Origin: Phyllobates terribilis
Lineage: Eukaryota
NCBI RefSeq assembly: GCF_046119375.1
Contig: NW_027362761.1
Span: 60,016,001-60,080,000 of the forward strand
Length of the DNA: 64,000 bases
Direction of reading: 5' to 3'
Part shown: positions 1-64,000 of the stretch, one piece after another
Numbering within the stretch: the first letter of the stretch is position 1
Layout: every line of letters begins with the position of its first letter
Program-made: the position numbers and the translations under genes
Notes under the pieces: model-generated
What the model was told of the DNA's origin: nothing
The model's input: only the letters and a program-made list of their open reading frames with translations
Database searches by the model: none

Positions 1-1387
1 TAAAAGGTCGGTTTTACTGGGTTGGAATGCGGAGCTCCATAGAGAGATGGTGCCGAGACTGTGGACCCTGTAGCCTCAGAAGGAAAGACTAAGGCAGCCA
101 AAAGGCACCCCTGCAACCCATCAAGACAACTCGGCCCTTAGAGATCGTGGCCTTGGATCATGTCAAGCTGTCACCCAGCAGGTCAGGATACTCCTATGCC
201 CTGACCATGGTGGATCACTACTCCCGGTTCCTGGTGGTCGCCCCGTCAAGGATCTGACGGCAGAAAATGCAGCGAAAACGTTTCAGGCATACTTCTGCAG
301 GCTCCATGGATACCCGGAGCAGGTGCTGACAGATCAAGGCTCAGCTTTTGAAGCCGAATTGTTCAAGGAGTTCTGCCATCTGTACGGATGTAAAAAGATC
401 CGGACTACACCGTACCACCCCCAAACCAACGGTCTCTGTGAAAAGATGAATAACATCGTCATCGACCTGCTGAAGACCTTACCACTAGAGGAGAGAAATC
501 AGTGGCCAGACCTCCTACCTGACCTGGTAGATCTGTACAACCACATACCTGAGAGTTCCACCAATTGTACTCCAGCATATCTCATGCGAGCAAGACCCAG
601 AAAGTTGCCCATGGACCTGGAGCTTGGTGTAGTAGAACCCGAAGCAGATATGTCCACTGAGGACTGGGACACGACCAGACAGGAGCAGTACAGAAGAGTA
701 CAGGCCTGTGTCGAAGACAGTCTGAATAGGGTAAGAGACAAGCAGGAAGCTCACTACAATAAAAGTGCTCCAGCAGAACCCTTCACACCAGAAGAAGTGG
801 TGTTAAAGAGAAAGAGAAGGAACCATAAACTTCATGACCAGTGGGAGAGAGAACCTTACACTGTGTTAAAGTCAAGATTCGATAGCAGGAAGACCTGTCT
901 AATTACCAAGGACGGAGGAAGAACAACTGTAATGGTATCAAGGGACCACCTGAAGTTGTGTCCACACCTGCTAAAGCCCCAAGAAGAAGAGCCTCTCATC
1001 ATACCGGAGGAGCCTAAAGAAGCAGTGATACACACTGAATTAGGAGATTTCCCGGCAGATTGACCCAAAATAGGAGGAGCGGTGATAATACCTGTAATCC
1101 CCTTTTTCCAGCAGCCAGAAGACCCTCTACAGCAAGAAGAACCTATAAGTGCTCCAGAAGAGCCTGCTCAAGAAGAATCCCCGGAACAAGGATCCCCGGT
1201 TGGAGCAGAGCAAGAAGGCCCAGCCAATGGTACACTTGCCAGTCCCATGGAGAGGTTAAGGCAGTATTACGACCTACCCACACATAAAATTGACAGGGTA
1301 ACAGACACAGAGACCATCCACACTCCCGTACTACGTAGATCCACACGTAGCATCAAAGGCCAGGCCCCTGTTAGGTTTAGCGAATAA
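1..1387 (+). pseudogene. Gypsy integrase C-terminal region, disrupted
   Basis: In-frame TAA near 90, a 1-bp frameshift near 240, and TGG>TGA at 1061-1063. ORFs 323-1063 and 1082-1387 are in the same frame. Ends LRRSTRSIKGQAPVRF, similar to LRRSTRATRGQLPARW in copy B. Confidence 0.9.
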
Positions 1388-1909
1388 GTAGAGATACCTA
1401 CAGTATAAATAGTTGCCCCTGGGGTATATTATAATTGTGAAATTGCCATGTATTTAATTATTGTTGTGTTTTGCCTTGCTTATGGACAATATAGGTGATA
1501 TGGACACTTTTCTATTGTATTTAGTCACCCGTAAGGGTATATATATCTATAAAAGACCCTGTGGCTGAGGACTGTGAGCAGCCCAAAAACTATTCATGTA
1601 CATAATTGCACTCCCTGGAGTGCCTTGTTACTGACCACTGAACAAAAACCCATTTGGCGTAGCGGAAGACGTGGTCCATCACCTGGATCACCTATGCCCT
1701 GCAGCCACGCCCAGGGCCTACGTGGAGGGTTTGCGGATGGGTCCCTCATGATACTTATCTACTTTTGATGAAAAGGACACCAGGTTAGGGGACTTGCTGT
1801 AGCCATATTGTTATTATTGTAAATATTAATGTAATTGTTATTATTGTTGTTTAACTTGTTTTTGCAAAAATGCTTCAGTCCAGGAGTACTGAGTGTTACT
1901 AGGGGGGAA

Positions 1910-2910
1910 TGTGGCGCCCTGCTGCGCATGGTGCCACAGAACCTAGAAGGGTGCATAGATGGATTTCTCCACAAGAGGCCCTCACTACATGCAAACACCT
2001 CCACCTTCCACCTCATACCAGCAGAGGGAGCCCTGATAGGGATATATAAAGGGAAGGTGGAGCCAGGCAGTTCAGTTCAGTCTTGAGAATAGTTTCAGTT
2101 TACAGTGTGCTCAGACAGAGTGAGAGCAGCACGTAGGCTGCTGTGTGAGGCAAGCTACGCCTCCAGCAGTACTGAAGCCTAGTGAGGGCCCCGAGCGTGG
2201 CCGAAGGCGAGAGGAAGAAAGGAGTCAAAAAGGGGGCAGAGGAGCATACCAGGCTCACCCCAGTATATCTACCGGACACCGGGTCCGAGTCTACAGGGAC
2301 CCTTTACGCCCAGTATGGTTATCCTAAATCCCAGGAGGACTACAAGTCCCTGGCAAACCTGAAGCTAGACACGTACAGGACCAGGAACCACGAAGGCTCT
2401 GATGTCCAGGGAAAGTGGTTACCAACCGGAGGTCCTACTTCAGAGCAACAGGTGGAGTAAAAAGCAAGACACATAAGCTAGGCACAGTTACAGGCTGGCC
2501 AGGAGCTTACACAGAGGCAGACACGGATCAGGAGGCCTTATACACGCTCCCTGGGGAGAAGTCCAAAAGTGCGCCCTTCACCTAGAGTACCCTGGACCGC
2601 ATCTACCAGCTGTACCAGTAAAGGTAACAAAGCAAAACCCCCTGTCTCTGTCCGTTACTCCGGCCGCGCTATTATATCTCTACCAGCACCACAACGCCCA
2701 GCGCACCCACCATCTATCTATCTACACTGCCCTGAGGCCCGCTCCACCTGTGGGGAGCTGTACCATCTTTAGCTGCCTTGTCACCTGCCTAAGAGGACTG
2801 CTGCAGCGCTGGTGACCTTCACCTGACACCACAGGTGGCGTCACGAATTTCTCTGAACTTTATTAGCAATCGCTACCCCTTTTGTGCACTGTCCGCCCTG
2901 GGCCAGCCAC

Positions 2911-2956
<46 letters not shown>

Positions 2957-4627
2957 TACAGACCAAAAGTTTGGACACACCTTCTCATTAAAGATTTTTC
3001 TGTATTTTCATGACTATGAAAATTGTACATTCACACTGAAGGCATCAAAACTATGAATTAACACATGTGGAATTATATACTTAACAAAAATGTGTGAAAC
3101 AACTGAAAATATGTCTTAAATTCTAGGTTCTTCAAAGAAGCCACCTTTTGCTTTGATGACTGCTTTGCACACTCTTGGCATTCTCTTGATGAGTTTCAAG
3201 AGGTAGTCACCGGAAATGATTTTCACTTCACAGGTGTGCCCTGTCAGGTTTAATAAGTGGGATTCCTTGCCTTATAAATGGGGTTGGGACCATCAGTTGT
3301 GTTGTGCAGAAGTCTGGTGGATACACAGCTGCTAGTCCAACTGAAAAGACTGTTAGAATTTGTATTATGGCAAGAAAAAAGCAGCTAAGTAAAGAAAAAC
3401 GAGTGGCCATCATTACTTTAAGAAATTAAGGTCAGTCAGTGCGAAAAATTGGGAAAACTTTGAAAGTGTCTCCAAGTGCAGTTGCAAAAACCATCAAGCC
3501 CTACAAAGAAACTGTCTCACATGAGGACCGCCCCAGGAAAGGAAGACCAAGAGTCACCTCTGCTTCTGAGGATAAGTTTATCCGAGTCACCAGCCTCAGA
3601 AATCGCAGGTTAACAGCAGCTCAGATTAGAGACCAGGTCAATGCCACACAGAGTTCTAGCAGCAGACAAATCTCTATAACAACTGTTAAGAGGAGACTTT
3701 GTGTAGCAGGCCTTCATGGTAAAATAGCTGCTAGGAAACCAGGACAGGCAACAAGCAGAAGAGACTTGTTTGGGCTAAAGAACACAAGAATGGACATTAG
3801 ACCAGTGGAAATCTGTGCTTTGGTCTGATGAGTGCAAATTGAGATCTTTGGTTCCAAGCACCATGTCTTTGTGCGACGCAGAAATGGTGAACGGATGGAC
3901 TCTACATGCCTGGTTCCCACCGTGAAGCATGGAGGAGGAGGTGTGATGGTGTGGGGGGCTTTGCTGGTGAAACTGTTGGGGATCTATTCAAAATTGAAGG
4001 CTTACTGAACCAGCATGGCTACCACAGCATCTTGCAGCGGCATGCTATTCCATCCGGTTTGCGTTTAGTTGGACCATCATTTATTTTTCAACAGGACAAT
4101 GACCCCAAACACACATCCAGGCTGTGTAAGGGCTATTTGACCAAGAAGGAGAGTGATGGGGTGCTACGCCAGATGACCTGGCCTCCACAGTCACCAGACC
4201 TGAACCCAATCGAGATGGTTTGGGGTGAGCTGGATCGCAGAGTGAAGGCAAAAGGGCCAACAAGTGCTAAGCATCTCTGGGAACTCCTTCAAGATTGTTG
4301 GAAGACCATTTCCGGTGACTACCTCTTGAAGCTCATCAAGAGAATGCCAGGAGTGTGCGAAGCAGTCATCGAAGCAAAAGGTGGCTACTTTGAAGAACCT
4401 AGAATATAAGACATATTTTCAGTTGTTTCACACTTTTTTGTTAAGTATATAATTCCCCAATGTGTTAGTTCATACTTTTGATGCCTTCAGTGTGAATGTA
4501 CAATTTTCATAGTCATGAAAATACAGAAAAATCTTTAAATGAGAAGGTGTGTCCAAACTTTTGGTCTGTACTGTATATATATATATATATACTGTCCCCA
4601 AACAGTGAGGCCCCCGGGGGCGCAACA
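1910..4627 (+). repeat. 3' LTR of family 1 (about 1044 bp once the Tc1 and TA runs are removed)
   Basis: Starts TGTGGCGCCC after the PPT and ends GGGCGCAACA (inverted match with 1 mismatch). TATATAAA at 2043-2050 and AGTAAA at 2617-2622 occupy positions equivalent to those in LTR A. Confidence 0.75.
2954..4573 (+). mobile_element. Tc1-like DNA transposon (CAGTACAGACC family), defective transposase
   Basis: TIRs of about 270 bp, CAGTACAGACCAAAAGTTTGGACAC...GTGTCCAAACTTTTGGTCTGTACTG. Transposase from ATG 3367 has stops and frameshifts; motifs FQQDNDPKH and SPDLNPIE are present. Flanked by (TA)19 and (TA)9. Confidence 0.95.
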
Positions 4628-6586
4628 CAACAAATTGATTCCCTGCAAATCTCAATCCTGCAAAGCCTCTAATTTCCCAGAAAAGATGTGTGCATCACTC
4701 TGAGGTCTCCTAAGAGTATACTGAATAACCTTTGAGCACTTTAATGAAAAACATGGCCTTAGTAATGTGCAAGTAAACTCAATATATCTGCCTAAGGATA
4801 AGTTGTTGGTAACCGGAAATAACCAACAGCCTGTTTAATAACATACAGCACAGACAGATTTTTCATGCTGTTTAAAATCAAACTGTCCAAAAATTATCCC
4901 TCTTACTCTTTTGGGGTCAAGCACACTATTCTGTCATTACTTTATGTCCATGAGAACTAATTAAATTTCCTGCATGGGGACCAATTCACCTACCTAGGCC
5001 TGTGGTCTGCACCAAACCTATTTTGCCATGCATTTTATAGATGATACAAACATGGTCTTGCACTTGAAGACTGCCATCCATTTTTGTGGCAACAACACTG
5101 TGTTTGCGTGTCTTATTATCGTTGGATGGCACATTCCATGGGTAACATGGTGTGTACACCATGGGAAAGAGGAAATCAGGTTTCAATCTTTTGAGTGATC
5201 ACTCTCTTTATCCATGTGACTTAGTGCTAACCATTGACACTGCTGCTTAATGAATCTGTATTGGAGAATTTTGATATTGTAGCTGATGAAATGGCAATAG
5301 ATATTCCATCACCAGAAGAATTAGTCACTACTAATGTAAATTAAATTCTGCTGAGCCTGAAATACTTGGCGAAGTGATACCTTCTCAAAATAACAGTTTA
5401 ATATCACTTTGACACCTATTGAAGATGTATCCAAAAGAATTGAACAAGATCCATCTGTCTCCTAAGCTACCTGATAATTGTTTCATAGTGTATACAGGGA
5501 GTATAAGTAAAGAAACACTACCAAAGCCTTTTATGTGGCAAGCCCTGTGCAGAAGCCCAATGTAACACAGATTTCTACCAGGGAACTACACCCACACCCA
5601 CCTCCCCAGAACAAAATAATTATTTCATCAAAAATTGAGAATTTGTTCCAGGAAATTTAATTAACGGAATATAAAGAATTTGTTTTGCTAAGTTAGTACA
5701 TTTTTTCCTTTTGTGCCTTGCATAGGGGCCCAATCCTGCACAGGGACATACTGGGAGCATTCATCAGTTAGTGCTCCCCCTTAAAAATATTTAAATTTAG
5801 CTAAAAACAGGATAGAAGCTAAGACCAATAGAAAATTGGGAGTCATCAAGCCCCAACAACATTTTTTTAATAATACATTTTGCTCAATGTGCAGGGGCTC
5901 AATCCTTTGCAGAGAACCCCAATCTGTTTCCCAATCATTAGCAGCATTGTCCATGACTCAACTCACAGTTGTCTCAGTGTGGAAAATGCCCTGAGCTCCC
6001 TGCCCTAATATTGTTTTCCACCTCTAGATTTGCCCTTACTCAGAGAGCCAATACCATCGCCAATTGCCCTATCACCAAGGCTTGCAGAAGCAGCAATAAA
6101 AAAAAGTTATATTTGTGAAATATGTTCCTTAGCCCCCAGATGTGCGCTGCTGTTGGTTAGGAGACTTAGAGACTAAACAGATAGATGTGTAATTGTTGCA
6201 ATTAAATGTCTGCTATGAAAAAGATTAGGTATTTTGGCGGACGAAGAGGTGGACTGTGCATAACACTAACTCAAACTGATGGTGCCACTATCGTAGGTAA
6301 CGTCTTCCTGCTGTGACCGAAATGAGTGAAGTGCTGTACATTTTATTACACTTTTTGCTTTCACCACACTAATAACTTTGCCAAAGGCAAAAGAGGGCAA
6401 TTGTAACCTGCCTTAGGTACTACTACTGCCAGGACAGCTGGTGCCAGCAGAGCGAGCAGTGCTCCTGCTCGCAGCTCCCACATTATTTTTCTGTCACACT
6501 GCTATGTCCATTGCCAGTGTCAATTTTCATTTACCATACGTTTTGGACACAATTTTAAATTTAGCAAAAAAAAGTAGCAATACTTA

Positions 6587-8236
6587 CAGTTATATGAAAA
6601 AGTTTGGGCACCCCTATTAATCTTAAGCTTAATGTTTTCTTAAAATTGGTGTTTTTGCAACAGCTATTTCAGTTTGATATATGTAATAACTGTTGGACAC
6701 AGTAATGTTTCTGCCTTGAAATGAGGTTTATTGTACTAACAGAAAATGTGCAATCTGCATTCAAACAAAATTTGACAGGTGCATAAGTATGGGCACCCTT
6801 ATCATTTTCTTGTTTTAAATACTCCTACCTACTTTTTACTGACTTACTAAAGCACTTTTTTTGGTTTTGTAACCTCATTGAGCTTTGAACTTCATAGCCA
6901 GGTGTATGCAATCATGAGAAAAGCTACTTAAAGTGGCCACTTGCAAGTTGTTCTCCTGTTTGAATCTCCTCTGAAGAGTGGCATCATGGGCTCCTCAAAA
7001 CAACTGTCAAATGATCTGAAAACAAAGATTATTCAACATAGTTGTTCAGGGGAAGGATACAAAAAGCTTGCTCAGAGATTTAACCTGTCAGTTTCCACTG
7101 TGAAAAACATAGTAAGGAAATGGAAGAACACAGGGACAGCTCTTGTTAAGGCCAGAAGTGGCAGGCCAAGAAAAACATCAGAAAGGCAGAGAAGAAGAAT
7201 GGTGAGATCAGTCAAGGACAATCCTCAGACCATCTCCAGAGAGCTGCAGCATCAACTTGCTGCAGATGGTGTCACTGTGCATCGGTCAACTATTCAACGC
7301 ACTTTGCACAAGGAGAAGCTGTATGGGAGAGTGATGCGAAAGAAGCCGTTTCTGCAAGCACGCCACAAACAGAGTCGGCTGAGGTATGCAAAAGCACATT
7401 TGGAGAAGCCAATTTCTTTTTGGAAGAAGGTCCTGTGGACTGATGAAACGAAGATTGAGTTGTTTGGTCATACAAAAAGGTGTTATGCATGGTGGCAAAA
7501 AAACACAGCATTCCAAGAAAAACACTTGATACCCACAGTAAAATTTGGTGGAGGTTCCCTCATGCTTTGGGGCTCTGTGGCCAATGCTGGCACCGGGAAT
7601 CTTGTTAAAGTTGAGGGACGCATGGATTCCACTCAGTATCAGCAGATTCTTGACAATAATGTTCAAGAATCAGTGATAAAGTTGAAGTTACGCAGGGGAT
7701 GGATCTTTCAGCAAGACAATGATCCAAAACACCGCTCCAAATCTACTCAGGCATTCATGCAGAGGAACAATTACAATGTTCTGGAATGGCCATCCCAGTC
7801 CCCAGACCTGAATATCATTGAACATCTGTGGGATCATTTGAAGAGGGTTGTCCATGCTCGGCGACCATCAAACTTAACTGAACTGGAATTGTTTTGTAAA
7901 GAGGAATGGTCAAAAATACCTTCATCCAGGATCCAGGAACTCATTAAAAGCTACAGGAAGCGACTAGAGGCTGTTATTTTTGCAAAAGGAGGATCTACTA
8001 AATATTAATGTCACTTTTCTGGTGAGGTGCCCATACTTATGCACCTGTCAAATTTTGTTTGAATGCAGATTGCACATTTTCTATTAGTACAATAAACCTC
8101 ATTTCAAGGCAGAAACATTACTGTGTCCAACAGTTATTACATATATCAAACTGAAATAGCTGTTGCAAAAACACCAATTTTTATAAAACATTAAGCTTAA
8201 GATTAATAGGGGTGCCCAAACTTTTTCATATAACTG
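6587..8236 (+). mobile_element. Full-length Tc1 (IR/DR type) transposon, 1650 bp
   Basis: TA|CAGTTATATGAAAAAGTTTGGGCACCC...GGGTGCCCAAACTTTTTCATATAACTG|TA. TIRs of about 210 bp are near-identical and carry inner and outer TGGGCACC direct repeats. Confidence 0.97.
6986..8008 (+). CDS. Intact Tc1 DD34E transposase (340 aa)
   Basis: Starts MGSSKQLSNDLK. Contains the GRPR motif, WTDETK, FQQDNDPKH and SPDLNIIE with 34 residues between the second D and E. No stops. The ORF track's TTG start at 6941 is upstream of the real ATG. Confidence 0.93.
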   Translation: MGSSKQLSNDLKTKIIQHSCSGEGYKKLAQRFNLSVSTVKNIVRKWKNTGTALVKARSGRPRKTSERQRRRMVRSVKDNPQTISRELQHQLAADGVTVHRSTIQRTLHKEKLYGRVMRKKPFLQARHKQSRLRYAKAHLEKPISFWKKVLWTDETKIELFGHTKRCYAWWQKNTAFQEKHLIPTVKFGGGSLMLWGSVANAGTGNLVKVEGRMDSTQYQQILDNNVQESVIKLKLRRGWIFQQDNDPKHRSKSTQAFMQRNNYNVLEWPSQSPDLNIIEHLWDHLKRVVHARRPSNLTELELFCKEEWSKIPSSRIQELIKSYRKRLEAVIFAKGGSTKY

Positions 8237-8937
8237 TATCTAACCCTGTAAAAAAATGGCAGGTAAGAAGGGTATACTTGACTGCTAAAAAGGCTAATGC
8301 GACAACAGGATATCTGTACTACCCATCTACCATCATAGTATGCTATCTTGGTGGCTACACACACAGAAAGGAACATGCGGCACCAGCCATCAGTAATATA
8401 GTGGGGTGTACGGTTTCAAAGCTGGACTAGTAAAACAGGTATAGAAAACGTAAAATGTGTTCTTTAGTTGTAAAAATTAAAAAAAAAAAAAGTAAATAAC
8501 ATCCCAAAAAGGATGTGACAAGAAAAGCTGGTTAGCTACACGTCCAAGTAGCCAGGACCTGGAACAGATCCCGGTATTTGTATGCCGTATATGGGTGTAA
8601 TATTGGAATATTACAAAAAGTAGGGAGATAATTCATATTAAAAAAAAAAAAGATGTTTACATTGTGAGGTAGTATTTCAATTTTTACAATTTTAAGATTT
8701 TTCTTTTATCTTTTTTTTTTTACAAAACGAAAATGCAAAAGAAATGCAAAACAAAATATGTGTTGATATACTCACCTATTGCTGCCTTCTCCGGTATCCA
8801 GCGCTTTTCTGTTCCTTTTCTCAGTCATGCCACCGCTCTGCACTACAGGTCAGACTGGGCTCTGCATGACCCAGAAGTGACTGTTACAATTTAATCCTAT
8901 GGAGTGTCAGAATGAAAATTCCTAGGCTTACATTGTA

Positions 8938-9334
8938 AAAGACATTTCCTGCTCAAGCATAGAACCTAGAATGAGATGGATAAGAATGCTTGGTTATCAT
9001 TCAAAGATTTTCTATGGGCTTTTTTGGAAATACATGAGAAAACAATTACATGGAAATTGTCCAGAAACTCTTGGAGAGCTACAAAATGCTTGGTTGTAAC
9101 ATGAGCATTAAGTTTCATTTTTTGCATAACCATCTTGCTAACTTCCCTGAAAACCTAGGTGCGGTCAGTGATGAGCAAGGTGAATGATTCCACCAAGATT
9201 TGTAGGTCATGGAGGGACGGTATCAGGGTGGATGGGATCTACATATGATGGCTGATTATTGTTGGAGCAACAGGCAAGATTGTCTACAGATTGAACAATC
9301 AAGGAGAAGTAATAAGTGTACATTTTTATCTTAA
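8938..9334 (+). pseudogene. C-terminal relic of a DNA transposase, probably Chapaev3-type
   Basis: Manual translation: GCNMSIKFHFLHNHLANFPENLGAVSDEQGE*FHQDL*VMEGRYQGGWDLHMMADYCWS. I recall the SDExGERFHQD...ADYCW motif as Chapaev3-like; not verified by search. Confidence 0.65.
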
Positions 9335-9372
9335 TTTCCACCTAACTTTACTACATGCTCACAATTTGACTT

Positions 9373-10106
9373 AGGCTGCGTGCCCACTATGCGTTTTTCA
9401 AGAGTTTTTGCCGCGGAATTTCCGCAGCGAAAACACTTAAAAAACGCTTGGTACTACGTGCGCATGGTCCCCAATGATAATCTGCATGTGCTGTGCACTT
9501 GCTGCAGAAATTTCCGCTGCAGATTATCATTGTAGAAAAATCCGCAACATGTCCATTAATTTTGCAGACACGCAGCGAAATTGCCGCCATTGACTTGCAT
9601 TGAATCGCTTAATATCCGCATCACTACATGTGCACATGTGGATATTAAGCGATTCAATGTGCAGATGTTACCCGGTCTGGAGAAGAGGAGACTCTCCTCC
9701 AGACCCGGGTACCATAGTACCTGTTGAAAAAATAATTTAAAATAAAAAAATATACATTATACTCACCTTCTGATGTCCCCCGGTCTTTTCTCCACTGCGT
9801 CTGGTCTCTTGTACGGCTCGCGGTGGTGTGAAAGGACCATCCATGACATCATTTAGGTTTATTCTTTTTTTCAACTATTAACTTGGTTACACTATATAAA
9901 TCCATGCCGGTTGCATGTGAAGAACGCTTCACATTCGCCTGTCCCTGGCAGGAAAAACGCATGTACAATCCGCATGTACAATCCACATGTACAATCCGCA
10001 TGTACAATCCGCATGTACAATCCGCATGTACAATCTGCATGCATTTTTCCTGCCAGGGAGAGGCGGAAAAAATATGCAGCATTTCTGCATCGTGGGCACT
10101 GAGCCT
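9373..10106. mobile_element. Non-autonomous MITE (AGG...CCT termini, T2/Kolobok-like)
   Basis: TIRs AGGCTGCGTGCCCAC / GTGGGCACTGAGCCT with internal palindromes. A second copy of the same family starts at 56727. Confidence 0.75.
9958..10038 (+). repeat. 13-bp tandem repeat CGCATGTACAATC, about 6 copies
   Basis: Read directly; lies inside the MITE at 9373-10106. Confidence 0.9.
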
Positions 10107-10449
10107 TACAGTAACAATATATCCTTTGTATGAGCAAAATAGCTTTAACTAAACATTACATTCAGTTTATTATTTGCATTATTTTCCATTGTTTGTACAT
10201 TTTGCATGGTTTTGGAGACAAAGGGAGGGTATCCTGTAGCTTTAAAAGTTATGATAGAGAAAAACTGGGGTCACTTTTGGATTCAGAAGCCAAAGGTTAG
10301 TCAAAAACAAGTGTCAGATCTAACTCAACAAAAATTGTGTTCCCCAATGTAATCTGAAGGGGGAATATGGATCCTGGAGAAGGTGGTGATAGGAGAGTAC
10401 TGTATGTTAACTCACACACTGCATTACATACACATACTGTATATGTAAA

Positions 10450-11442
10450 TGTGACACCCCAGGGGTCTGGTTGCCACAGTGATAGAGATATTACGTCTGA
10501 GAGCAGGTGGGAGGTCCTTTGGTCAAGGATCCTGTGCATGCCACACCTCCTGCCCAGTCTTGGGAGGGGAAGAACTTCCCCTATATAAACCCGGGGCTGA
10601 AGCAGGGTTAGCAGTCAAGGAGAGTAGAGACAAGAAACAGTCACAGGAAGAAACAGCAGAAGCTCAGTGGGAGCAATACTACTACAAGTCAGGGGCTGGC
10701 AGCTGCAGAGCTCGCCCTGACTGAGAAGATTTCTTACCGGACCCGGAGTCCGAGGCTGTGGGGACTAACTCCTACCCAGCAGCAGAATCCGTCAGGCAGG
10801 GGATTTCAGGTCCTCTGGCCAAGAAGCCCGAAGGCACGGTCACACGCGTGGGACCAGCACCGCCATCGTGGAGCGGAAGCCATTAGAAGGCCCCGAGTCA
10901 CCGGCCATACGGGTGAGCACCACACGGTACACTCAGGGACGTGGGCTACTTATACCCGCTTCTAGCAAGGTAGCCAGAAGAGTACAGTCAGTTTGGGAGG
11001 CCTACAACTCCACCTGGCCAGGGGAGATCCCATCTGCTCAAGGACTGACCAGGCCCCAATCGCTAGCCAGTACTCCGGGAGGGTCTATCATTGTCACCAG
11101 TAAAGACCCTGAACTACACAGTACCGTCTCCGAGTGGTTCCTGCTACCCCCATCATCCACATCTGCTGCCCTGAGGCCATACCCCTCCCGTTGGGGGTTA
11201 TACCATCTACGCTGCACCATCCATCCACCGGCCTCAGCGGACTGTCCTGCAGCGGCAGCTCCATAGCTGCATTCAACGGGTGGCGTAGTCGTACAACATC
11301 TACCGCCGATACAGCGCCACTTAGTCTGACTCCCTGGGCACGGACCGGGTCACCGCCACGAGACTACAACCCTCAACAGATCCGGCTCCGGGTAAGCTCC
11401 CGCATGCGCAACGCTGCGCGACACGGGCCCAGGGGTGCGTCA
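10450..11442 (+). repeat. 5' LTR of copy A
   Basis: TGTGACACCCC...GGGGTGCGTCA. TATATAAA at 10582-10589 and AGTAAA at 11099-11104. Three substitutions seen versus the 3' LTR. Confidence 0.97.
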
Positions 11443-11447
11443 ACTTT

Positions 11448-11465
11448 TGGCGTAGTCGGCAGGAT
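11448..11465 (+). promoter_or_regulatory. Primer-binding site complementary to the tRNA-Ser 3' end
   Basis: TGGCGTAGTCGGCAGGAT is the reverse complement of ATCCTGCCGACTACG-CCA, the 3' end of vertebrate tRNA-Ser(AGA/UGA class) as recalled. It starts 5 nt after the LTR. Confidence 0.9.
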
Positions 11466-11532
11466 CTCGTGCCCGCAACCACCGGGTACTGCGTGCCTGA
11501 AAAAGACTGTTCAAACTTACCAGTGGTGAAGA

Positions 11533-11660
11533 TTCCCGCCATCCAGCGCCATCTTCTACCTTCTTCCCGCCATCCGCGAAGTTTTCCCGCCATCCGGCGC
11601 CATCTTCAGCCTTCTTCCCGCCATACGTGGAGTTTTCCCGCCATTGGACGCCATCTTGAG
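11533..11660 (+). repeat. 51-bp tandem repeat in the Gypsy leader (about 2.5 units)
   Basis: CGCCATCTT at 11547, 11598 and 11649 (period 51). Eight CGCCAT copies in total. Also present in copy B at about 29260-29390. Confidence 0.9.
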
Positions 11661-11883
11661 GACGCCGCGCGGGAAGAAGAGGGGCGTGGACTCCGAAAGC
11701 GCGCGAGAACTGAAGCCCCGCCTCACGTCCGGACGTTGCGTAAGGTCCTGGAAGGAGCCCAGCAGACGCCGACGTCACAGGAGCGCGACGGAAGGTCCTC
11801 AACCCTGACGATCCACTGAGGAGCCGCGGCCTACGGAAGAGGATCATCGCAAGGTAGGCCACGGTCCACTAGGGGGGAGAAGG

Positions 11884-12844
11884 ATGTCGGATACGGAGGA
11901 GAGCTTCACTGCCTCAACCCCCGCCAGCGCTACCGCTGCTGCAGTTATGCCCTTCACCATGCCCTATATCCCGGGAGCAGCTTGGCTACCCCAGTACTCA
12001 GGGGAGTCACATACCCTGCATGACTTTAGAGAAAAGCTGGATAGCCTCTTCCATGTGTACCCCCTCACAGAAGAGCAAAAAGTGAGCATCCTGGTGGCCC
12101 AACTAACCGGGGCAGCCAAAAGGGAAGTAAAATCCTGGCCACCTGGGAGGAAGACTGTCGCAGGGATACTAACCCGGCTGAAGGACACCTTTGATACCCG
12201 CACCTCAGCCGAGATTAAGCTTAGATTCTACGGGTGCAAGCAGCGAGCGCATGAGAGTATAAGGGACTATGCACTAAACCTACAAGAGGCCCTGAGGGCC
12301 ATTAAGCAGACCGACCCTGATGGAGTGGGAAACGAGGACAGGCTGTTGACCGAACAGTTTATAGAGGGACTATATTGTAATACCCACCGAACCCAGTTGC
12401 GGGCAATGGCCTTGCAGGATCCCCAAGGACAGAGCCATCCGGGTGCTCCGAGAACCGGCACCAGGTGGCGTTGTGACCCACAGGTGCCCCACTACCACTT
12501 ACCACCAGGAGGCGGCGCCCTTGTCGGCAGGGCCTGTGGGAGCTGATGCGCAGGCTTTGGACAATGACCCGGCTCCAGACCTACACCATCAGGTCCAAGA
12601 GCTAGCTAAGAGCGTTGCTGCGCTAACCCGAACTGTGCAGTCTTTACAGGTTTCCACTGCAGGGAAGATCCAGCTGGCATCCGGACCGGAGGACATCCCG
12701 TGGCGTCGACCAAGGAGGACCCCACCGGCCAGAGGAAGACCCAGTGACCGATACAGCGAGGACGGACGACCCATCTGCCGCCGCTGCAATCAACCCGGAC
12801 ATATGGCAAGGTACTGTTCTTTAAACGGACACAACCTGGGGTAG
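11884..12844 (+). pseudogene. gag of copy A, frameshifted by a 20-bp deletion
   Basis: Relative to B, ATCTGGACTTTGCACAGTTC is missing after 12424. The CCHC knuckle CRRCNQPGHMARYC is retained in the downstream frame. Confidence 0.92.
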
Positions 12845-12878
12845 AGGGCCAACCCCCAGGAAAAAGATCACCAGGCCC
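12820..12878 (+). promoter_or_regulatory. Programmed -1 ribosomal frameshift signal (U UUA AAC plus predicted pseudoknot), copy A
   Basis: The heptamer at 12820-12826 is in gag phase, and a -1 shift reads through into the pol frame (RTQPGVEG...RYVGGRPV). Stems CCTGGGG/CCCCAGG and GGGCC/GGCCC. Confidence 0.85.
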
Positions 12879-12900
12879 ATCGAACTGGCGCGACAGATAT

Positions 12901-15900
12901 GTGGGAGGACGTCCAGTCTTGCCTGTGGTACTGGATGGCATTCCCATGAGTGCCCTACTGGACACCGGGTCACAGGTCACCACCATCCCGTACGTGCTCT
13001 TTAAGCAATACTGGAATGACTCGGATATTACCCGCTACCCTGACGACGACTTGAGTATCATCGCCAGCAATGGCCAGCCCGTGCCACAGATCGGATTTAA
13101 AGAAGTGACCATCAAAATCGGTAGAGTCGAACTGGCAGCACAGGGACTGATCATTGTAGATATTGACAAACATGAGAGTCACCCAAAAATAACTCTAGGA
13201 ACTAATGTAATTGAAAATTGTCTTGCAGAGGTGATTTTCCTTCTACAGCAGGTTGCCAAGAACGCCAGTTCCGGCGAGCAGCGGGTGCTCCAGAAAGAGA
13301 TCCGGGCACTGATGCGACGGCAACAGGTGGAACTCTCCGGCGGTGAGATTGGTAGCGTAAGAATGTGTGACCCTTTTCCTATTGCCATGCCCCCAAAAAG
13401 TGAAATGATGATTTGGTGCCGGGCAGCTATTGGTCTGAGAGGTAGAGATTACCAGGCAATGGTAGAACCAGTTTACTCAGACAGTAGGCCCACCATCTTG
13501 ACAGCACGGGGGGTGGTTAATGTACGCCATGGGAGGGTGCCCGTTCGCATAATCAATATCGGGAAGAGGGAAGTGTACCTGCCCCGGTATGCCACGCTAG
13601 CCAAATTATATACCATTAACCAAAATGCTATACAATCTGTGGAACCCTTGCCTCCATCTCACCCGGAGGAAGGTAACGGCTCTAAGAAAACAAAGGAGGA
13701 CTGGTGTCAGCAACTACATTTGGGTACTGACTCCACTCCCTCACATCAGAAACAGGGAGTCTATCGGGTGGTTCAAGAGTACGAGAGAGTGTTTAGTAAA
13801 CACCCGTTAGACTTCGGGCGAGTCAAGGGGGTAGAACACCACATCCCCACGGGAGACCATCCTCCCATAAAAGAGAGGTATCGACCCGTACCCCCTGCAC
13901 ACTACCAACACGCCAAGGGGATGCTTAGAGACATGAAGGAGGCTGGGGTGATCAGGGATAGCTGTAGCCCCTGGGCAGCTCCACTAGTTTTAGTCAGAAA
14001 AAAAGACAACACCATGAGGATGTGTGTAGATTACCGGAAAATCAACCGTATCACACACAAGGATGCGTACCCCTTACCAAGGATAGAGGAGTCATTGGCT
14101 GCTTTAAGATCTGCTAACTTCTTCTCTACCTTGGATCTCACTAGCGGGTACTGGCAGGTTCCTGTAGCAGAGGCGGACCGGGAGAAGACCGCATTCACCA
14201 CCCCGATGGGACTTAGCGAGTTCACCTGCATGCCGTTCGGACTCTGCAATGCACCAGGAACCTTCCAACGACTAATGGAGTGTTGTCTGGGCCACAGAAA
14301 CTTCGAGACGGTCCTGTTGTACCTGGACGATGTCATCGTATATTCCAAGACGTATGAGGACCACCTGAAACACCTGGCGGAAGTGTTCGAAGCTCTGGCA
14401 AGTTACGGCCTAAAGGTGAAACCCTCCAAGTGTCACCTCCTGAAACCAAAGGTGCAGTACCTGGGACACGTGGTGAGCGCTGACGGAGTGGCTCCCGACC
14501 CTGATAAGATCACCGCAATTAAGGAATGGCCAAGCCCCTCCAGCGTAAAAGAAGTGCGGCAGTTCCTCGGGTTGGTAGGCTACTACCGAAGGTTTATTCA
14601 CGGTTTCACCAAAAAGGCAGCACCTATGCAGGACCTCCTGATAGGCCAGTCCCAGAAGGCCAAGAACCAGAAGCCGCCCTTCAAATGGGAGGAGCTGGAA
14701 GAAGAGTCCTTCCGCCAGCTGAAGATGGCCCTCACGGGGGACGAAATCCTGGCGTACCCGGATTATAGCCAGCCCTTTATCCTCTACACCGACGCCAGTA
14801 ACATCGGGCTAGGAGCCGTACTGTCCCAGATCCAGCAGGGGAAGGAACGAGTAATCGCCTACGCCAGCCGAAAACTGCGACCCACCGAAAGGAACCCCGA
14901 GAATTACAGCTCATTTAAGTTAGAGTTCCTGGCCGTAGTATGGGCAGTCACCGAGCGCTTTAAGCATTACCTCGCTTCTTCCCGGTTCACCGTGTACACG
15001 GATAACAACCCGTTGACACACCTGGACACGGCAAGACTCGGTGCCCTGGAGCAGAGGTGGATGGCCCGTCTGTCCAACTTCGAGTTCACAATCAAATACC
15101 GGGCAGGACGCTCCAATACCAACGCGGACGCCCTGTCCAGGATGCCCAACCTGCCGGACGGAGGAGAAGATCCGGAGGGACTGGAAGAAGTTGAACTCCC
15201 TGCGTTCCACCGTCATGGGACTATCCAGTATTCCCACCGGGTAAGGAGTAAGCAGGCTGCTACGTTGAACCCCTTACCCCACTACAACTGGGCGGAAACG
15301 CAAGACAGCGACCCTGCCGTCCGACTGGTGAAGGAGATGCTGACTCGGCCGGAGGCTCGCCTTGAACCAGACGCTCCGGAGGAAGCCAAACAACTATGGG
15401 CAGAGAAGAGTCGACTGTTCCTTTACAAAGGGAAGTTGTGCCGCAGAATGGTTAACTCCCAGACGCATGAATTACTCTGGCAAGTAGTGGTGCCACGAAG
15501 AGACGCAGCCATGGTGATGGAGGCATACCACGACGGAGCTGGACACTTCGGGTGGAAGAAGCTGGAGTTCCTGCTGCGCGAGCGGTTCCACTGGGTAGGC
15601 ATGAGGGGAACCATCGAGAAGTGGTGCAGAGACTGTGGCCCGTGCAACCTGAGAAGGAAGGACCGTGACAGCAGAAGACTCCCCTGCAGTCCATCGTCAC
15701 CCGGCAACCGTTGGAACTGGTAGCCTTGGATCATGTAAAACTGACCCCAAGCAGAAGTGGCTACGTCTACGCGTTAACCATCGTGGATCATTACTCCCGG
15801 TTTCTGGTTGTCGTCCCCGTCAAGGACTTAACGGCTCAAACAGCAGCTAGAGCCTTCCAGCAGCACTTTTGCCGTCCACACGGGTACCCGGACCAAGTGC

Positions 15901-16955
15901 TGACGGACCAGGGACCTGCCTTTGAAGCGGAGGTCTTCCAGGAATTCTGCAATCTGTATGGCTGCCGGAAGATAAGGACGACACCCTACCATCCGCAAAC
16001 TAATGGACTTTGTGAGAAAATGAACCAGGTGGTAATGGATCTTCTAAAAACGTTGCCCCTGGAAGAACGCAGTCTGTGGCCTGAGAAGTTGCCCGATCTG
16101 GTGGACCTATACAACCACATCCCGGTAGGTTCCACCAACTGTACCCCGGCTTACCTAATGAGGGCAAGACCTGGTAAGTTACCTGTTGACCTGGAAATGG
16201 GAGTCCTGACACCCGAGGACACTTCACCAGAAGCAGACTGGGACACAGAGAGGCAGCAGCAGTACCGGAGAGTACAGGAGAGCGTGGAGCGAAGTCTCTG
16301 TCAGGCTAGGGAAAGACAAGAGAAAACTTACAACCAGTATGCTCCCGCTGTTCCCCTGGTACCCGGAGAGCAGGTCTTGAAGAGGAAGAGACGGCTCCAC
16401 AAGTTGGACGACCAGTGGGAAAAGGACCCGTACACCGTACTGCCCTCAAGCCACGAGAACCCGAAGGTTTGTACCATCAGTAAAGACGGAGGGGAAACCA
16501 CAGCTATTGTATCCCGGGACCACCTGAAGAAGTGTCTCGAACAACTGAGGAACCCTGAAGAGGAACAAGAAGACCATCGACCCGTAGAGGAAAGGGAAGA
16601 TATGGTTAGTACTGTGCTCGGGAACTTCCCTCGGTCTTGGACTCAAGTCAATGGTGCAGTTGTGGTACCCGTACTCACCTTCCTCCAACCAGCATCCCAA
16701 GCACCTACGGAGCAACAGGTAGAGCTGGAAGAACAGCCGGTCTAGGAGGCAGAAGACTCCACACAAGCAGAACAGGAGGATCAACCCTCTGCTTATAGTG
16801 AGCCTGCCGTACCCCTAGTGAGACAAAGAGCCGGTAGACAGCTGCCCAGTTTACCCTTGACAGCTCCTACACCCTGTAGTTCAGGGCCAGACAGTCAGCT
16901 CCGTAGGTCCACTAGGGCCACTAGAGGCCAGTTACCCGCACGCTGGAGGATTTGA
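12901..16955 (+). pseudogene. pol (PR-RT-RNase H-IN) of copy A, disrupted
   Basis: Motifs LLDTGS, YLDD, LYTDAS and HHCC are present. A 1-bp deletion near 15672 and CAG>TAG at 16743-16745 relative to B. Confidence 0.93.
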
Positions 16956-17314
16956 AGTGTATAAATTGTTTTATTTATGTTTATCTGTGTATTGTTGCTT
17001 GTGTATAATTTTGTGTTTCCAGTTATTTTTAGGAGTCCTTGGTGGATTTACCGGGAATCCTTGTACATAGTTGGAGCGTAACCCAGGATGGACTAGAGAC
17101 TGTTAAGGACTCGGGGTAGGACAGACCCCTACCTGGTTACGTCTCCCTGTTTTGGTGAAATGGACACCTTGCTTTCTTCAAAGACTGCACCCGGTTGCGG
17201 ACACGCCGCAACCATCTTATGTGTTTTTCTTATTGTATTGTTATTGTTATACCTTGTTATGTTTTTCTAAAAAATATGTTTAGTCCCGGAGTACTAAATT
17301 TCACTAGGGGGGAA

Positions 17315-18307
17315 TGTGACACCCCAGGGGTCTGGTTGCCACAGTGATAGAGATATTACGTCTGAGAGCAGGTGGGAGGTCCTTTGGTCAAGGATCCTGT
17401 GCATGCCACACCTCCTGCCCAGTCTTGGGAGGGGAAGAACTTCCCCTATATAAACCCGGGGCTGAAGCAGGGTTAGCAGTCAAGGAGAGTAGAGACAAGA
17501 AACAGTCACAGGAAGAAACAGCAGAAGCTCAGTGGGAGCAATACTACTACAAGTCAGGGGCTGGCAGCTGCAGAGCTCGCCCTGACTGAGAAGATTTCTT
17601 ACCGGACCCGGAGTCCGAGGCTGTGGGGACTAACTCCTACCCAGCAGCAGAATCCGTCAGGCAGGGGATTTCAGGTCCTCTGGCCAAGAAGCCCGAAGGC
17701 ACGGTCACACGCGTGGGACCAGCACCGCCATCGTGGAGCGGAAGCCATTAGAAGGCCCCGAGTCACCGGCCATACGGGTGAGCACCACACGGTACACTCA
17801 GGGACGTGGGCTACTTATACCCGCTTCTAGCAAGGTAGCCAGAAGAGTACAGTCAGTTTGGGAGGCCTACAACTCCACCTGGCCAGGGGAGATCCCATCT
17901 GCTCAAGGACTGACCAGGCCCCAATCGCTAGCCAGTACTCCGGGAGGGTCTATCATTGTCACCAGTAAAGACCCTGAACTACACAGTACCGTCTCCGAGT
18001 GGTTCCTGCTACCCCCATCATCCACATCTGCTGCCCTGAGGCCATACCCCTCCCGTTGGGGGTTATACCATCTACGCTGCACCATCCATCCACCGGCCTC
18101 AGCGGACTGTCCTGCAGCGGCAGCTCCATAGCTGCATTCAACGGGTGGCGTAGTCGTACAGCATCTACCGCCGATACAGCGCCACTTAGTCTGACTCCCT
18201 GGGCACGGACTGGGTCACCGCCACGAGACTACAACCCTCAACAGATCCGGCTCCGGGTAAGCTCCCGCATGCGCAACGCTGCGCGACACAGGCCCAGGGG
18301 TGCGTCA
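17315..18307 (+). repeat. 3' LTR of copy A
   Basis: Direct repeat of 10450-11442 (offset 6865), preceded by PPT AGGGGGGAA. Confidence 0.97.
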
Positions 18308-18380
18308 TAAACATTTATTAAAACATTTATTCTTTATGAGAGTGTTTTTTTAAGGTGCTGTTCTGCAGTATATCACAGTT

Positions 18381-18585
18381 AGGCCACGGCCCCACTATCA
18401 GTATTTGGTCAATATTCGGTCACTATTTTTTCTCAGGAGTGGGAGCCAAAACCAGGTGAGGAACAATCAGAGAAAAGATATAATAGAAACAAGTCACCAA
18501 TGCTGCACTTATCACCCACTCCTGGTGTTGTCTCCCACTCCAAAGAAAAAATACTGACCAAATACTGATAATGGGGCCGTGGCCT
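18381..18585. mobile_element. Palindromic MITE
   Basis: AGGCCACGGCCCCACTATCAGTATTTGGTCA ... TGACCAAATACTGATAATGGGGCCGTGGCCT. Confidence 0.8.
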
Positions 18586-18799
18586 TACACAGACTCTATA
18601 GGTCCAGCACCTCCCTACTAGCTGAATCTGTGTATAATCATTCAAAGACTTAGACTACCACTCCCAATTTCTTTGTTATTCAGTGCTGTAGTAGTAAACC
18701 ACACACTGATTTAGGTCTTTCTATCACTATGTGTAATGATGAATTGTGCACTTTGACATCCATTCTCTAAGCTGTAAAACCCTAAATGGCCACTGCTTT

Positions 18800-19132
18800 C
18801 TTGACTTCATCTTTTACAGTGCCAATGACAGTCTCCTCTGATTGGCTGCGCTAGACCATGTGATATTATAGCTACAAGAGACTCACACGCGACCATGCCT
18901 GGCATCATGTGAACATGCTGTAACTCGGCCATGGCTGATATCATGTGAACATGCTCTCTGGCTGCTGCCAGCAATGTGTGAAGTACTGAAGTGGCATTCG
19001 GCGTGATTTTTCTTATGGTGATCTGCTCAAATTGAATCACAAATTGTTTCAATTCATCGGGACCTGCGAATTTCATCAACTTCGATGTGAATCGTGAATT
19101 CAATTTGCAGTGCATTCATTTGATCATCTCTA
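18800..19132 (-). mobile_element. Terminal fragment of a hAT-type non-autonomous element
   Basis: Ends ...GATCATCTCTA (reverse complement TAGAGATGATC), the terminus type shared with the hAT elements at 47772 and 57014. The left boundary is approximate. Confidence 0.5.
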
Positions 19133-19390
19133 CTCCTACATATATTTTCTTCAAGCAAATAGAGCATGATTATTTTTACATTATGACTATACTGGATGTG
19201 ATACTGGATAGAATGGCATTCAGAGCCACTTTTTTGGACAAGTCCAGTACCCTGTCTATTACCAATGTAGTTTAATTTTTAAAATTAAATTCCATAAATT
19301 ATACTTGGTTATGAGAATCTTAAGAGGTTCTCTGTAAAGGTATGTGCACACTGTACATTTTTACAATGTTTTTTCCGTGTGGAAATGGTC

Positions 19391-19427
19391 GTCTCTTGAA
19401 AAAGGCAGATGAAACGCGCGTCGAGGC
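19391..19427 (+). ncRNA. Minimal type I hammerhead ribozyme motif (U3-A8 variant)
   Basis: Stem I GUCUC/GAGGC, core UUGAAAA, very short stem II, GAAA, stem III AC-GCGC-GU (palindromic), cleavage triplet GUC (C at 19422). Confidence 0.65.
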
Positions 19428-19800
19428 GCGTCTGCTTCATCACCACCTGCACACCAGGGACTCCTTTGGATCAGTGGACTTTATAGCTTGAACTTTTTAG
19501 GTGAGTGGCAGTGCTGGAAGTGGAATAATAGGCTGTCCATCAGAAGGGAATTTTCCACATGCCCTGGTCCATCTGGACCTTCCAAACTTCAGGGGACTCT
19601 CCTGTCATTCATGCTGCACTAATAATACCTTTACTGATCTATATCTATTGTCACACATCTCTGAACCCAAAGCATTTATGTGTCCTTGGTTTGCTTGGCA
19701 CCTTGCACTTTATACCTCCTATTCTATTTATATGAAGTTATTGGTATGTCTTATCATGTAAATTGTATCCAATAAAATGATGTTTTTATTGCCGCAATAC
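19391..19800 (+). mobile_element. Penelope-like element pseudo-LTR remnant
   Basis: A hammerhead motif is followed by about 400 bp ending in AATAAA, the typical layout of PLE pLTRs. No RT or GIY-YIG ORF is present. Confidence 0.5.
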
Positions 19801-19904
19801 TCACATGTTCTCCTTTCTTTATCTATATACTGTTTGAGTAGGCTACATCCGACCCATGTCCTGGCATCCCTAACCAGGTATGATGGTTCGTCTGGTAAAT
19901 TGAG

Positions 19905-21317
19905 GTGGGCCCTTTTTTGTTCATCACTAGTATTTTGCTGCACCACCTCTGGCTTTAATAACAGCTTGCAGTCTCTGAGGCATGGACTTAATGAGTGACA
20001 AACAGTACTCTTCATCAATCTGGCTCCAACTTTCTCTGATTGCTGTTGCCAGATCAGCTTTGCAGGTTGGAGCCTTGTCATGGACCATTTTCTTCAACTT
20101 TCACCAAAGATTTTCAATTGGATTGAGATCCGGACTATTTGCAGGCCATGGCATTGACCTTATGTGTCTTCTTTCAAGGAATGTTTTCACAGTTTTTGCT
20201 CTATGGCAGAATGCATTATCATCTTGAAAAATGATGTCATCATCCCCAAACATCCTTTCAATTGATGGGATAAGAAAACTGTCCAAAATATTAATGTAAA
20301 CTTGGGCAATTATTGAAGATGTAATGACAGCCATCTCCCCAGTGCCTTTACCTGACATGCAGCCCCATATCATCAATGACTGTGGAAATTTGCATGTTCT
20401 CTTCATGCAGTCATCTTTATAAATCTCATTGGAATGGCACCAAACAAAAGTTCCAGCATCATCACCTTTCCCAATTCAGATTCACGATTCATCACTGAAT
20501 AAGACTTTCATCCAGTCATCCACAGTCCACGATTACTTTTCCTTAGCCCATTGTAACCTTGTTTTTTTCTGTTTAGGTGTTAATGATGGCTTATGTTTAG
20601 CTTTTCTGTATGTAAATCCCATTTCCTTTAGGCGGTTTCTTACAGTTCGGTCACAGACATTGACTCCAGTTTCCAACCATTTGTTCCTCATTTGTTTTGT
20701 TGTGCATTTCCTGTTTTGGAGACATATTGCTTTAAGTTTCAGGTCTTGATGCTTTGATGTCTTCCTTGGTCTACTAGTATGTTTGCCTTTAACCACCTTC
20801 CCATGTTGTTTGCATTTGGTCCAGATTTTAGACACAGCTGACTGTGAACATCCAACATATTTTGCAACATTGCGTGATGATTTTCCTTCTTTTAAGAGTT
20901 TGATAATCCTCTCCTTTGTTTCAATTGACATCTCTCGTGTTGGAGCCATGATTTATATCAGTCCACTTGGTGCAACAGCTCTCCAAGATGTGACCACTCC
21001 TTTTTAAATGCAGACTAACGAGCAGATCTACGTTGATGCAGGTGTTAGTTTTGGAAATGAAAATTTACAGCGTGATTCCATAATTTTTTCCTCAGAATTG
21101 AGCGATTCCATAATTTTTTCCCTGAAAAAAATTACCCTTACTGAGTACCACATTTTTAATCTTGATTTCTTTTAGCGTTTCTTAAAGCCCTAAAGTTGCC
21201 ATTTGAAATGACTTTAGTTTTGTGCCATGTCTGTGATCTGCTTTTTTTCAACAACATTAAACAACTGAATGAACATCCTCCGAGCCCGGTGATTCCATAA
21301 TTTTTTGCCAGGGGTTG
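19905..21317 (-). mobile_element. Tc1 (DD34E) transposon, defective, 3' TIR lost
   Basis: 5' TIR CAACCCCTGGCAAAAAATTATGGAATC next to TA. Transposase pieces MAPTREMSIETKERII... and FQDDNA...SPDLNPIE, with stop TAG near 19928. Confidence 0.88.
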
Positions 21318-22611
21318 TAAATAAAGAGTAAAATAAACACACACACACTGAAAATAAAACACTGTTTTTGAAATAAAACAGACACATTCTTTAATAATTT
21401 AAATTAACCAATATACTCACACCAGGGCCAATGGTAATCCAAGGTTAAAGCGATGTCCCACGTTTCTTTTTTGAAATATCTTTATTTAGCCAAGAGATGC
21501 AGAAACCTTGCAGAAATTTCTGCAGTTAAATACTGAATGTGCACACATAATCTTAAGGGTTAGTCAACTTTTATTTAGAGTATTGAATCGATCTGCAGCT
21601 CAACATCGATTTCATGAAATTCACAGGTCTCAGCAAATTTTAACATTGTATGATTCTATTTGTGAAAATCGCAAACTAATTTCCCAATGCCACTTTACAT
21701 GTTGCTGAAGATTACCTCAACCAGAGAGACGGTTAACATTATGTCAGACGTGGCCATGTGGGCTTCCCATAAAGTCTTGCAACTATTACATCACATGGTC
21801 TAGTGCAGCTAAGGGGGAATATCACAGCAACTATAAAATATGTATCAGGGAAAGCAGCAGCCATTTTAAAGCTTAAGGCTAGGAGGTTAGAGCATAAGCT
21901 CATCATTAAAGGTAATCTGTCAGCAGGTTTTTGCTATATAATCTAATAGCAGCACAGCATAAGGCAAGGAAGCTTGATTCCAGGGATGTATCACTTACTG
22001 GGCTGCTTGGTGTAGTTTTCATAGAATACCAGTTTTCTCGGTTGGAGATGTAGCAGTGCTAAGAGTTAAACGGTATATAAACCCACCCACACCCCTGACA
22101 GGCAGCTTCCTGTGTACACTTTACAATGTGAGCAAGCAGCTACTTATACAGTTTAGCCTGACTGACCTACACGTGAACTGTATTCAGATACTGTTAAAGG
22201 GGTTATCCACTACTAGGGCATCCCCATCTCATTTCTCATGTTTGGCCTTGTTAAAATGGAAACACCTATAGTCACCTCTCATGACGGCACTGTTCCAGCA
22301 ATGTTGGCACTCGCGTTCCTGGGGCTCACGTGAGGTTGTTACATAACACGAGCCCTGCGCCCAATCAGCAATGGCATCACTGTCCCCACCTTACGACATA
22401 TTGAACATCAACAGGAAGTCTGCGGCTGCTCTCTGACTTCCTCTTGGTGTTTGATTTGTCCGAAAGTGGGGACAGTGATGTCAGTACTGATTGGGCACAG
22501 GGCTCACGTGACATAACTTCACGTGAATCCTGGGAACGCGAGTGCCAACACCGCTGAAACAGTGCCGTCATGAGAGATGAGTATAGGTATTTTCATTTTA
22601 ACAGGACCAAA

Positions 22612-23583
22612 TGACGCGCCCCTGGGCCTGTGTCGCGCTGCGGTGCGCACGCGGGAGCTTACCCGGAGCCGGATCCGTGGAGGGTTGTAATCTCGTGGCG
22701 GTGACCCGGTCCGTGCCCAGGGAGTCAAACTAGACGGCAGTCTATTAGTAGTAAATAGTTGATGACTACGCCACCCGTTGAGTGCAGCCAGGAAGCTGCT
22801 GCTGCAGGGCAGACCGCTGAGGCCGGTGGTAGGATTGTGCAGCGTGATAGTATAACCCCCAACGGGAGGGGTATGGCCTCAGGGCAGCCGACGTGGATGA
22901 TGGGGGTAGCAGGAACCACTCAGAGACGGTACGGTGTAGTTCAGGGTCTTTACTGGTAACAACGACAGACCCTCCCGGAGTACTTGCTAGCAAACGGGGC
23001 CTGGTCAGTCTTTGAGCAGATGGGATCTCCCCTGGCCAAGCGTAGTTGTAGGCCTCCCAAACTGACTGTACTCTTCTGGCTACCTTGCTAGAAGCTGATG
23101 TAAGTAGCCCACGTCCCTGAGTGTACCGTGTGGTGCTCACCCGTATGGCCGGTGACTCGGGGCCTTCTAATGGCTTCCGCTCCACGATGGCGGTGCTGGT
23201 CCCACGCGTGTGACCGTGCCTTCGGGCTTCTGGGCCAGAGGACCTGAAATCCCCTGCCCGACGGATTCTGCTGCTGGGTAGGAGTTAGTCCCCACAGCCT
23301 CGGACTCCGGGTCCGGTAAAGAATCTTCTTAGTCAGGGCGAGCTCTGTAGCTGCCAGCCCCTGACTCCTTGTAACTCTGCTGTTTCCTATGCTGCTTCTC
23401 TTCTCCACTCTCCTTGTCTGACTCACCCTGCCTCAGCCCCGGGTTTATACAGGGGAAGTTCTTCCCCTCCCAAGACTGGGCAGGAGGTGTGGCATGCACA
23501 GGATCCCTGACCAAAGGACCTCCCACCTGCTCTCAGACATAATATCTCTATCACTGTGGCAACCAGACCCCTGGGGTGTCACA
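22612..23583 (-). repeat. 3' LTR of copy B
   Basis: Direct repeat of 29480-30451 (offset 6868). Confidence 0.97.
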
Positions 23584-23941
23584 TTCCCCCCTAGTGAAAT
23601 TTAGTACTCCGGGACTAAACACATTTAGAAAAACATAACAAAGTATAACAATAACAATACTATAAGAAAAACACATAAGATGGTTACGGCGTGTCCGCAA
23701 CCGGATGCAGTCTTTGAAGAAAAGCAAAGGTGTCCATTTCACCAACACAGGGAGACGTAACCAGGTAGGGGTCTGTCCTACCCCGAGTCCTTAACAGTCT
23801 CTAGTCCATCCTGGGTTACGCTCCAACTATATACAAGGATTCCCGGTAAATCCACCAAGGTTTCCTAAAAATAACTAGAAACACAAAATTATACACAAGC
23901 AACAAGACACAGAAAAACATAAATAAAACAATTTATACACT

Positions 23942-26900
23942 TTAAATTCTCCAGCGTGCGGGTAACTGGCCTCTAGTGGCCCGAGTGGACCTACGGAGCT
24001 GACTGTCTGGCCCTGAACTACAGGGTGTAGGAGCTGTCAAGGGTAAACTGGGCAGCTGTCTACCGGCTCTTTGTCTCACTAGGGGTACGGCAGGCTCACT
24101 ATAAGCAGAGGGTTGATTCTCCTGTTCTGCTTGTGTGGAGTCTTCTGCCTCCTGGACCGGCTGTTCTTCCAGCTCTACCCGTTGCTCCGTAGGTTCTTGG
24201 GATGATGGTTGGAGGAAGGTGAGTACGGGTACCACAACTGCACCATTGACTTGAGTCCAAGACTGAGGAAAGTCCCCGAGCACGGTACTAACCATATCTT
24301 CCCTTTCTTCCACGGGTCGATGGTCTTCTTGTTCCTCTTCAGGGTTCCTCAGTTGTTCGGGACACTTCTTCAGGTGGTCCCGGGATACAATGGCTGTGGT
24401 TTCCCCTCCGTCTTTACTGATGGTACAGACCTTCGGGTTCTCGTGGCTTGAGGGCAGTACGGTGTACGGGTCCTTCTCCCACTGGTCGTCCAACTTGTGG
24501 AGCCGTCTCTTCCTCTTCAAGACCTGCTCTCCGGGTACCAGGGGAACAGCGGGAGCATACTGGTTGTAAGTTTTCTCTTGTCTTTCCCTAGCCTGACAGA
24601 GACTTCGCTCCACGCTCTCCTGTACTCTCCGGTACTGCTGCTGCCTCTCTGTGTCCCAGTCTGTTTCTGGTGAAGTGTCCTCGGGGGTCAGGACTCCCAT
24701 TTCCAGGTCAACAGGTAACTTACCAGGTCTTGCCCTCATTAGGTAAGCCGGGGTACAGTTGGTGGAACCTACCGGGATGTGGTTGTATAGGTCCACCAGA
24801 TCGGGCAACTTTTCAGGCCACAGACTGCGTTCTTCCAGGGGCAACGTTTTTAGAAGATCCATTACCACCTGGTTCATTTTTTCACAAAGTCCATTAGTCT
24901 GCGGATGGTAGGGTGTCGTCCTTATCTTCCGGCAGCCATACAGATTGCAGAATTCCTGAAAGACCTCCGCTTCAAAGGCAGGTCCCTGGTCCGTCAGCAC
25001 TTGGTCCGGGTACCCGTGTGGACGGCAGAAGTGCTGCTGGAAGGCTCTAGCTGCTGTTTGAGCCGTTAAGTCCTTGACGGGGACGACAACCAAGAACCGG
25101 GAGTAATGATCCACGATGGTTAACGCGTAGACGTAGCCACTTCTGCTTGGGGTCAGTTTTACATGATCCAAGGCTACCAGTTCCAACGGTTGCCGGGTGA
25201 CGATGGACTGCAGGGGAGTCTTCTGGCTGGCTCGGTCCTTCCTTCTCAGGTTGCACGGGCCACAATCTCTGCACCACTTCTCGATGGTTCCCCTCATGCC
25301 TACCCAGTGGAACCGCTCGCGCAGCAGGAACTCCAGCTTTTTCCACCCAAAGTGTCCAGCTCCGTCGTGGTATGCCTCCATCACCATGGCTGCGTCTCTT
25401 CGTGGCACCACTACTTGCCAGAGTAATTCATGCGTCCGGGAGTTAACCATTCTGCGGCACAACTTCCCTTTGTAAAGGAACAGTCGACTCTTCTCTGCCC
25501 ATAGTTGTTTGGCTTCCTCCGGAGCGTCTGGTTCAAGGCGAGCCTCCGGCCGAGTCAGCATCTCCTTCACCAGTCGGACGGCAGGGTCGCTGTCTTGCGT
25601 TTCCGCCCAGTTGTAGTGGGGTAAGGGGTTCAACGTAGCAGCCTGCTTACTCCTTACCCGGTGGGAATACTGAATAGTCCCATGACGGTGGAACGCAGGG
25701 AGTTCAACTTCTTCCAGTCCCTCCGGATCTTCTCCTCCGTCCGGCAGGTTGGGCATCCTGGACAGGGCGTCCGCGTTGGTATTGGAGCGTCCTGCCCGGT
25801 ATTTAATTGTGAACTCGTAGTTGGACAGACGGGCCATCCACCTCTGCTCCAGGGCACCGAGTCTTGCCGTGTCCAGGTGTGTCAGCGGGTTGCTATCCGT
25901 GTACACGGTGAACCGGGAAGAAGCGAGGTAATGCTTAAAGCGCTCAGTGATTGCCCATACTACGGCCAGGAACTCTAACTTAAATGAGCTGTAATTCTCG
26001 GGGTTCCTTTCGGTGGGTCGCAGTTTTCGGCTGGCGTAGGCGATTACTCGTTCCTTCCCCTGCTGGATCTGGGACAGTACGGCTCCTAGCCCGATGTTAC
26101 TGGCGTCGGTGTAGAGGATAAAGGGCTGGCTATAATCCGGGTACGCCAGGATTTCGTCCCCCGTGAGGGCCATCTTCAGCTGGCGGAAGGACTCTTCTTC
26201 CAGCTCTTCCCATTTGAAGGGCGGCTTCTGGTTCTTGGCCTTCCGGGACTGGCCTATCAGGAGGTCCTGCATAGGTGCTGCCTTTTTGGTGAAACCGGGA
26301 ATAAACCTTCGGTAGTAGCCTACCAACCCGAGGAACTGCCGCACTTCTTTTACGCTGGAGGGGCTTGGCCATCCCTTAATTGCGGTGATCTTATCGGGGT
26401 CGGGAGCCACTCCATCAGCGCTCACCACGTGTCCCAGGTACTGCACCTTTGGTTTCAGGAGGTGACACTTGGAGGGTTTCACCTTTAGGCCGTAACTCGC
26501 CAGAGCCTCGAACACTTCCGCCAGGTGTTTCAGGTGGTCCTCATACGTCTTGGAATATACGATGACATCGTCCAGGTACAACAGGACCGTCTCGAAGTTT
26601 CTGTGGCCCAGACAACACTCCATTAGGCGTTGGAAGGTTCCTGGTGCGTTGCAGAGTCCGAACGGCATGCAGGTGAACTCGCTAAGTCCCATCGGGGTGG
26701 TGAATGCGGTCTTCTCCCGGTCCGCCTCTGCTACAGGAACCTGCCAGTACCCGCTAGTGAGATCCAAGGTAGAGAAGAAGTTAGCAGATCTTAAAGCAGC
26801 CAATGACTCCTCTATCCTTGGTAAGGGGTACGCATCCTTGTGTGTGATACGGTTGATTTTCCGGTAATCTACACACATCCTCATGGTGTTGTCTTTCTTT

Positions 26901-27997
26901 TTGACTAAAACTAATGGGGCTGCCCAGGGGCTACAACTATCCCGGATTACCCCAGCCTCCTTCATATCTCTAAGCATCCCCTTGGCGTGTTGGTAATGTG
27001 CAGGGGGTACGGGTCGATACCTCTCTTTTATGGGAGGATGATCTCCCGTGGGGATGCGATGTTCTACCCCCTTGACTCGCCCGAAGTCTAACGGGTGTTT
27101 ACTAAACACTCTCTCATACTCTTGAACCACCCGATAGACTCCTTGTTTCTGATGTGAGGGAGTGGAGTCAGTACCCAAATGTAGTTGCTGACACCAGTCC
27201 TCCATGTCTTTCTTAGAGCCGTTACCTTCCTCCGGGTGAGATGGAGGCAAGGGTTCCACAGATTGTATAGAACTTTGATTAGTGGTATATAATTTGGCTA
27301 GCGTGGCATACCGGGGCAGGTACACTTCCCTCTCCCCGATATTTATTATGCGAATGGGCACCCTCCCATGGCGTACATTGACCACCCCCCGTGCTGTCAA
27401 AATGGTGGGCCTACTGTCTGAGTAAACTGGTTCTACCATTGCCTGGTAATCTCTACCTCTCAGACCAATAGCTGCCCGGCACCAAATCATCATTTCACTT
27501 TTTGGGGGCATGGCAATAGGAAAAGGGTCACACATTCTTACGCTACCAATCTCACCGCCGGAGAGTTCCACTTGTTGCCGTTGCATCAGTGCCCGGATCT
27601 CTTTCTGGAGCACCCGCTGCTCGCCGGAGCTGGCATTCTTGGCAACCTGCTGTAAAAGGAAAATCACCTCTGCAAGACAATTTTCAATTACATTAGTTCC
27701 TAGAGTTATTTTTGGGTGACTCTCATGTTTATCGATATCTACAATGATCAGTCCCTGTGCGGCCAGTTCGACTCTACCAATTTTGATGGTCACCTCTTTA
27801 AATCCGATCTGTGGCACGGGCTGACCATTGCTGGCGATGATACTCAAGTCGTCGTCGGGGTAGCGGGTAATATCCGAGTCATTCCAGTACTGCTTGAAGA
27901 GCACGTACGGGATGGTGGTGACCTGTGACCCGGTGTCCAGTAGGGCACTCATGGGAATGCCATCCAGTACCACAGGCAAGACTGGACGTCCTCCCAC
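23942..27997 (-). CDS. pol: Pol polyprotein (protease, RT, RNase H, integrase); probably expressed as Gag-Pol by -1 frameshift
   Basis: 1351 codons with no stop. LLDTGS, YLDD, LYTDAS, H-H-C-C finger, D-D-E (LDH / TDQG / CEK) and DPY (GPY/F-like). The frame stays open upstream to the slippery site at 28072-28078. The track's 'M' is a GTG valine. Confidence 0.95.
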   Translation of the reverse strand: MGGRPVLPVVLDGIPMSALLDTGSQVTTIPYVLFKQYWNDSDITRYPDDDLSIIASNGQPVPQIGFKEVTIKIGRVELAAQGLIIVDIDKHESHPKITLGTNVIENCLAEVIFLLQQVAKNASSGEQRVLQKEIRALMQRQQVELSGGEIGSVRMCDPFPIAMPPKSEMMIWCRAAIGLRGRDYQAMVEPVYSDSRPTILTARGVVNVRHGRVPIRIINIGEREVYLPRYATLAKLYTTNQSSIQSVEPLPPSHPEEGNGSKKDMEDWCQQLHLGTDSTPSHQKQGVYRVVQEYERVFSKHPLDFGRVKGVEHRIPTGDHPPIKERYRPVPPAHYQHAKGMLRDMKEAGVIRDSCSPWAAPLVLVKKKDNTMRMCVDYRKINRITHKDAYPLPRIEESLAALRSANFFSTLDLTSGYWQVPVAEADREKTAFTTPMGLSEFTCMPFGLCNAPGTFQRLMECCLGHRNFETVLLYLDDVIVYSKTYEDHLKHLAEVFEALASYGLKVKPSKCHLLKPKVQYLGHVVSADGVAPDPDKITAIKGWPSPSSVKEVRQFLGLVGYYRRFIPGFTKKAAPMQDLLIGQSRKAKNQKPPFKWEELEEESFRQLKMALTGDEILAYPDYSQPFILYTDASNIGLGAVLSQIQQGKERVIAYASRKLRPTERNPENYSSFKLEFLAVVWAITERFKHYLASSRFTVYTDSNPLTHLDTARLGALEQRWMARLSNYEFTIKYRAGRSNTNADALSRMPNLPDGGEDPEGLEEVELPAFHRHGTIQYSHRVRSKQAATLNPLPHYNWAETQDSDPAVRLVKEMLTRPEARLEPDAPEEAKQLWAEKSRLFLYKGKLCRRMVNSRTHELLWQVVVPRRDAAMVMEAYHDGAGHFGWKKLEFLLRERFHWVGMRGTIEKWCRDCGPCNLRRKDRASQKTPLQSIVTRQPLELVALDHVKLTPSRSGYVYALTIVDHYSRFLVVVPVKDLTAQTAARAFQQHFCRPHGYPDQVLTDQGPAFEAEVFQEFCNLYGCRKIRTTPYHPQTNGLCEKMNQVVMDLLKTLPLEERSLWPEKLPDLVDLYNHIPVGSTNCTPAYLMRARPGKLPVDLEMGVLTPEDTSPETDWDTERQQQYRRVQESVERSLCQARERQEKTYNQYAPAVPLVPGEQVLKRKRRLHKLDDQWEKDPYTVLPSSHENPKVCTISKDGGETTAIVSRDHLKKCPEQLRNPEEEQEDHRPVEEREDMVSTVLGDFPQSWTQVNGAVVVPVLTFLQPSSQEPTEQRVELEEQPVQEAEDSTQAEQENQPSAYSEPAVPLVRQRAGRQLPSLPLTAPTPCSSGPDSQLRRSTRATRGQLPARWRI

Positions 27998-28019
27998 ATA
28001 TCTGTCGCGCCAGTTCGAT

Positions 28020-28078
28020 GGGCCTGGTGATCTTTTTCCTGGGGGTTGGCCCTCTACCCCAGGTTGTGCCCGTTTAAA
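28020..28078 (-). promoter_or_regulatory. -1 frameshift signal, copy B
   Basis: TTTAAAC and both predicted stems are identical to copy A; one change in the spacer. Confidence 0.85.
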
Positions 28079-29034
28079 GAACAGTACCTTGCCATATGTC
28101 CGGGTTGATTGCAGCGGCGGCAGATGGGTCGTCCGTCCTCACTGTATCGGTCACTGGGTCTTCCTCTGGCCGGTGGGGTCCTCCTTGGTCGACGCCACGG
28201 GATGTCCTCCGGTCCGGATGCCAGCTGGATCTTCCCTGGGGTGGAAACCTGTAAAGACTGCACAGTTCGGGTTAGCGCAGCAACGCTCTTAGCTAGCTCT
28301 TGGACCTGATGGTGTAGGTCTGGAGCCGGGTCATTGTCCAAAGCCTGCGCATCAGCTCCCACAGGCCCTGCTGACAAGGGCGCCGCCTCCTGGTAGTAAG
28401 TGGTAGTGGGGCGTCTGTGGGTCACAACGCCACCTGGTGCCGGTTCTCGGAGCACCCGGATGGCTCTGTCCTTGAACTGTGCAAAGTCCAGATGGGGATC
28501 CTGTAAGGCCATTGCCCGCAACTGGGTTCGGTGGGCATTGCAATATAAACCCTCTATAAATTGTTCAGTCAACAGCCTGTCCTCGTTTCCCACCCCATCA
28601 GGGTCGGTCTGCTTTATGGCCCTCAGGGCCTCTTGTAGGTTTAGTGCATAGTCCCTTATACTCTCATGCGCTCGCTGCTTGCACCCGTAGAATCTAAGCT
28701 TAATCTCGGCTGAGGTGCGGGTATCAAAGGTGTCCTTCAGCCGGGTTAGTATCCCTGCGACAGTCTTCCTCCCAGGTGGCCAGGATTTTACTTCCCTTTT
28801 GGCTGCCCCGGTTAGTTGGGCCACCAGGATGCTCACTTTTTGCTCTTCTGTGAGGGGGTACACCTGGAAGAGGCTATCCAGCTTTTCTCTAAAGTCATGC
28901 AGGGTATGTGACTCCCCTGAGTACTGGGGTAGCCAAGCTGCTCCCGGTATATAGGGCATGGTGAAGGGCATAACTGCAGCAGCGGTAGCGCTGGCGGGGG
29001 TTGAGGCAGTGAAGCTCTCCTCCGTATCCGACAT
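28054..29034 (-). CDS. gag: Gag (capsid plus a single CCHC knuckle), 326 aa
   Basis: ATG start, uninterrupted ORF and CX2CX4HX4C near the C-terminus. Confidence 0.94.
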   Translation of the reverse strand: MSDTEESFTASTPASATAAAVMPFTMPYIPGAAWLPQYSGESHTLHDFREKLDSLFQVYPLTEEQKVSILVAQLTGAAKREVKSWPPGRKTVAGILTRLKDTFDTRTSAEIKLRFYGCKQRAHESIRDYALNLQEALRAIKQTDPDGVGNEDRLLTEQFIEGLYCNAHRTQLRAMALQDPHLDFAQFKDRAIRVLREPAPGGVVTHRRPTTTYYQEAAPLSAGPVGADAQALDNDPAPDLHHQVQELAKSVAALTRTVQSLQVSTPGKIQLASGPEDIPWRRPRRTPPARGRPSDRYSEDGRPICRRCNQPGHMARYCSLNGHNLG

Positions 29035-29456
29035 CTTCCTCCCCCCTAGTGGACCGTGGCCTACCTTGCGATGATCCTCTTCCGTAGGCCGCGGCTCCGC
29101 AGTGGATCGTCAGGGTTGAGGACCTTCCGTCGCGCTCCTGTGACATCGGCGTCTGCTGGGCTCCTTCCAGGACCTTACGCAACGTCCGGACGTGAGGCGG
29201 GGCTTCAGTTCTCGCGCGCTTTCGGAGTCCACGCCCCTCTTCTTCCCGCGCGGCGTCCTCAAGATGGCGTCCAATGGCGGGAAAACTCCACGGATGGCGG
29301 GAAGAAGGTCGAAGATGGCGCCGGATGGCGGGAAAACTTCGCGGATGGCGGGAAGAAGGTAGAAGATGGCGCCGGATGGCGGGAAACCTTCACCACTGGT
29401 AAGTTTGAACAGTCTTTGCTTTTCAGGCACGCAGTACCCGGTGGTTGCGGGCACGA

Positions 29457-29475
29457 AATCCTGCCGACTACGCCA
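29457..29475 (-). promoter_or_regulatory. tRNA-Ser primer-binding site, copy B
   Basis: Minus strand reads TGGCGTAGTCGGCAGGATT, starting 4 nt after the LTR end. Confidence 0.9.
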
Positions 29476-29479
29476 AAGT

Positions 29480-30451
29480 TGACGCGCCCCTGGGCCTGTG
29501 TCGCGCTGCGGTGCGCACGCGGGAGCTTACCCGGAGCCGGATCCGTGGAGGGTTGTAATCTCGTGGCGGTGACACGGTCCGTGCCCAGGGAGTCAAACTA
29601 GACGGCAGTCTATTAGTAGTAAATAGTTGATGACTACGCCACCCGTTGAGTGCAGCCAGGAAGCTGCTGCTGCAGGGCAGACCGCTGAGGCCGGTGGTAG
29701 GATTGTGCAGCGTGATAGTATAACCCCCAACGGGAGGGGTATGACCTCAGGGCAGCCGACGTGGATGATGGGGGTAGCAGGAACCACTCAGAGACGGTAC
29801 GGTGTAGTTCAGGGTCTTTACTGGTAACAACGACAGACCCTCCCGGAGTACTTGCTAGCAAACGGGGCCTGGTCAGTCTTTGAGCAGATGGGATCTCCCC
29901 TGGCCAGGCGTAGTTGTAGGCCTCCCAAACTGACTGTACTCTTCTGGCTACCTTGCTAGAAGCTGATGTAAGTAGCCCACGTCCCTGAGTGTACCGTGTG
30001 GTGCTCACCCGTATGGCCGGTGACTCGGGGCCTTCTAATGGCTTCCGCTCCACGATGGCGGTGCTGGTCCCACGCGTGTGACCGTGCCTTCGGGCTTCTG
30101 GGCCAGAGGACCTGAAATCCCCTGCCCGACGGATTCTGCTGCTGGGTAGGAGTTAGTCCCCACAGCCTCGGACTCCGGGTCCGGTAAAGAATCTTCTTAG
30201 TCAGGGCGAGCTCTGTAGCTGCCAGCCCCTGACTCCTTGTAACTCTGCTGTTTCCTATGCTGCTTCTCTTCTCCACTCTCCTTGTCTGACTCACCCTGCC
30301 TCAGCCCCGGGTTTATACAGGGGAAGTTCTTCCCCTCCCAAGACTGGGCAGGAGGTGTGGCATGCACAGGATCCCTGACCAAAGGACCTCCCACCTGCTC
30401 TCAGACATAATATCTCTATCACTGTGGCAACCAGACCCCTGGGGTGTCACA
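29480..30451 (-). repeat. 5' LTR of copy B
   Basis: TGTGACACCCC...GGGGCGCGTCA on the minus strand. The TATA-like box is TGTATAAA. Confidence 0.97.
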
Positions 30452-31028
30452 CCAAACATGAGGAATGAGAAAGGGGTTGTTCTAATAGTGGACAAACCCT
30501 TTTAATCTCCTGCTGATAAAATGCTGATTGCATTGAAACTACAACACACAGCCTAATAAGTGACACATCCCTGGAATCAGGCTCTCTTGCCCTATATTAT
30601 GTTACTCTCAGATTAAATAGAAAAAATCTGCTGACAGACTAACTTTAAATGTATTAAGGGAAGAACGGCACTCCTTTTTATAACATAGGTGCACGGATTG
30701 AGTCCCACTCCTTAAAACTCAAAAACAATGGAATCCGGCACTCTTTGCATTATTTTATTCATACAATAGTAGTGTGCACAGATATAAATAACATTTTAGT
30801 CAAGTTGACCTTCTTGATCATTCACATGGGCACGCACAGCGACCGAGATTGCTCTACAATATAAGCACCTACGGCCAATATCCAAGACACATGGGACAAA
30901 CGCCTGCAGAGTCTCCCACAGTGGCAGCATGACCATAACTATACCTCTACCATACCCCTGGATCCAAGAGCCAGTGGACTGCACTTTGAATTCTTGATCA
31001 GCCGGAATCTCTATTCCACACATATGTA

Positions 31029-31666
31029 CAGTGGGGAAAAAAAATATTTAGTCAGCCACCAATTGTGCAAGTTCTCTCACTTAAAAAGATGAGAGAGGCC
31101 TGTAATTGACATCATAGGTAGACCTCAACTATGAGAGACAAAATGAGAAAACAAATCCTGAAAATCACATTGTCTGATTTGGAAACAAATTTTTTTCAAA
31201 TTTTGGTGGAAAATACATATTTGGTCAATTACAAACAAGCAAGATTTCTGGCTCTCACAGACCTGTAACTTCTTCTTTAAGAGGCTCCTCTGTCCTCCAC
31301 TCATTACCTGTAGTACTGGCACCTGTTTGAATTTGTTATCAGTATAAAAGACACCTGTCCGCAACCTCAAACAGTCACACTCCAAACTTCACTATGGTGA
31401 AGACCAAAGAGCTGTCGAAGGACACCAGAAACAAAATTGTAGCCCTGCACCAGGCTGGGAAGACAGAATCTGCAATAGGCAAGCAGCTTGGTGTGAAGAA
31501 ATCAACTGTGGGAGCAATAATTAGAAAATGGAAGACATACAAGACCACTGATAATCTCCCTCGATCTGGGGCTCCACACAAGATCTCACCCCGTGGGGTC
31601 AAAATGATCTCAAGAACGGTGAGCAAAAATCCCACAAGCACACGGGAGGCCCTAGCGAATGACCTG
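31029..31666 (+). mobile_element. 5' fragment of a Tc1 (CAGTGGGGAAAA family)
   Basis: TA|[46 protein letters not shown] from 31394. Homologous to 39327-40881 and truncated at about 31666. Confidence 0.9.
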
Positions 31667-32944
31667 GCACAATTTCAGCTTGCCCATGGCCACGTCCTCG
31701 GCCTCTGGATGCACCATCACCATCATATCCACTTCCCTGTCCCTTGCCACGCACATTGCCCATTTTAAAGGAGGACAATATTTTCCATGTTCACAAGAAA
31801 TGGCTGATTTTGGAACGTAGTTATATGTGATGTCTGACAGAGAAGCATAGTTTTAAATAGCAGGCCTGTAATTTACTAATATTATTCTATACAGAGACCT
31901 AGTATGAATAGCTTGACCGACACACTGCAACGAAATGGAAGAAATGGCTGATTTTGGAACAGTCTTATAGGTGATATTTCTGACAGAGAACCACAGTTTT
32001 AAATATCAGACCTGTAATTTACTAATATTATTCTATACAGAGACCTAGTGTGAATAGCTTGACTGACACACCGCAACGAAATGCAAATGGAAGAAATGGC
32101 TGATTTTGGAACACTGTCATTGGTGATGTCTGATAGAGAACCATGGTTTTAAATAGCAGGCCAGTAATTTACTAATACTATTCTTCACAGACACTTAGTG
32201 TGAATAGCTTGACCGACACACTGCAACAGAATGGAAAAGGAGGCCAATATTTTCCAGGCTCATTTCAAATTTCTGGATTTTTATCACTGAAATATGGAAC
32301 AGATCTGGCTGTATTATGCAGTGCTAACAAGCAAATGGAGCAGAAAAATGGTGTACTCTGGATTGCTTTTTAAGCAAATAACTAGGATTAAGATAAAAAG
32401 AAAATTTGCCATGGCCCCTGATATCTGGGGCTATGTCTACAAATATCTGTAATTATTACAGCAGCAGCAGACAAGACATTCAATGGACCCTCTTGCGCTA
32501 TATCCACTGCAGTCTGCCACATACACTGTCTGCCTGCCTAGCACTGGAGCTGGATTAGTCCTCAGAATGACTGTTAGTTCAGATGGATATATATATATAT
32601 ATATGTTGTGGAATACCTATACTAACTATAAAGAAGCAAATCTCTCCCTGACGCAGCACCACCTCTCCCTACTCTGCCTGATTCCGGGATAGACTGTGAA
32701 TAGCATAGTGGAGCCAGGTCTTATATACACCTGATGATGCTGTGCAGCCAGCCAATCACTGTAATGCCACAACCAACATGGCTATGGCATTACAGTGCGT
32801 GGCAGGCTCTCTAAAGAGCGCCAAACATGCAGGGAGGGGACCTGAGTTCCCGCCAGAGCAACCCAGAAATACTCGTCCAGCTTGTCGAGCACCGTGAAGC
32901 TCGGGCGAGTACCGAGCAGTGGCGAGCACGTTCACTCATCACTA
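31667..32944 (-). mobile_element. 5' part of a hAT element with about 150-bp repeats and a transposase start
   Basis: Terminus TAGTGATGAG at 32944 and three 144-152-bp repeats (31795-32240). ATG at 31763 gives [27 protein letters not shown], then the frame is truncated. Confidence 0.65.
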
Positions 32945-33126
32945 ATAGGGATAGAAAAGCTTAAAACAGTGTCTAGTATACTACCACAGGGCTGGTTGTC
33001 TCACTCTATGAATAAGATTAGGTTGTTTCAAATGATAGTTGGAGATAGAAATAGGAGAAATTCAGGAGGTGTAAAGTCTGTGAGACTGTGAATTTATTGG
33101 TTTGTGATATTCCACAGTACAGCATA

Positions 33127-34189
33127 TTAACCCCTTCACACCCCGGGGCCATTTTTCTTTATTTCCCCTTTTTCCGAGAGCCATAACTTTTTTATTTTTG
33201 CTGTTTTGCAACAGGAGTTGTACTTTTTAAATGACACCATTCATTTTGCCAAATGTACTGGAAAACTGGAAAAAAATTCAAAATGCGGTGAAATTGCAAG
33301 AAAAGTACAATTTCACAATTTTTTTATTTTTTTTATTTACCATGCTCTATATATGGTAAAACTGATCTGGCAATATGATTTCCCAGGTCAGTACGAGTAC
33401 GCAGATACCAAACATGTTTAATTATTATTTTTTGTTTTAAGTGGTGAAAAAAAATTCAGAAATTTGTCAAAAAATTGTTTTGCTTTTTCCGAGACCTGTA
33501 AAAATCAAATTTTTTGGCATGTGGGGCTGTGTGAGGGCTTATATTTTGCACCCTGAGCTGACGTTTTTACTGATACCATCTTGGGGTAGATACAATGCTT
33601 TGATCGCCTCTTTTATTGCAATGTTGCAGTGACCCAAAAAACTTACTTTACCCATCCAATTAATTTATTTTATATTTTGATAGATCGGACATTTCTGAAT
33701 GCGGTGATACCAAATAAGTGTATTTTTTTAATGGTTTTATTTTTAAAGGGGCAAAAAACTAGTGTTTTTTTTATTTTTTTATATTTTTGAAAACTTTTTT
33801 TTTACTTTCTACTGTATTTAATAGTCTTTTTAGGATACTTTAAGCTGCAATCTTCTGATCGCTTGTGCTATATATAGCAGGGCTTCAGTGCTCCACAGGA
33901 GGATCGTGATGGCACTGGCGTCTTCGGCAGACCCCCCCGACTGTTATGACAACCCATCAGTGCCCCACGATCACATGACAGGCACGCCGATGGGAGAGAT
34001 CGAGGATGTGCTTCCTGTCTGCGCTTGTTAAATGCCGCTGTCAGTGATTGACAGCGGCATTTAACTGGTTAACAGCCTCAGGTGGCTATTAAATCAGCCA
34101 TGAAGTGTGGGGAAAGATGTGGACTCAGCATGTTAGCGGCATCAAAGGCAGGGAGACTGCCCTGCATCATCGGTCATAAAGGGGTTTAA
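33127..34189 (+). mobile_element. TTAACCCCTT-type non-autonomous element
   Basis: TTAACCCCTT...AAGGGGTTTAA. The interior is homologous in reverse to 41060-41979 and 51343-52638. Confidence 0.75.
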
Positions 34190-34240
34190 TTACAAAAATG
34201 TTCCTATAATTTTTTAAGCACTTCTAACCAGTAGGGCACT

Positions 34241-34881
34241 TTAAAGAGATCCTGTCACCAGGTCTTCCCAATAAGAAGTACTGCCAGCACCTTTATGTCT
34301 TCTTCCTCAGGATTCTGGTATGCTGCAAGTATGTCCCCAATCCTCTATGCAAGGCACAAAACATAGCTTTTATTATACCCACCGACAGCACGGTCTGGTC
34401 CGATGTCCGTCTCTGGTCTTGATCCGGCACCTCCTCTCTTCTTATCATCACCGTCTTCCTTCCCTTGTTCATGTGGATGAAATACACATGCACATGCGCT
34501 GGGAAAGGTCTAAGAGCACCAATGACCTCTAAGTAAAGTTAGCGCATGCGCAATGTAGTGCTTTGTTCTGCCCTTGGCAAGACAAAGAGGATTGCAGATG
34601 CGCAGGAGCATGATGGGGGATACATTGTGGACGATGTAAGACATGTCACCCACATGAAGCAGGGATGGAGGATGGCAGTTGTAAGAAGACAGGAGGCGCC
34701 GGATCAAGACCAGAGATGCCCATCCGACCGGACCACACTGTAAGTATAATAAAAGGGTTTTTTTGTGCCTTGCATAGTTGATTTTGGACATATATACAGC
34801 ATACCAGAATGCTGTGACAGAGGGCTTATAGGTACTGGCCCTACTTTATATTGGGAAAACCTGGTGACAGGTTCCTTTTAA
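34241..34881. mobile_element. Palindromic TTAA MITE
   Basis: TTAAAGAGATCCTGTCACCAGG ... CCTGGTGACAGGTTCCTTTTAA with inverted arms. Confidence 0.75.
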
Positions 34882-35850
34882 GTTCCCACAGTCCTATTTT
34901 GCCTACTGAACCAAAGTACTGAAACCAAGGCTTGTCCATCTTGGAAGTGTCCTTCTTAGAGTTAAAGACTGACAGCAAGGCATAAGTGAAATATTTTTAC
35001 ATTTCTTCTGCATTTCTTTTTTAAAATATTTTTATTTATCTATTTATTTATAAAGACAAAATGTAAATCCCCAACATTCTTGACATTTTTAATACAACTT
35101 TCTACCTCACAAAGTGTGAGCGTAAGAACATTTTTAGCTTGCTTTAATAGTCCACATTTACACATGTACTTGCTGCACCAGTACAGTGCCCTCTTGCAGG
35201 TGCTGGCTTTTGTGGAATGTACCTACCTTACATTTCTTGTCATGTCCTGTATTTTGTAGAAAGAGGTTGTATTTCATCTCTCCCCCAAATATTTTAGTAC
35301 TTTTAAAGTATTGCACATCTGATAAGGAAACCTTAGTGTGTTACACATTTAGTAAGCAATTAAAGACTTACAAGTACTGGCAGTTCATGGTGAATTTATT
35401 CCCTGCAAATAAAATTTTGGGGAAAAATTTGGCAATCTGGCGAATTCAAATTTAAAAAAATGTGATCATTTCTAATAATATCTACAGTAGTATAATTTGT
35501 GGGGATCCAAGCAGCTTCTGCTAAATTCCCTTATGCCACCACTAAAGGGCAAATGAAGCATTAAAAAATGCTAATGGAATTCAATAAGCTGCCAAGTAAC
35601 ATATGGAAATGTCTGGTTTCTGATTTGCTTTTTGAAACTGATCATGAATTCACTAACAGATGAGGGTCATCAATAGGTATCCCACAAACAACAATTATTA
35701 TCTATCCATAGGATGAATAGTACATGTATAAACAGTGCTGGTCACATTGGTCTTCCCCTTCTGATATGATAATCGGGTTCCCATGTCTGCCACGTGCATT
35801 GGTATGTTTTAGCGATTATTCACTGTTCATGGGAGAGTGGTAGTCATATA

Positions 35851-36079
35851 TTTTTTATTTATTTTTACTCACTTATATAGCGCCACAGCACTTTACAAAC
35901 ATTACCATCAATGTCCCCATTGGGGCTCACAATCTACATTCCCTATCAGTATGTCTTTGGATTTATGGGAGGAAACCAGAGAACCCGGAGGAAACCCACA
36001 CAAACACTGGGAGAATATTTGAGCTCAGGACGCCAGCGCTGCAAGGCTGTAGTGCTAACCACTGAGCCATTGTGCTGCC
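35851..36079 (-). mobile_element. tRNA-derived SINE (V-SINE-like), degraded
   Basis: Minus-strand head GGCAGCACAATGGCTCAGTGGTTAGCAC (A box), central TTTCCTCCGGGTTCTCTGGTTTCCTCCCA and tail GGCGCTATATAAG...AAATAAATAAA. Confidence 0.8.
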
Positions 36080-36125
36080 GATATGCACACTACTAATGCT
36101 AAGTGATAAAAGAGGTGATCACGTA

Positions 36126-37747
36126 CAGTACAGACCAAAAGTTTGGACACACCTTCTCATTTAAAGATTTTTCTGTATTTTCATGGCTATGAAAATTGTA
36201 CATTCACACTGAAGGCATCAAAACTATGAGTTAACACATGTGGAATTATATACTTAACAGAAAAGTGTGAAACAACTGAAAATATGTCTTATATTCTAGG
36301 TTCTTCAAAGTAGCCACCTTTTGCTTTGATGACTGCTTTGCACACTCTTGGCATTCTTTTGATGAGCTTCAAGAGGTAGTCCCCGGAAATGGTCTTCCAA
36401 CAATCTTGAAGGAGTTCCCAGAGATGCTTAGCACTTGTTGGCCCTTTTGTCTTCACTCTGTGGTCCAGCTCACCCCAAACCATCTCGATTGGGTTCAGGT
36501 CTGGTGACTGTGGAGGCCAGGTCATCTGACGTAGCACCCCATCACTCTCCTTCTTGGTCCACTAGCCCTTACACAGCCTGGAAGTGTGTTTGGGGTCATT
36601 GTACTGTTGAAAAATAAATGATGGTCCAGCTAAACGCAAACCGGATGGAATAGCATGCCGCTGCAAGTTACTGTGGTAGCCATGCTGGTTCAGTATGCCT
36701 TCAATTTTGAATAAATCCCCAACAGTGTCACCAGCAAAGCACCCCCACACCATCACACCTCCTCCTCCATGCTTCACGGTGGGAACCAGGAATGTAGAGT
36801 CTATCCGTTCACCTTTTCAGCGTCGCACAAAGACACAGTGGTTGGAACCAAAGATCTCAAATTTGAACTCATCAGACCAAAGCACACTGGTCTAATGTCC
36901 ATTCCTTGTGTTCTTTAGCCCAAAAAAGTCTCTTCTGCTTGTTGCCTGTCCTAAGCAGTGATTTCCTAGCAGTTATTTTACCATGAAGGCCTGCTGCACA
37001 AAGTCTCCTCTTAACAGTTGTTGTAGAGATGTGTCTGCTGCTAGAACTCTGTGTGGCATTGACCTGGTCTCTAATCTGAGCTGCTGTTAACCTGCGATTT
37101 CTGAGGCTGGTGACTTGGATAAACTTATCCTCAGAAGCAGAGGTGACTCTTGGTCTTCCTTTCCTGGGGCGGTCCTCATGTGAGCCAGTTTCTTTGCAGC
37201 GCTTGATGGTTTTTGCAATTGCACTTGGGGACACTTTCAAAGTTTGCCCAATTTTTCGGACTGACTGACCTTCATTTCTTAAAGTAATGATGGCCACTCA
37301 TTTTTCTTTACTTAGCTCCTTTTTTCTTGCCATAATACAAATTCTAACAGTCTATTCAGTAGGACTATCAGCTGTGTATCCACCAGACTTCTACACAACA
37401 TAACTGATGGTCCAAACCCCTTTTATAAGGCAAGAAATCCCACTTATTAAACCTGACAGGGCACACCTGTGAAGTGAAAACCATTTCCTGTGACTACCTC
37501 TTGAAGCTCATCAAGAGAATGCCAAGAGTGTGCAAAGCAGTCATCAAAGCAAAAGGTGGCTACTTCGAAGAATCTAGAATATAAGACATATTTTCAGTTT
37601 TTTCACACTTTTTTGTTAAGTATATAATTCCACATGTGTTAATTCATAGTTTTGATGCCTTCAGTGTGAATGTACGATTTTCATAGTCATGAAAATACAG
37701 AAAAATCTTTAAATGAGAAGGTGTGTCCAAACTTTTGGTCTGTACTG
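36126..37747 (-). mobile_element. Tc1 (CAGTACAGACC family), defective
   Basis: Both TIRs and TA TSDs are present. The transposase is broken into the ORFs 36872-37297, 36562-36777 and 36289-36537. Confidence 0.95.
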
Positions 37748-38685
37748 TATGCGCATTACCTCTCCATTCACACAGTTGTAATCATAGGCATCGCAGCGGA
37801 TAAACTCTCATCGATCATACAGTTAATTTATCAACTATTCTGTGGGTAGGTGATAAATTATGTCCATTGGATAACCATTTAACTAAAGGCTAGTGAAGAA
37901 ATCGTTACACTGTATTGAACTCGTATATGTTTTTAAGTTAGAAAATATCACTCCTGCAAAAGCGCATATCTTGTATATATTTTAGACTAATGAAAACAAC
38001 TGGTTAAAATATATAACTTTCACCAACTGTTCAAATATAACTGATGTATAAATTATAACTAATCTTTCTGTATGTTAATGATATTTGTTCTTGATGAGCA
38101 TGTTTCACTTTAGTAATAAAAGCTCTTGAAATGTATATTGGACACATTAGCCATGCTCTTATTTCCGGAAACAAATAATTCCAGATAATCTACAATGGGA
38201 TATAAATTTTGGAGAATGAAACCAAAAATAGCGCTTAACAATCAGTGAGTTATGAGCATGTGCATCCTTCCTTCTCTAATTTTAATGAGTACACTAGCCT
38301 GTGTATTACTAGAAACATTTCTTTTTTTTTTGCATTCAACACTCTAGAGTAGAATTTTTCTTCCACACTCCATTATACACATTGTATCAAACTGAGATCT
38401 AATTTGCTAAATTAGTCGGAGATGTCAGCTTTACCCAGCGTGTGGCTATATAAACAATGCATAACTGTATGTAGAATAGGCAGAAATAATATAAACAATT
38501 GATGACAAATGTTATTTTACCGGATATGTATATTTGTATGGATTTGCTTGAGTTCTGTTGTGTTGAGAGGTACAGATGTGACCTGTGGTATAGATATTAA
38601 AAATTGTTGAATGACTGCTATATCCAGCTGTAGACTAACCATGTCTTTCCGTTGGCGGTAACCAACAGTAAGAGATTTGCTAGAC

Positions 38686-38737
<52 letters not shown>

Positions 38738-39326
38738 AACCTGCTCTTTGTAATAAAATTAGAGGCTAAACTTTTTAAAAGGTATTAAATCACTTCATCT
38801 AATTCAAGTTATTATCTATGGAATAAATAAAAATAAAGTTTATGTTGCTAGCTAAAATGACCTCCATATATAAGTATATCATAAGGACACTAAAGGAAAT
38901 CTGTCACCAGCTTTTGCTACCCTACCTGAGAGCATCATGGTGTAGGGGCAGAGTCGCTGATTCCAGTAAGGGCTGCTTTCAGGCATTATCATAAAGCAAA
39001 ACCAAAAAAATGAGCCAGAGCATATGTTGGTACAAGTACAATGCATTGGTGTACATTCACATTGTGGCCATTTAACAGACAGAATCTAAAGTAAAAACAA
39101 AATTAACAAATACCTTATAATAAATAAATGAATAGTAATAGTATATGTATATGTAAATAAAATAGGGTACTTAGTTAACACTATTTTGATAAGAAAAGTG
39201 TAAAAGCCATCCCACCACGACAAGGTGTACCCAATTGCGACCATCCCGACTGGGTATACCTTCAGACGGTGGGATAGCTTTTGATCAAAATAGCGTTAAC
39301 TAAGTACCCTATGTTATTTACATGTA

Positions 39327-40881
39327 CAGTGGGGAAAAAAATATTTAGTCAGCCACCAATTGTGCAAGTTCTCCCACTTAAAAAGATGAGAGAGGCCTGT
39401 AATTGACATCTTAGGTAGACCTCAACTATGAGAGACAAAATGAGAAAACAAATCCTGAAAATCACATTGTCTGATTTGGAAAGAAATTTTTGTTCAAATT
39501 TTGGTGGAAAATAAGTATTTGGTCAATTACAAACAAGCAAGATTTCTGGCTCTCACAGACCTGTAACTTCTCCTTTAAGAGGTTCCTCTGTCCTCCACTC
39601 ATTACCTGTAGTACTGGCACCTGTTTGAACTTGTTATCAGTATAAAAGACACCTGTCCGCAACCTCAAACAGTCACACTCTAAACTCCACTATGGTGAAG
39701 ACCAAAGAGCTGTCGAAGGATACCAAAAAAAAATTGCAGCCCTGCACCAGGCTGGAAAGACTGAATCTGCAATAGGCAAGCAGCTTGGTGTGAAGAAATC
39801 AACTGTGGGAGCAATAATTAGAAAATGGAAGACATACAAGACCACTTATAATATCTCCCTCGATCTGGAGCTCCACACAAGATCTCACCCCGTGGGGTCA
39901 AAATGATCTCAAGAATGGTGAGCACAAATCCCAGAACCACACGGGGGGACCTAGTGAATGACCTGCAGAGAGCTGGGACCAACGTTACACAGGCTACTAT
40001 CAGCAACACACCACGCCGCCAGGGGCTCAGATCCTGCAGTGCCAGACGTGTCCCCCTGCTTAAGCCATTACATGTCCTGGCCCATCTGAGGTTTGCCAGA
40101 GAGCATTTGGATGATCCAGAAGAGTATTGGGAGTATGTCATATGGTCAGATGAAACCAAAGTAGAACTTTTTGGTACAAACACAACTCGTCGTGTTTGGA
40201 GGAGAAAGAATGCTGAGTTGCATCCAAAGAACACCATACCTACTGTGAAGCATGGGGATGGCAACATCATGCTTTGGGGCTGTTTCTCTGCCAAGGGACC
40301 AGGACGACTGATCCATGTACATGAAAGAATGAATGGGGCCATGTATCGTTAGATTTTGAGTGCAAACCTTCTTCCATCAGCAAGGGCATTGAAGATGAAA
40401 CGTGGCTGAGTCTTTCAGCATGACAATGATCCCAAGCACACCACCAGGGCAGGTGTGGCTTCGTAAGAAGCATTTCAAGGTCCTGGAGTGGCCTAGCCTG
40501 TCTCCAGATCTAAACCCTATAGAAAACCTTTGGATGGAGTTGGAAATCTGTGTTGCCCAGAGACAGCCCCAAAACATTACTGCTCTAGAGGAGATCTTCT
40601 TGTGAAGAATTACAGAAAATGTTTGACCTCTGTCATTGCCAACAAAGGATATATAACAAAGTATTGAGATGAACTTTTGTAATTGACCAAATACTTATTT
40701 TACATCAAAATTTGAAAAAAAATTCTTTCCAAATCAGACAATGTGATTTTCAAGATTTGTTTCCTCATTTTGTCTCTCATAGTTGATGTCATCCTATGAT
40801 GTCAATTACAGGCCTCTCTCATCTTTTTAAGTGGGAGAACTTGCACAATTGGTGGCTGACTAAATACTTTTTTCCCCACTG
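39327..40881 (+). mobile_element. Tc1 (CAGTGGGGAAAA family), full-length, defective
   Basis: TA|CAGTGGGG...CCCCACTG|TA. Transposase from ATG 39692 has frameshifts; WSDETK and SPDLNPIE are present. Confidence 0.93.
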
Positions 40882-41059
40882 TACTATTACTATTAATTTA
40901 TTTATTACTGGGTATTTGCTCATTTTGTTTTTATCTTAGGTTCTGTTCATCTTCATAAAGCAGCCCAGTAAGTAAAACATCGTTGCAATCAGGGTCTCTC
41001 TCTCCAAATTATGCTGCTCTCATATTAGCTAGCAAGAATCTTGTGACAGATTCCCTTTA

Positions 41060-41979
41060 AGTATAATAGGTCACTCTGTTACAGCGGTCGGCGCCCATAG
41101 AAAGTCAGCATTTCTGCTACACACAGGTGATCAGATAAAAGCTGCTTCTAGTCTCCCATGGAGACTATTGAAGCAGGTAAAAAGTAAGAAAAAAAGGTTT
41201 TTAAAAATATTAAAAATATATATAAATATAAAAGTTTAAATCACCCCCCTTTCACCACATTCAAAATAAAACAATAAAAAAAAATCACACATTCACACAT
41301 ACACATATTTGGTATCACTGGGTTCAGAATCGCCCGATCTATCAATATATAAAAAGAATTATTCCTATCGGTAAACGGCGTAACAAGAAAAATAATCAAA
41401 ACACCAGAATTGCGTTTTTTGGTGGCCGCAACATTGCAATAAAATGCAATAACGGGTGATCAAAACATCGTATCAATTCCAAAATGGTATCAATAAAAAT
41501 ATCAGCAAGGTGTGCAAAAAATAAGCCCTAACCCAGCCCCAGATCCCGAAAAATGGAGACGCTACGGGTCTCAGAAAATGGCAACATTTTTTTTTTTTTT
41601 TGTAACAAACTTTGGATTTTTTTTTCACCACTTAAATTAAAAAGAACCTATACATGTTTGGTATCTACCAACTTGTAATGATCGGGGGAATCATAATGGC
41701 AGGTCAGTTTTAGCATTCAGCGAACGTGGTAAAAAAAAAAAAAAACAACTGTGGAATTGGACTTTTTTGCCAATTCACCGCACTTGGAAATTTTTTTCTC
41801 ATTTTCTAGTACACTATAAGGTAAAACCAATGTTGGCGTTCAAAAGGATAACTCGTCCTATAAAAAACAATCCCTTATATGGCCATATTGACTGAAAAAT
41901 AAAAAAGTTATGGCTCTGGGAAGAAGAGTAAAAAATGAAAGCATAAAAAGGGAAAAGGAACTTGGCGTGAAGGGGTTAA
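41060..41979 (-). mobile_element. Partial TTAACCCCTT-type element
   Basis: Ends GAAGGGGTTAA and is homologous to 51343-52638. The left boundary is approximate. Confidence 0.7.
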
Positions 41980-43407
41980 TGAATCCAGAATGTCTGGCTC
42001 CATCACACCCCCTCATCAAGACTGGCGTGAACAATATCAGTCTTGATGAATCAGGGCCAATGTTTGATAATCAGGATATCTATTTACTTATGGGTTTTAT
42101 TGTCCCTGTATTTAAGTATAAAAAAAAATGAATGCTAAAAACCACAATGCACAATGTTTTCCTAGTTCACACCAGAATTTCTGGATGAAGTGGTTGACTA
42201 CAATTTTTGGCTATTGTCTAATAGGTGACGACTCCAAAAAGATCAAAAAGCTTTGAGACACAGAGAGGTTCAGGATTTCAGTTATGGGAGCGAAAATTTT
42301 TCGGTTAAACCTGATTTCCCCCTTGAAATCAGTTAGTGACATCACTCCTGAATCCTTAAAACTACACCGTTACTGTATTGATACCGCTCTGAACATAAAT
42401 GTTATTATGAAAATTTTGAACTTCATCATTGAACCCATTGACCCGCACTTTTTAGAGATTACAACAGACTCTGGTCAAGTGACAGTGATTAATTTCGCTA
42501 AGCAGGCTGGGGTGAATATTGTGTGAGCGCTGCAGAAGCCACAATCTATCTTAACAAAGTGGCATGTTGAATAAATGATGACAAGCGTTATCAGGCATTA
42601 GTATAGCATATAAACATATCAATAGTTACCGCTGAAATAAGAGGAAAAAATATGAAAAATTACAAAAACCGAGAAGTGGAAAAAGTGGATGTTTATGATA
42701 ACAGCTCCGTTCCTATTTATCTCAGGACAGAGCCGACTTCATCCAATTGTATAATTCATTGTAAAACAATTCCAAAGCTTGGGATCATATATCTGTCCCA
42801 GACTGATGCCAGAGACAGCAGTAGCAGCAGCTGCAGGACGGGCTTCTGAACGCTGCCCTACGACTGACCTCATCTGTGACCCAGAAACATCCTTTTTAAC
42901 AGTGAGACATAATACAGTCCCCAGGCTGCTTTTCTCCAGGGATTGACCTAGCAACCAAGGAAAAATTCTGTGGACTGATTTAGTTTCTTTTCCATCCAGA
43001 GAAAAAACTATTTTCTTCTTTCTCTTTTCAGTTCCTAATTGTTATAAGAGAAGTATAAAATTATAAGGGAGAGTAACATATTAATCTATAGATATTTTCA
43101 TAAGGACAAATGTCAAGTAAAATATCAGTGTGAGCTTTCATGAACAGCCTCTCCATACAAAGCTGAGACATTGCTTGCCATAAATCATGCTAGAAATGGA
43201 GGAAGATCCGTGTGCCAGTGGGGTCACGTTAGAAATCAATAAAGTTGATGTAGTTTTAGAGGTATTGATTGGGAAGACAGAAAAGTATAACAAGCACATT
43301 CTCCAGTAGACAAACAGGTCAGTTACATGTTATATGTCCATGTACACACATATCTATATATCTATATATATAGATATCTCTTATACATTAGTATGTTCAT
43401 GTATATA

Positions 43408-43454
<47 letters not shown>

Positions 43455-43469
43455 ATATATATATATATA

Positions 43470-45097
43470 CAGTACAGACCAAAAGTTTGGACACACCTTC
43501 TCATTTAAAGATTTTTCTGTATTTTCATGACTTTGAAAATTGTACATTCACACTGAAGGCATCAAAACTATGAATTAACACATGTGGAATTATATACTTA
43601 ACAAAAAAAGTGTGAAACAACTGAAAATATGTCTTATATTCAAGGTTCTTCAAAGTAGCCACCTTTTGCTTTAATGACTGCTTTGCACACTCTTGGCATT
43701 CTCTTGATGAGCTTCAAGAGGTAGTCACCGGAAATGGTCTTCCAACAATTTGAAGGAGTTCCCAGAGATGCTTAGCACTTGTTGGCCCTTTTGCCTTCAC
43801 TCTGTGGTCCAGCTCACCCCAAACCATCTCGATTGGGTTCAGGTCTGGTGACTGTGGAGGCCAGGTCATCTGGCGTAGCACCCCATCACTCTCCTTCTTG
43901 GTCAAATAGCCCTTACACAGCCTGGAGGTGTGTTTGGGGTCATTGTCCTGTTGAAAAATAAATGATGGTCCAACTAAACGCAAACCGGATGGAATAGCAT
44001 GCCGCTGCAAGATGCTGTGGTAGCCATGTTGGTTCAGTATGCCTTCAATTTTGAATAAATCCCCAACAGTGTCACCAGCAACGCACCCCCACACCATCAC
44101 ACCTCCTCCTCCATGCTTCACGGTGGGAACCAGGCATGTAGAGTCCAACCGTTCACCTTTTCTACATCGCACAAAGACACGGTGGTTGGAACCAAAGATC
44201 TCAAATTTGGACTCATCAGACCAAAGCACAGATTTCCACTGGTCTAATGTCCATTCCTTGTGTTCTTTAGCCCAAACAAGTCTCTTCTGCTTGTTGCCTG
44301 TCCTTAGCAGTGGTTTCCTAGCAGATATTTTACCATGAAGGCCTGGTGCACAAAGTCTCCTCTTAACAGTTGATGAAGAGATGTGTCTGCTGCTAGAACT
44401 CTGTGTGGCATTGACCTGGTCTCTAATCTGAGCTTTTGTTAACCTGCGATTTCTGAGGCTGGTGACTCGGATAAACTTACCCTCAGAAGCAGAGGTGACT
44501 CTTGGTCTTCCTTTCCTGGGGCGGTCCCTCATGTGAGCTAGTTTCTTTGTAGCGCTTGATGGTTTTGCAACTGCACTTGGGGACACTTTCAAAGTTTTCC
44601 CAATTTTTCGGACTGACTGACCTTCATTTCTTAAAGTAATGATGGCCACTCGTTTTTCTTTACTTAGCTGCTTTTTTCTTGCCATAATACAAATTCTAAC
44701 AGTCTATTCAGTAGGACTATCAGCTGTGTATCCACCAGACTTCTGCACAACACAACTGATGGTCCCAACCTCATTTATAAGGCAAGAAATCCAACTTATT
44801 AAACCTAACAGGGCACACCTGTGAAGTGAAAACCATTTCCGGTGACTACCTCTGGAAGCTCATCAAGAGAATGCCAAGAATGATCAAAGCAGTCATCAAA
44901 GCAAAAGGTGGCTACTTTGAAGAACCTAGAATATAAGACATATTTTCAGTTGTTTCACACTTTTTGGTTAAGTATATAATTCCACATGTGTTAATTCATA
45001 GTTTTGATGCCTTCAGTGTGAATGTACAATTTTCATAGTCATGAAAATACAGAAAAATCTTTAAATGAGAAGGTGTGTCCAAACTTTTGGTCTGTAC

Positions 45098-45099
<2 letters not shown>
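43470..45099 (-). mobile_element. Tc1 (CAGTACAGACC family), nearly intact transposase
   Basis: Both TIRs are present, with (TA)n on both flanks. ORF 43714-44685 has a compensating frameshift pair near codons 42-53 and a C-terminal frameshift. Confidence 0.95.
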
Positions 45100-45133
<34 letters not shown>

Positions 45134-46359
45134 TGTGTAAATACAGTACATACAGTCAGTGTCAGACTGAAGAACATTGGGCCCACCATAGGATTTGATT
45201 CTGAGGGCCCACCTTTCTCCCCCACTCAAGAGCCCCATAGCAACTGCAAGGTTTGCACTATGAACTCTCCTAAAGAAAAGACCAGGGTCCATCGGAGGAT
45301 TCTCCGGTTCTCTGGTGGGCTAGTCCATCCTTGCATATAGTCATGGCCGAAAGTGTTGGAACCCTTGAAATTGTTCCAGAAAATGAAGTATTTCTCCCAG
45401 AAAATTATTGCAATTACACGTTTTGTTATACATATGTTTATTTCCTTTCTATGTATAGAGAAAAAAAGGCAAATTGGACGTAATTTATTACAAACCCCCA
45501 AAATGGGCAGGAAAAAATTAGATAGATTATTATTAGATGGATATAGACAGCACTACAGGATATTTGATGAAGTCAGGGGGTACCTTTATTCACTCACATA
45601 ATGTTGATGATGAGATCCAGGGGACAAAGGATCGCATGGCTTGCACTAAAATTAATGCCTTTGACTAGTGCTGCTACCTTTTTGTTTTACACTGTTGTAC
45701 CAACCAGGGTAATTTATTCAAAGGTCCAACCTTCATCTATTGATCATTTAGGGTATGTTCAAACCCAGGAAAATCGTTGCCAAAATCCCTTCAACAGCAC
45801 CATCCAGCTGAATGGGGTTTACTGAAACTTCTGTGCTTGCCAGCAAAACATCCCAATCTAGATGTATGGGCTAATATGTAGGAGCAGAAATATTTCCAGA
45901 AAAATTGCAGTGTGAGAATATACCATAATTTTAGCTTTCCAGTTACAGTGCTTTCTAAAACACTGCTTTCCTTGAGTACTGCTAATACAAATGTGTTAGG
46001 CCTATTATGTTACAAAAACATCAGTATTTATAGAGGTATGCAATATTTTGTCATCAGCCTTAAAGGGAACCTGTTATCAGGATTGTATACTCCAAATTGA
46101 TGACAGGAATGTAAAGGCACTGTAATATTTAATAAATCCATACCTTTTTGTAGAAATCCTTTTTGCTGAGCTATAGTTAAAATCTAATGGAAATGATTCG
46201 CAAGTGCAGTGGGTTGGGACAATGCACTTGCTTTTCTTCTTTTCCCGACCCGCAGCCTGCCTGCTGTCTTTAACTGACAGGTCGCTTTTCTTTCAATAAC
46301 CTGCTTTCCCTATGTAGGAGGGTGGCGGGCTAAGAAAACGCTGAGTCGAGATGGGGTTA

Positions 46360-47357
46360 CTGAGTTGTGGTTTTATACTGAATATGTGTTATGTGATTTA
46401 TGTGATAAAAAATGTTTTGCTGTGTTTTATCCCTATGCCCATTATTGTATGCTGGTTCTCCTATAGGCTTTGCCTAAGGACGTCCCTGGGAGGCGGGAGG
46501 TCTGCCCAGAGGGGAACCATACAATAGGTAGGGATTTAGTTTACACTAGACTGCTTAGACATTAGAGAGTTCCGGGTTACAGGCAGTTAGAGGGAGAGTC
46601 AGACAGAGGTGGACAGTTAGACTGTCAAGGTGTAGTCTGTGGCAAGGCCACCCAAGTTCTGGGTCCATGACCCCAACAGCACAGGACTGGTGTGGGTCCT
46701 GTTCCAAACCAGAGAGACAGAGTGGAGTGTTGGAGGAAGACTGAACGGACAGGGATACAGACTCCAAAAGCAGATACAGCAGTGGAGAAAGTGTTTTAAT
46801 AGTGCAAGTTGTCAGAACAAAATAAGGACACGTTTGATACTTGATCTGGACGCCGGCAGAGTCCTAGGCTTACAGCCCACCAGAGGTGCTCAGAAGGAGG
46901 CCTCTATATCCCTCATGGCGAGATTCTTAGCTGAGTCGCAGAAGAAGAGGATAATGTTGGGTCTCAGTACAGGATGAGGACGAACACTGGAAAGGTACAT
47001 AACCAAGGGTACTTCACTAACTAAAGACTATGTCTTAATTTGTATGCTTCAGCCATGTATAGAAGAATTGCAAAGTAAAAGGGAGCCTGTTAATCTTGAT
47101 CTACGATCTCCTGTCTTGTTTGAAGTCAGTTCCATTCCCATGGACAATGTAACAGTGAGTACAAACAGAAAATCCTGCATCACACTACACACTCTACTCC
47201 CTGTCCTTTATCGAAGAGGGGACACAGGGCGAAGAGAACTCAGTTCCGACACACAGTGTGATGATACCGGCCCTGTGTGCTCCCCCTTCACCCAGCAAGA
47301 GCTTTCACCAGTGCCTTGTCTGCTTAGGAAAGCGCATGCGCAGGTTGATAGTCCGTT
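46360..47357 (+). repeat. Possible LTR-like fragment, unclassified
   Basis: Non-coding, GA-rich middle and an AGTAAAA signal resemble Gypsy LTRs. No TG...CA ends with a TSD were found. Confidence 0.3.
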
Positions 47358-47600
47358 TAAGGGCAATGGTACCAAATACTAATGAAATGTATGTAAACTT
47401 TTGACTTTGCAGAAAGTAATAAAAATACCTTAAAACATTTTCTCTCTCTCATTATTCGGGCATTTGGCAAATATTAAAAATTATGGTAATCCTAATTGAC
47501 ATAAAATGGGAAAGGTTTATTCTCATTTCATGTCAGATATTGAGAAAATCATGCATATGTGTCTTTTTATATAGTGTATCTAAACTCCTGGTTTCAACTG
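47358..47600 (+). mobile_element. 3' end of a Sleeping Beauty-like (IR/DR) Tc1
   Basis: Transposase tail KGNGTKY*. Terminus ...GTGTATCTAAACTCCTGGTTTCAACTG|TA, whose reverse complement CAGTTGAAACC resembles the SB CAGTTGAA end. Confidence 0.75.
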
Positions 47601-48439
47601 TATGTCTTTAGAGGATCTAAAGGGCCCCATGTATCTGACCAACGTGCAGGTGGGGACTCAGGTCCAAATTTCGCATTGAGACCCATAGTACTCTTGTTAC
47701 GCCCCTGCACATTTACCACATACCATTATGCCGCTCAAACCATACTGTCATGTCTAAACCTTTAGTACCACTAGTGATGAGCGAGCATACTCGCAAGTAC
47801 TCGGTACTTGCCTGAGCATCTCAGTACTCGAGATACTCGGAGCTCGCCGAGTACTTGTGAGATGCTCGGGCGGATGCTCGGGTCCCCTCCCTGCATGTTT
47901 GGCACTTTTTACAGAGCCAATGAACACGCAGGGATTGCCTGCCACTAAATGTAATGCCGCAGCCATGTTGGTTGTGGCATTACAGTGATTGGCTGGCCGC
48001 ACAGCATCATCAGGTCTATATCAGACCCAGTGCCACCGTGCTCGTCAGGCTACTCTGCAATCAGACAGTATAGTGAGAGGTGCTGCTGAGCTAGGGAGAG
48101 ATTTGATTGTTTATTAGGTAGTGTAGATAGAACAGAAGTATATTACACATATCCATCTCAACAAACAGTCCTTCTAAGGACTGATCCATCTGCAGAGATA
48201 TCAGGCAGGCAGTGTATCTAGCAAACTGCAGTGCATATAGCACAAGAGGCTCCATTCCAGTTCTGTCTGCTGCTGCTATTAGACATTTCTAGACATAGGC
48301 CCAAGTCTCAGGGGCCAGGAATAATTTTTTTTTGGATCTTAATCCTCATTATTTGCTTAAAAAGCAATCCAGAGAACACCATTTTTTCTGCGCCATTTGC
48401 TAGTTGGCACGGCAGAATACAGCCAGGTCCTTTCCATAT

Positions 48440-48870
48440 TACAGCGCTAAAAATCCAGCTATTTAAAACTGTGGTTTGTCCGCCACATGGATCACATATA
48501 ATTGCGCTGAAAATATTGACATTTCGGGCCTCCATTGAAATTTTGTTGCAGTGTGTAAGTGAAGTTATTGACACCAGTTTGCTGTTAAAAATAGTTACCT
48601 ACAGGCCAGGTATTTAAAACTGTGGTTTGTCTGCCACACGGATCACATATACGTTTTCAGAAAATTCTTCCATTTCTGATCTCTATTAAAAAAAAATTTC
48701 AGTGTGTCAGCGACGTTTTTGACACGGGTTTGCTGTTCAAAATAGTTACCTACAGGCCAGATATTTAGAACTGTGGTTTCTCCGTTACATGGATCACATA
48801 TATATTTTCAGAAAATTCTGCCATTTCTGGCCTCCATTAAAAAATGTTTTCAGTGTGTCAGCGAAGTTTA
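48440..48870 (+). repeat. About 151-bp tandem repeat, 3 copies
   Basis: AACTGTGGTTT at offsets of 151 and 152. Confidence 0.85.
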
Positions 48871-49164
48871 TTCCTGGGGAGAGGGACAGGTCTACAAAAA
48901 TGGGGCAGTACCAGAAGGCCCTTGTTGCGGAACTATTAAAAAAATTCCCATCTGAAAACTCTGGCGGCAGAGGTCACAGTTCGTTGGACAACCAAGGACT
49001 ACAAGCGAGAGAGACACAACTCCAATCCAGCAGAGGCAGGGGAACACTGTCAAAGTTCTGGGAGAATTTTCACAGGACATGAGGAGCGGGGTACTCTCAC
49101 AAGGAGCGCAAAGTTTGGGAAGATGCTGAGGGAGTACCTTGCCGACCGTACCAACGATACCAAA

Positions 49165-49880
49165 CATAATGGGAGACCCACTTCCTAATAATGAGAACAT
49201 TGTTTTCAGGAGGCCCTCTGACCTCCACGTCTTTTCCAAGGGGCATTGGAGTGCCTCACAATTTTTGGCAACCCTTGCATTCACTGCATAGGCAAACACA
49301 ATGGGAGACCCACTTCCTAATAATGGGGACATTGTTTTCAGGAGGCCCTCTGACCTCCACATCTCTTCCAAGGGGCATTGGAGTGCCTCCAAATTTTAGG
49401 CAACCCTTGCATTCACTGCATAGGCAAACATAATGGGAGACCCACTTCCTAATAATGGGAACATTGTTTTCAGGAGGCCCTCTGACCTCCACATCTCTTC
49501 CAAGGGGCATTGGAGTGCCTCCCAATTTTTGGAAACCTTTGCATTCACTGCATAGGAAAAACACAATGGGAGACCCACTTCCTAATAATAGGAACATTTT
49601 TTTTCAGGAGGCCCTCCTCTTCGTCTCTTCCAAGGAGCATTGGAGTAAGTCCAAATTTTTGGCAGCCCTTGCATTCAGTGCATAGCCAAATAGCATGGGA
49701 GACCCACTTCCTAATAATGGGAACTTTGTTTTCAGAAGGCCCTCTTCTAAGTCTCTTCAAAGAGGTATTGGTGTGTGTCCAAATTTTCAAAGGGGTATTG
49801 GGGGTGCGTCCAAATTTTGGGCCGCCCTACCACTCACTGCATACGCAATAACAGTATAGGAGACCCACTCTTTAGTAATG
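49165..49880 (+). repeat. About 132-bp tandem repeat, 5-6 copies
   Basis: GGGAGACCCACTTCCTAATAAT at 49171, 49303, 49435, 49568 and 49697, with a degenerate copy at about 49859. Confidence 0.92.
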
Positions 49881-51342
49881 GGAACAACAAAGCACAGCCG
49901 GCTGATGGCTCTCTAAGAATAATGAGGGCTGACTGCTGGCCCTTTAAGAATAGTAAAGGCCACCTGATGGCCCTACAAAAATAGGCTTTGTGACTTTTCA
50001 GAGTCCCTCCTTCATAAATGAAACAGGATGTGTCTGATCATGTCTCACAAATCACATGGCTAGATAAGGTTGTAAAATGCTAAAATGACATTTCCCGGTG
50101 AATACATTTGTCACGGTTGAAAGCAATACAAAAGTGCAAAAACGCATCAAAAAACGCTACGTGTGAACATAGCCTATGGTTTGGAGGAGTATTTTTGTTT
50201 TTGATTATTTATTTTGCCTTATATACAAGTCATTACCCTGGAAAGGATGTTCCTTAACATATTTCCCAGGAAAATCCATTTTGGTTTCGTTTTTGTATGT
50301 TTTATTGTGAGTCCGTAAAAGTGGCGTAATACCTCTGACAACATTGTTGACAGCAGTGACCTGGGAGTCAGAAATGCTTCCAGGGGTCTTCCTCATGAGG
50401 GTCCCATGTCATTTGAGCACTGTTCCCATCGATTTGGGCAATTTTTATGCCCTCTGCAGATCGCTGGGGGGGTGCCGTCTGAAAAAAGCTCGAGTTTCCC
50501 ATAGACTTACATTGGGCTCATTGCTTGGGTTGAGCACCCGAGTATTCCAATGTGCTCGACCCGAGCATCGAGCACCCGAGCATTTTAGTGCTCGCCCATC
50601 ACTAAGTACCACATATCAACTGGAATGTATGAAGGTGCACATGCTGTATGCCAAGTATGAGAAAGAATAACTAGTGAGCTCTTTGTTATCTGACATTATG
50701 ACACTAGAAAGATATTTTCAATTATGTTTATTGAAGACCAACACAGTAAGTAAATAGCAATAAAAGTATTTGGAAAAATTTAATATTTTGTTTCTCAGGA
50801 AATTCATACTCTGCTGAGAAATCAAATTCATGTGTATGACAAATATTATAGGGATGCATCTCATCCTTTTTTTTATTAGTGGTACTTTCTACATATCAGT
50901 TGTTATCTGATCATGATGATCGGCAGACAGGCTTCTCTATTTGTCAACCTCACTAATTGACATATCTTACCTTGTGCTGTACTATCTTCTCAGAGCATCC
51001 ATATTTTCTCCCCAGCCATTATGCCTTAAGCAATTTCTTCTTGTAGTCTGAATTTATTGGATATAATTCATTCCAAAGTCATGCTGCGTTCATAATACTC
51101 CAGCAGTGATATGTAGTTTTTTTTTTTTACTCAAAAATATGTTCATTTTCAAATATTTAAAAGAAATTTGTAAAATGCATAATGCAATGATGATATGTAC
51201 ACAATTTTAATACTAATGATACTTATAATAATAGTATAACTTTTAATAAGTAATTGAGATAAGTAAAACACTGGTGGTCGATAGAATTAATCATCTGGGG
51301 TGAGCATCCACCAAAAAGTGAACTTCTATTTTTTTAATTTTT

Positions 51343-52638
51343 TATTATCCCTTTTTAGACCTAAGACGTACCTATACGTCATAGGTCGCTTCCGTCCCTT
51401 TGATGTGGACTCCGGCGCTGAGCATCTTTTCAGGCACATGACAGCTGATCTAATCAGCTGTCATGTGCCCCTAACAGCCGAAGTTGGAATCGCGATCTTA
51501 GTGCGGCTGTTAACATGTTAAATGCCACTGTAAATCTCTGATAGTGGCATTTAATATGCGTGCGCCATAAGTGAGTCACAAACCACGCCCATTGGCACCC
51601 TTGTCACATGATTGCGGGGTGGCAATTGGTTGGAATGAAAGCCAGGAGTCTGTAGGAGACCCCTGTGCTTGTCATTGCAGATCTGCTATGAGCGTCACCC
51701 CGTGGCCAGCGTTCATAGCAGATGATTATTTCTGCTACATATAGCAGGGCTGAAGACCTGCTATGTGTAGCACAAGTGTTCAAAAGCAAGTGGAAATAAA
51801 AAAAAGTTTTAAAAAATAGTAAAAAAATAAAAAAATATAAAAGTTAAAGTCACCCCCCTTTTGGCCCATTCAAAATAAAACAATAAAAAAACATCAAAAA
51901 TACACATATTTGGTATCACTGCTTTCAGAAACACCCAATCTATCAAAATATAAAAATAATTAATCCGATCAGTAAATGGAGTAATGTTCAAAATGCTAGA
52001 ATTACGTTTTTTTGGTCGACAAAACATTGCAAAAAATGTAATAACAGGAAATCAAAACATTGCACCTAGCTCAAAATGATATCAATAAAAATGTCAGCTT
52101 GGCGTGCAAAAAATAAGCCCTCATCCAGCCCCAGATCCCGAAAAATGGAGACTCTATAGGTCTCTGAAAATGGCGCCTTTTTTTTATACAAACTTTGGAT
52201 TCTTTTTCACAACTTAAATAAAAAAGAAACTATTCATGTTTGGTATCTGCAAACTTGTAATGACCTGGAGAATGATAATGGCAGGTCAGTTTTAGCATTT
52301 AGTGAACATGGTAAATAAAACAAAAACAATTGCGGATCAACATGTTAGGCTATGGGTTGAACTAGATGGACTTAGTCTTCCTTCAACCTTAAAAACTATG
52401 TTACTATGTAATTGTGGTATTGCACTTTTTTTGCAATTTTACAGCACATTTTTTCCCATTTTCCAGTTAACTATATGGTAAAACCTATGGTGTCGTTCAA
52501 AAATACAACTCGTCCCGCAAAGAACAGCTCCTCACACGGCCATATTGACGGAAAATTAAAAAGTTATGGCTCTGGAAAGAAGGGGAGCTAAAAACGAAAG
52601 TGCAAAAACAGAAAATCCCAAGGTGATGAAGGGGTTAT
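51343..52638 (-). mobile_element. TTAACCCCTT-type non-autonomous element
   Basis: Degraded termini TTATCCCTTT / GAAGGGGTTA; homologous to 33127-34189. Confidence 0.7.
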
Positions 52639-52686
52639 ACAAGACTTTGTCCTATACACTATGTACAAACATAACTGCATTTAGAC

Positions 52687-53104
52687 TTAAAGGGAATTTG
52701 TCAACAGGATTTCACATCCTGAACTATTTATATTCTCATGAAGTACTTTCAAAGGCAAGTCCAGCAATATCTTTATCTAGACAGTCAGTTTCTCCATTAC
52801 TGAGAAATCATCATTTGAATTAATATGCAAACGAGACTGCAGATCTAAAGCTTCTGTCACTCCAGCTCTATTCCCCACCCAGTGCTTCCTTCTCCTGTCT
52901 GACTGATGGCTCCTTTGTCTGAAGTCACACAGCATAGAGGCTGACAGACAAGAAGGAGGAAGCGGCATAGGACGTGGAATAGAGCTGGAGTGACAGAAGC
53001 TTCAGATCTACAGCCTCATTTGCATATCAATTCAAATGCTGATTTCTCAGGAAAGGAGGAATGGATTTGCCATGTAAAGGTATCCTTTTAAAGATTTCCG
53101 TTAA
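52687..53104. mobile_element. Palindromic TTAA MITE
   Basis: TTAAAGGGAATTTGTC ... AGATTTCCGTTAA, with an internal inverted repeat (GAGAAATCA...TCTGTCACTCCAGCTCTATT / AATAGAGCTGGAGTGACAGA...TGATTTCTC). Confidence 0.7.
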
Positions 53105-53144
53105 AATACATACATTATTCACTTATGTATGGATGTGTATATAT

Positions 53145-53721
53145 TGTGAGGCAGTGAGGGAAATTATATGCAAAGGCCGGTATGTGTCCACCAGGATACG
53201 CATAGAGGCATATTGAACCTGCTAACGTGCTGTGGTTGCCGTGCAAATAAGTAAGTGTGGACTTGGTCAAGCTATTTGTCCAAGTCAGATTTAAGAAAAC
53301 CTGACATGGGCTTTTATTTTTGAAGAGGTCTATAGGATTGGTAGTGGGATGGACTTCTCCCTCCACTCCGGGTTTTGGGAGTAGCCCATATCCAAAAAAC
53401 CCATTTAAAATTTTAGTTGACCTTTGTGTGTGTCAGTGTTTAGTTTGAGGCTTGAGAGCAGGAGCTCTCTGCAGTACAGGTCTGTGTGAGACTCAACCCA
53501 GGTCAGAGCCAAAGGAAAGAAAGCCACTGACGCACCCACAGGAGATACGATGGTATAGTCGCCAACGGCAACGGACTGTTATGGACTATGCGGTTGCGAT
53601 CGGTAGGATAACATTTGCTTCCTTTTGTTATGAGTTGCCAAAATAAAGACTTTTAAGTTGGACTAACATGGGTCACTGGCACTGCCTCTTTACTGCACTG
53701 TGTGAACACCGCTGCATTACA
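53145..53721 (+). repeat. Solo LTR (577 bp), third LTR family
   Basis: TGTGAGGCAGTG...GCATTACA, AATAAA at about 53642 and a 4-bp TSD ATAT. The TSD is weak evidence because the flanks are AT-rich. Confidence 0.75.
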
Positions 53722-53749
53722 ATATATATATGTGTGTTGTGTGTGTATA

Positions 53750-55340
53750 CAGTGGGGGAAATAAGTATTTGATCCCTTGCTGTTTTTGTAAGTTTGCACA
53801 CTGACAAAGACATGAACAGTCTATAATTTTAAGGGTAGGTTAATTTTAACATTGAGAGATAGAATATCCCCAAAAAATCAACAAAATCACATTGTATAAA
53901 TTAGATTTTTTTTTTTCATTTTGCAGTGAGAAATAAGTATTTGATCCCCTACAAACCATTATGAGTTCTGGCTCCTACAGACCAGTTAGATGCTCCTAAT
54001 CAACTCATTACCTGCATTAAAGATAGCTGTCATACATAGTCACCTGCATAAAAGACTCCTGTCCACAGACTCAATTAATGAGTCAGACTTTAACCTCTAC
54101 AACATGGGCGAGACCAAAGAGCTTTCTAAGGATGTCAGGGACAAGATTATAGACCTGCACAAAGCTGGAATGGGCTACAAAACCATAAGTAAGACATTGG
54201 GTGAGAAGAAGACAACTGTTGGTGCAATAGTAAAAAAATGGAAGAAATACAAAATGACTGTCAATCGACATCGATTTGGAGCACTATGCAAAATCTCACA
54301 ACGTGGGGTATCCTTGATCATGAGGAAGGTGAGAGATCAGCCTAAAACTACACGGGGGAACTTGTTAATGGTCTCAAGGCAGCTGGGACCGCAGTCACCA
54401 AGAAAACCATTGATAACACATTAAGCCTTATAGGTTTAAAATCCTGCAGTGCCCGCAAGATCCCCCTGCTCAAGAAAGCACATGTGCAGGCCCATCTGAA
54501 GCTTGCCAATGAACACTTGAATGATTCTGTGAGTTATTGGGAGAAGGTGCTGTGGTCAGATGAGACAAAAATTGAGCTCTTTAACTCAACTCGCCGTGTT
54601 TGGAGGAAGAAGAAGGATGAGTACAACCCTAAGAACATCGTCCCAACCGTGAAGCATGGTGGGGGAAAACATTATACTTTGGGGGTGCTTTTCTGCAAAG
54701 GGGACATGACAACTGCACCGTACTGAAGGGAAGATGGATGGGGTCATGTATCGTGAGATTTTTGGCCAACAACCTCCTTCCCTCAGTAAGAGCACTTGTT
54801 GGGTCGTGGCTGGGTCTTCCAGCAAGACAATGACAAAAAAACATACAGCCAAGGCAACAAAGGAGTGGCTCAAAAAGAAGCACAGTAAGGTCTTGGAGTG
54901 GCCTAGTCAGTCTCCAGACCTTAATCCCATAGAAAACTTATGGAGGGAGTTGAAGCTCCGAGTTGCCAAGCGACAGCCTCAAAATCTTAATGATTTAGAG
55001 ATGAACTGCAAAGAGGAGTGGACCAAAATTCCTCCCGACATGTGCGCAAACCTCATCATCAACTACAAAAAATGTCCGTCTGCTCTGCTAGCCAACTAGG
55101 GTTTTGCCACCAAGTATTAAGTGTTGTTTGCCAGAGGGATCAAATACTTATTTCTCACTGCAAAATGCAAAAAAAATTATCTAATTTATACAATGTGATT
55201 TTCTTGATTTTTTATTTTTTCTTGGGATATTCTATCTCTCAATATTAAAATTAACCTATCCTTAAAATTATAAAATTATAGACTGTTAATGGGCAAACTT
55301 ACAAAAACAGCAAGGGATCAAATAATTATTTCCCCCACTG
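53750..55340 (+). mobile_element. Tc1 transposon, full-length, defective
   Basis: CAGTGGGGGAAATAAGTATTTGATCCC...GGGATCAAATAATTATTTCCCCCACTG. Transposase from ATG 54104 ([14 protein letters not shown]) is frameshifted. Confidence 0.92.
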
Positions 55341-55635
55341 AAATACATTATATATATAGAGTATATATATATATATATACTGTACATACACATATAGTGT
55401 GTATATATAGAGTGGCCGTATAGTAACAAGGTAACCTAAAATTATTATAATTAAATGTGTCAAAACAGCTCAATGTATATAAACACCTACAACAAAGAGT
55501 ATTTGCTTGTCTTTCTCTAGTACTATGGTGAGCCATTTGGCTTATTGAATATATTAATATATTAGCTATATGCCTGGTTTAGTGTTATTTTTCTTTTACA
55601 TATGGCTTGCTATTTACTTAGAATTATATAGGAAT

Positions 55636-56726
55636 TAGTGTTGAGCGAGCATGCTCGACACTGCTCGGTACTCGCCCAAGCATCTCGCTACTCGGGATGT
55701 TCAGCGAGCACCGAGCATTTCCGGGTAACTCGGGCAGGAGCTCGGGTCTCCGCCCTGCGCGTTTGGCGCTCTTTACAGAGTCAATGAACATGCAGGGATT
55801 GCCAGCCAGTCACTGGAATGCCGCAGCCATGTAGTTTGTGGGCATTACAGTGATTGGCTGGCCACACAGCGTCACCTCGAGTATTTAAAACCGGGCGCCG
55901 CCATCTTGGACACAGTCGCTCCGGATCAGACAGTGTAGGGTCAGTGCTGCTGAGCTAGGGAGAGATTTATACTGCGAAATAGTTAGTGTAGGGTCTCTAA
56001 AGCTTGCCAAATCAAACAAACAGTCCTCCTGAGGACTAATATTCATCCCAGATATCAGGCAGGCAGGCTGTATAGGAGACGCAGTGGTTATACCAATAAA
56101 CACTGCATTACAGTCCTGTGTGCTCCTGCTGGTCAAATTGCTAGACTTATCCCCCGGTCTCAGGGGCCAGGAAAAATCCTTTTTTTTTTCATCTAAATCC
56201 TGTATTTTTTTTTTCCTCAGTCAGACTGTACAAATACACGTCTTATTAACCCTTTGTATCCCCCCCCCCCCCGAAAAAAAATTTAGTGTGTCTGTGACTG
56301 TTCAGACACCAATATATCTGTTTAAAATATTCTGGTGTAGGCCAGATAACTAGAAGTTTGGTTTTGCAGTTCCACGGTTCAAATCTCTGTATTATGCAGC
56401 TTTTGGCCTTTCTTACATAAAAAAAAACAGTAATAGTGTCTCCCTGACTGTTCAGACACAAATATATCTGTTTAAAAGATTCTGGCGTAGGCCAGATAAC
56501 TAGAAGTTTGGTTTTGCAGTTCCATGGTTCAAATCTCTGTATTATCCAGCTTTTGGCCTTTTTTTAAATTAAAAAAACAGTAATAGTGTCTCCCTGACTG
56601 TTCAGACACAAATATATCTGTTTAAAATATTCTGGTGTAGACCAGGTAACTAGAAGTTTGGGTTTGCAGTTTCAAATCTCACTATTATCCAGCTTTTGGC
56701 CTTTTTTACATAAAAAAAAACCAGTA
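55636..56726 (+). mobile_element. 5' part of a hAT element related to 47772-50604, with 150-bp repeats
   Basis: Starts TAGTGTTGAGCGAGCATGCTCG. CCAGRTAACTAGAAGTTTGG recurs at 56341, 56491 and 56641. Interrupted by a MITE. Confidence 0.8.
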
Positions 56727-57013
56727 AGGCTGGGTGCCCACGTAGCGTTTTTCAAGCGTTTATGCTGCGGAATTTCCGCAGCATAAACGCTTGTGAAACG
56801 CTAGGTAATCCGCACCCCATGGTCCCCAAGGGGATTCCGCATGTTCTATGCACATGCTGCGGATTTTTCCGCAGCGTTTATGCTGCGTACAAAAATCTGC
56901 AGCATGTCATTTAATTTTGCGGAAGCGCAGCGGAACTCCCGCCATTGACTTGCATTGAGACGCATATAAACCGCGACTGTACATTTGTACAAGCGGCTTC
57001 TATGCGTCTCTAT
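56727..57013. mobile_element. Left part of a MITE (family of 9373-10106), interrupted by a hAT
   Basis: AGGCTGGGTGCCCAC..., colinear with 9373-9610. Confidence 0.8.
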
Positions 57014-57924
57014 TAGAGATGAGCGTTGTTCGACTCGAACTGTTCGCCAATCTCAAATTCGAGCTGTTTTGGGCGGTGTTCGAGCCGTTCGGTGAACACG
57101 AACAATTTGAGAAAAATTCGGTTGTTCGAGGTTATGTTCGATAACTGTTCGTGCACCAAAATCATAACTGGATTTTTTCTCAGTAATGATGAAAATTAAT
57201 GTTAATACGCAGTTTGAGTGTACAGCGGGGCGGGGGGAGGGGCAGGGGATGGATCTCTGCAGGAATAATGAAGATCTCCATTTTTTTTTCTCTTTCCCGC
57301 ATTTACAGTGGGGAGGTGCAATCTGTCAGCCTATCAGCAGGGCACACACGGAGCGAAGTGCTTTTTTTCACACAAGCAAGGGCATGTGTCATTGGCAGTG
57401 TATGTCACATGTCCTTGCCCTATAAGACCAAGCCATTTTCCCCGTCGCCACCATTTTGTCACTGCTGCAGCTGTGTGTTAGACGGCACGGCTGTTGCTGT
57501 GTGCGCTATACCTTGTTAATTTCAAGCCAATTTTCGCACAAATCTACAGATAGCTTGGGAGTAGGGAATAGTTGTGATTGCAGTCCTTTTAAGGACTAAG
57601 TTACAGCATTTCCTACAACTTTTATCAGGCAGGTCTGTGCTCTTAAATAGATAGGTTGGGAGTAAAGACTAATTGTAATTGCAGTCCTTTTCAGGACTAG
57701 GTTACATCAGTTCCTATCAGTTTTTGCCAGGCAGGTCTGTGCCAGTGCTGTGCAAGATTTTTTCACAGCATTTGGCTGAATCTAGCAAAGCTAATCCTTT
57801 TTGGCCTATTGCAGAGTGTGTTAGTCAGTGGAGTAGCCTATCTGTGTTGCAAGCTACACCACCTGTGTATAGAATACCAATTTTTTTACTGCAACTAGTG
57901 AAGTAAAATCTTTTGGGCATAGCA

Positions 57925-58330
57925 TCATTCTATTAGTCCATCTATACTGACCTCCATCAGGTTGCAAATTCAAAATAATTTTTTTCTGCATCTAGCTCTG
58001 AAAAAATATTTGGCCTTCTAGCAGTGTGTGGGACTTTCTCTATTAGTCCATCTATACTGACCTCCATCAGGTTGCAAATTAAAAATATTTTTTTGTCTGC
58101 ATCTAGCTCTGAAAAAATATTTGGCCTTCTAGCAGTGTGTGGGACTTTCTCTATTAGTCCATCTATACTGACCTCCATCAGGTTGCAAACTGAATATATT
58201 TTTTTTCTGCATCTACCTCTGAAAAAATATTTGGGCTTCTAGCTGTGTGTGGGACTTGTTCTATTAGTCCATCTATATTGACCTCCATCAGGTTGCAAAT
58301 TGAATATAATTTTTTTCTGCATCTAACCCA
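57925..58330 (+). repeat. 110-bp tandem array upstream of the hAT transposase
   Basis: TATTAGTCCATCTATA at 57931, 58041, 58152 and 58262. Confidence 0.93.
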
Positions 58331-58441
58331 GCCAATAGTTTTGGCCTAATACCACAGTTTGGCCACTCAGCTCTGCTCGGTTCCCATCCATTGTTTTTTT
58401 GTGCAAACAACTCCAGAGTTGTGAATTAGTTAACCACCAAA

Positions 58442-61400
58442 ATGAGTGGAAAAAGGCCTGCTTCTGGTGGAAAGGGGAATAGGCGTGTTGGGAAGGGGAA
58501 AAAAGGTTGTGTCCGTGGGGTAGGTGTTAAAGCAACAGTAACATCTGCCAAAGAAAGACAATCTTCCAGCCAAACTAAAATGTCTACTTCTTTTAGCGGA
58601 CAATGTGATAAGATCCCTTTCTTACGGCCACGCCAATCGCTACAAATTCCAGATGAGGCACAAAAACAGCAGGTGCTTCAACGGATATCAAGTGTTCCTT
58701 TAAGTGGGCTCTCCTCCACATCAACTTCAACATCACAAATACTCCAGTCCTCAAAGGTGTCACCCCAATCGCACTTGCTTCCTCACAGATCCCAAATCTC
58801 CAGCTGCCCGTCTGAGTATGAGGTAGAACAGATGGTTGAGTCTGCAGAGCTGTTTACTCATACTATAGCCTGGGAATCAGAGGTCGACTCCAGCGCTTCT
58901 GTGAATCCAGACAAGGAAATGATCTGCACTGATGCCCAGAATCTTTATGAGTACGATCCAGGACCAGACGCAGAAGGTTCTGACCATAATGTAGACCCTC
59001 ATTCCCAAACTGTAACTCCTGTTGGTGGAGACAATGAGGAAGACGATGATGAGACTCAAATACCTGATTGGAGCGACAACTTTAGTTTTTTGTCAGGGCA
59101 GGAACAGGTTGGCTCTGAGGACGACGGGTGTGATAACGCACAGGGTGATGATGATGAGGTTGGAGATCCCACTTACTGTCAACCCACAGTCAGCCAAGAG
59201 ATGAGGTCAGCAGAGGAGGTGGAGGAGGATGCTAGTGACGATGAGGTCAGGTTGCGCCTTCCTGGACAGAGACGTAGTACTGGAAGCACGTCAACAACTG
59301 CATCCTCAAACACAACTCTGCCTCTCACCACAAGTCGTGGTGGCTCTTCAGGTCGCATGGGTGCTAAGCCTTGCATAGCCTGGGCATTTTATCAGATCGA
59401 TAAAGATGACCCAACTCGTGTTATCTGTAACATTTGTCAGCAAAAGCTAAGTAGAGGCCAAAAAATACATAGTTTGAGTACTTCATGCATGAACCGGCAC
59501 ATGGACATGAAGCATAAGTTGCAGTGGGAAGCTCACTGTGCTACAATGCGGCCTAGCCGGCCGGGCCAACCACCGTCTGCCATATCTTGTGCATCCGCGG
59601 CCTCTTCATCCTCTGTGACTGGGGGGACAGCAGTTACACCTGTTTTGGGGCGCAGACCTGCCACCTCTTTACCCGCAACAGCCAGCGTGATTGGCAGGTC
59701 ATCATTTTCTTTGGAGGTGGTAACACCAGCTGGTGTTGAGCGCTGTCCGACATCGATAGCACCACCTTTGGATCAAGGCAACCTAACATGTCCGCCTGCA
59801 TCTTCCTCACAGACCGGCAGTTTGCCGGGGACACCCTTATCAACCCCGTCTAAGCACAATAGCCAGACCTCGGTCCCTCAGATGTGGACAAGTAAAAGAC
59901 CATTTCCTCCTAGCCATGAGAAAGCTAAGAGGTTGAATTTCACCATCTGCAAGCTCTTGGCTACAGAAATGCTGCCTTTCCGCCTGGTGGACAAGAGGAT
60001 TTTCGAGACCTTATGTCCGTCGCAGTGCCCCAGTACCAGATGCCCAGTCGGCACTACTTCTCAAAGAAAGGTGTGCCTGCGCTCCACCAGCATGTCGCAC
60101 ACAACATCACCGCTTCTTTGAGAAACTCTGTGTGTGACAGGGTGCATTTCACCACAGACACTTGGACTGGTAGGCATGGACAGGAGCGTTACATGTCGCT
60201 GACTGGGCACTGGGTCAGCAGGACAAGGGGCTGCTGTCCAAGTCTTGCCGTCCCCACGAGTTGTGCGTCAATCCTCTTTATCTCAAAGTTCCTCCACTGT
60301 TTCTGCCTCCTCAACCTCCTCTCGGTCCTCCACCTGCACCCAAAGCCTGTCTGGTCATGCCACAAGCTTTCTAACTGCGCAGAAGGGATCCTGCACACCT
60401 CCTTACTATGCTGGCAGTAGGGCTCAACGTCATCAGGCGGTTTTTACTTTGAAATGTCTGGGAAATGTGAGTCACACAGCTGAGGAGTTGTGGTCAGCTC
60501 TGGAGAACCAATTTCATGAATGGTTGTCTCCACTGGACCTGAAACCAGGGAAGGCCGTGTGCGACAATGCTGCAAACCTGGGTGCGGCCCTTCGCCGGGG
60601 CAATGTCACACACGTGCCTTGTATTGCTCACGTGTTGAACCTGGTTGTCCAGCAATTTTTAGCCCACTATCCTGGACTAGATGGCCTTCTGCAGAGGGCA
60701 CGGTCGCTGTGTGCTCACTTCCGCCGTTCGCATCCTGCAGCTCAGCGACTTACATCTCTACAGAAGTCGTTGGGCCTGCCACTTCACCGGCTAAAATGCG
60801 ATGTGCCTACCCGGTGGAATTCAACTCTGCACATGTTGCAGAAACTGTGGCAGCACCGACAAGCCCTGGTGCAATACGTTCTGACGTATAGCCTGGGCCA
60901 ACGAGATCCAGAGGTGGGGCAAATCACGCTGGAGGAGTGGTCTCAGATCAGGGACCTATGCACCCTTCTGCACAGTTTTGAAATGGCGACGAAGATGTTT
61001 AGTGCTGACGATGCCATTATCAGCATGACTATTCCGGTGATTTACATGCTGGAGCACATGTTAAACAGAATTCGGAGTCAGGTGGTGGCACAAGAGGAGA
61101 TGGAGGAAGTAAAGGAGAAGGAGTTGTATGCGGAAAGGCTAACATCTGCAAGGTCCAGACGGTCGGCAGCACCAAGGCGGCAGGCATGTGAGGGTGGGGG
61201 AGATGGTTTTACCAGGGCGCATGGTAGCAGCCAAACTAATGAGGAAGGTGCAGGAGCCCAGGAAGAAGTGGAGGACGAACTGATGGAAGACTCATCAGAT
61301 GAGGGAGACCTTGATCACATTTCTGTTGTGCGAGGTTGGGGGGAGAGGACAGAGGAAGGAAGCATGATTGTTACCTCGCCACAACACAACAGGGACTTGG

Positions 61401-62130
61401 TGCTCCTGGATGCGCAACACACATGAGTGCCTTCTTGCTGCACTACCTGCAACATGACCCTCGAATTGTGAGAATTAGAAATAATCCTGACTACTGGGTT
61501 GCCACACTGTTAGATCCCCGGTACAAAAGTAAATTTGCAGAAATTATTCCTGCCATAGAAAGGGATGCACGCATGCAGGAGTATCAGCAGAGACTGTTGC
61601 AGAATCTTACATGTGCTTTTCCACAAAACACCAGTGGTGCACATAGTGAATCTCACAGTTCCAACTTGCCAACCGTGGGACCGTCGAGTGTTCATCACTC
61701 AAACCTTAACAGAACCACAGTATCCGCTGGTAACATCAATTTTGCGGAATCATTTCACCACTTTTTTAGCCCATCCTTTGCAAGGCCACAGGAGACAAGA
61801 AGTCTGACACATAGTCAACGCCTAGAGACGATGGTACAGGAGTATCTCCAAGTAAACATTGAAGCCATGACTGTGTCACTGGACCATTGCTCTTTTTGGG
61901 CTTCCAATCTGGATAAATGGCCGGAGCTAGCCACTTACGCCTTGGAGATCTTGTCATGCCCCGCAGCCAGCGTTCTGTCTGAACGTGTGTTCAGCGCTGC
62001 TGGTGGTGTGCTGACAGATAAGCGCACACGGCTCTGCACTGATAATGTAGACAGACTCACGTTCATAAAGATGAACAAATCATGGATCCGAAATGACTTT
62101 TCTACCCCTGTGTCATCCTGGGGAGAGTAA
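58442..62130 (+). pseudogene. hAT transposase with BED zinc finger and C-terminal dimerization domain; three frameshifts
   Basis: BED (WAFY...CNIC...RHMDMKH), FTTDTWT, CDNAANL, CIAH (CxxH), DVPTRWNS and SERVFS...FIKMN. Frame changes at about 59995, 60210 and 61400. Confidence 0.92.
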
Positions 62131-62174
62131 AAGCTTGATGATTGGTTAAAATCACCTCACCAACCGTTTTAAGC

Positions 62175-62550
62175 TTTCAAATTACTAATCATGTTTATCT
62201 GTATCTTGGCTGGAAAATAATTTGGGCTTTGTAGCAGTGTGCAGCACTGATTCTATTAGGCCATCTATAATAAGCTCCACCAGATTTAAAATTACTAATC
62301 ATGTTTATCTGTATCTTGGCTGGAAAATAATTTGGGCTTTGTAGCAGTGTGCAGTACTGATTCTATTAGGACATCTATACTAAGCTCCACCAGATTTAAA
62401 ATTACTAATCATGTTTATCTGTAACTTGGCTGGAAAATAATTTGGGCTTTGCAGCAGTGTGCAGCACTGATTCTATTAGGCCATCTATACTAAGCTTCAC
62501 CAGATTTAAAATTAATAATAATTTTTAGCTGCATCTAGCCCGGAAAATAA
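62175..62550 (+). repeat. 110-bp tandem array downstream of the hAT transposase
   Basis: TATTAGGNCATCTATA at 62254, 62364 and 62474. Confidence 0.93.
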
Positions 62551-62667
62551 TTTTGGGGCTCCGAGATGCGCAAGACACAAAAGTGCCTTCTTGCTGCACT
62601 ACCTGCAACATGACCCTCATATTGTCAGAATTCGAAGTAATCCTGACTACTGGGTTGCCACACTCTT

Positions 62668-63940
62668 AGATCCCCCAAACTTTTCGATCAACCTTTTCAT
62701 TTTAATAAAGACCAAAAAAATGGTCATTTTTGAAATTATAAGCATTAGCAGGTTATTAGAAACTGAAATCAAACAGTTTTCAACTGAAAACTTTATTCTA
62801 GGTGATGTTACATTTTCACATAGGACCCCTTGTTCGAAAGGAGCTTCTGAACTCTCTTGTCCATTGAATTTGTCAGGTTTTGGATGGTTTCTGCTTCAAT
62901 TGTTTTGCATGAGGACAGAATACCCTCCCAGAGCTGTTGCTTAGATGTGAACTGCCTCCCGCCATCATAGACACTCCTTTTGATGATGCTCCAGAGGTTC
63001 TGAATGGGGTAGAGGTCAGGGGAGCATGGGGGTCACACCATAAGTTTGTCCCCTTTTATGCCCATATCAGCCAGAGATGCAGATGTGTTATGTGCAGCAT
63101 GAGACGGTGCATTATCATGCATAAAAATGATCTTGCTGTGGAATACACGGTTCTTCTTCTTGAACCATGGCATTACTCCACCTCCTCCTTGTTGGCGCTG
63201 TAGCCGTGTTTGCGTGGGGTGTCCATCAACCAGCCATCCTCCACTCCATCCATCTGGTCCATCGAGCGTTGCACGGCACTCATCCGTGAACAAAACAGTT
63301 TTGAAATCAGTCTTCATGTAATGTTTGGCCCACTGGAGCCGTTTCTGCTTGTGTGAAGTGGATAGAGGAGGTCGACAGGATGGCATATGCACAGCTGCAA
63401 ACCTCTGAAGGACCCTGCATCTTGTTGTTCGGGGGACGTTGGAGGCACCAGCAGCTTCAAAAACTTGTCTGCTGCTATGACAAGGCTTTTTTAACGCTGC
63501 TCTTTTAACCTGACGTAATTGCCTGTAGGAAAGAGTCCTCAATTTACCCTTATCAGCACGCACACGTGTGTACTGTGAATCAGCTACATACTTCTTTATT
63601 GCCAAGACACTTCATCCTGATCATCGCACAATGTTGATTGTAGTCATGCCTTGACCTAAACACTCCACAATTTGTTGCTTCTCAGCAGCCGACACATCCT
63701 TTTTCTTTCCCATTTTGGCAGAAAATGTAGGCTGCTTAATAATGTGGGACAGCCTTCTTAAGTAGTCTTGCCTTTCATTGGACACACCTGCCAAACTAGT
63801 TAGCACAGGTGTCTGCAATTGCTTACAGTGATATAAAGAGCCCTGACACACATCACCATCAATGAGTTTAACTGACAAACAAACAAATTCTTCCCTTATC
63901 ACTCCTAAACACTTTTTGCATAATAATTTGGAACACAGTG
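62668..63940 (-). mobile_element. Tc1/mariner DD37E (TRT-like) remnant, one end lost, internally deleted
   Basis: Terminus CACTGTGTTCCAAATTATTATGC next to TA, ATG at 63713 (MGKKKDVSAAEK) and FTDECRA. In HDNAPSH...SPDLYPIQ there are 37 residues between D and the E position (mutated to Q). Confidence 0.82.
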
Positions 63941-64000
63941 TACATGTGCTTTTCCACAAAACACCAGTGGTTCACGTAGTGAATCTTACAGTTCTAACTT

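Follow-up and report, generated by a model that had tools for sequence, protein, structure and literature searches.

Introduction

We wondered how an LTR retrotransposon that repeats its poly(A) signal at both ends of its RNA might read through the 5' copy and use the 3' one. How the 5' signal is bypassed and the 3' signal used is understood only in a few retroviruses. In retrotransposons, the boundaries of R are described as mostly unknown, and a systematic search for pairings between the sequence preceding the polypurine tract (PPT) and the LTR has been called for (PMC3601003). The question is raised by a 64,000-nucleotide stretch of the genome of the frog Phyllobates terribilis (contig NW_027362761.1, positions 60,016,001 to 60,080,000; hereafter the window). 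According to a preliminary description, a 12-mer just upstream of the PPT is complementary to a site beside the poly(A) hairpin in the LTR and covaries between two Gypsy families, and the duplex would either circularise the genome or mark the 3' LTR for polyadenylation.

Results

The window holds Ty3/Gypsy elements

10450..18307 (+), copy A, full-length Gypsy element with LTRs at 10450-11442 and 17315-18307; frame changes disrupt gag and pol
30451-22612 (-), copy B, full-length Gypsy element of the same family as copy A
11069..11080 (+), 5' LTR copy of the R-side 12-mer, the partner in a circularisation model
11099..11104 (+), 5' LTR copy of AGTAAA, 3' of the TATA box and presumably read through
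11448..11465 (+), primer binding site (PBS)

Copies A and B are 95.5% identical with LTRs of ~990 bp each (copy A: 7,858 bp, LTR ~993), and the stop-to-stop reading frames of copy B span 351 (gag) and 1,398 (pol) amino acids. Two LTRs, a PBS, a PPT and a pol with the Gypsy order of reverse transcriptase (RT), RNase H and integrase place these elements in Ty3/Gypsy (Metaviridae). A further family in the window, family 1, is represented by a 3' fragment with an integrase identity of 67%. Among named relatives, the integrase is nearest to those of frogs and toads, followed by fish and a turtle. Gag carries a CCHC knuckle and is possibly PNMA-like (PF14893, E values of 9e-5 and 1.4e-4, under Pfam's curated cut-off). 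The possibly PNMA-like gag, the RT-RNase H-integrase order and the sizes resemble Barthez, the Ty3/Gypsy lineage listed as the PNMA progenitor, a match by description: Barthez1 measures 7,871 bp with an LTR of 1,116, a gag of 355 and a pol of 1,394 amino acids, and the lineage ranges over ~7.5-7.9 kb with LTRs >1 kb in some, gag of ~355 and pol of ~1,340-1,400 amino acids (PMC3670739, PMC11117352). As compared with such published descriptions, the size profile of the frog elements fits the Barthez lineage. No RNA structure for this lineage was found in the open-access literature searched.

We take the PBS of copy A to be of the tRNA-Ser type. A tRNA-like pattern for it gave 36 genomic matches, and ARAGORN, run on two of these loci, called a tRNA-Ala in one and nothing in the other. 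Part of the PBS recurs in U5, ~160-170 nt before the true site (11280-11291, 18145-18156 and 2835-2847; also in L082, L083, L102 and L103), and the letters of this second copy track the PBS type of the family; it is possibly a second primer-pairing site. Copy A is flanked by a 4-bp target duplication (10446-10449/18308-18311) and copy B by a 5-bp one (30452-30456/22607-22611). A Tc1-like element (2919-4592, with relatives at 36124-37750 and 43451-45134) interrupts the final ~40 nt of the family-1 LTR, and hAT transposase remnants, a BED finger and tandem 110-nt repeats occupy positions 58430-62130 of the window.

The 12-mer is the outermost helix of a larger predicted rod

All eight ranges that had been assigned to the 12-mers and their partners read as the letters claimed. 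In copy A, 17284-17295 is the exact reverse complement of 17934-17945 and of 11069-11080, and copy B retains both sites (23603-23614 versus 22973-22984 and 29841-29852); within the window, the 12-mer and its complement occur at these six places only. The spacing to AGTAAA is likewise as reported, 18 nt in copy A (17945 to 17964) and 19 nt in family 1 (2597 to 2617).

Folding of the 3' ends predicted nested helices at P of at least 0.95 in copy A, copy B and family 1, and 1-kb windows agreed. The 12-mer is the outermost helix (helix 1) of this larger predicted rod. Counting from the start of the LTR (LTR) or the first base of the hexamer (PAS), ~130 nt from just upstream of the PPT into U3 (LTR-35..+90) pair antiparallel with PAS-90..-20 in the prediction; the 3' arm takes up ~70 nt before AGTAAA and ~500 nt are looped out.

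17216..17268 (+), U/GU-rich tract preceding the rod and putative upstream enhancer of polyadenylation
17278..17299 (+), local pre-PPT hairpin with a GGA loop, mutually exclusive with helix 1
17284..17295 (+), helix 1, 5' strand (pre-PPT 12-mer); partner 17934-17945; predicted as 17285-95/17934-44, P=0.99
17304..17314 (+), PPT; unpaired in the copy A rod, paired in cluster L004 and in the G group
17327..17337 (+), helix 2, 5' strand (U3); partner 17912-17922; P=0.99
17366..17377 (+), helix 3, 5' strand (U3); partner 17893-17904; P=1.00
17380..17390 (+), helix 4, 5' strand (U3); partner 17880-17890; P=0.95
17447..17454 (+), TATA box at LTR+132; putative start site near LTR+160
17880..17945 (+), rod 3' arm (helices 4, 3, 2, 1), stopping 18-19 nt short of the hexamer
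17945..17975 (+), hairpin with AGTAAA (17964-17969), which probably serves as poly(A) signal
17990..18009 (+), stretch poor in A and leaning to GU/U (PAS+26..+45), putative downstream element
23613-23603/22984-22974, 23571-23561/23006-22996, 23532-23521/23025-23014 and 23518-23506/23040-23028 (-), predicted rod helices of copy B
1878..1970 (+), family-1 5' arm (1878-1890, 1899-1903, 1946-1956, 1960-1970), P 0.99-1.00
2555..2597 (+), family-1 3' arm; hexamer at 2617-2622

Helix 1 is predicted to comprise 11 bp, its 12th pair (17284/17945) competing with the hexamer hairpin. Family 1 and copy A are alike in the layout of the rod, with largely different letters. Because the 5' arm lies upstream of the putative start site, it would be found only at the 3' end of the element transcript.

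Rods are predicted throughout the clade in the frog genome

A pattern for the PPT-LTR junction matched 47,436 times in the 10.6-Gb genome, a control pattern 610 times. We fetched 160 stretches of at most 10 kb each, namely 80 of the first 100 junction matches, 40 divergent-integrase hits and 40 variant-junction hits. Those with the PPT junction of the clade and AGTAAA or AATAAA 560-910 nt inside the LTR (87 of 160) were kept; the 73 dropped stretches were other clades, simple repeats, truncated or interrupted copies, or had no hexamer at that distance. Adding copy A, copy B and family 1 from the window brought the set to 90 copies, which at 85% arm identity fell into 26 clusters. As the hexamer was picked by its distance from the LTR start, its conservation is partly circular, and the structural comparison is one of related clusters from a single genome.

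Across the clade, the rod is predicted to have ~50 pairs in 4-5 helices. Integrase identity across rod-bearing families was 67-100%, and the rod was also predicted in non-coding derivatives. In group C, at about 50% integrase identity, it was predicted in L064 and absent from L066 and L074. In group D, at about 45%, U3 and R also form a predicted rod, but its 5' arm lies at LTR+140..+225 and so beyond the arm that was tested; this group fails the tests with fixed arms. L084 and L085 had no hexamer at the expected place. The length of R varies, with the hexamer at LTR+564..900; the arms stay anchored to the LTR start and to the hexamer. The distance between the hexamer and the outer end of the rod is 18-25 nt in groups A, B and F and ~43-50 nt in G and D, the PPT is predicted to be unpaired in group A and paired in B and G, and the loop sequences of the rod showed no conservation between groups.

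A search of Rfam returned a single match at chance level. Among other species, a metagenome scan gave 3 distant loci (29-32%) and a viral scan none. The fetched set also contained unrelated LTR clades (L048, L146, L154, L049 and L053, at 27-31% integrase identity), and in L048 and L053 the pre-PPT sequence is complementary to U3 at about LTR+60..+105, as in Sireviruses. A second AATAAA/ATTAAA at LTR+30..+37, in the loop of a U3 hairpin branching from the rod, was present in clusters L004, L039 and L149; its position is HTLV-like, and it is not kept outside these three.

The whole rod, not the 12-mer, is the conserved unit

The preliminary description had treated the 12-mer as the conserved unit. 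The long-range pairing of a sequence found only at the 3' end with the stretch before the poly(A) signal held up in the predictions across the clade, but the 12-mer itself did not: 25 of the 90 copies carry it exactly, every one in a single cluster (WA), and when swapped alone between clusters it showed little cognate preference, scoring best in its row for 1 of 26. In cluster L007, helix 1 has one additional bulged base; in L004 its register is shifted and the PPT pairs too; in L017, L107 and L050 it is weak or nearly lost, and the U3 helices are kept there. In the non-autonomous group G, the same pre-PPT region pairs in another register, ~25 nt further from the hexamer. These predictions indicate that the conserved unit is the whole multi-helix rod. 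The palindromic AGUACU, which might be thought a dimerisation site, is not kept in clusters L001 and L004 or in group G.

A C-G to A-U compensatory change in family 1 had been taken as a sign of covariation. Both sides have indeed changed, and the pair has three states in the clade: C-G in WA, G-C in L035, L036, L001 and L082, and A-U in the family 1 of the window, L025 and L156. L035 and L036 regain the full helix 1 through G-C where WA has C-G. A change from G-C to A-U can, on both sides, come from CpG decay, and read against its own group the family-1 pair is CpG-explicable.

The conservation of the 5' half of the 12-mer is explained by its part in the local GGA-loop hairpin. Predictions place this hairpin 15-35 nt before the PPT in almost every cluster, those of families C and D included (also in L129 and L130), and its stem shows compensatory changes of its own. 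A similar motif occurs in plant chromoviruses.

Predicted pairing is group-specific and occupies a fixed place

In a positional test, LTR-40..+100 was co-folded with 42-49 windows of 100 nt from the same element. A hexamer-proximal window (one of two) ranked first in 19 of 26 clusters, 7 failing the test in this sense, and among the top three in 22 of 26. Two control arms ranked such a window first in 0 of 26 and 1 of 26 clusters (about 31 windows). The claim that the pairing exceeds chance was thus borne out. We read 19 further copies and located the LTR start in 15, of which 8 had the hexamer-proximal window first. Co-folding replaced an earlier duplex-only scan and swap; in 14 of 26 clusters, the best window of that scan had its end no more than 40 nt from the hexamer, and the method was noisy because hairpins inside the arms were forbidden.

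In the swap test, mean energies of cognate arms were -36.5 (A), -34.2 (B), -19.2 (E), -22.9 (F), -26.5 (G), -12.9 (C) and -9.7 kcal/mol (D). Members of the same group bound nearly like the cognate, and other groups mostly at -5 to -14 kcal/mol; the exceptions, A with B (-25 to -29 kcal/mol, little weaker than cognate pairs) and the arms of E with A (-21 kcal/mol), concern related groups. Group G was discovered after the arms had been fixed. The folding results thus indicate that the arms stay complementary, group-specific and at a fixed place across families.

The plus strand bound better than the minus strand in 21 of 26 clusters, with about 6 G-U among 52 pairs; the arms had been selected on the plus strand, which biases this test toward plus. 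In their unshifted register, the arms paired in 406 of 507, 232 of 253 and 346 of 440 cells, whereas sliding the register left no more than 252, 142 and 210, an excess that is partly expected because the structure was derived from a member. Covariation across the families of this one genome gave the earlier claim modest support: where both sides had changed, pairing was kept in 33 of 60 cases against 25.4 expected (p about 0.03, relatedness ignored and with one reference per group). The signal was clear in group F (7 of 8 against 3.3 expected), and groups ABE (14 of 28) and G (12 of 24) showed no clear column-level excess of kept pairs. One-side changes kept the pair in 72 of 185 cases against 64.8 expected, which is not significant. 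Of 31 Watson-Crick swaps, 6 are CpG-explicable and 25 are not. We consider it very probable that the rod is a selected structure.

U5 is probably exchanged at the hexamer

AGTAAA is likely the poly(A) signal. The A-poor GU/U stretch at PAS+26..+45 follows it, and AATAAA stands in its place in clusters L039 and L149 and in L050. The poly(A) signal of MMTV is AGUAAA as well (PMC12789967). Upstream of the PPT, U content averaged 0.40 at LTR-130..-45 versus 0.29 at LTR-400..-200 (26 clusters); UGUA counts there were low (mean 1.2, none in 5 of 26 clusters).

The autonomous family E and family G, a non-autonomous family with a ~2-kb interior and LTRs of ~1.2 kb, are unrelated upstream (53%) and have U5 in common (94%), with the change-point at PAS+0. 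Between L017 and L115 or L164-L182, U5 is shared at 90-99% and the junction falls exactly at AGTAAA. Among 19 copies with the shared U5, found with a search pattern that began at the hexamer, 10 had E-type and 9 G-type R arms, and the upstream arm, where located, was of the same type as the R arm. From the sequence comparison we infer that U5 was swapped at the hexamer, the trace expected of strand transfer onto an RNA that ends just past it. Near the LTR start, 4 of 17 change-points fell at +159..+179, around the putative start site, and 8 of 17 at -60..-10, close to where the rod has its outer end. In every listed G copy (L105, L109-L116, L128, L133), the hexamer overlaps a splice-donor-like GTGAGT at PAS-3, and the U3 of group G has a strong donor-like site at LTR+73.

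A genomic pattern search for poly(A)-tailed retroposed copies after AGTAAA had 0 matches and is uninformative on the RNA end. In sequencing runs guessed to be RNA, contig depth, which is no measure of level, was 10-30 times higher over the pre-PPT/U3 region (17270-17470) than over the R end (17870-18000); two other runs lacked this skew. Contigs placed on the element showed no RNA starts or ends.

Discussion

What might the rod be for? Of the two roles proposed for the duplex at the outset, marking of the poly(A) site is, on indirect evidence, most likely and favoured over circularisation. The reading that we put forward, tentatively and with slightly less than even confidence, is that the rod brings the U-rich upstream tract next to the weak AGUAAA, so that the 3' LTR alone is polyadenylated. 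Transcription would start near LTR+160, giving an R of ~500 nt that ends just past AGUAAA, and the hexamer would therefore be transcribed at both RNA ends. The 5' arm, upstream of the start site, would be present at the 3' end of the RNA alone. There the first structure to form would be the local GGA-loop hairpin, the loop of which could nucleate helix 1. With ~500 nt looped out by the rod, the path from the U-rich pre-PPT tract to the weak hexamer would shrink from ~700 nt to some 40-90 nt, so that upstream-element factors could assist CPSF. In transcripts started in the 5' LTR or in solo LTRs, the partner arm would be missing and the signal read through. Against the poly(A) reading, the outer end of the rod is not at a fixed distance from the hexamer (groups G and D lie further), upstream UGUA motifs are scarce, the U-rich tract before the PPT may serve other ends, and a mechanism suppressing the 5' hexamer ~490 nt from the cap, which is still needed, was not found. 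Two known switches that we considered were not supported by the predictions. For an HIV-type switch that occludes the hexamer, predicted accessibility was about equal at the 5' and 3' ends in most of 12 folded copies, with 2 clearly more accessible at the 3' end and 1 less so. For a foamy-type U1 switch, the donor-like site at PAS-160..-190 lies outside the rod, showed no consistent change in predicted access (10 copies) and is missing in clusters L004 and L039.

Alternatively, the 3' pre-PPT/U3 arm might pair with the arm copy of the 5' LTR, so that the packaged RNA is circularised and minus-strand strong-stop DNA is made beside its acceptor. The copy of the arm in the 5' LTR is identical, the arm would be the first part of R to be copied by RT, the U5 swap at the hexamer suggests transfers at the open end of the rod, and the pairing is kept in non-autonomous derivatives; Ty1 provides a precedent (PMC7969010). 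Should RNA 3' ends lie near the TATA box, as the unexplained depth pattern could mean, this would be the sole possible form. The local partner, however, is ~600 nt away and the distant one ~6,200 nt, and the local one wins in the folding model. In the whole-RNA fold of a 3,009-nt non-autonomous copy, the 3' R was chosen (-1173.5 versus -1160.4 kcal/mol when forced onto the 5' R), and the full rod formed at the 5' copy at a cost of 13 kcal/mol in 1,170. Moreover, an R of 500 nt should already supply ample homology for transfer, and the 3' rod would have to open first. We consider circularisation the main rival, if an unlikely one; both pairings may also occur, circularisation following the 3' rod.

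A less probable reading than circularisation is that the rod forms a protein-binding or protective 3' domain, acting in export or stability as RxRE and CTE do, or a switch by which the GGA-loop hairpin and the PPT stay concealed up to packaging or reverse transcription; the rod would then adjoin the hexamer only because the RNA ends there. CCHC knuckles bind GGAG loops, and gag has such a knuckle. The GGA-loop hairpin, predicted before the PPT in nearly all clusters including C and D, covaries on its own and excludes helix 1; inverted repeats of the PPT type also occur in the unrelated L048 and L053. Sireviruses and HIV have inverted repeats that enclose the PPT (PMC2829016, PMC3601003). The pairing state of the PPT, unpaired in group A and paired in B and G, speaks against any fixed display of it, and the lack of a common loop sequence in the rod also counts against this reading. 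Least probable, in our view, is that there is no selected RNA function, the complementarity being inherited or due to chance in GC-rich LTRs, a mirror of CpG decay, or a fold of the single-stranded DNA intermediate. The weak column-level covariation outside group F, the 6 CpG-explicable swaps among 31, the noise of the duplex-only scan and the relatedness of clusters from a single genome fit this view. Yet the ABE, F and G arms do not cross-pair and each pairs internally at the same place, the control arms were flat, and the plus strand with its G-U pairs was favoured in 21 of 26 clusters.

The 3'-LTR poly(A) reading has several relatives among known systems. In HIV-1, the hexamer likewise lies in R at both ends, within a hairpin, and a 3'-only element is brought near by RNA folding, the TAR hairpin spacing the U3 upstream sequence element (USE) from the poly(A) site (PMC2645353). 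Unlike in HIV-1, the 3'-only sequence of the frog element would itself pair with the R end over ~500-700 nt, reaching upstream of the PPT, and the candidate enhancer lies outside the LTR, in contrast to the U3 USE. The Rex response element of HTLV-1 and BLV combines a long R with a long-range fold that shortens the distance between poly(A) elements, in HTLV-1 by a 276-nt fold between a hexamer in U3 and the cleavage site (PMC12789967, PMC2645353); the frog hexamer is instead downstream of the fold and duplicated, and there is no Rex-like gene. In the U1-dependent poly(A) switch of foamy viruses, U3 alters the fold of R at the 3' end only (PMC3694450), whereas the frog donor-like site lies outside the rod.

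Among systems that join RNA ends, HIV-1 is reportedly circularised by long-range complementarity between both ends of its RNA. Such complementarity is also found in CYC5/CYC3 of Ty1, and Ty3 joins its ends through a tRNA bridge; as described, cyclisation of Ty1 and Ty3 relies on unique sequences or a tRNA (PMC7969010, PMC11381356). In contrast to these three systems, one frog arm is in the repeated region, so that a local 3' partner competes. In the PPT inverted repeat of Sirevirus/Copia elements, too, the sequence directly upstream of the PPT pairs with a part of the LTR, there starting ~18-28 nt inside U3 (PMC2829016, PMC3601003); the frog partner sits next to the poly(A) signal, at a distance of 600-850 nt. 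With the helix-1 partner at PAS-30..-20 and the PPT paired in B and G, we rejected a Sirevirus-type repeat with the PPT in its loop.

In the main text of the open-access literature searched, we found no description of a rod joining pre-PPT/U3 sequence to the R end in Gypsy elements. We regard it as a clade-wide predicted RNA structure, a variant of known 3'-end architectures of retroelements, with a putative function. More speculatively, and with a probability that we put below that of the 3' domain, the rod could be a co-evolving two-state clasp of vertebrate Barthez-type elements. At the nascent 3' end it would join the pre-PPT sequence to the poly(A) site, licensing full-length genomic RNA only; in the particle, the arm would swap to the 5' copy of R and circularise the genome for strand transfer, with U3 and R inherited as a locked module and U5 freely exchanged. 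If true, such a clasp would deny 3'-end formation to the 5' LTR and to tens of thousands of solo LTRs. Given about 47,000 junction matches in this genome, a poly(A) signal that depends on sequence outside the LTR would bear on whether solo LTRs truncate host transcripts, and the same rule would bear on why U3 and R evolve together. For these questions, the predicted rod offers a concrete structure with natural variants.
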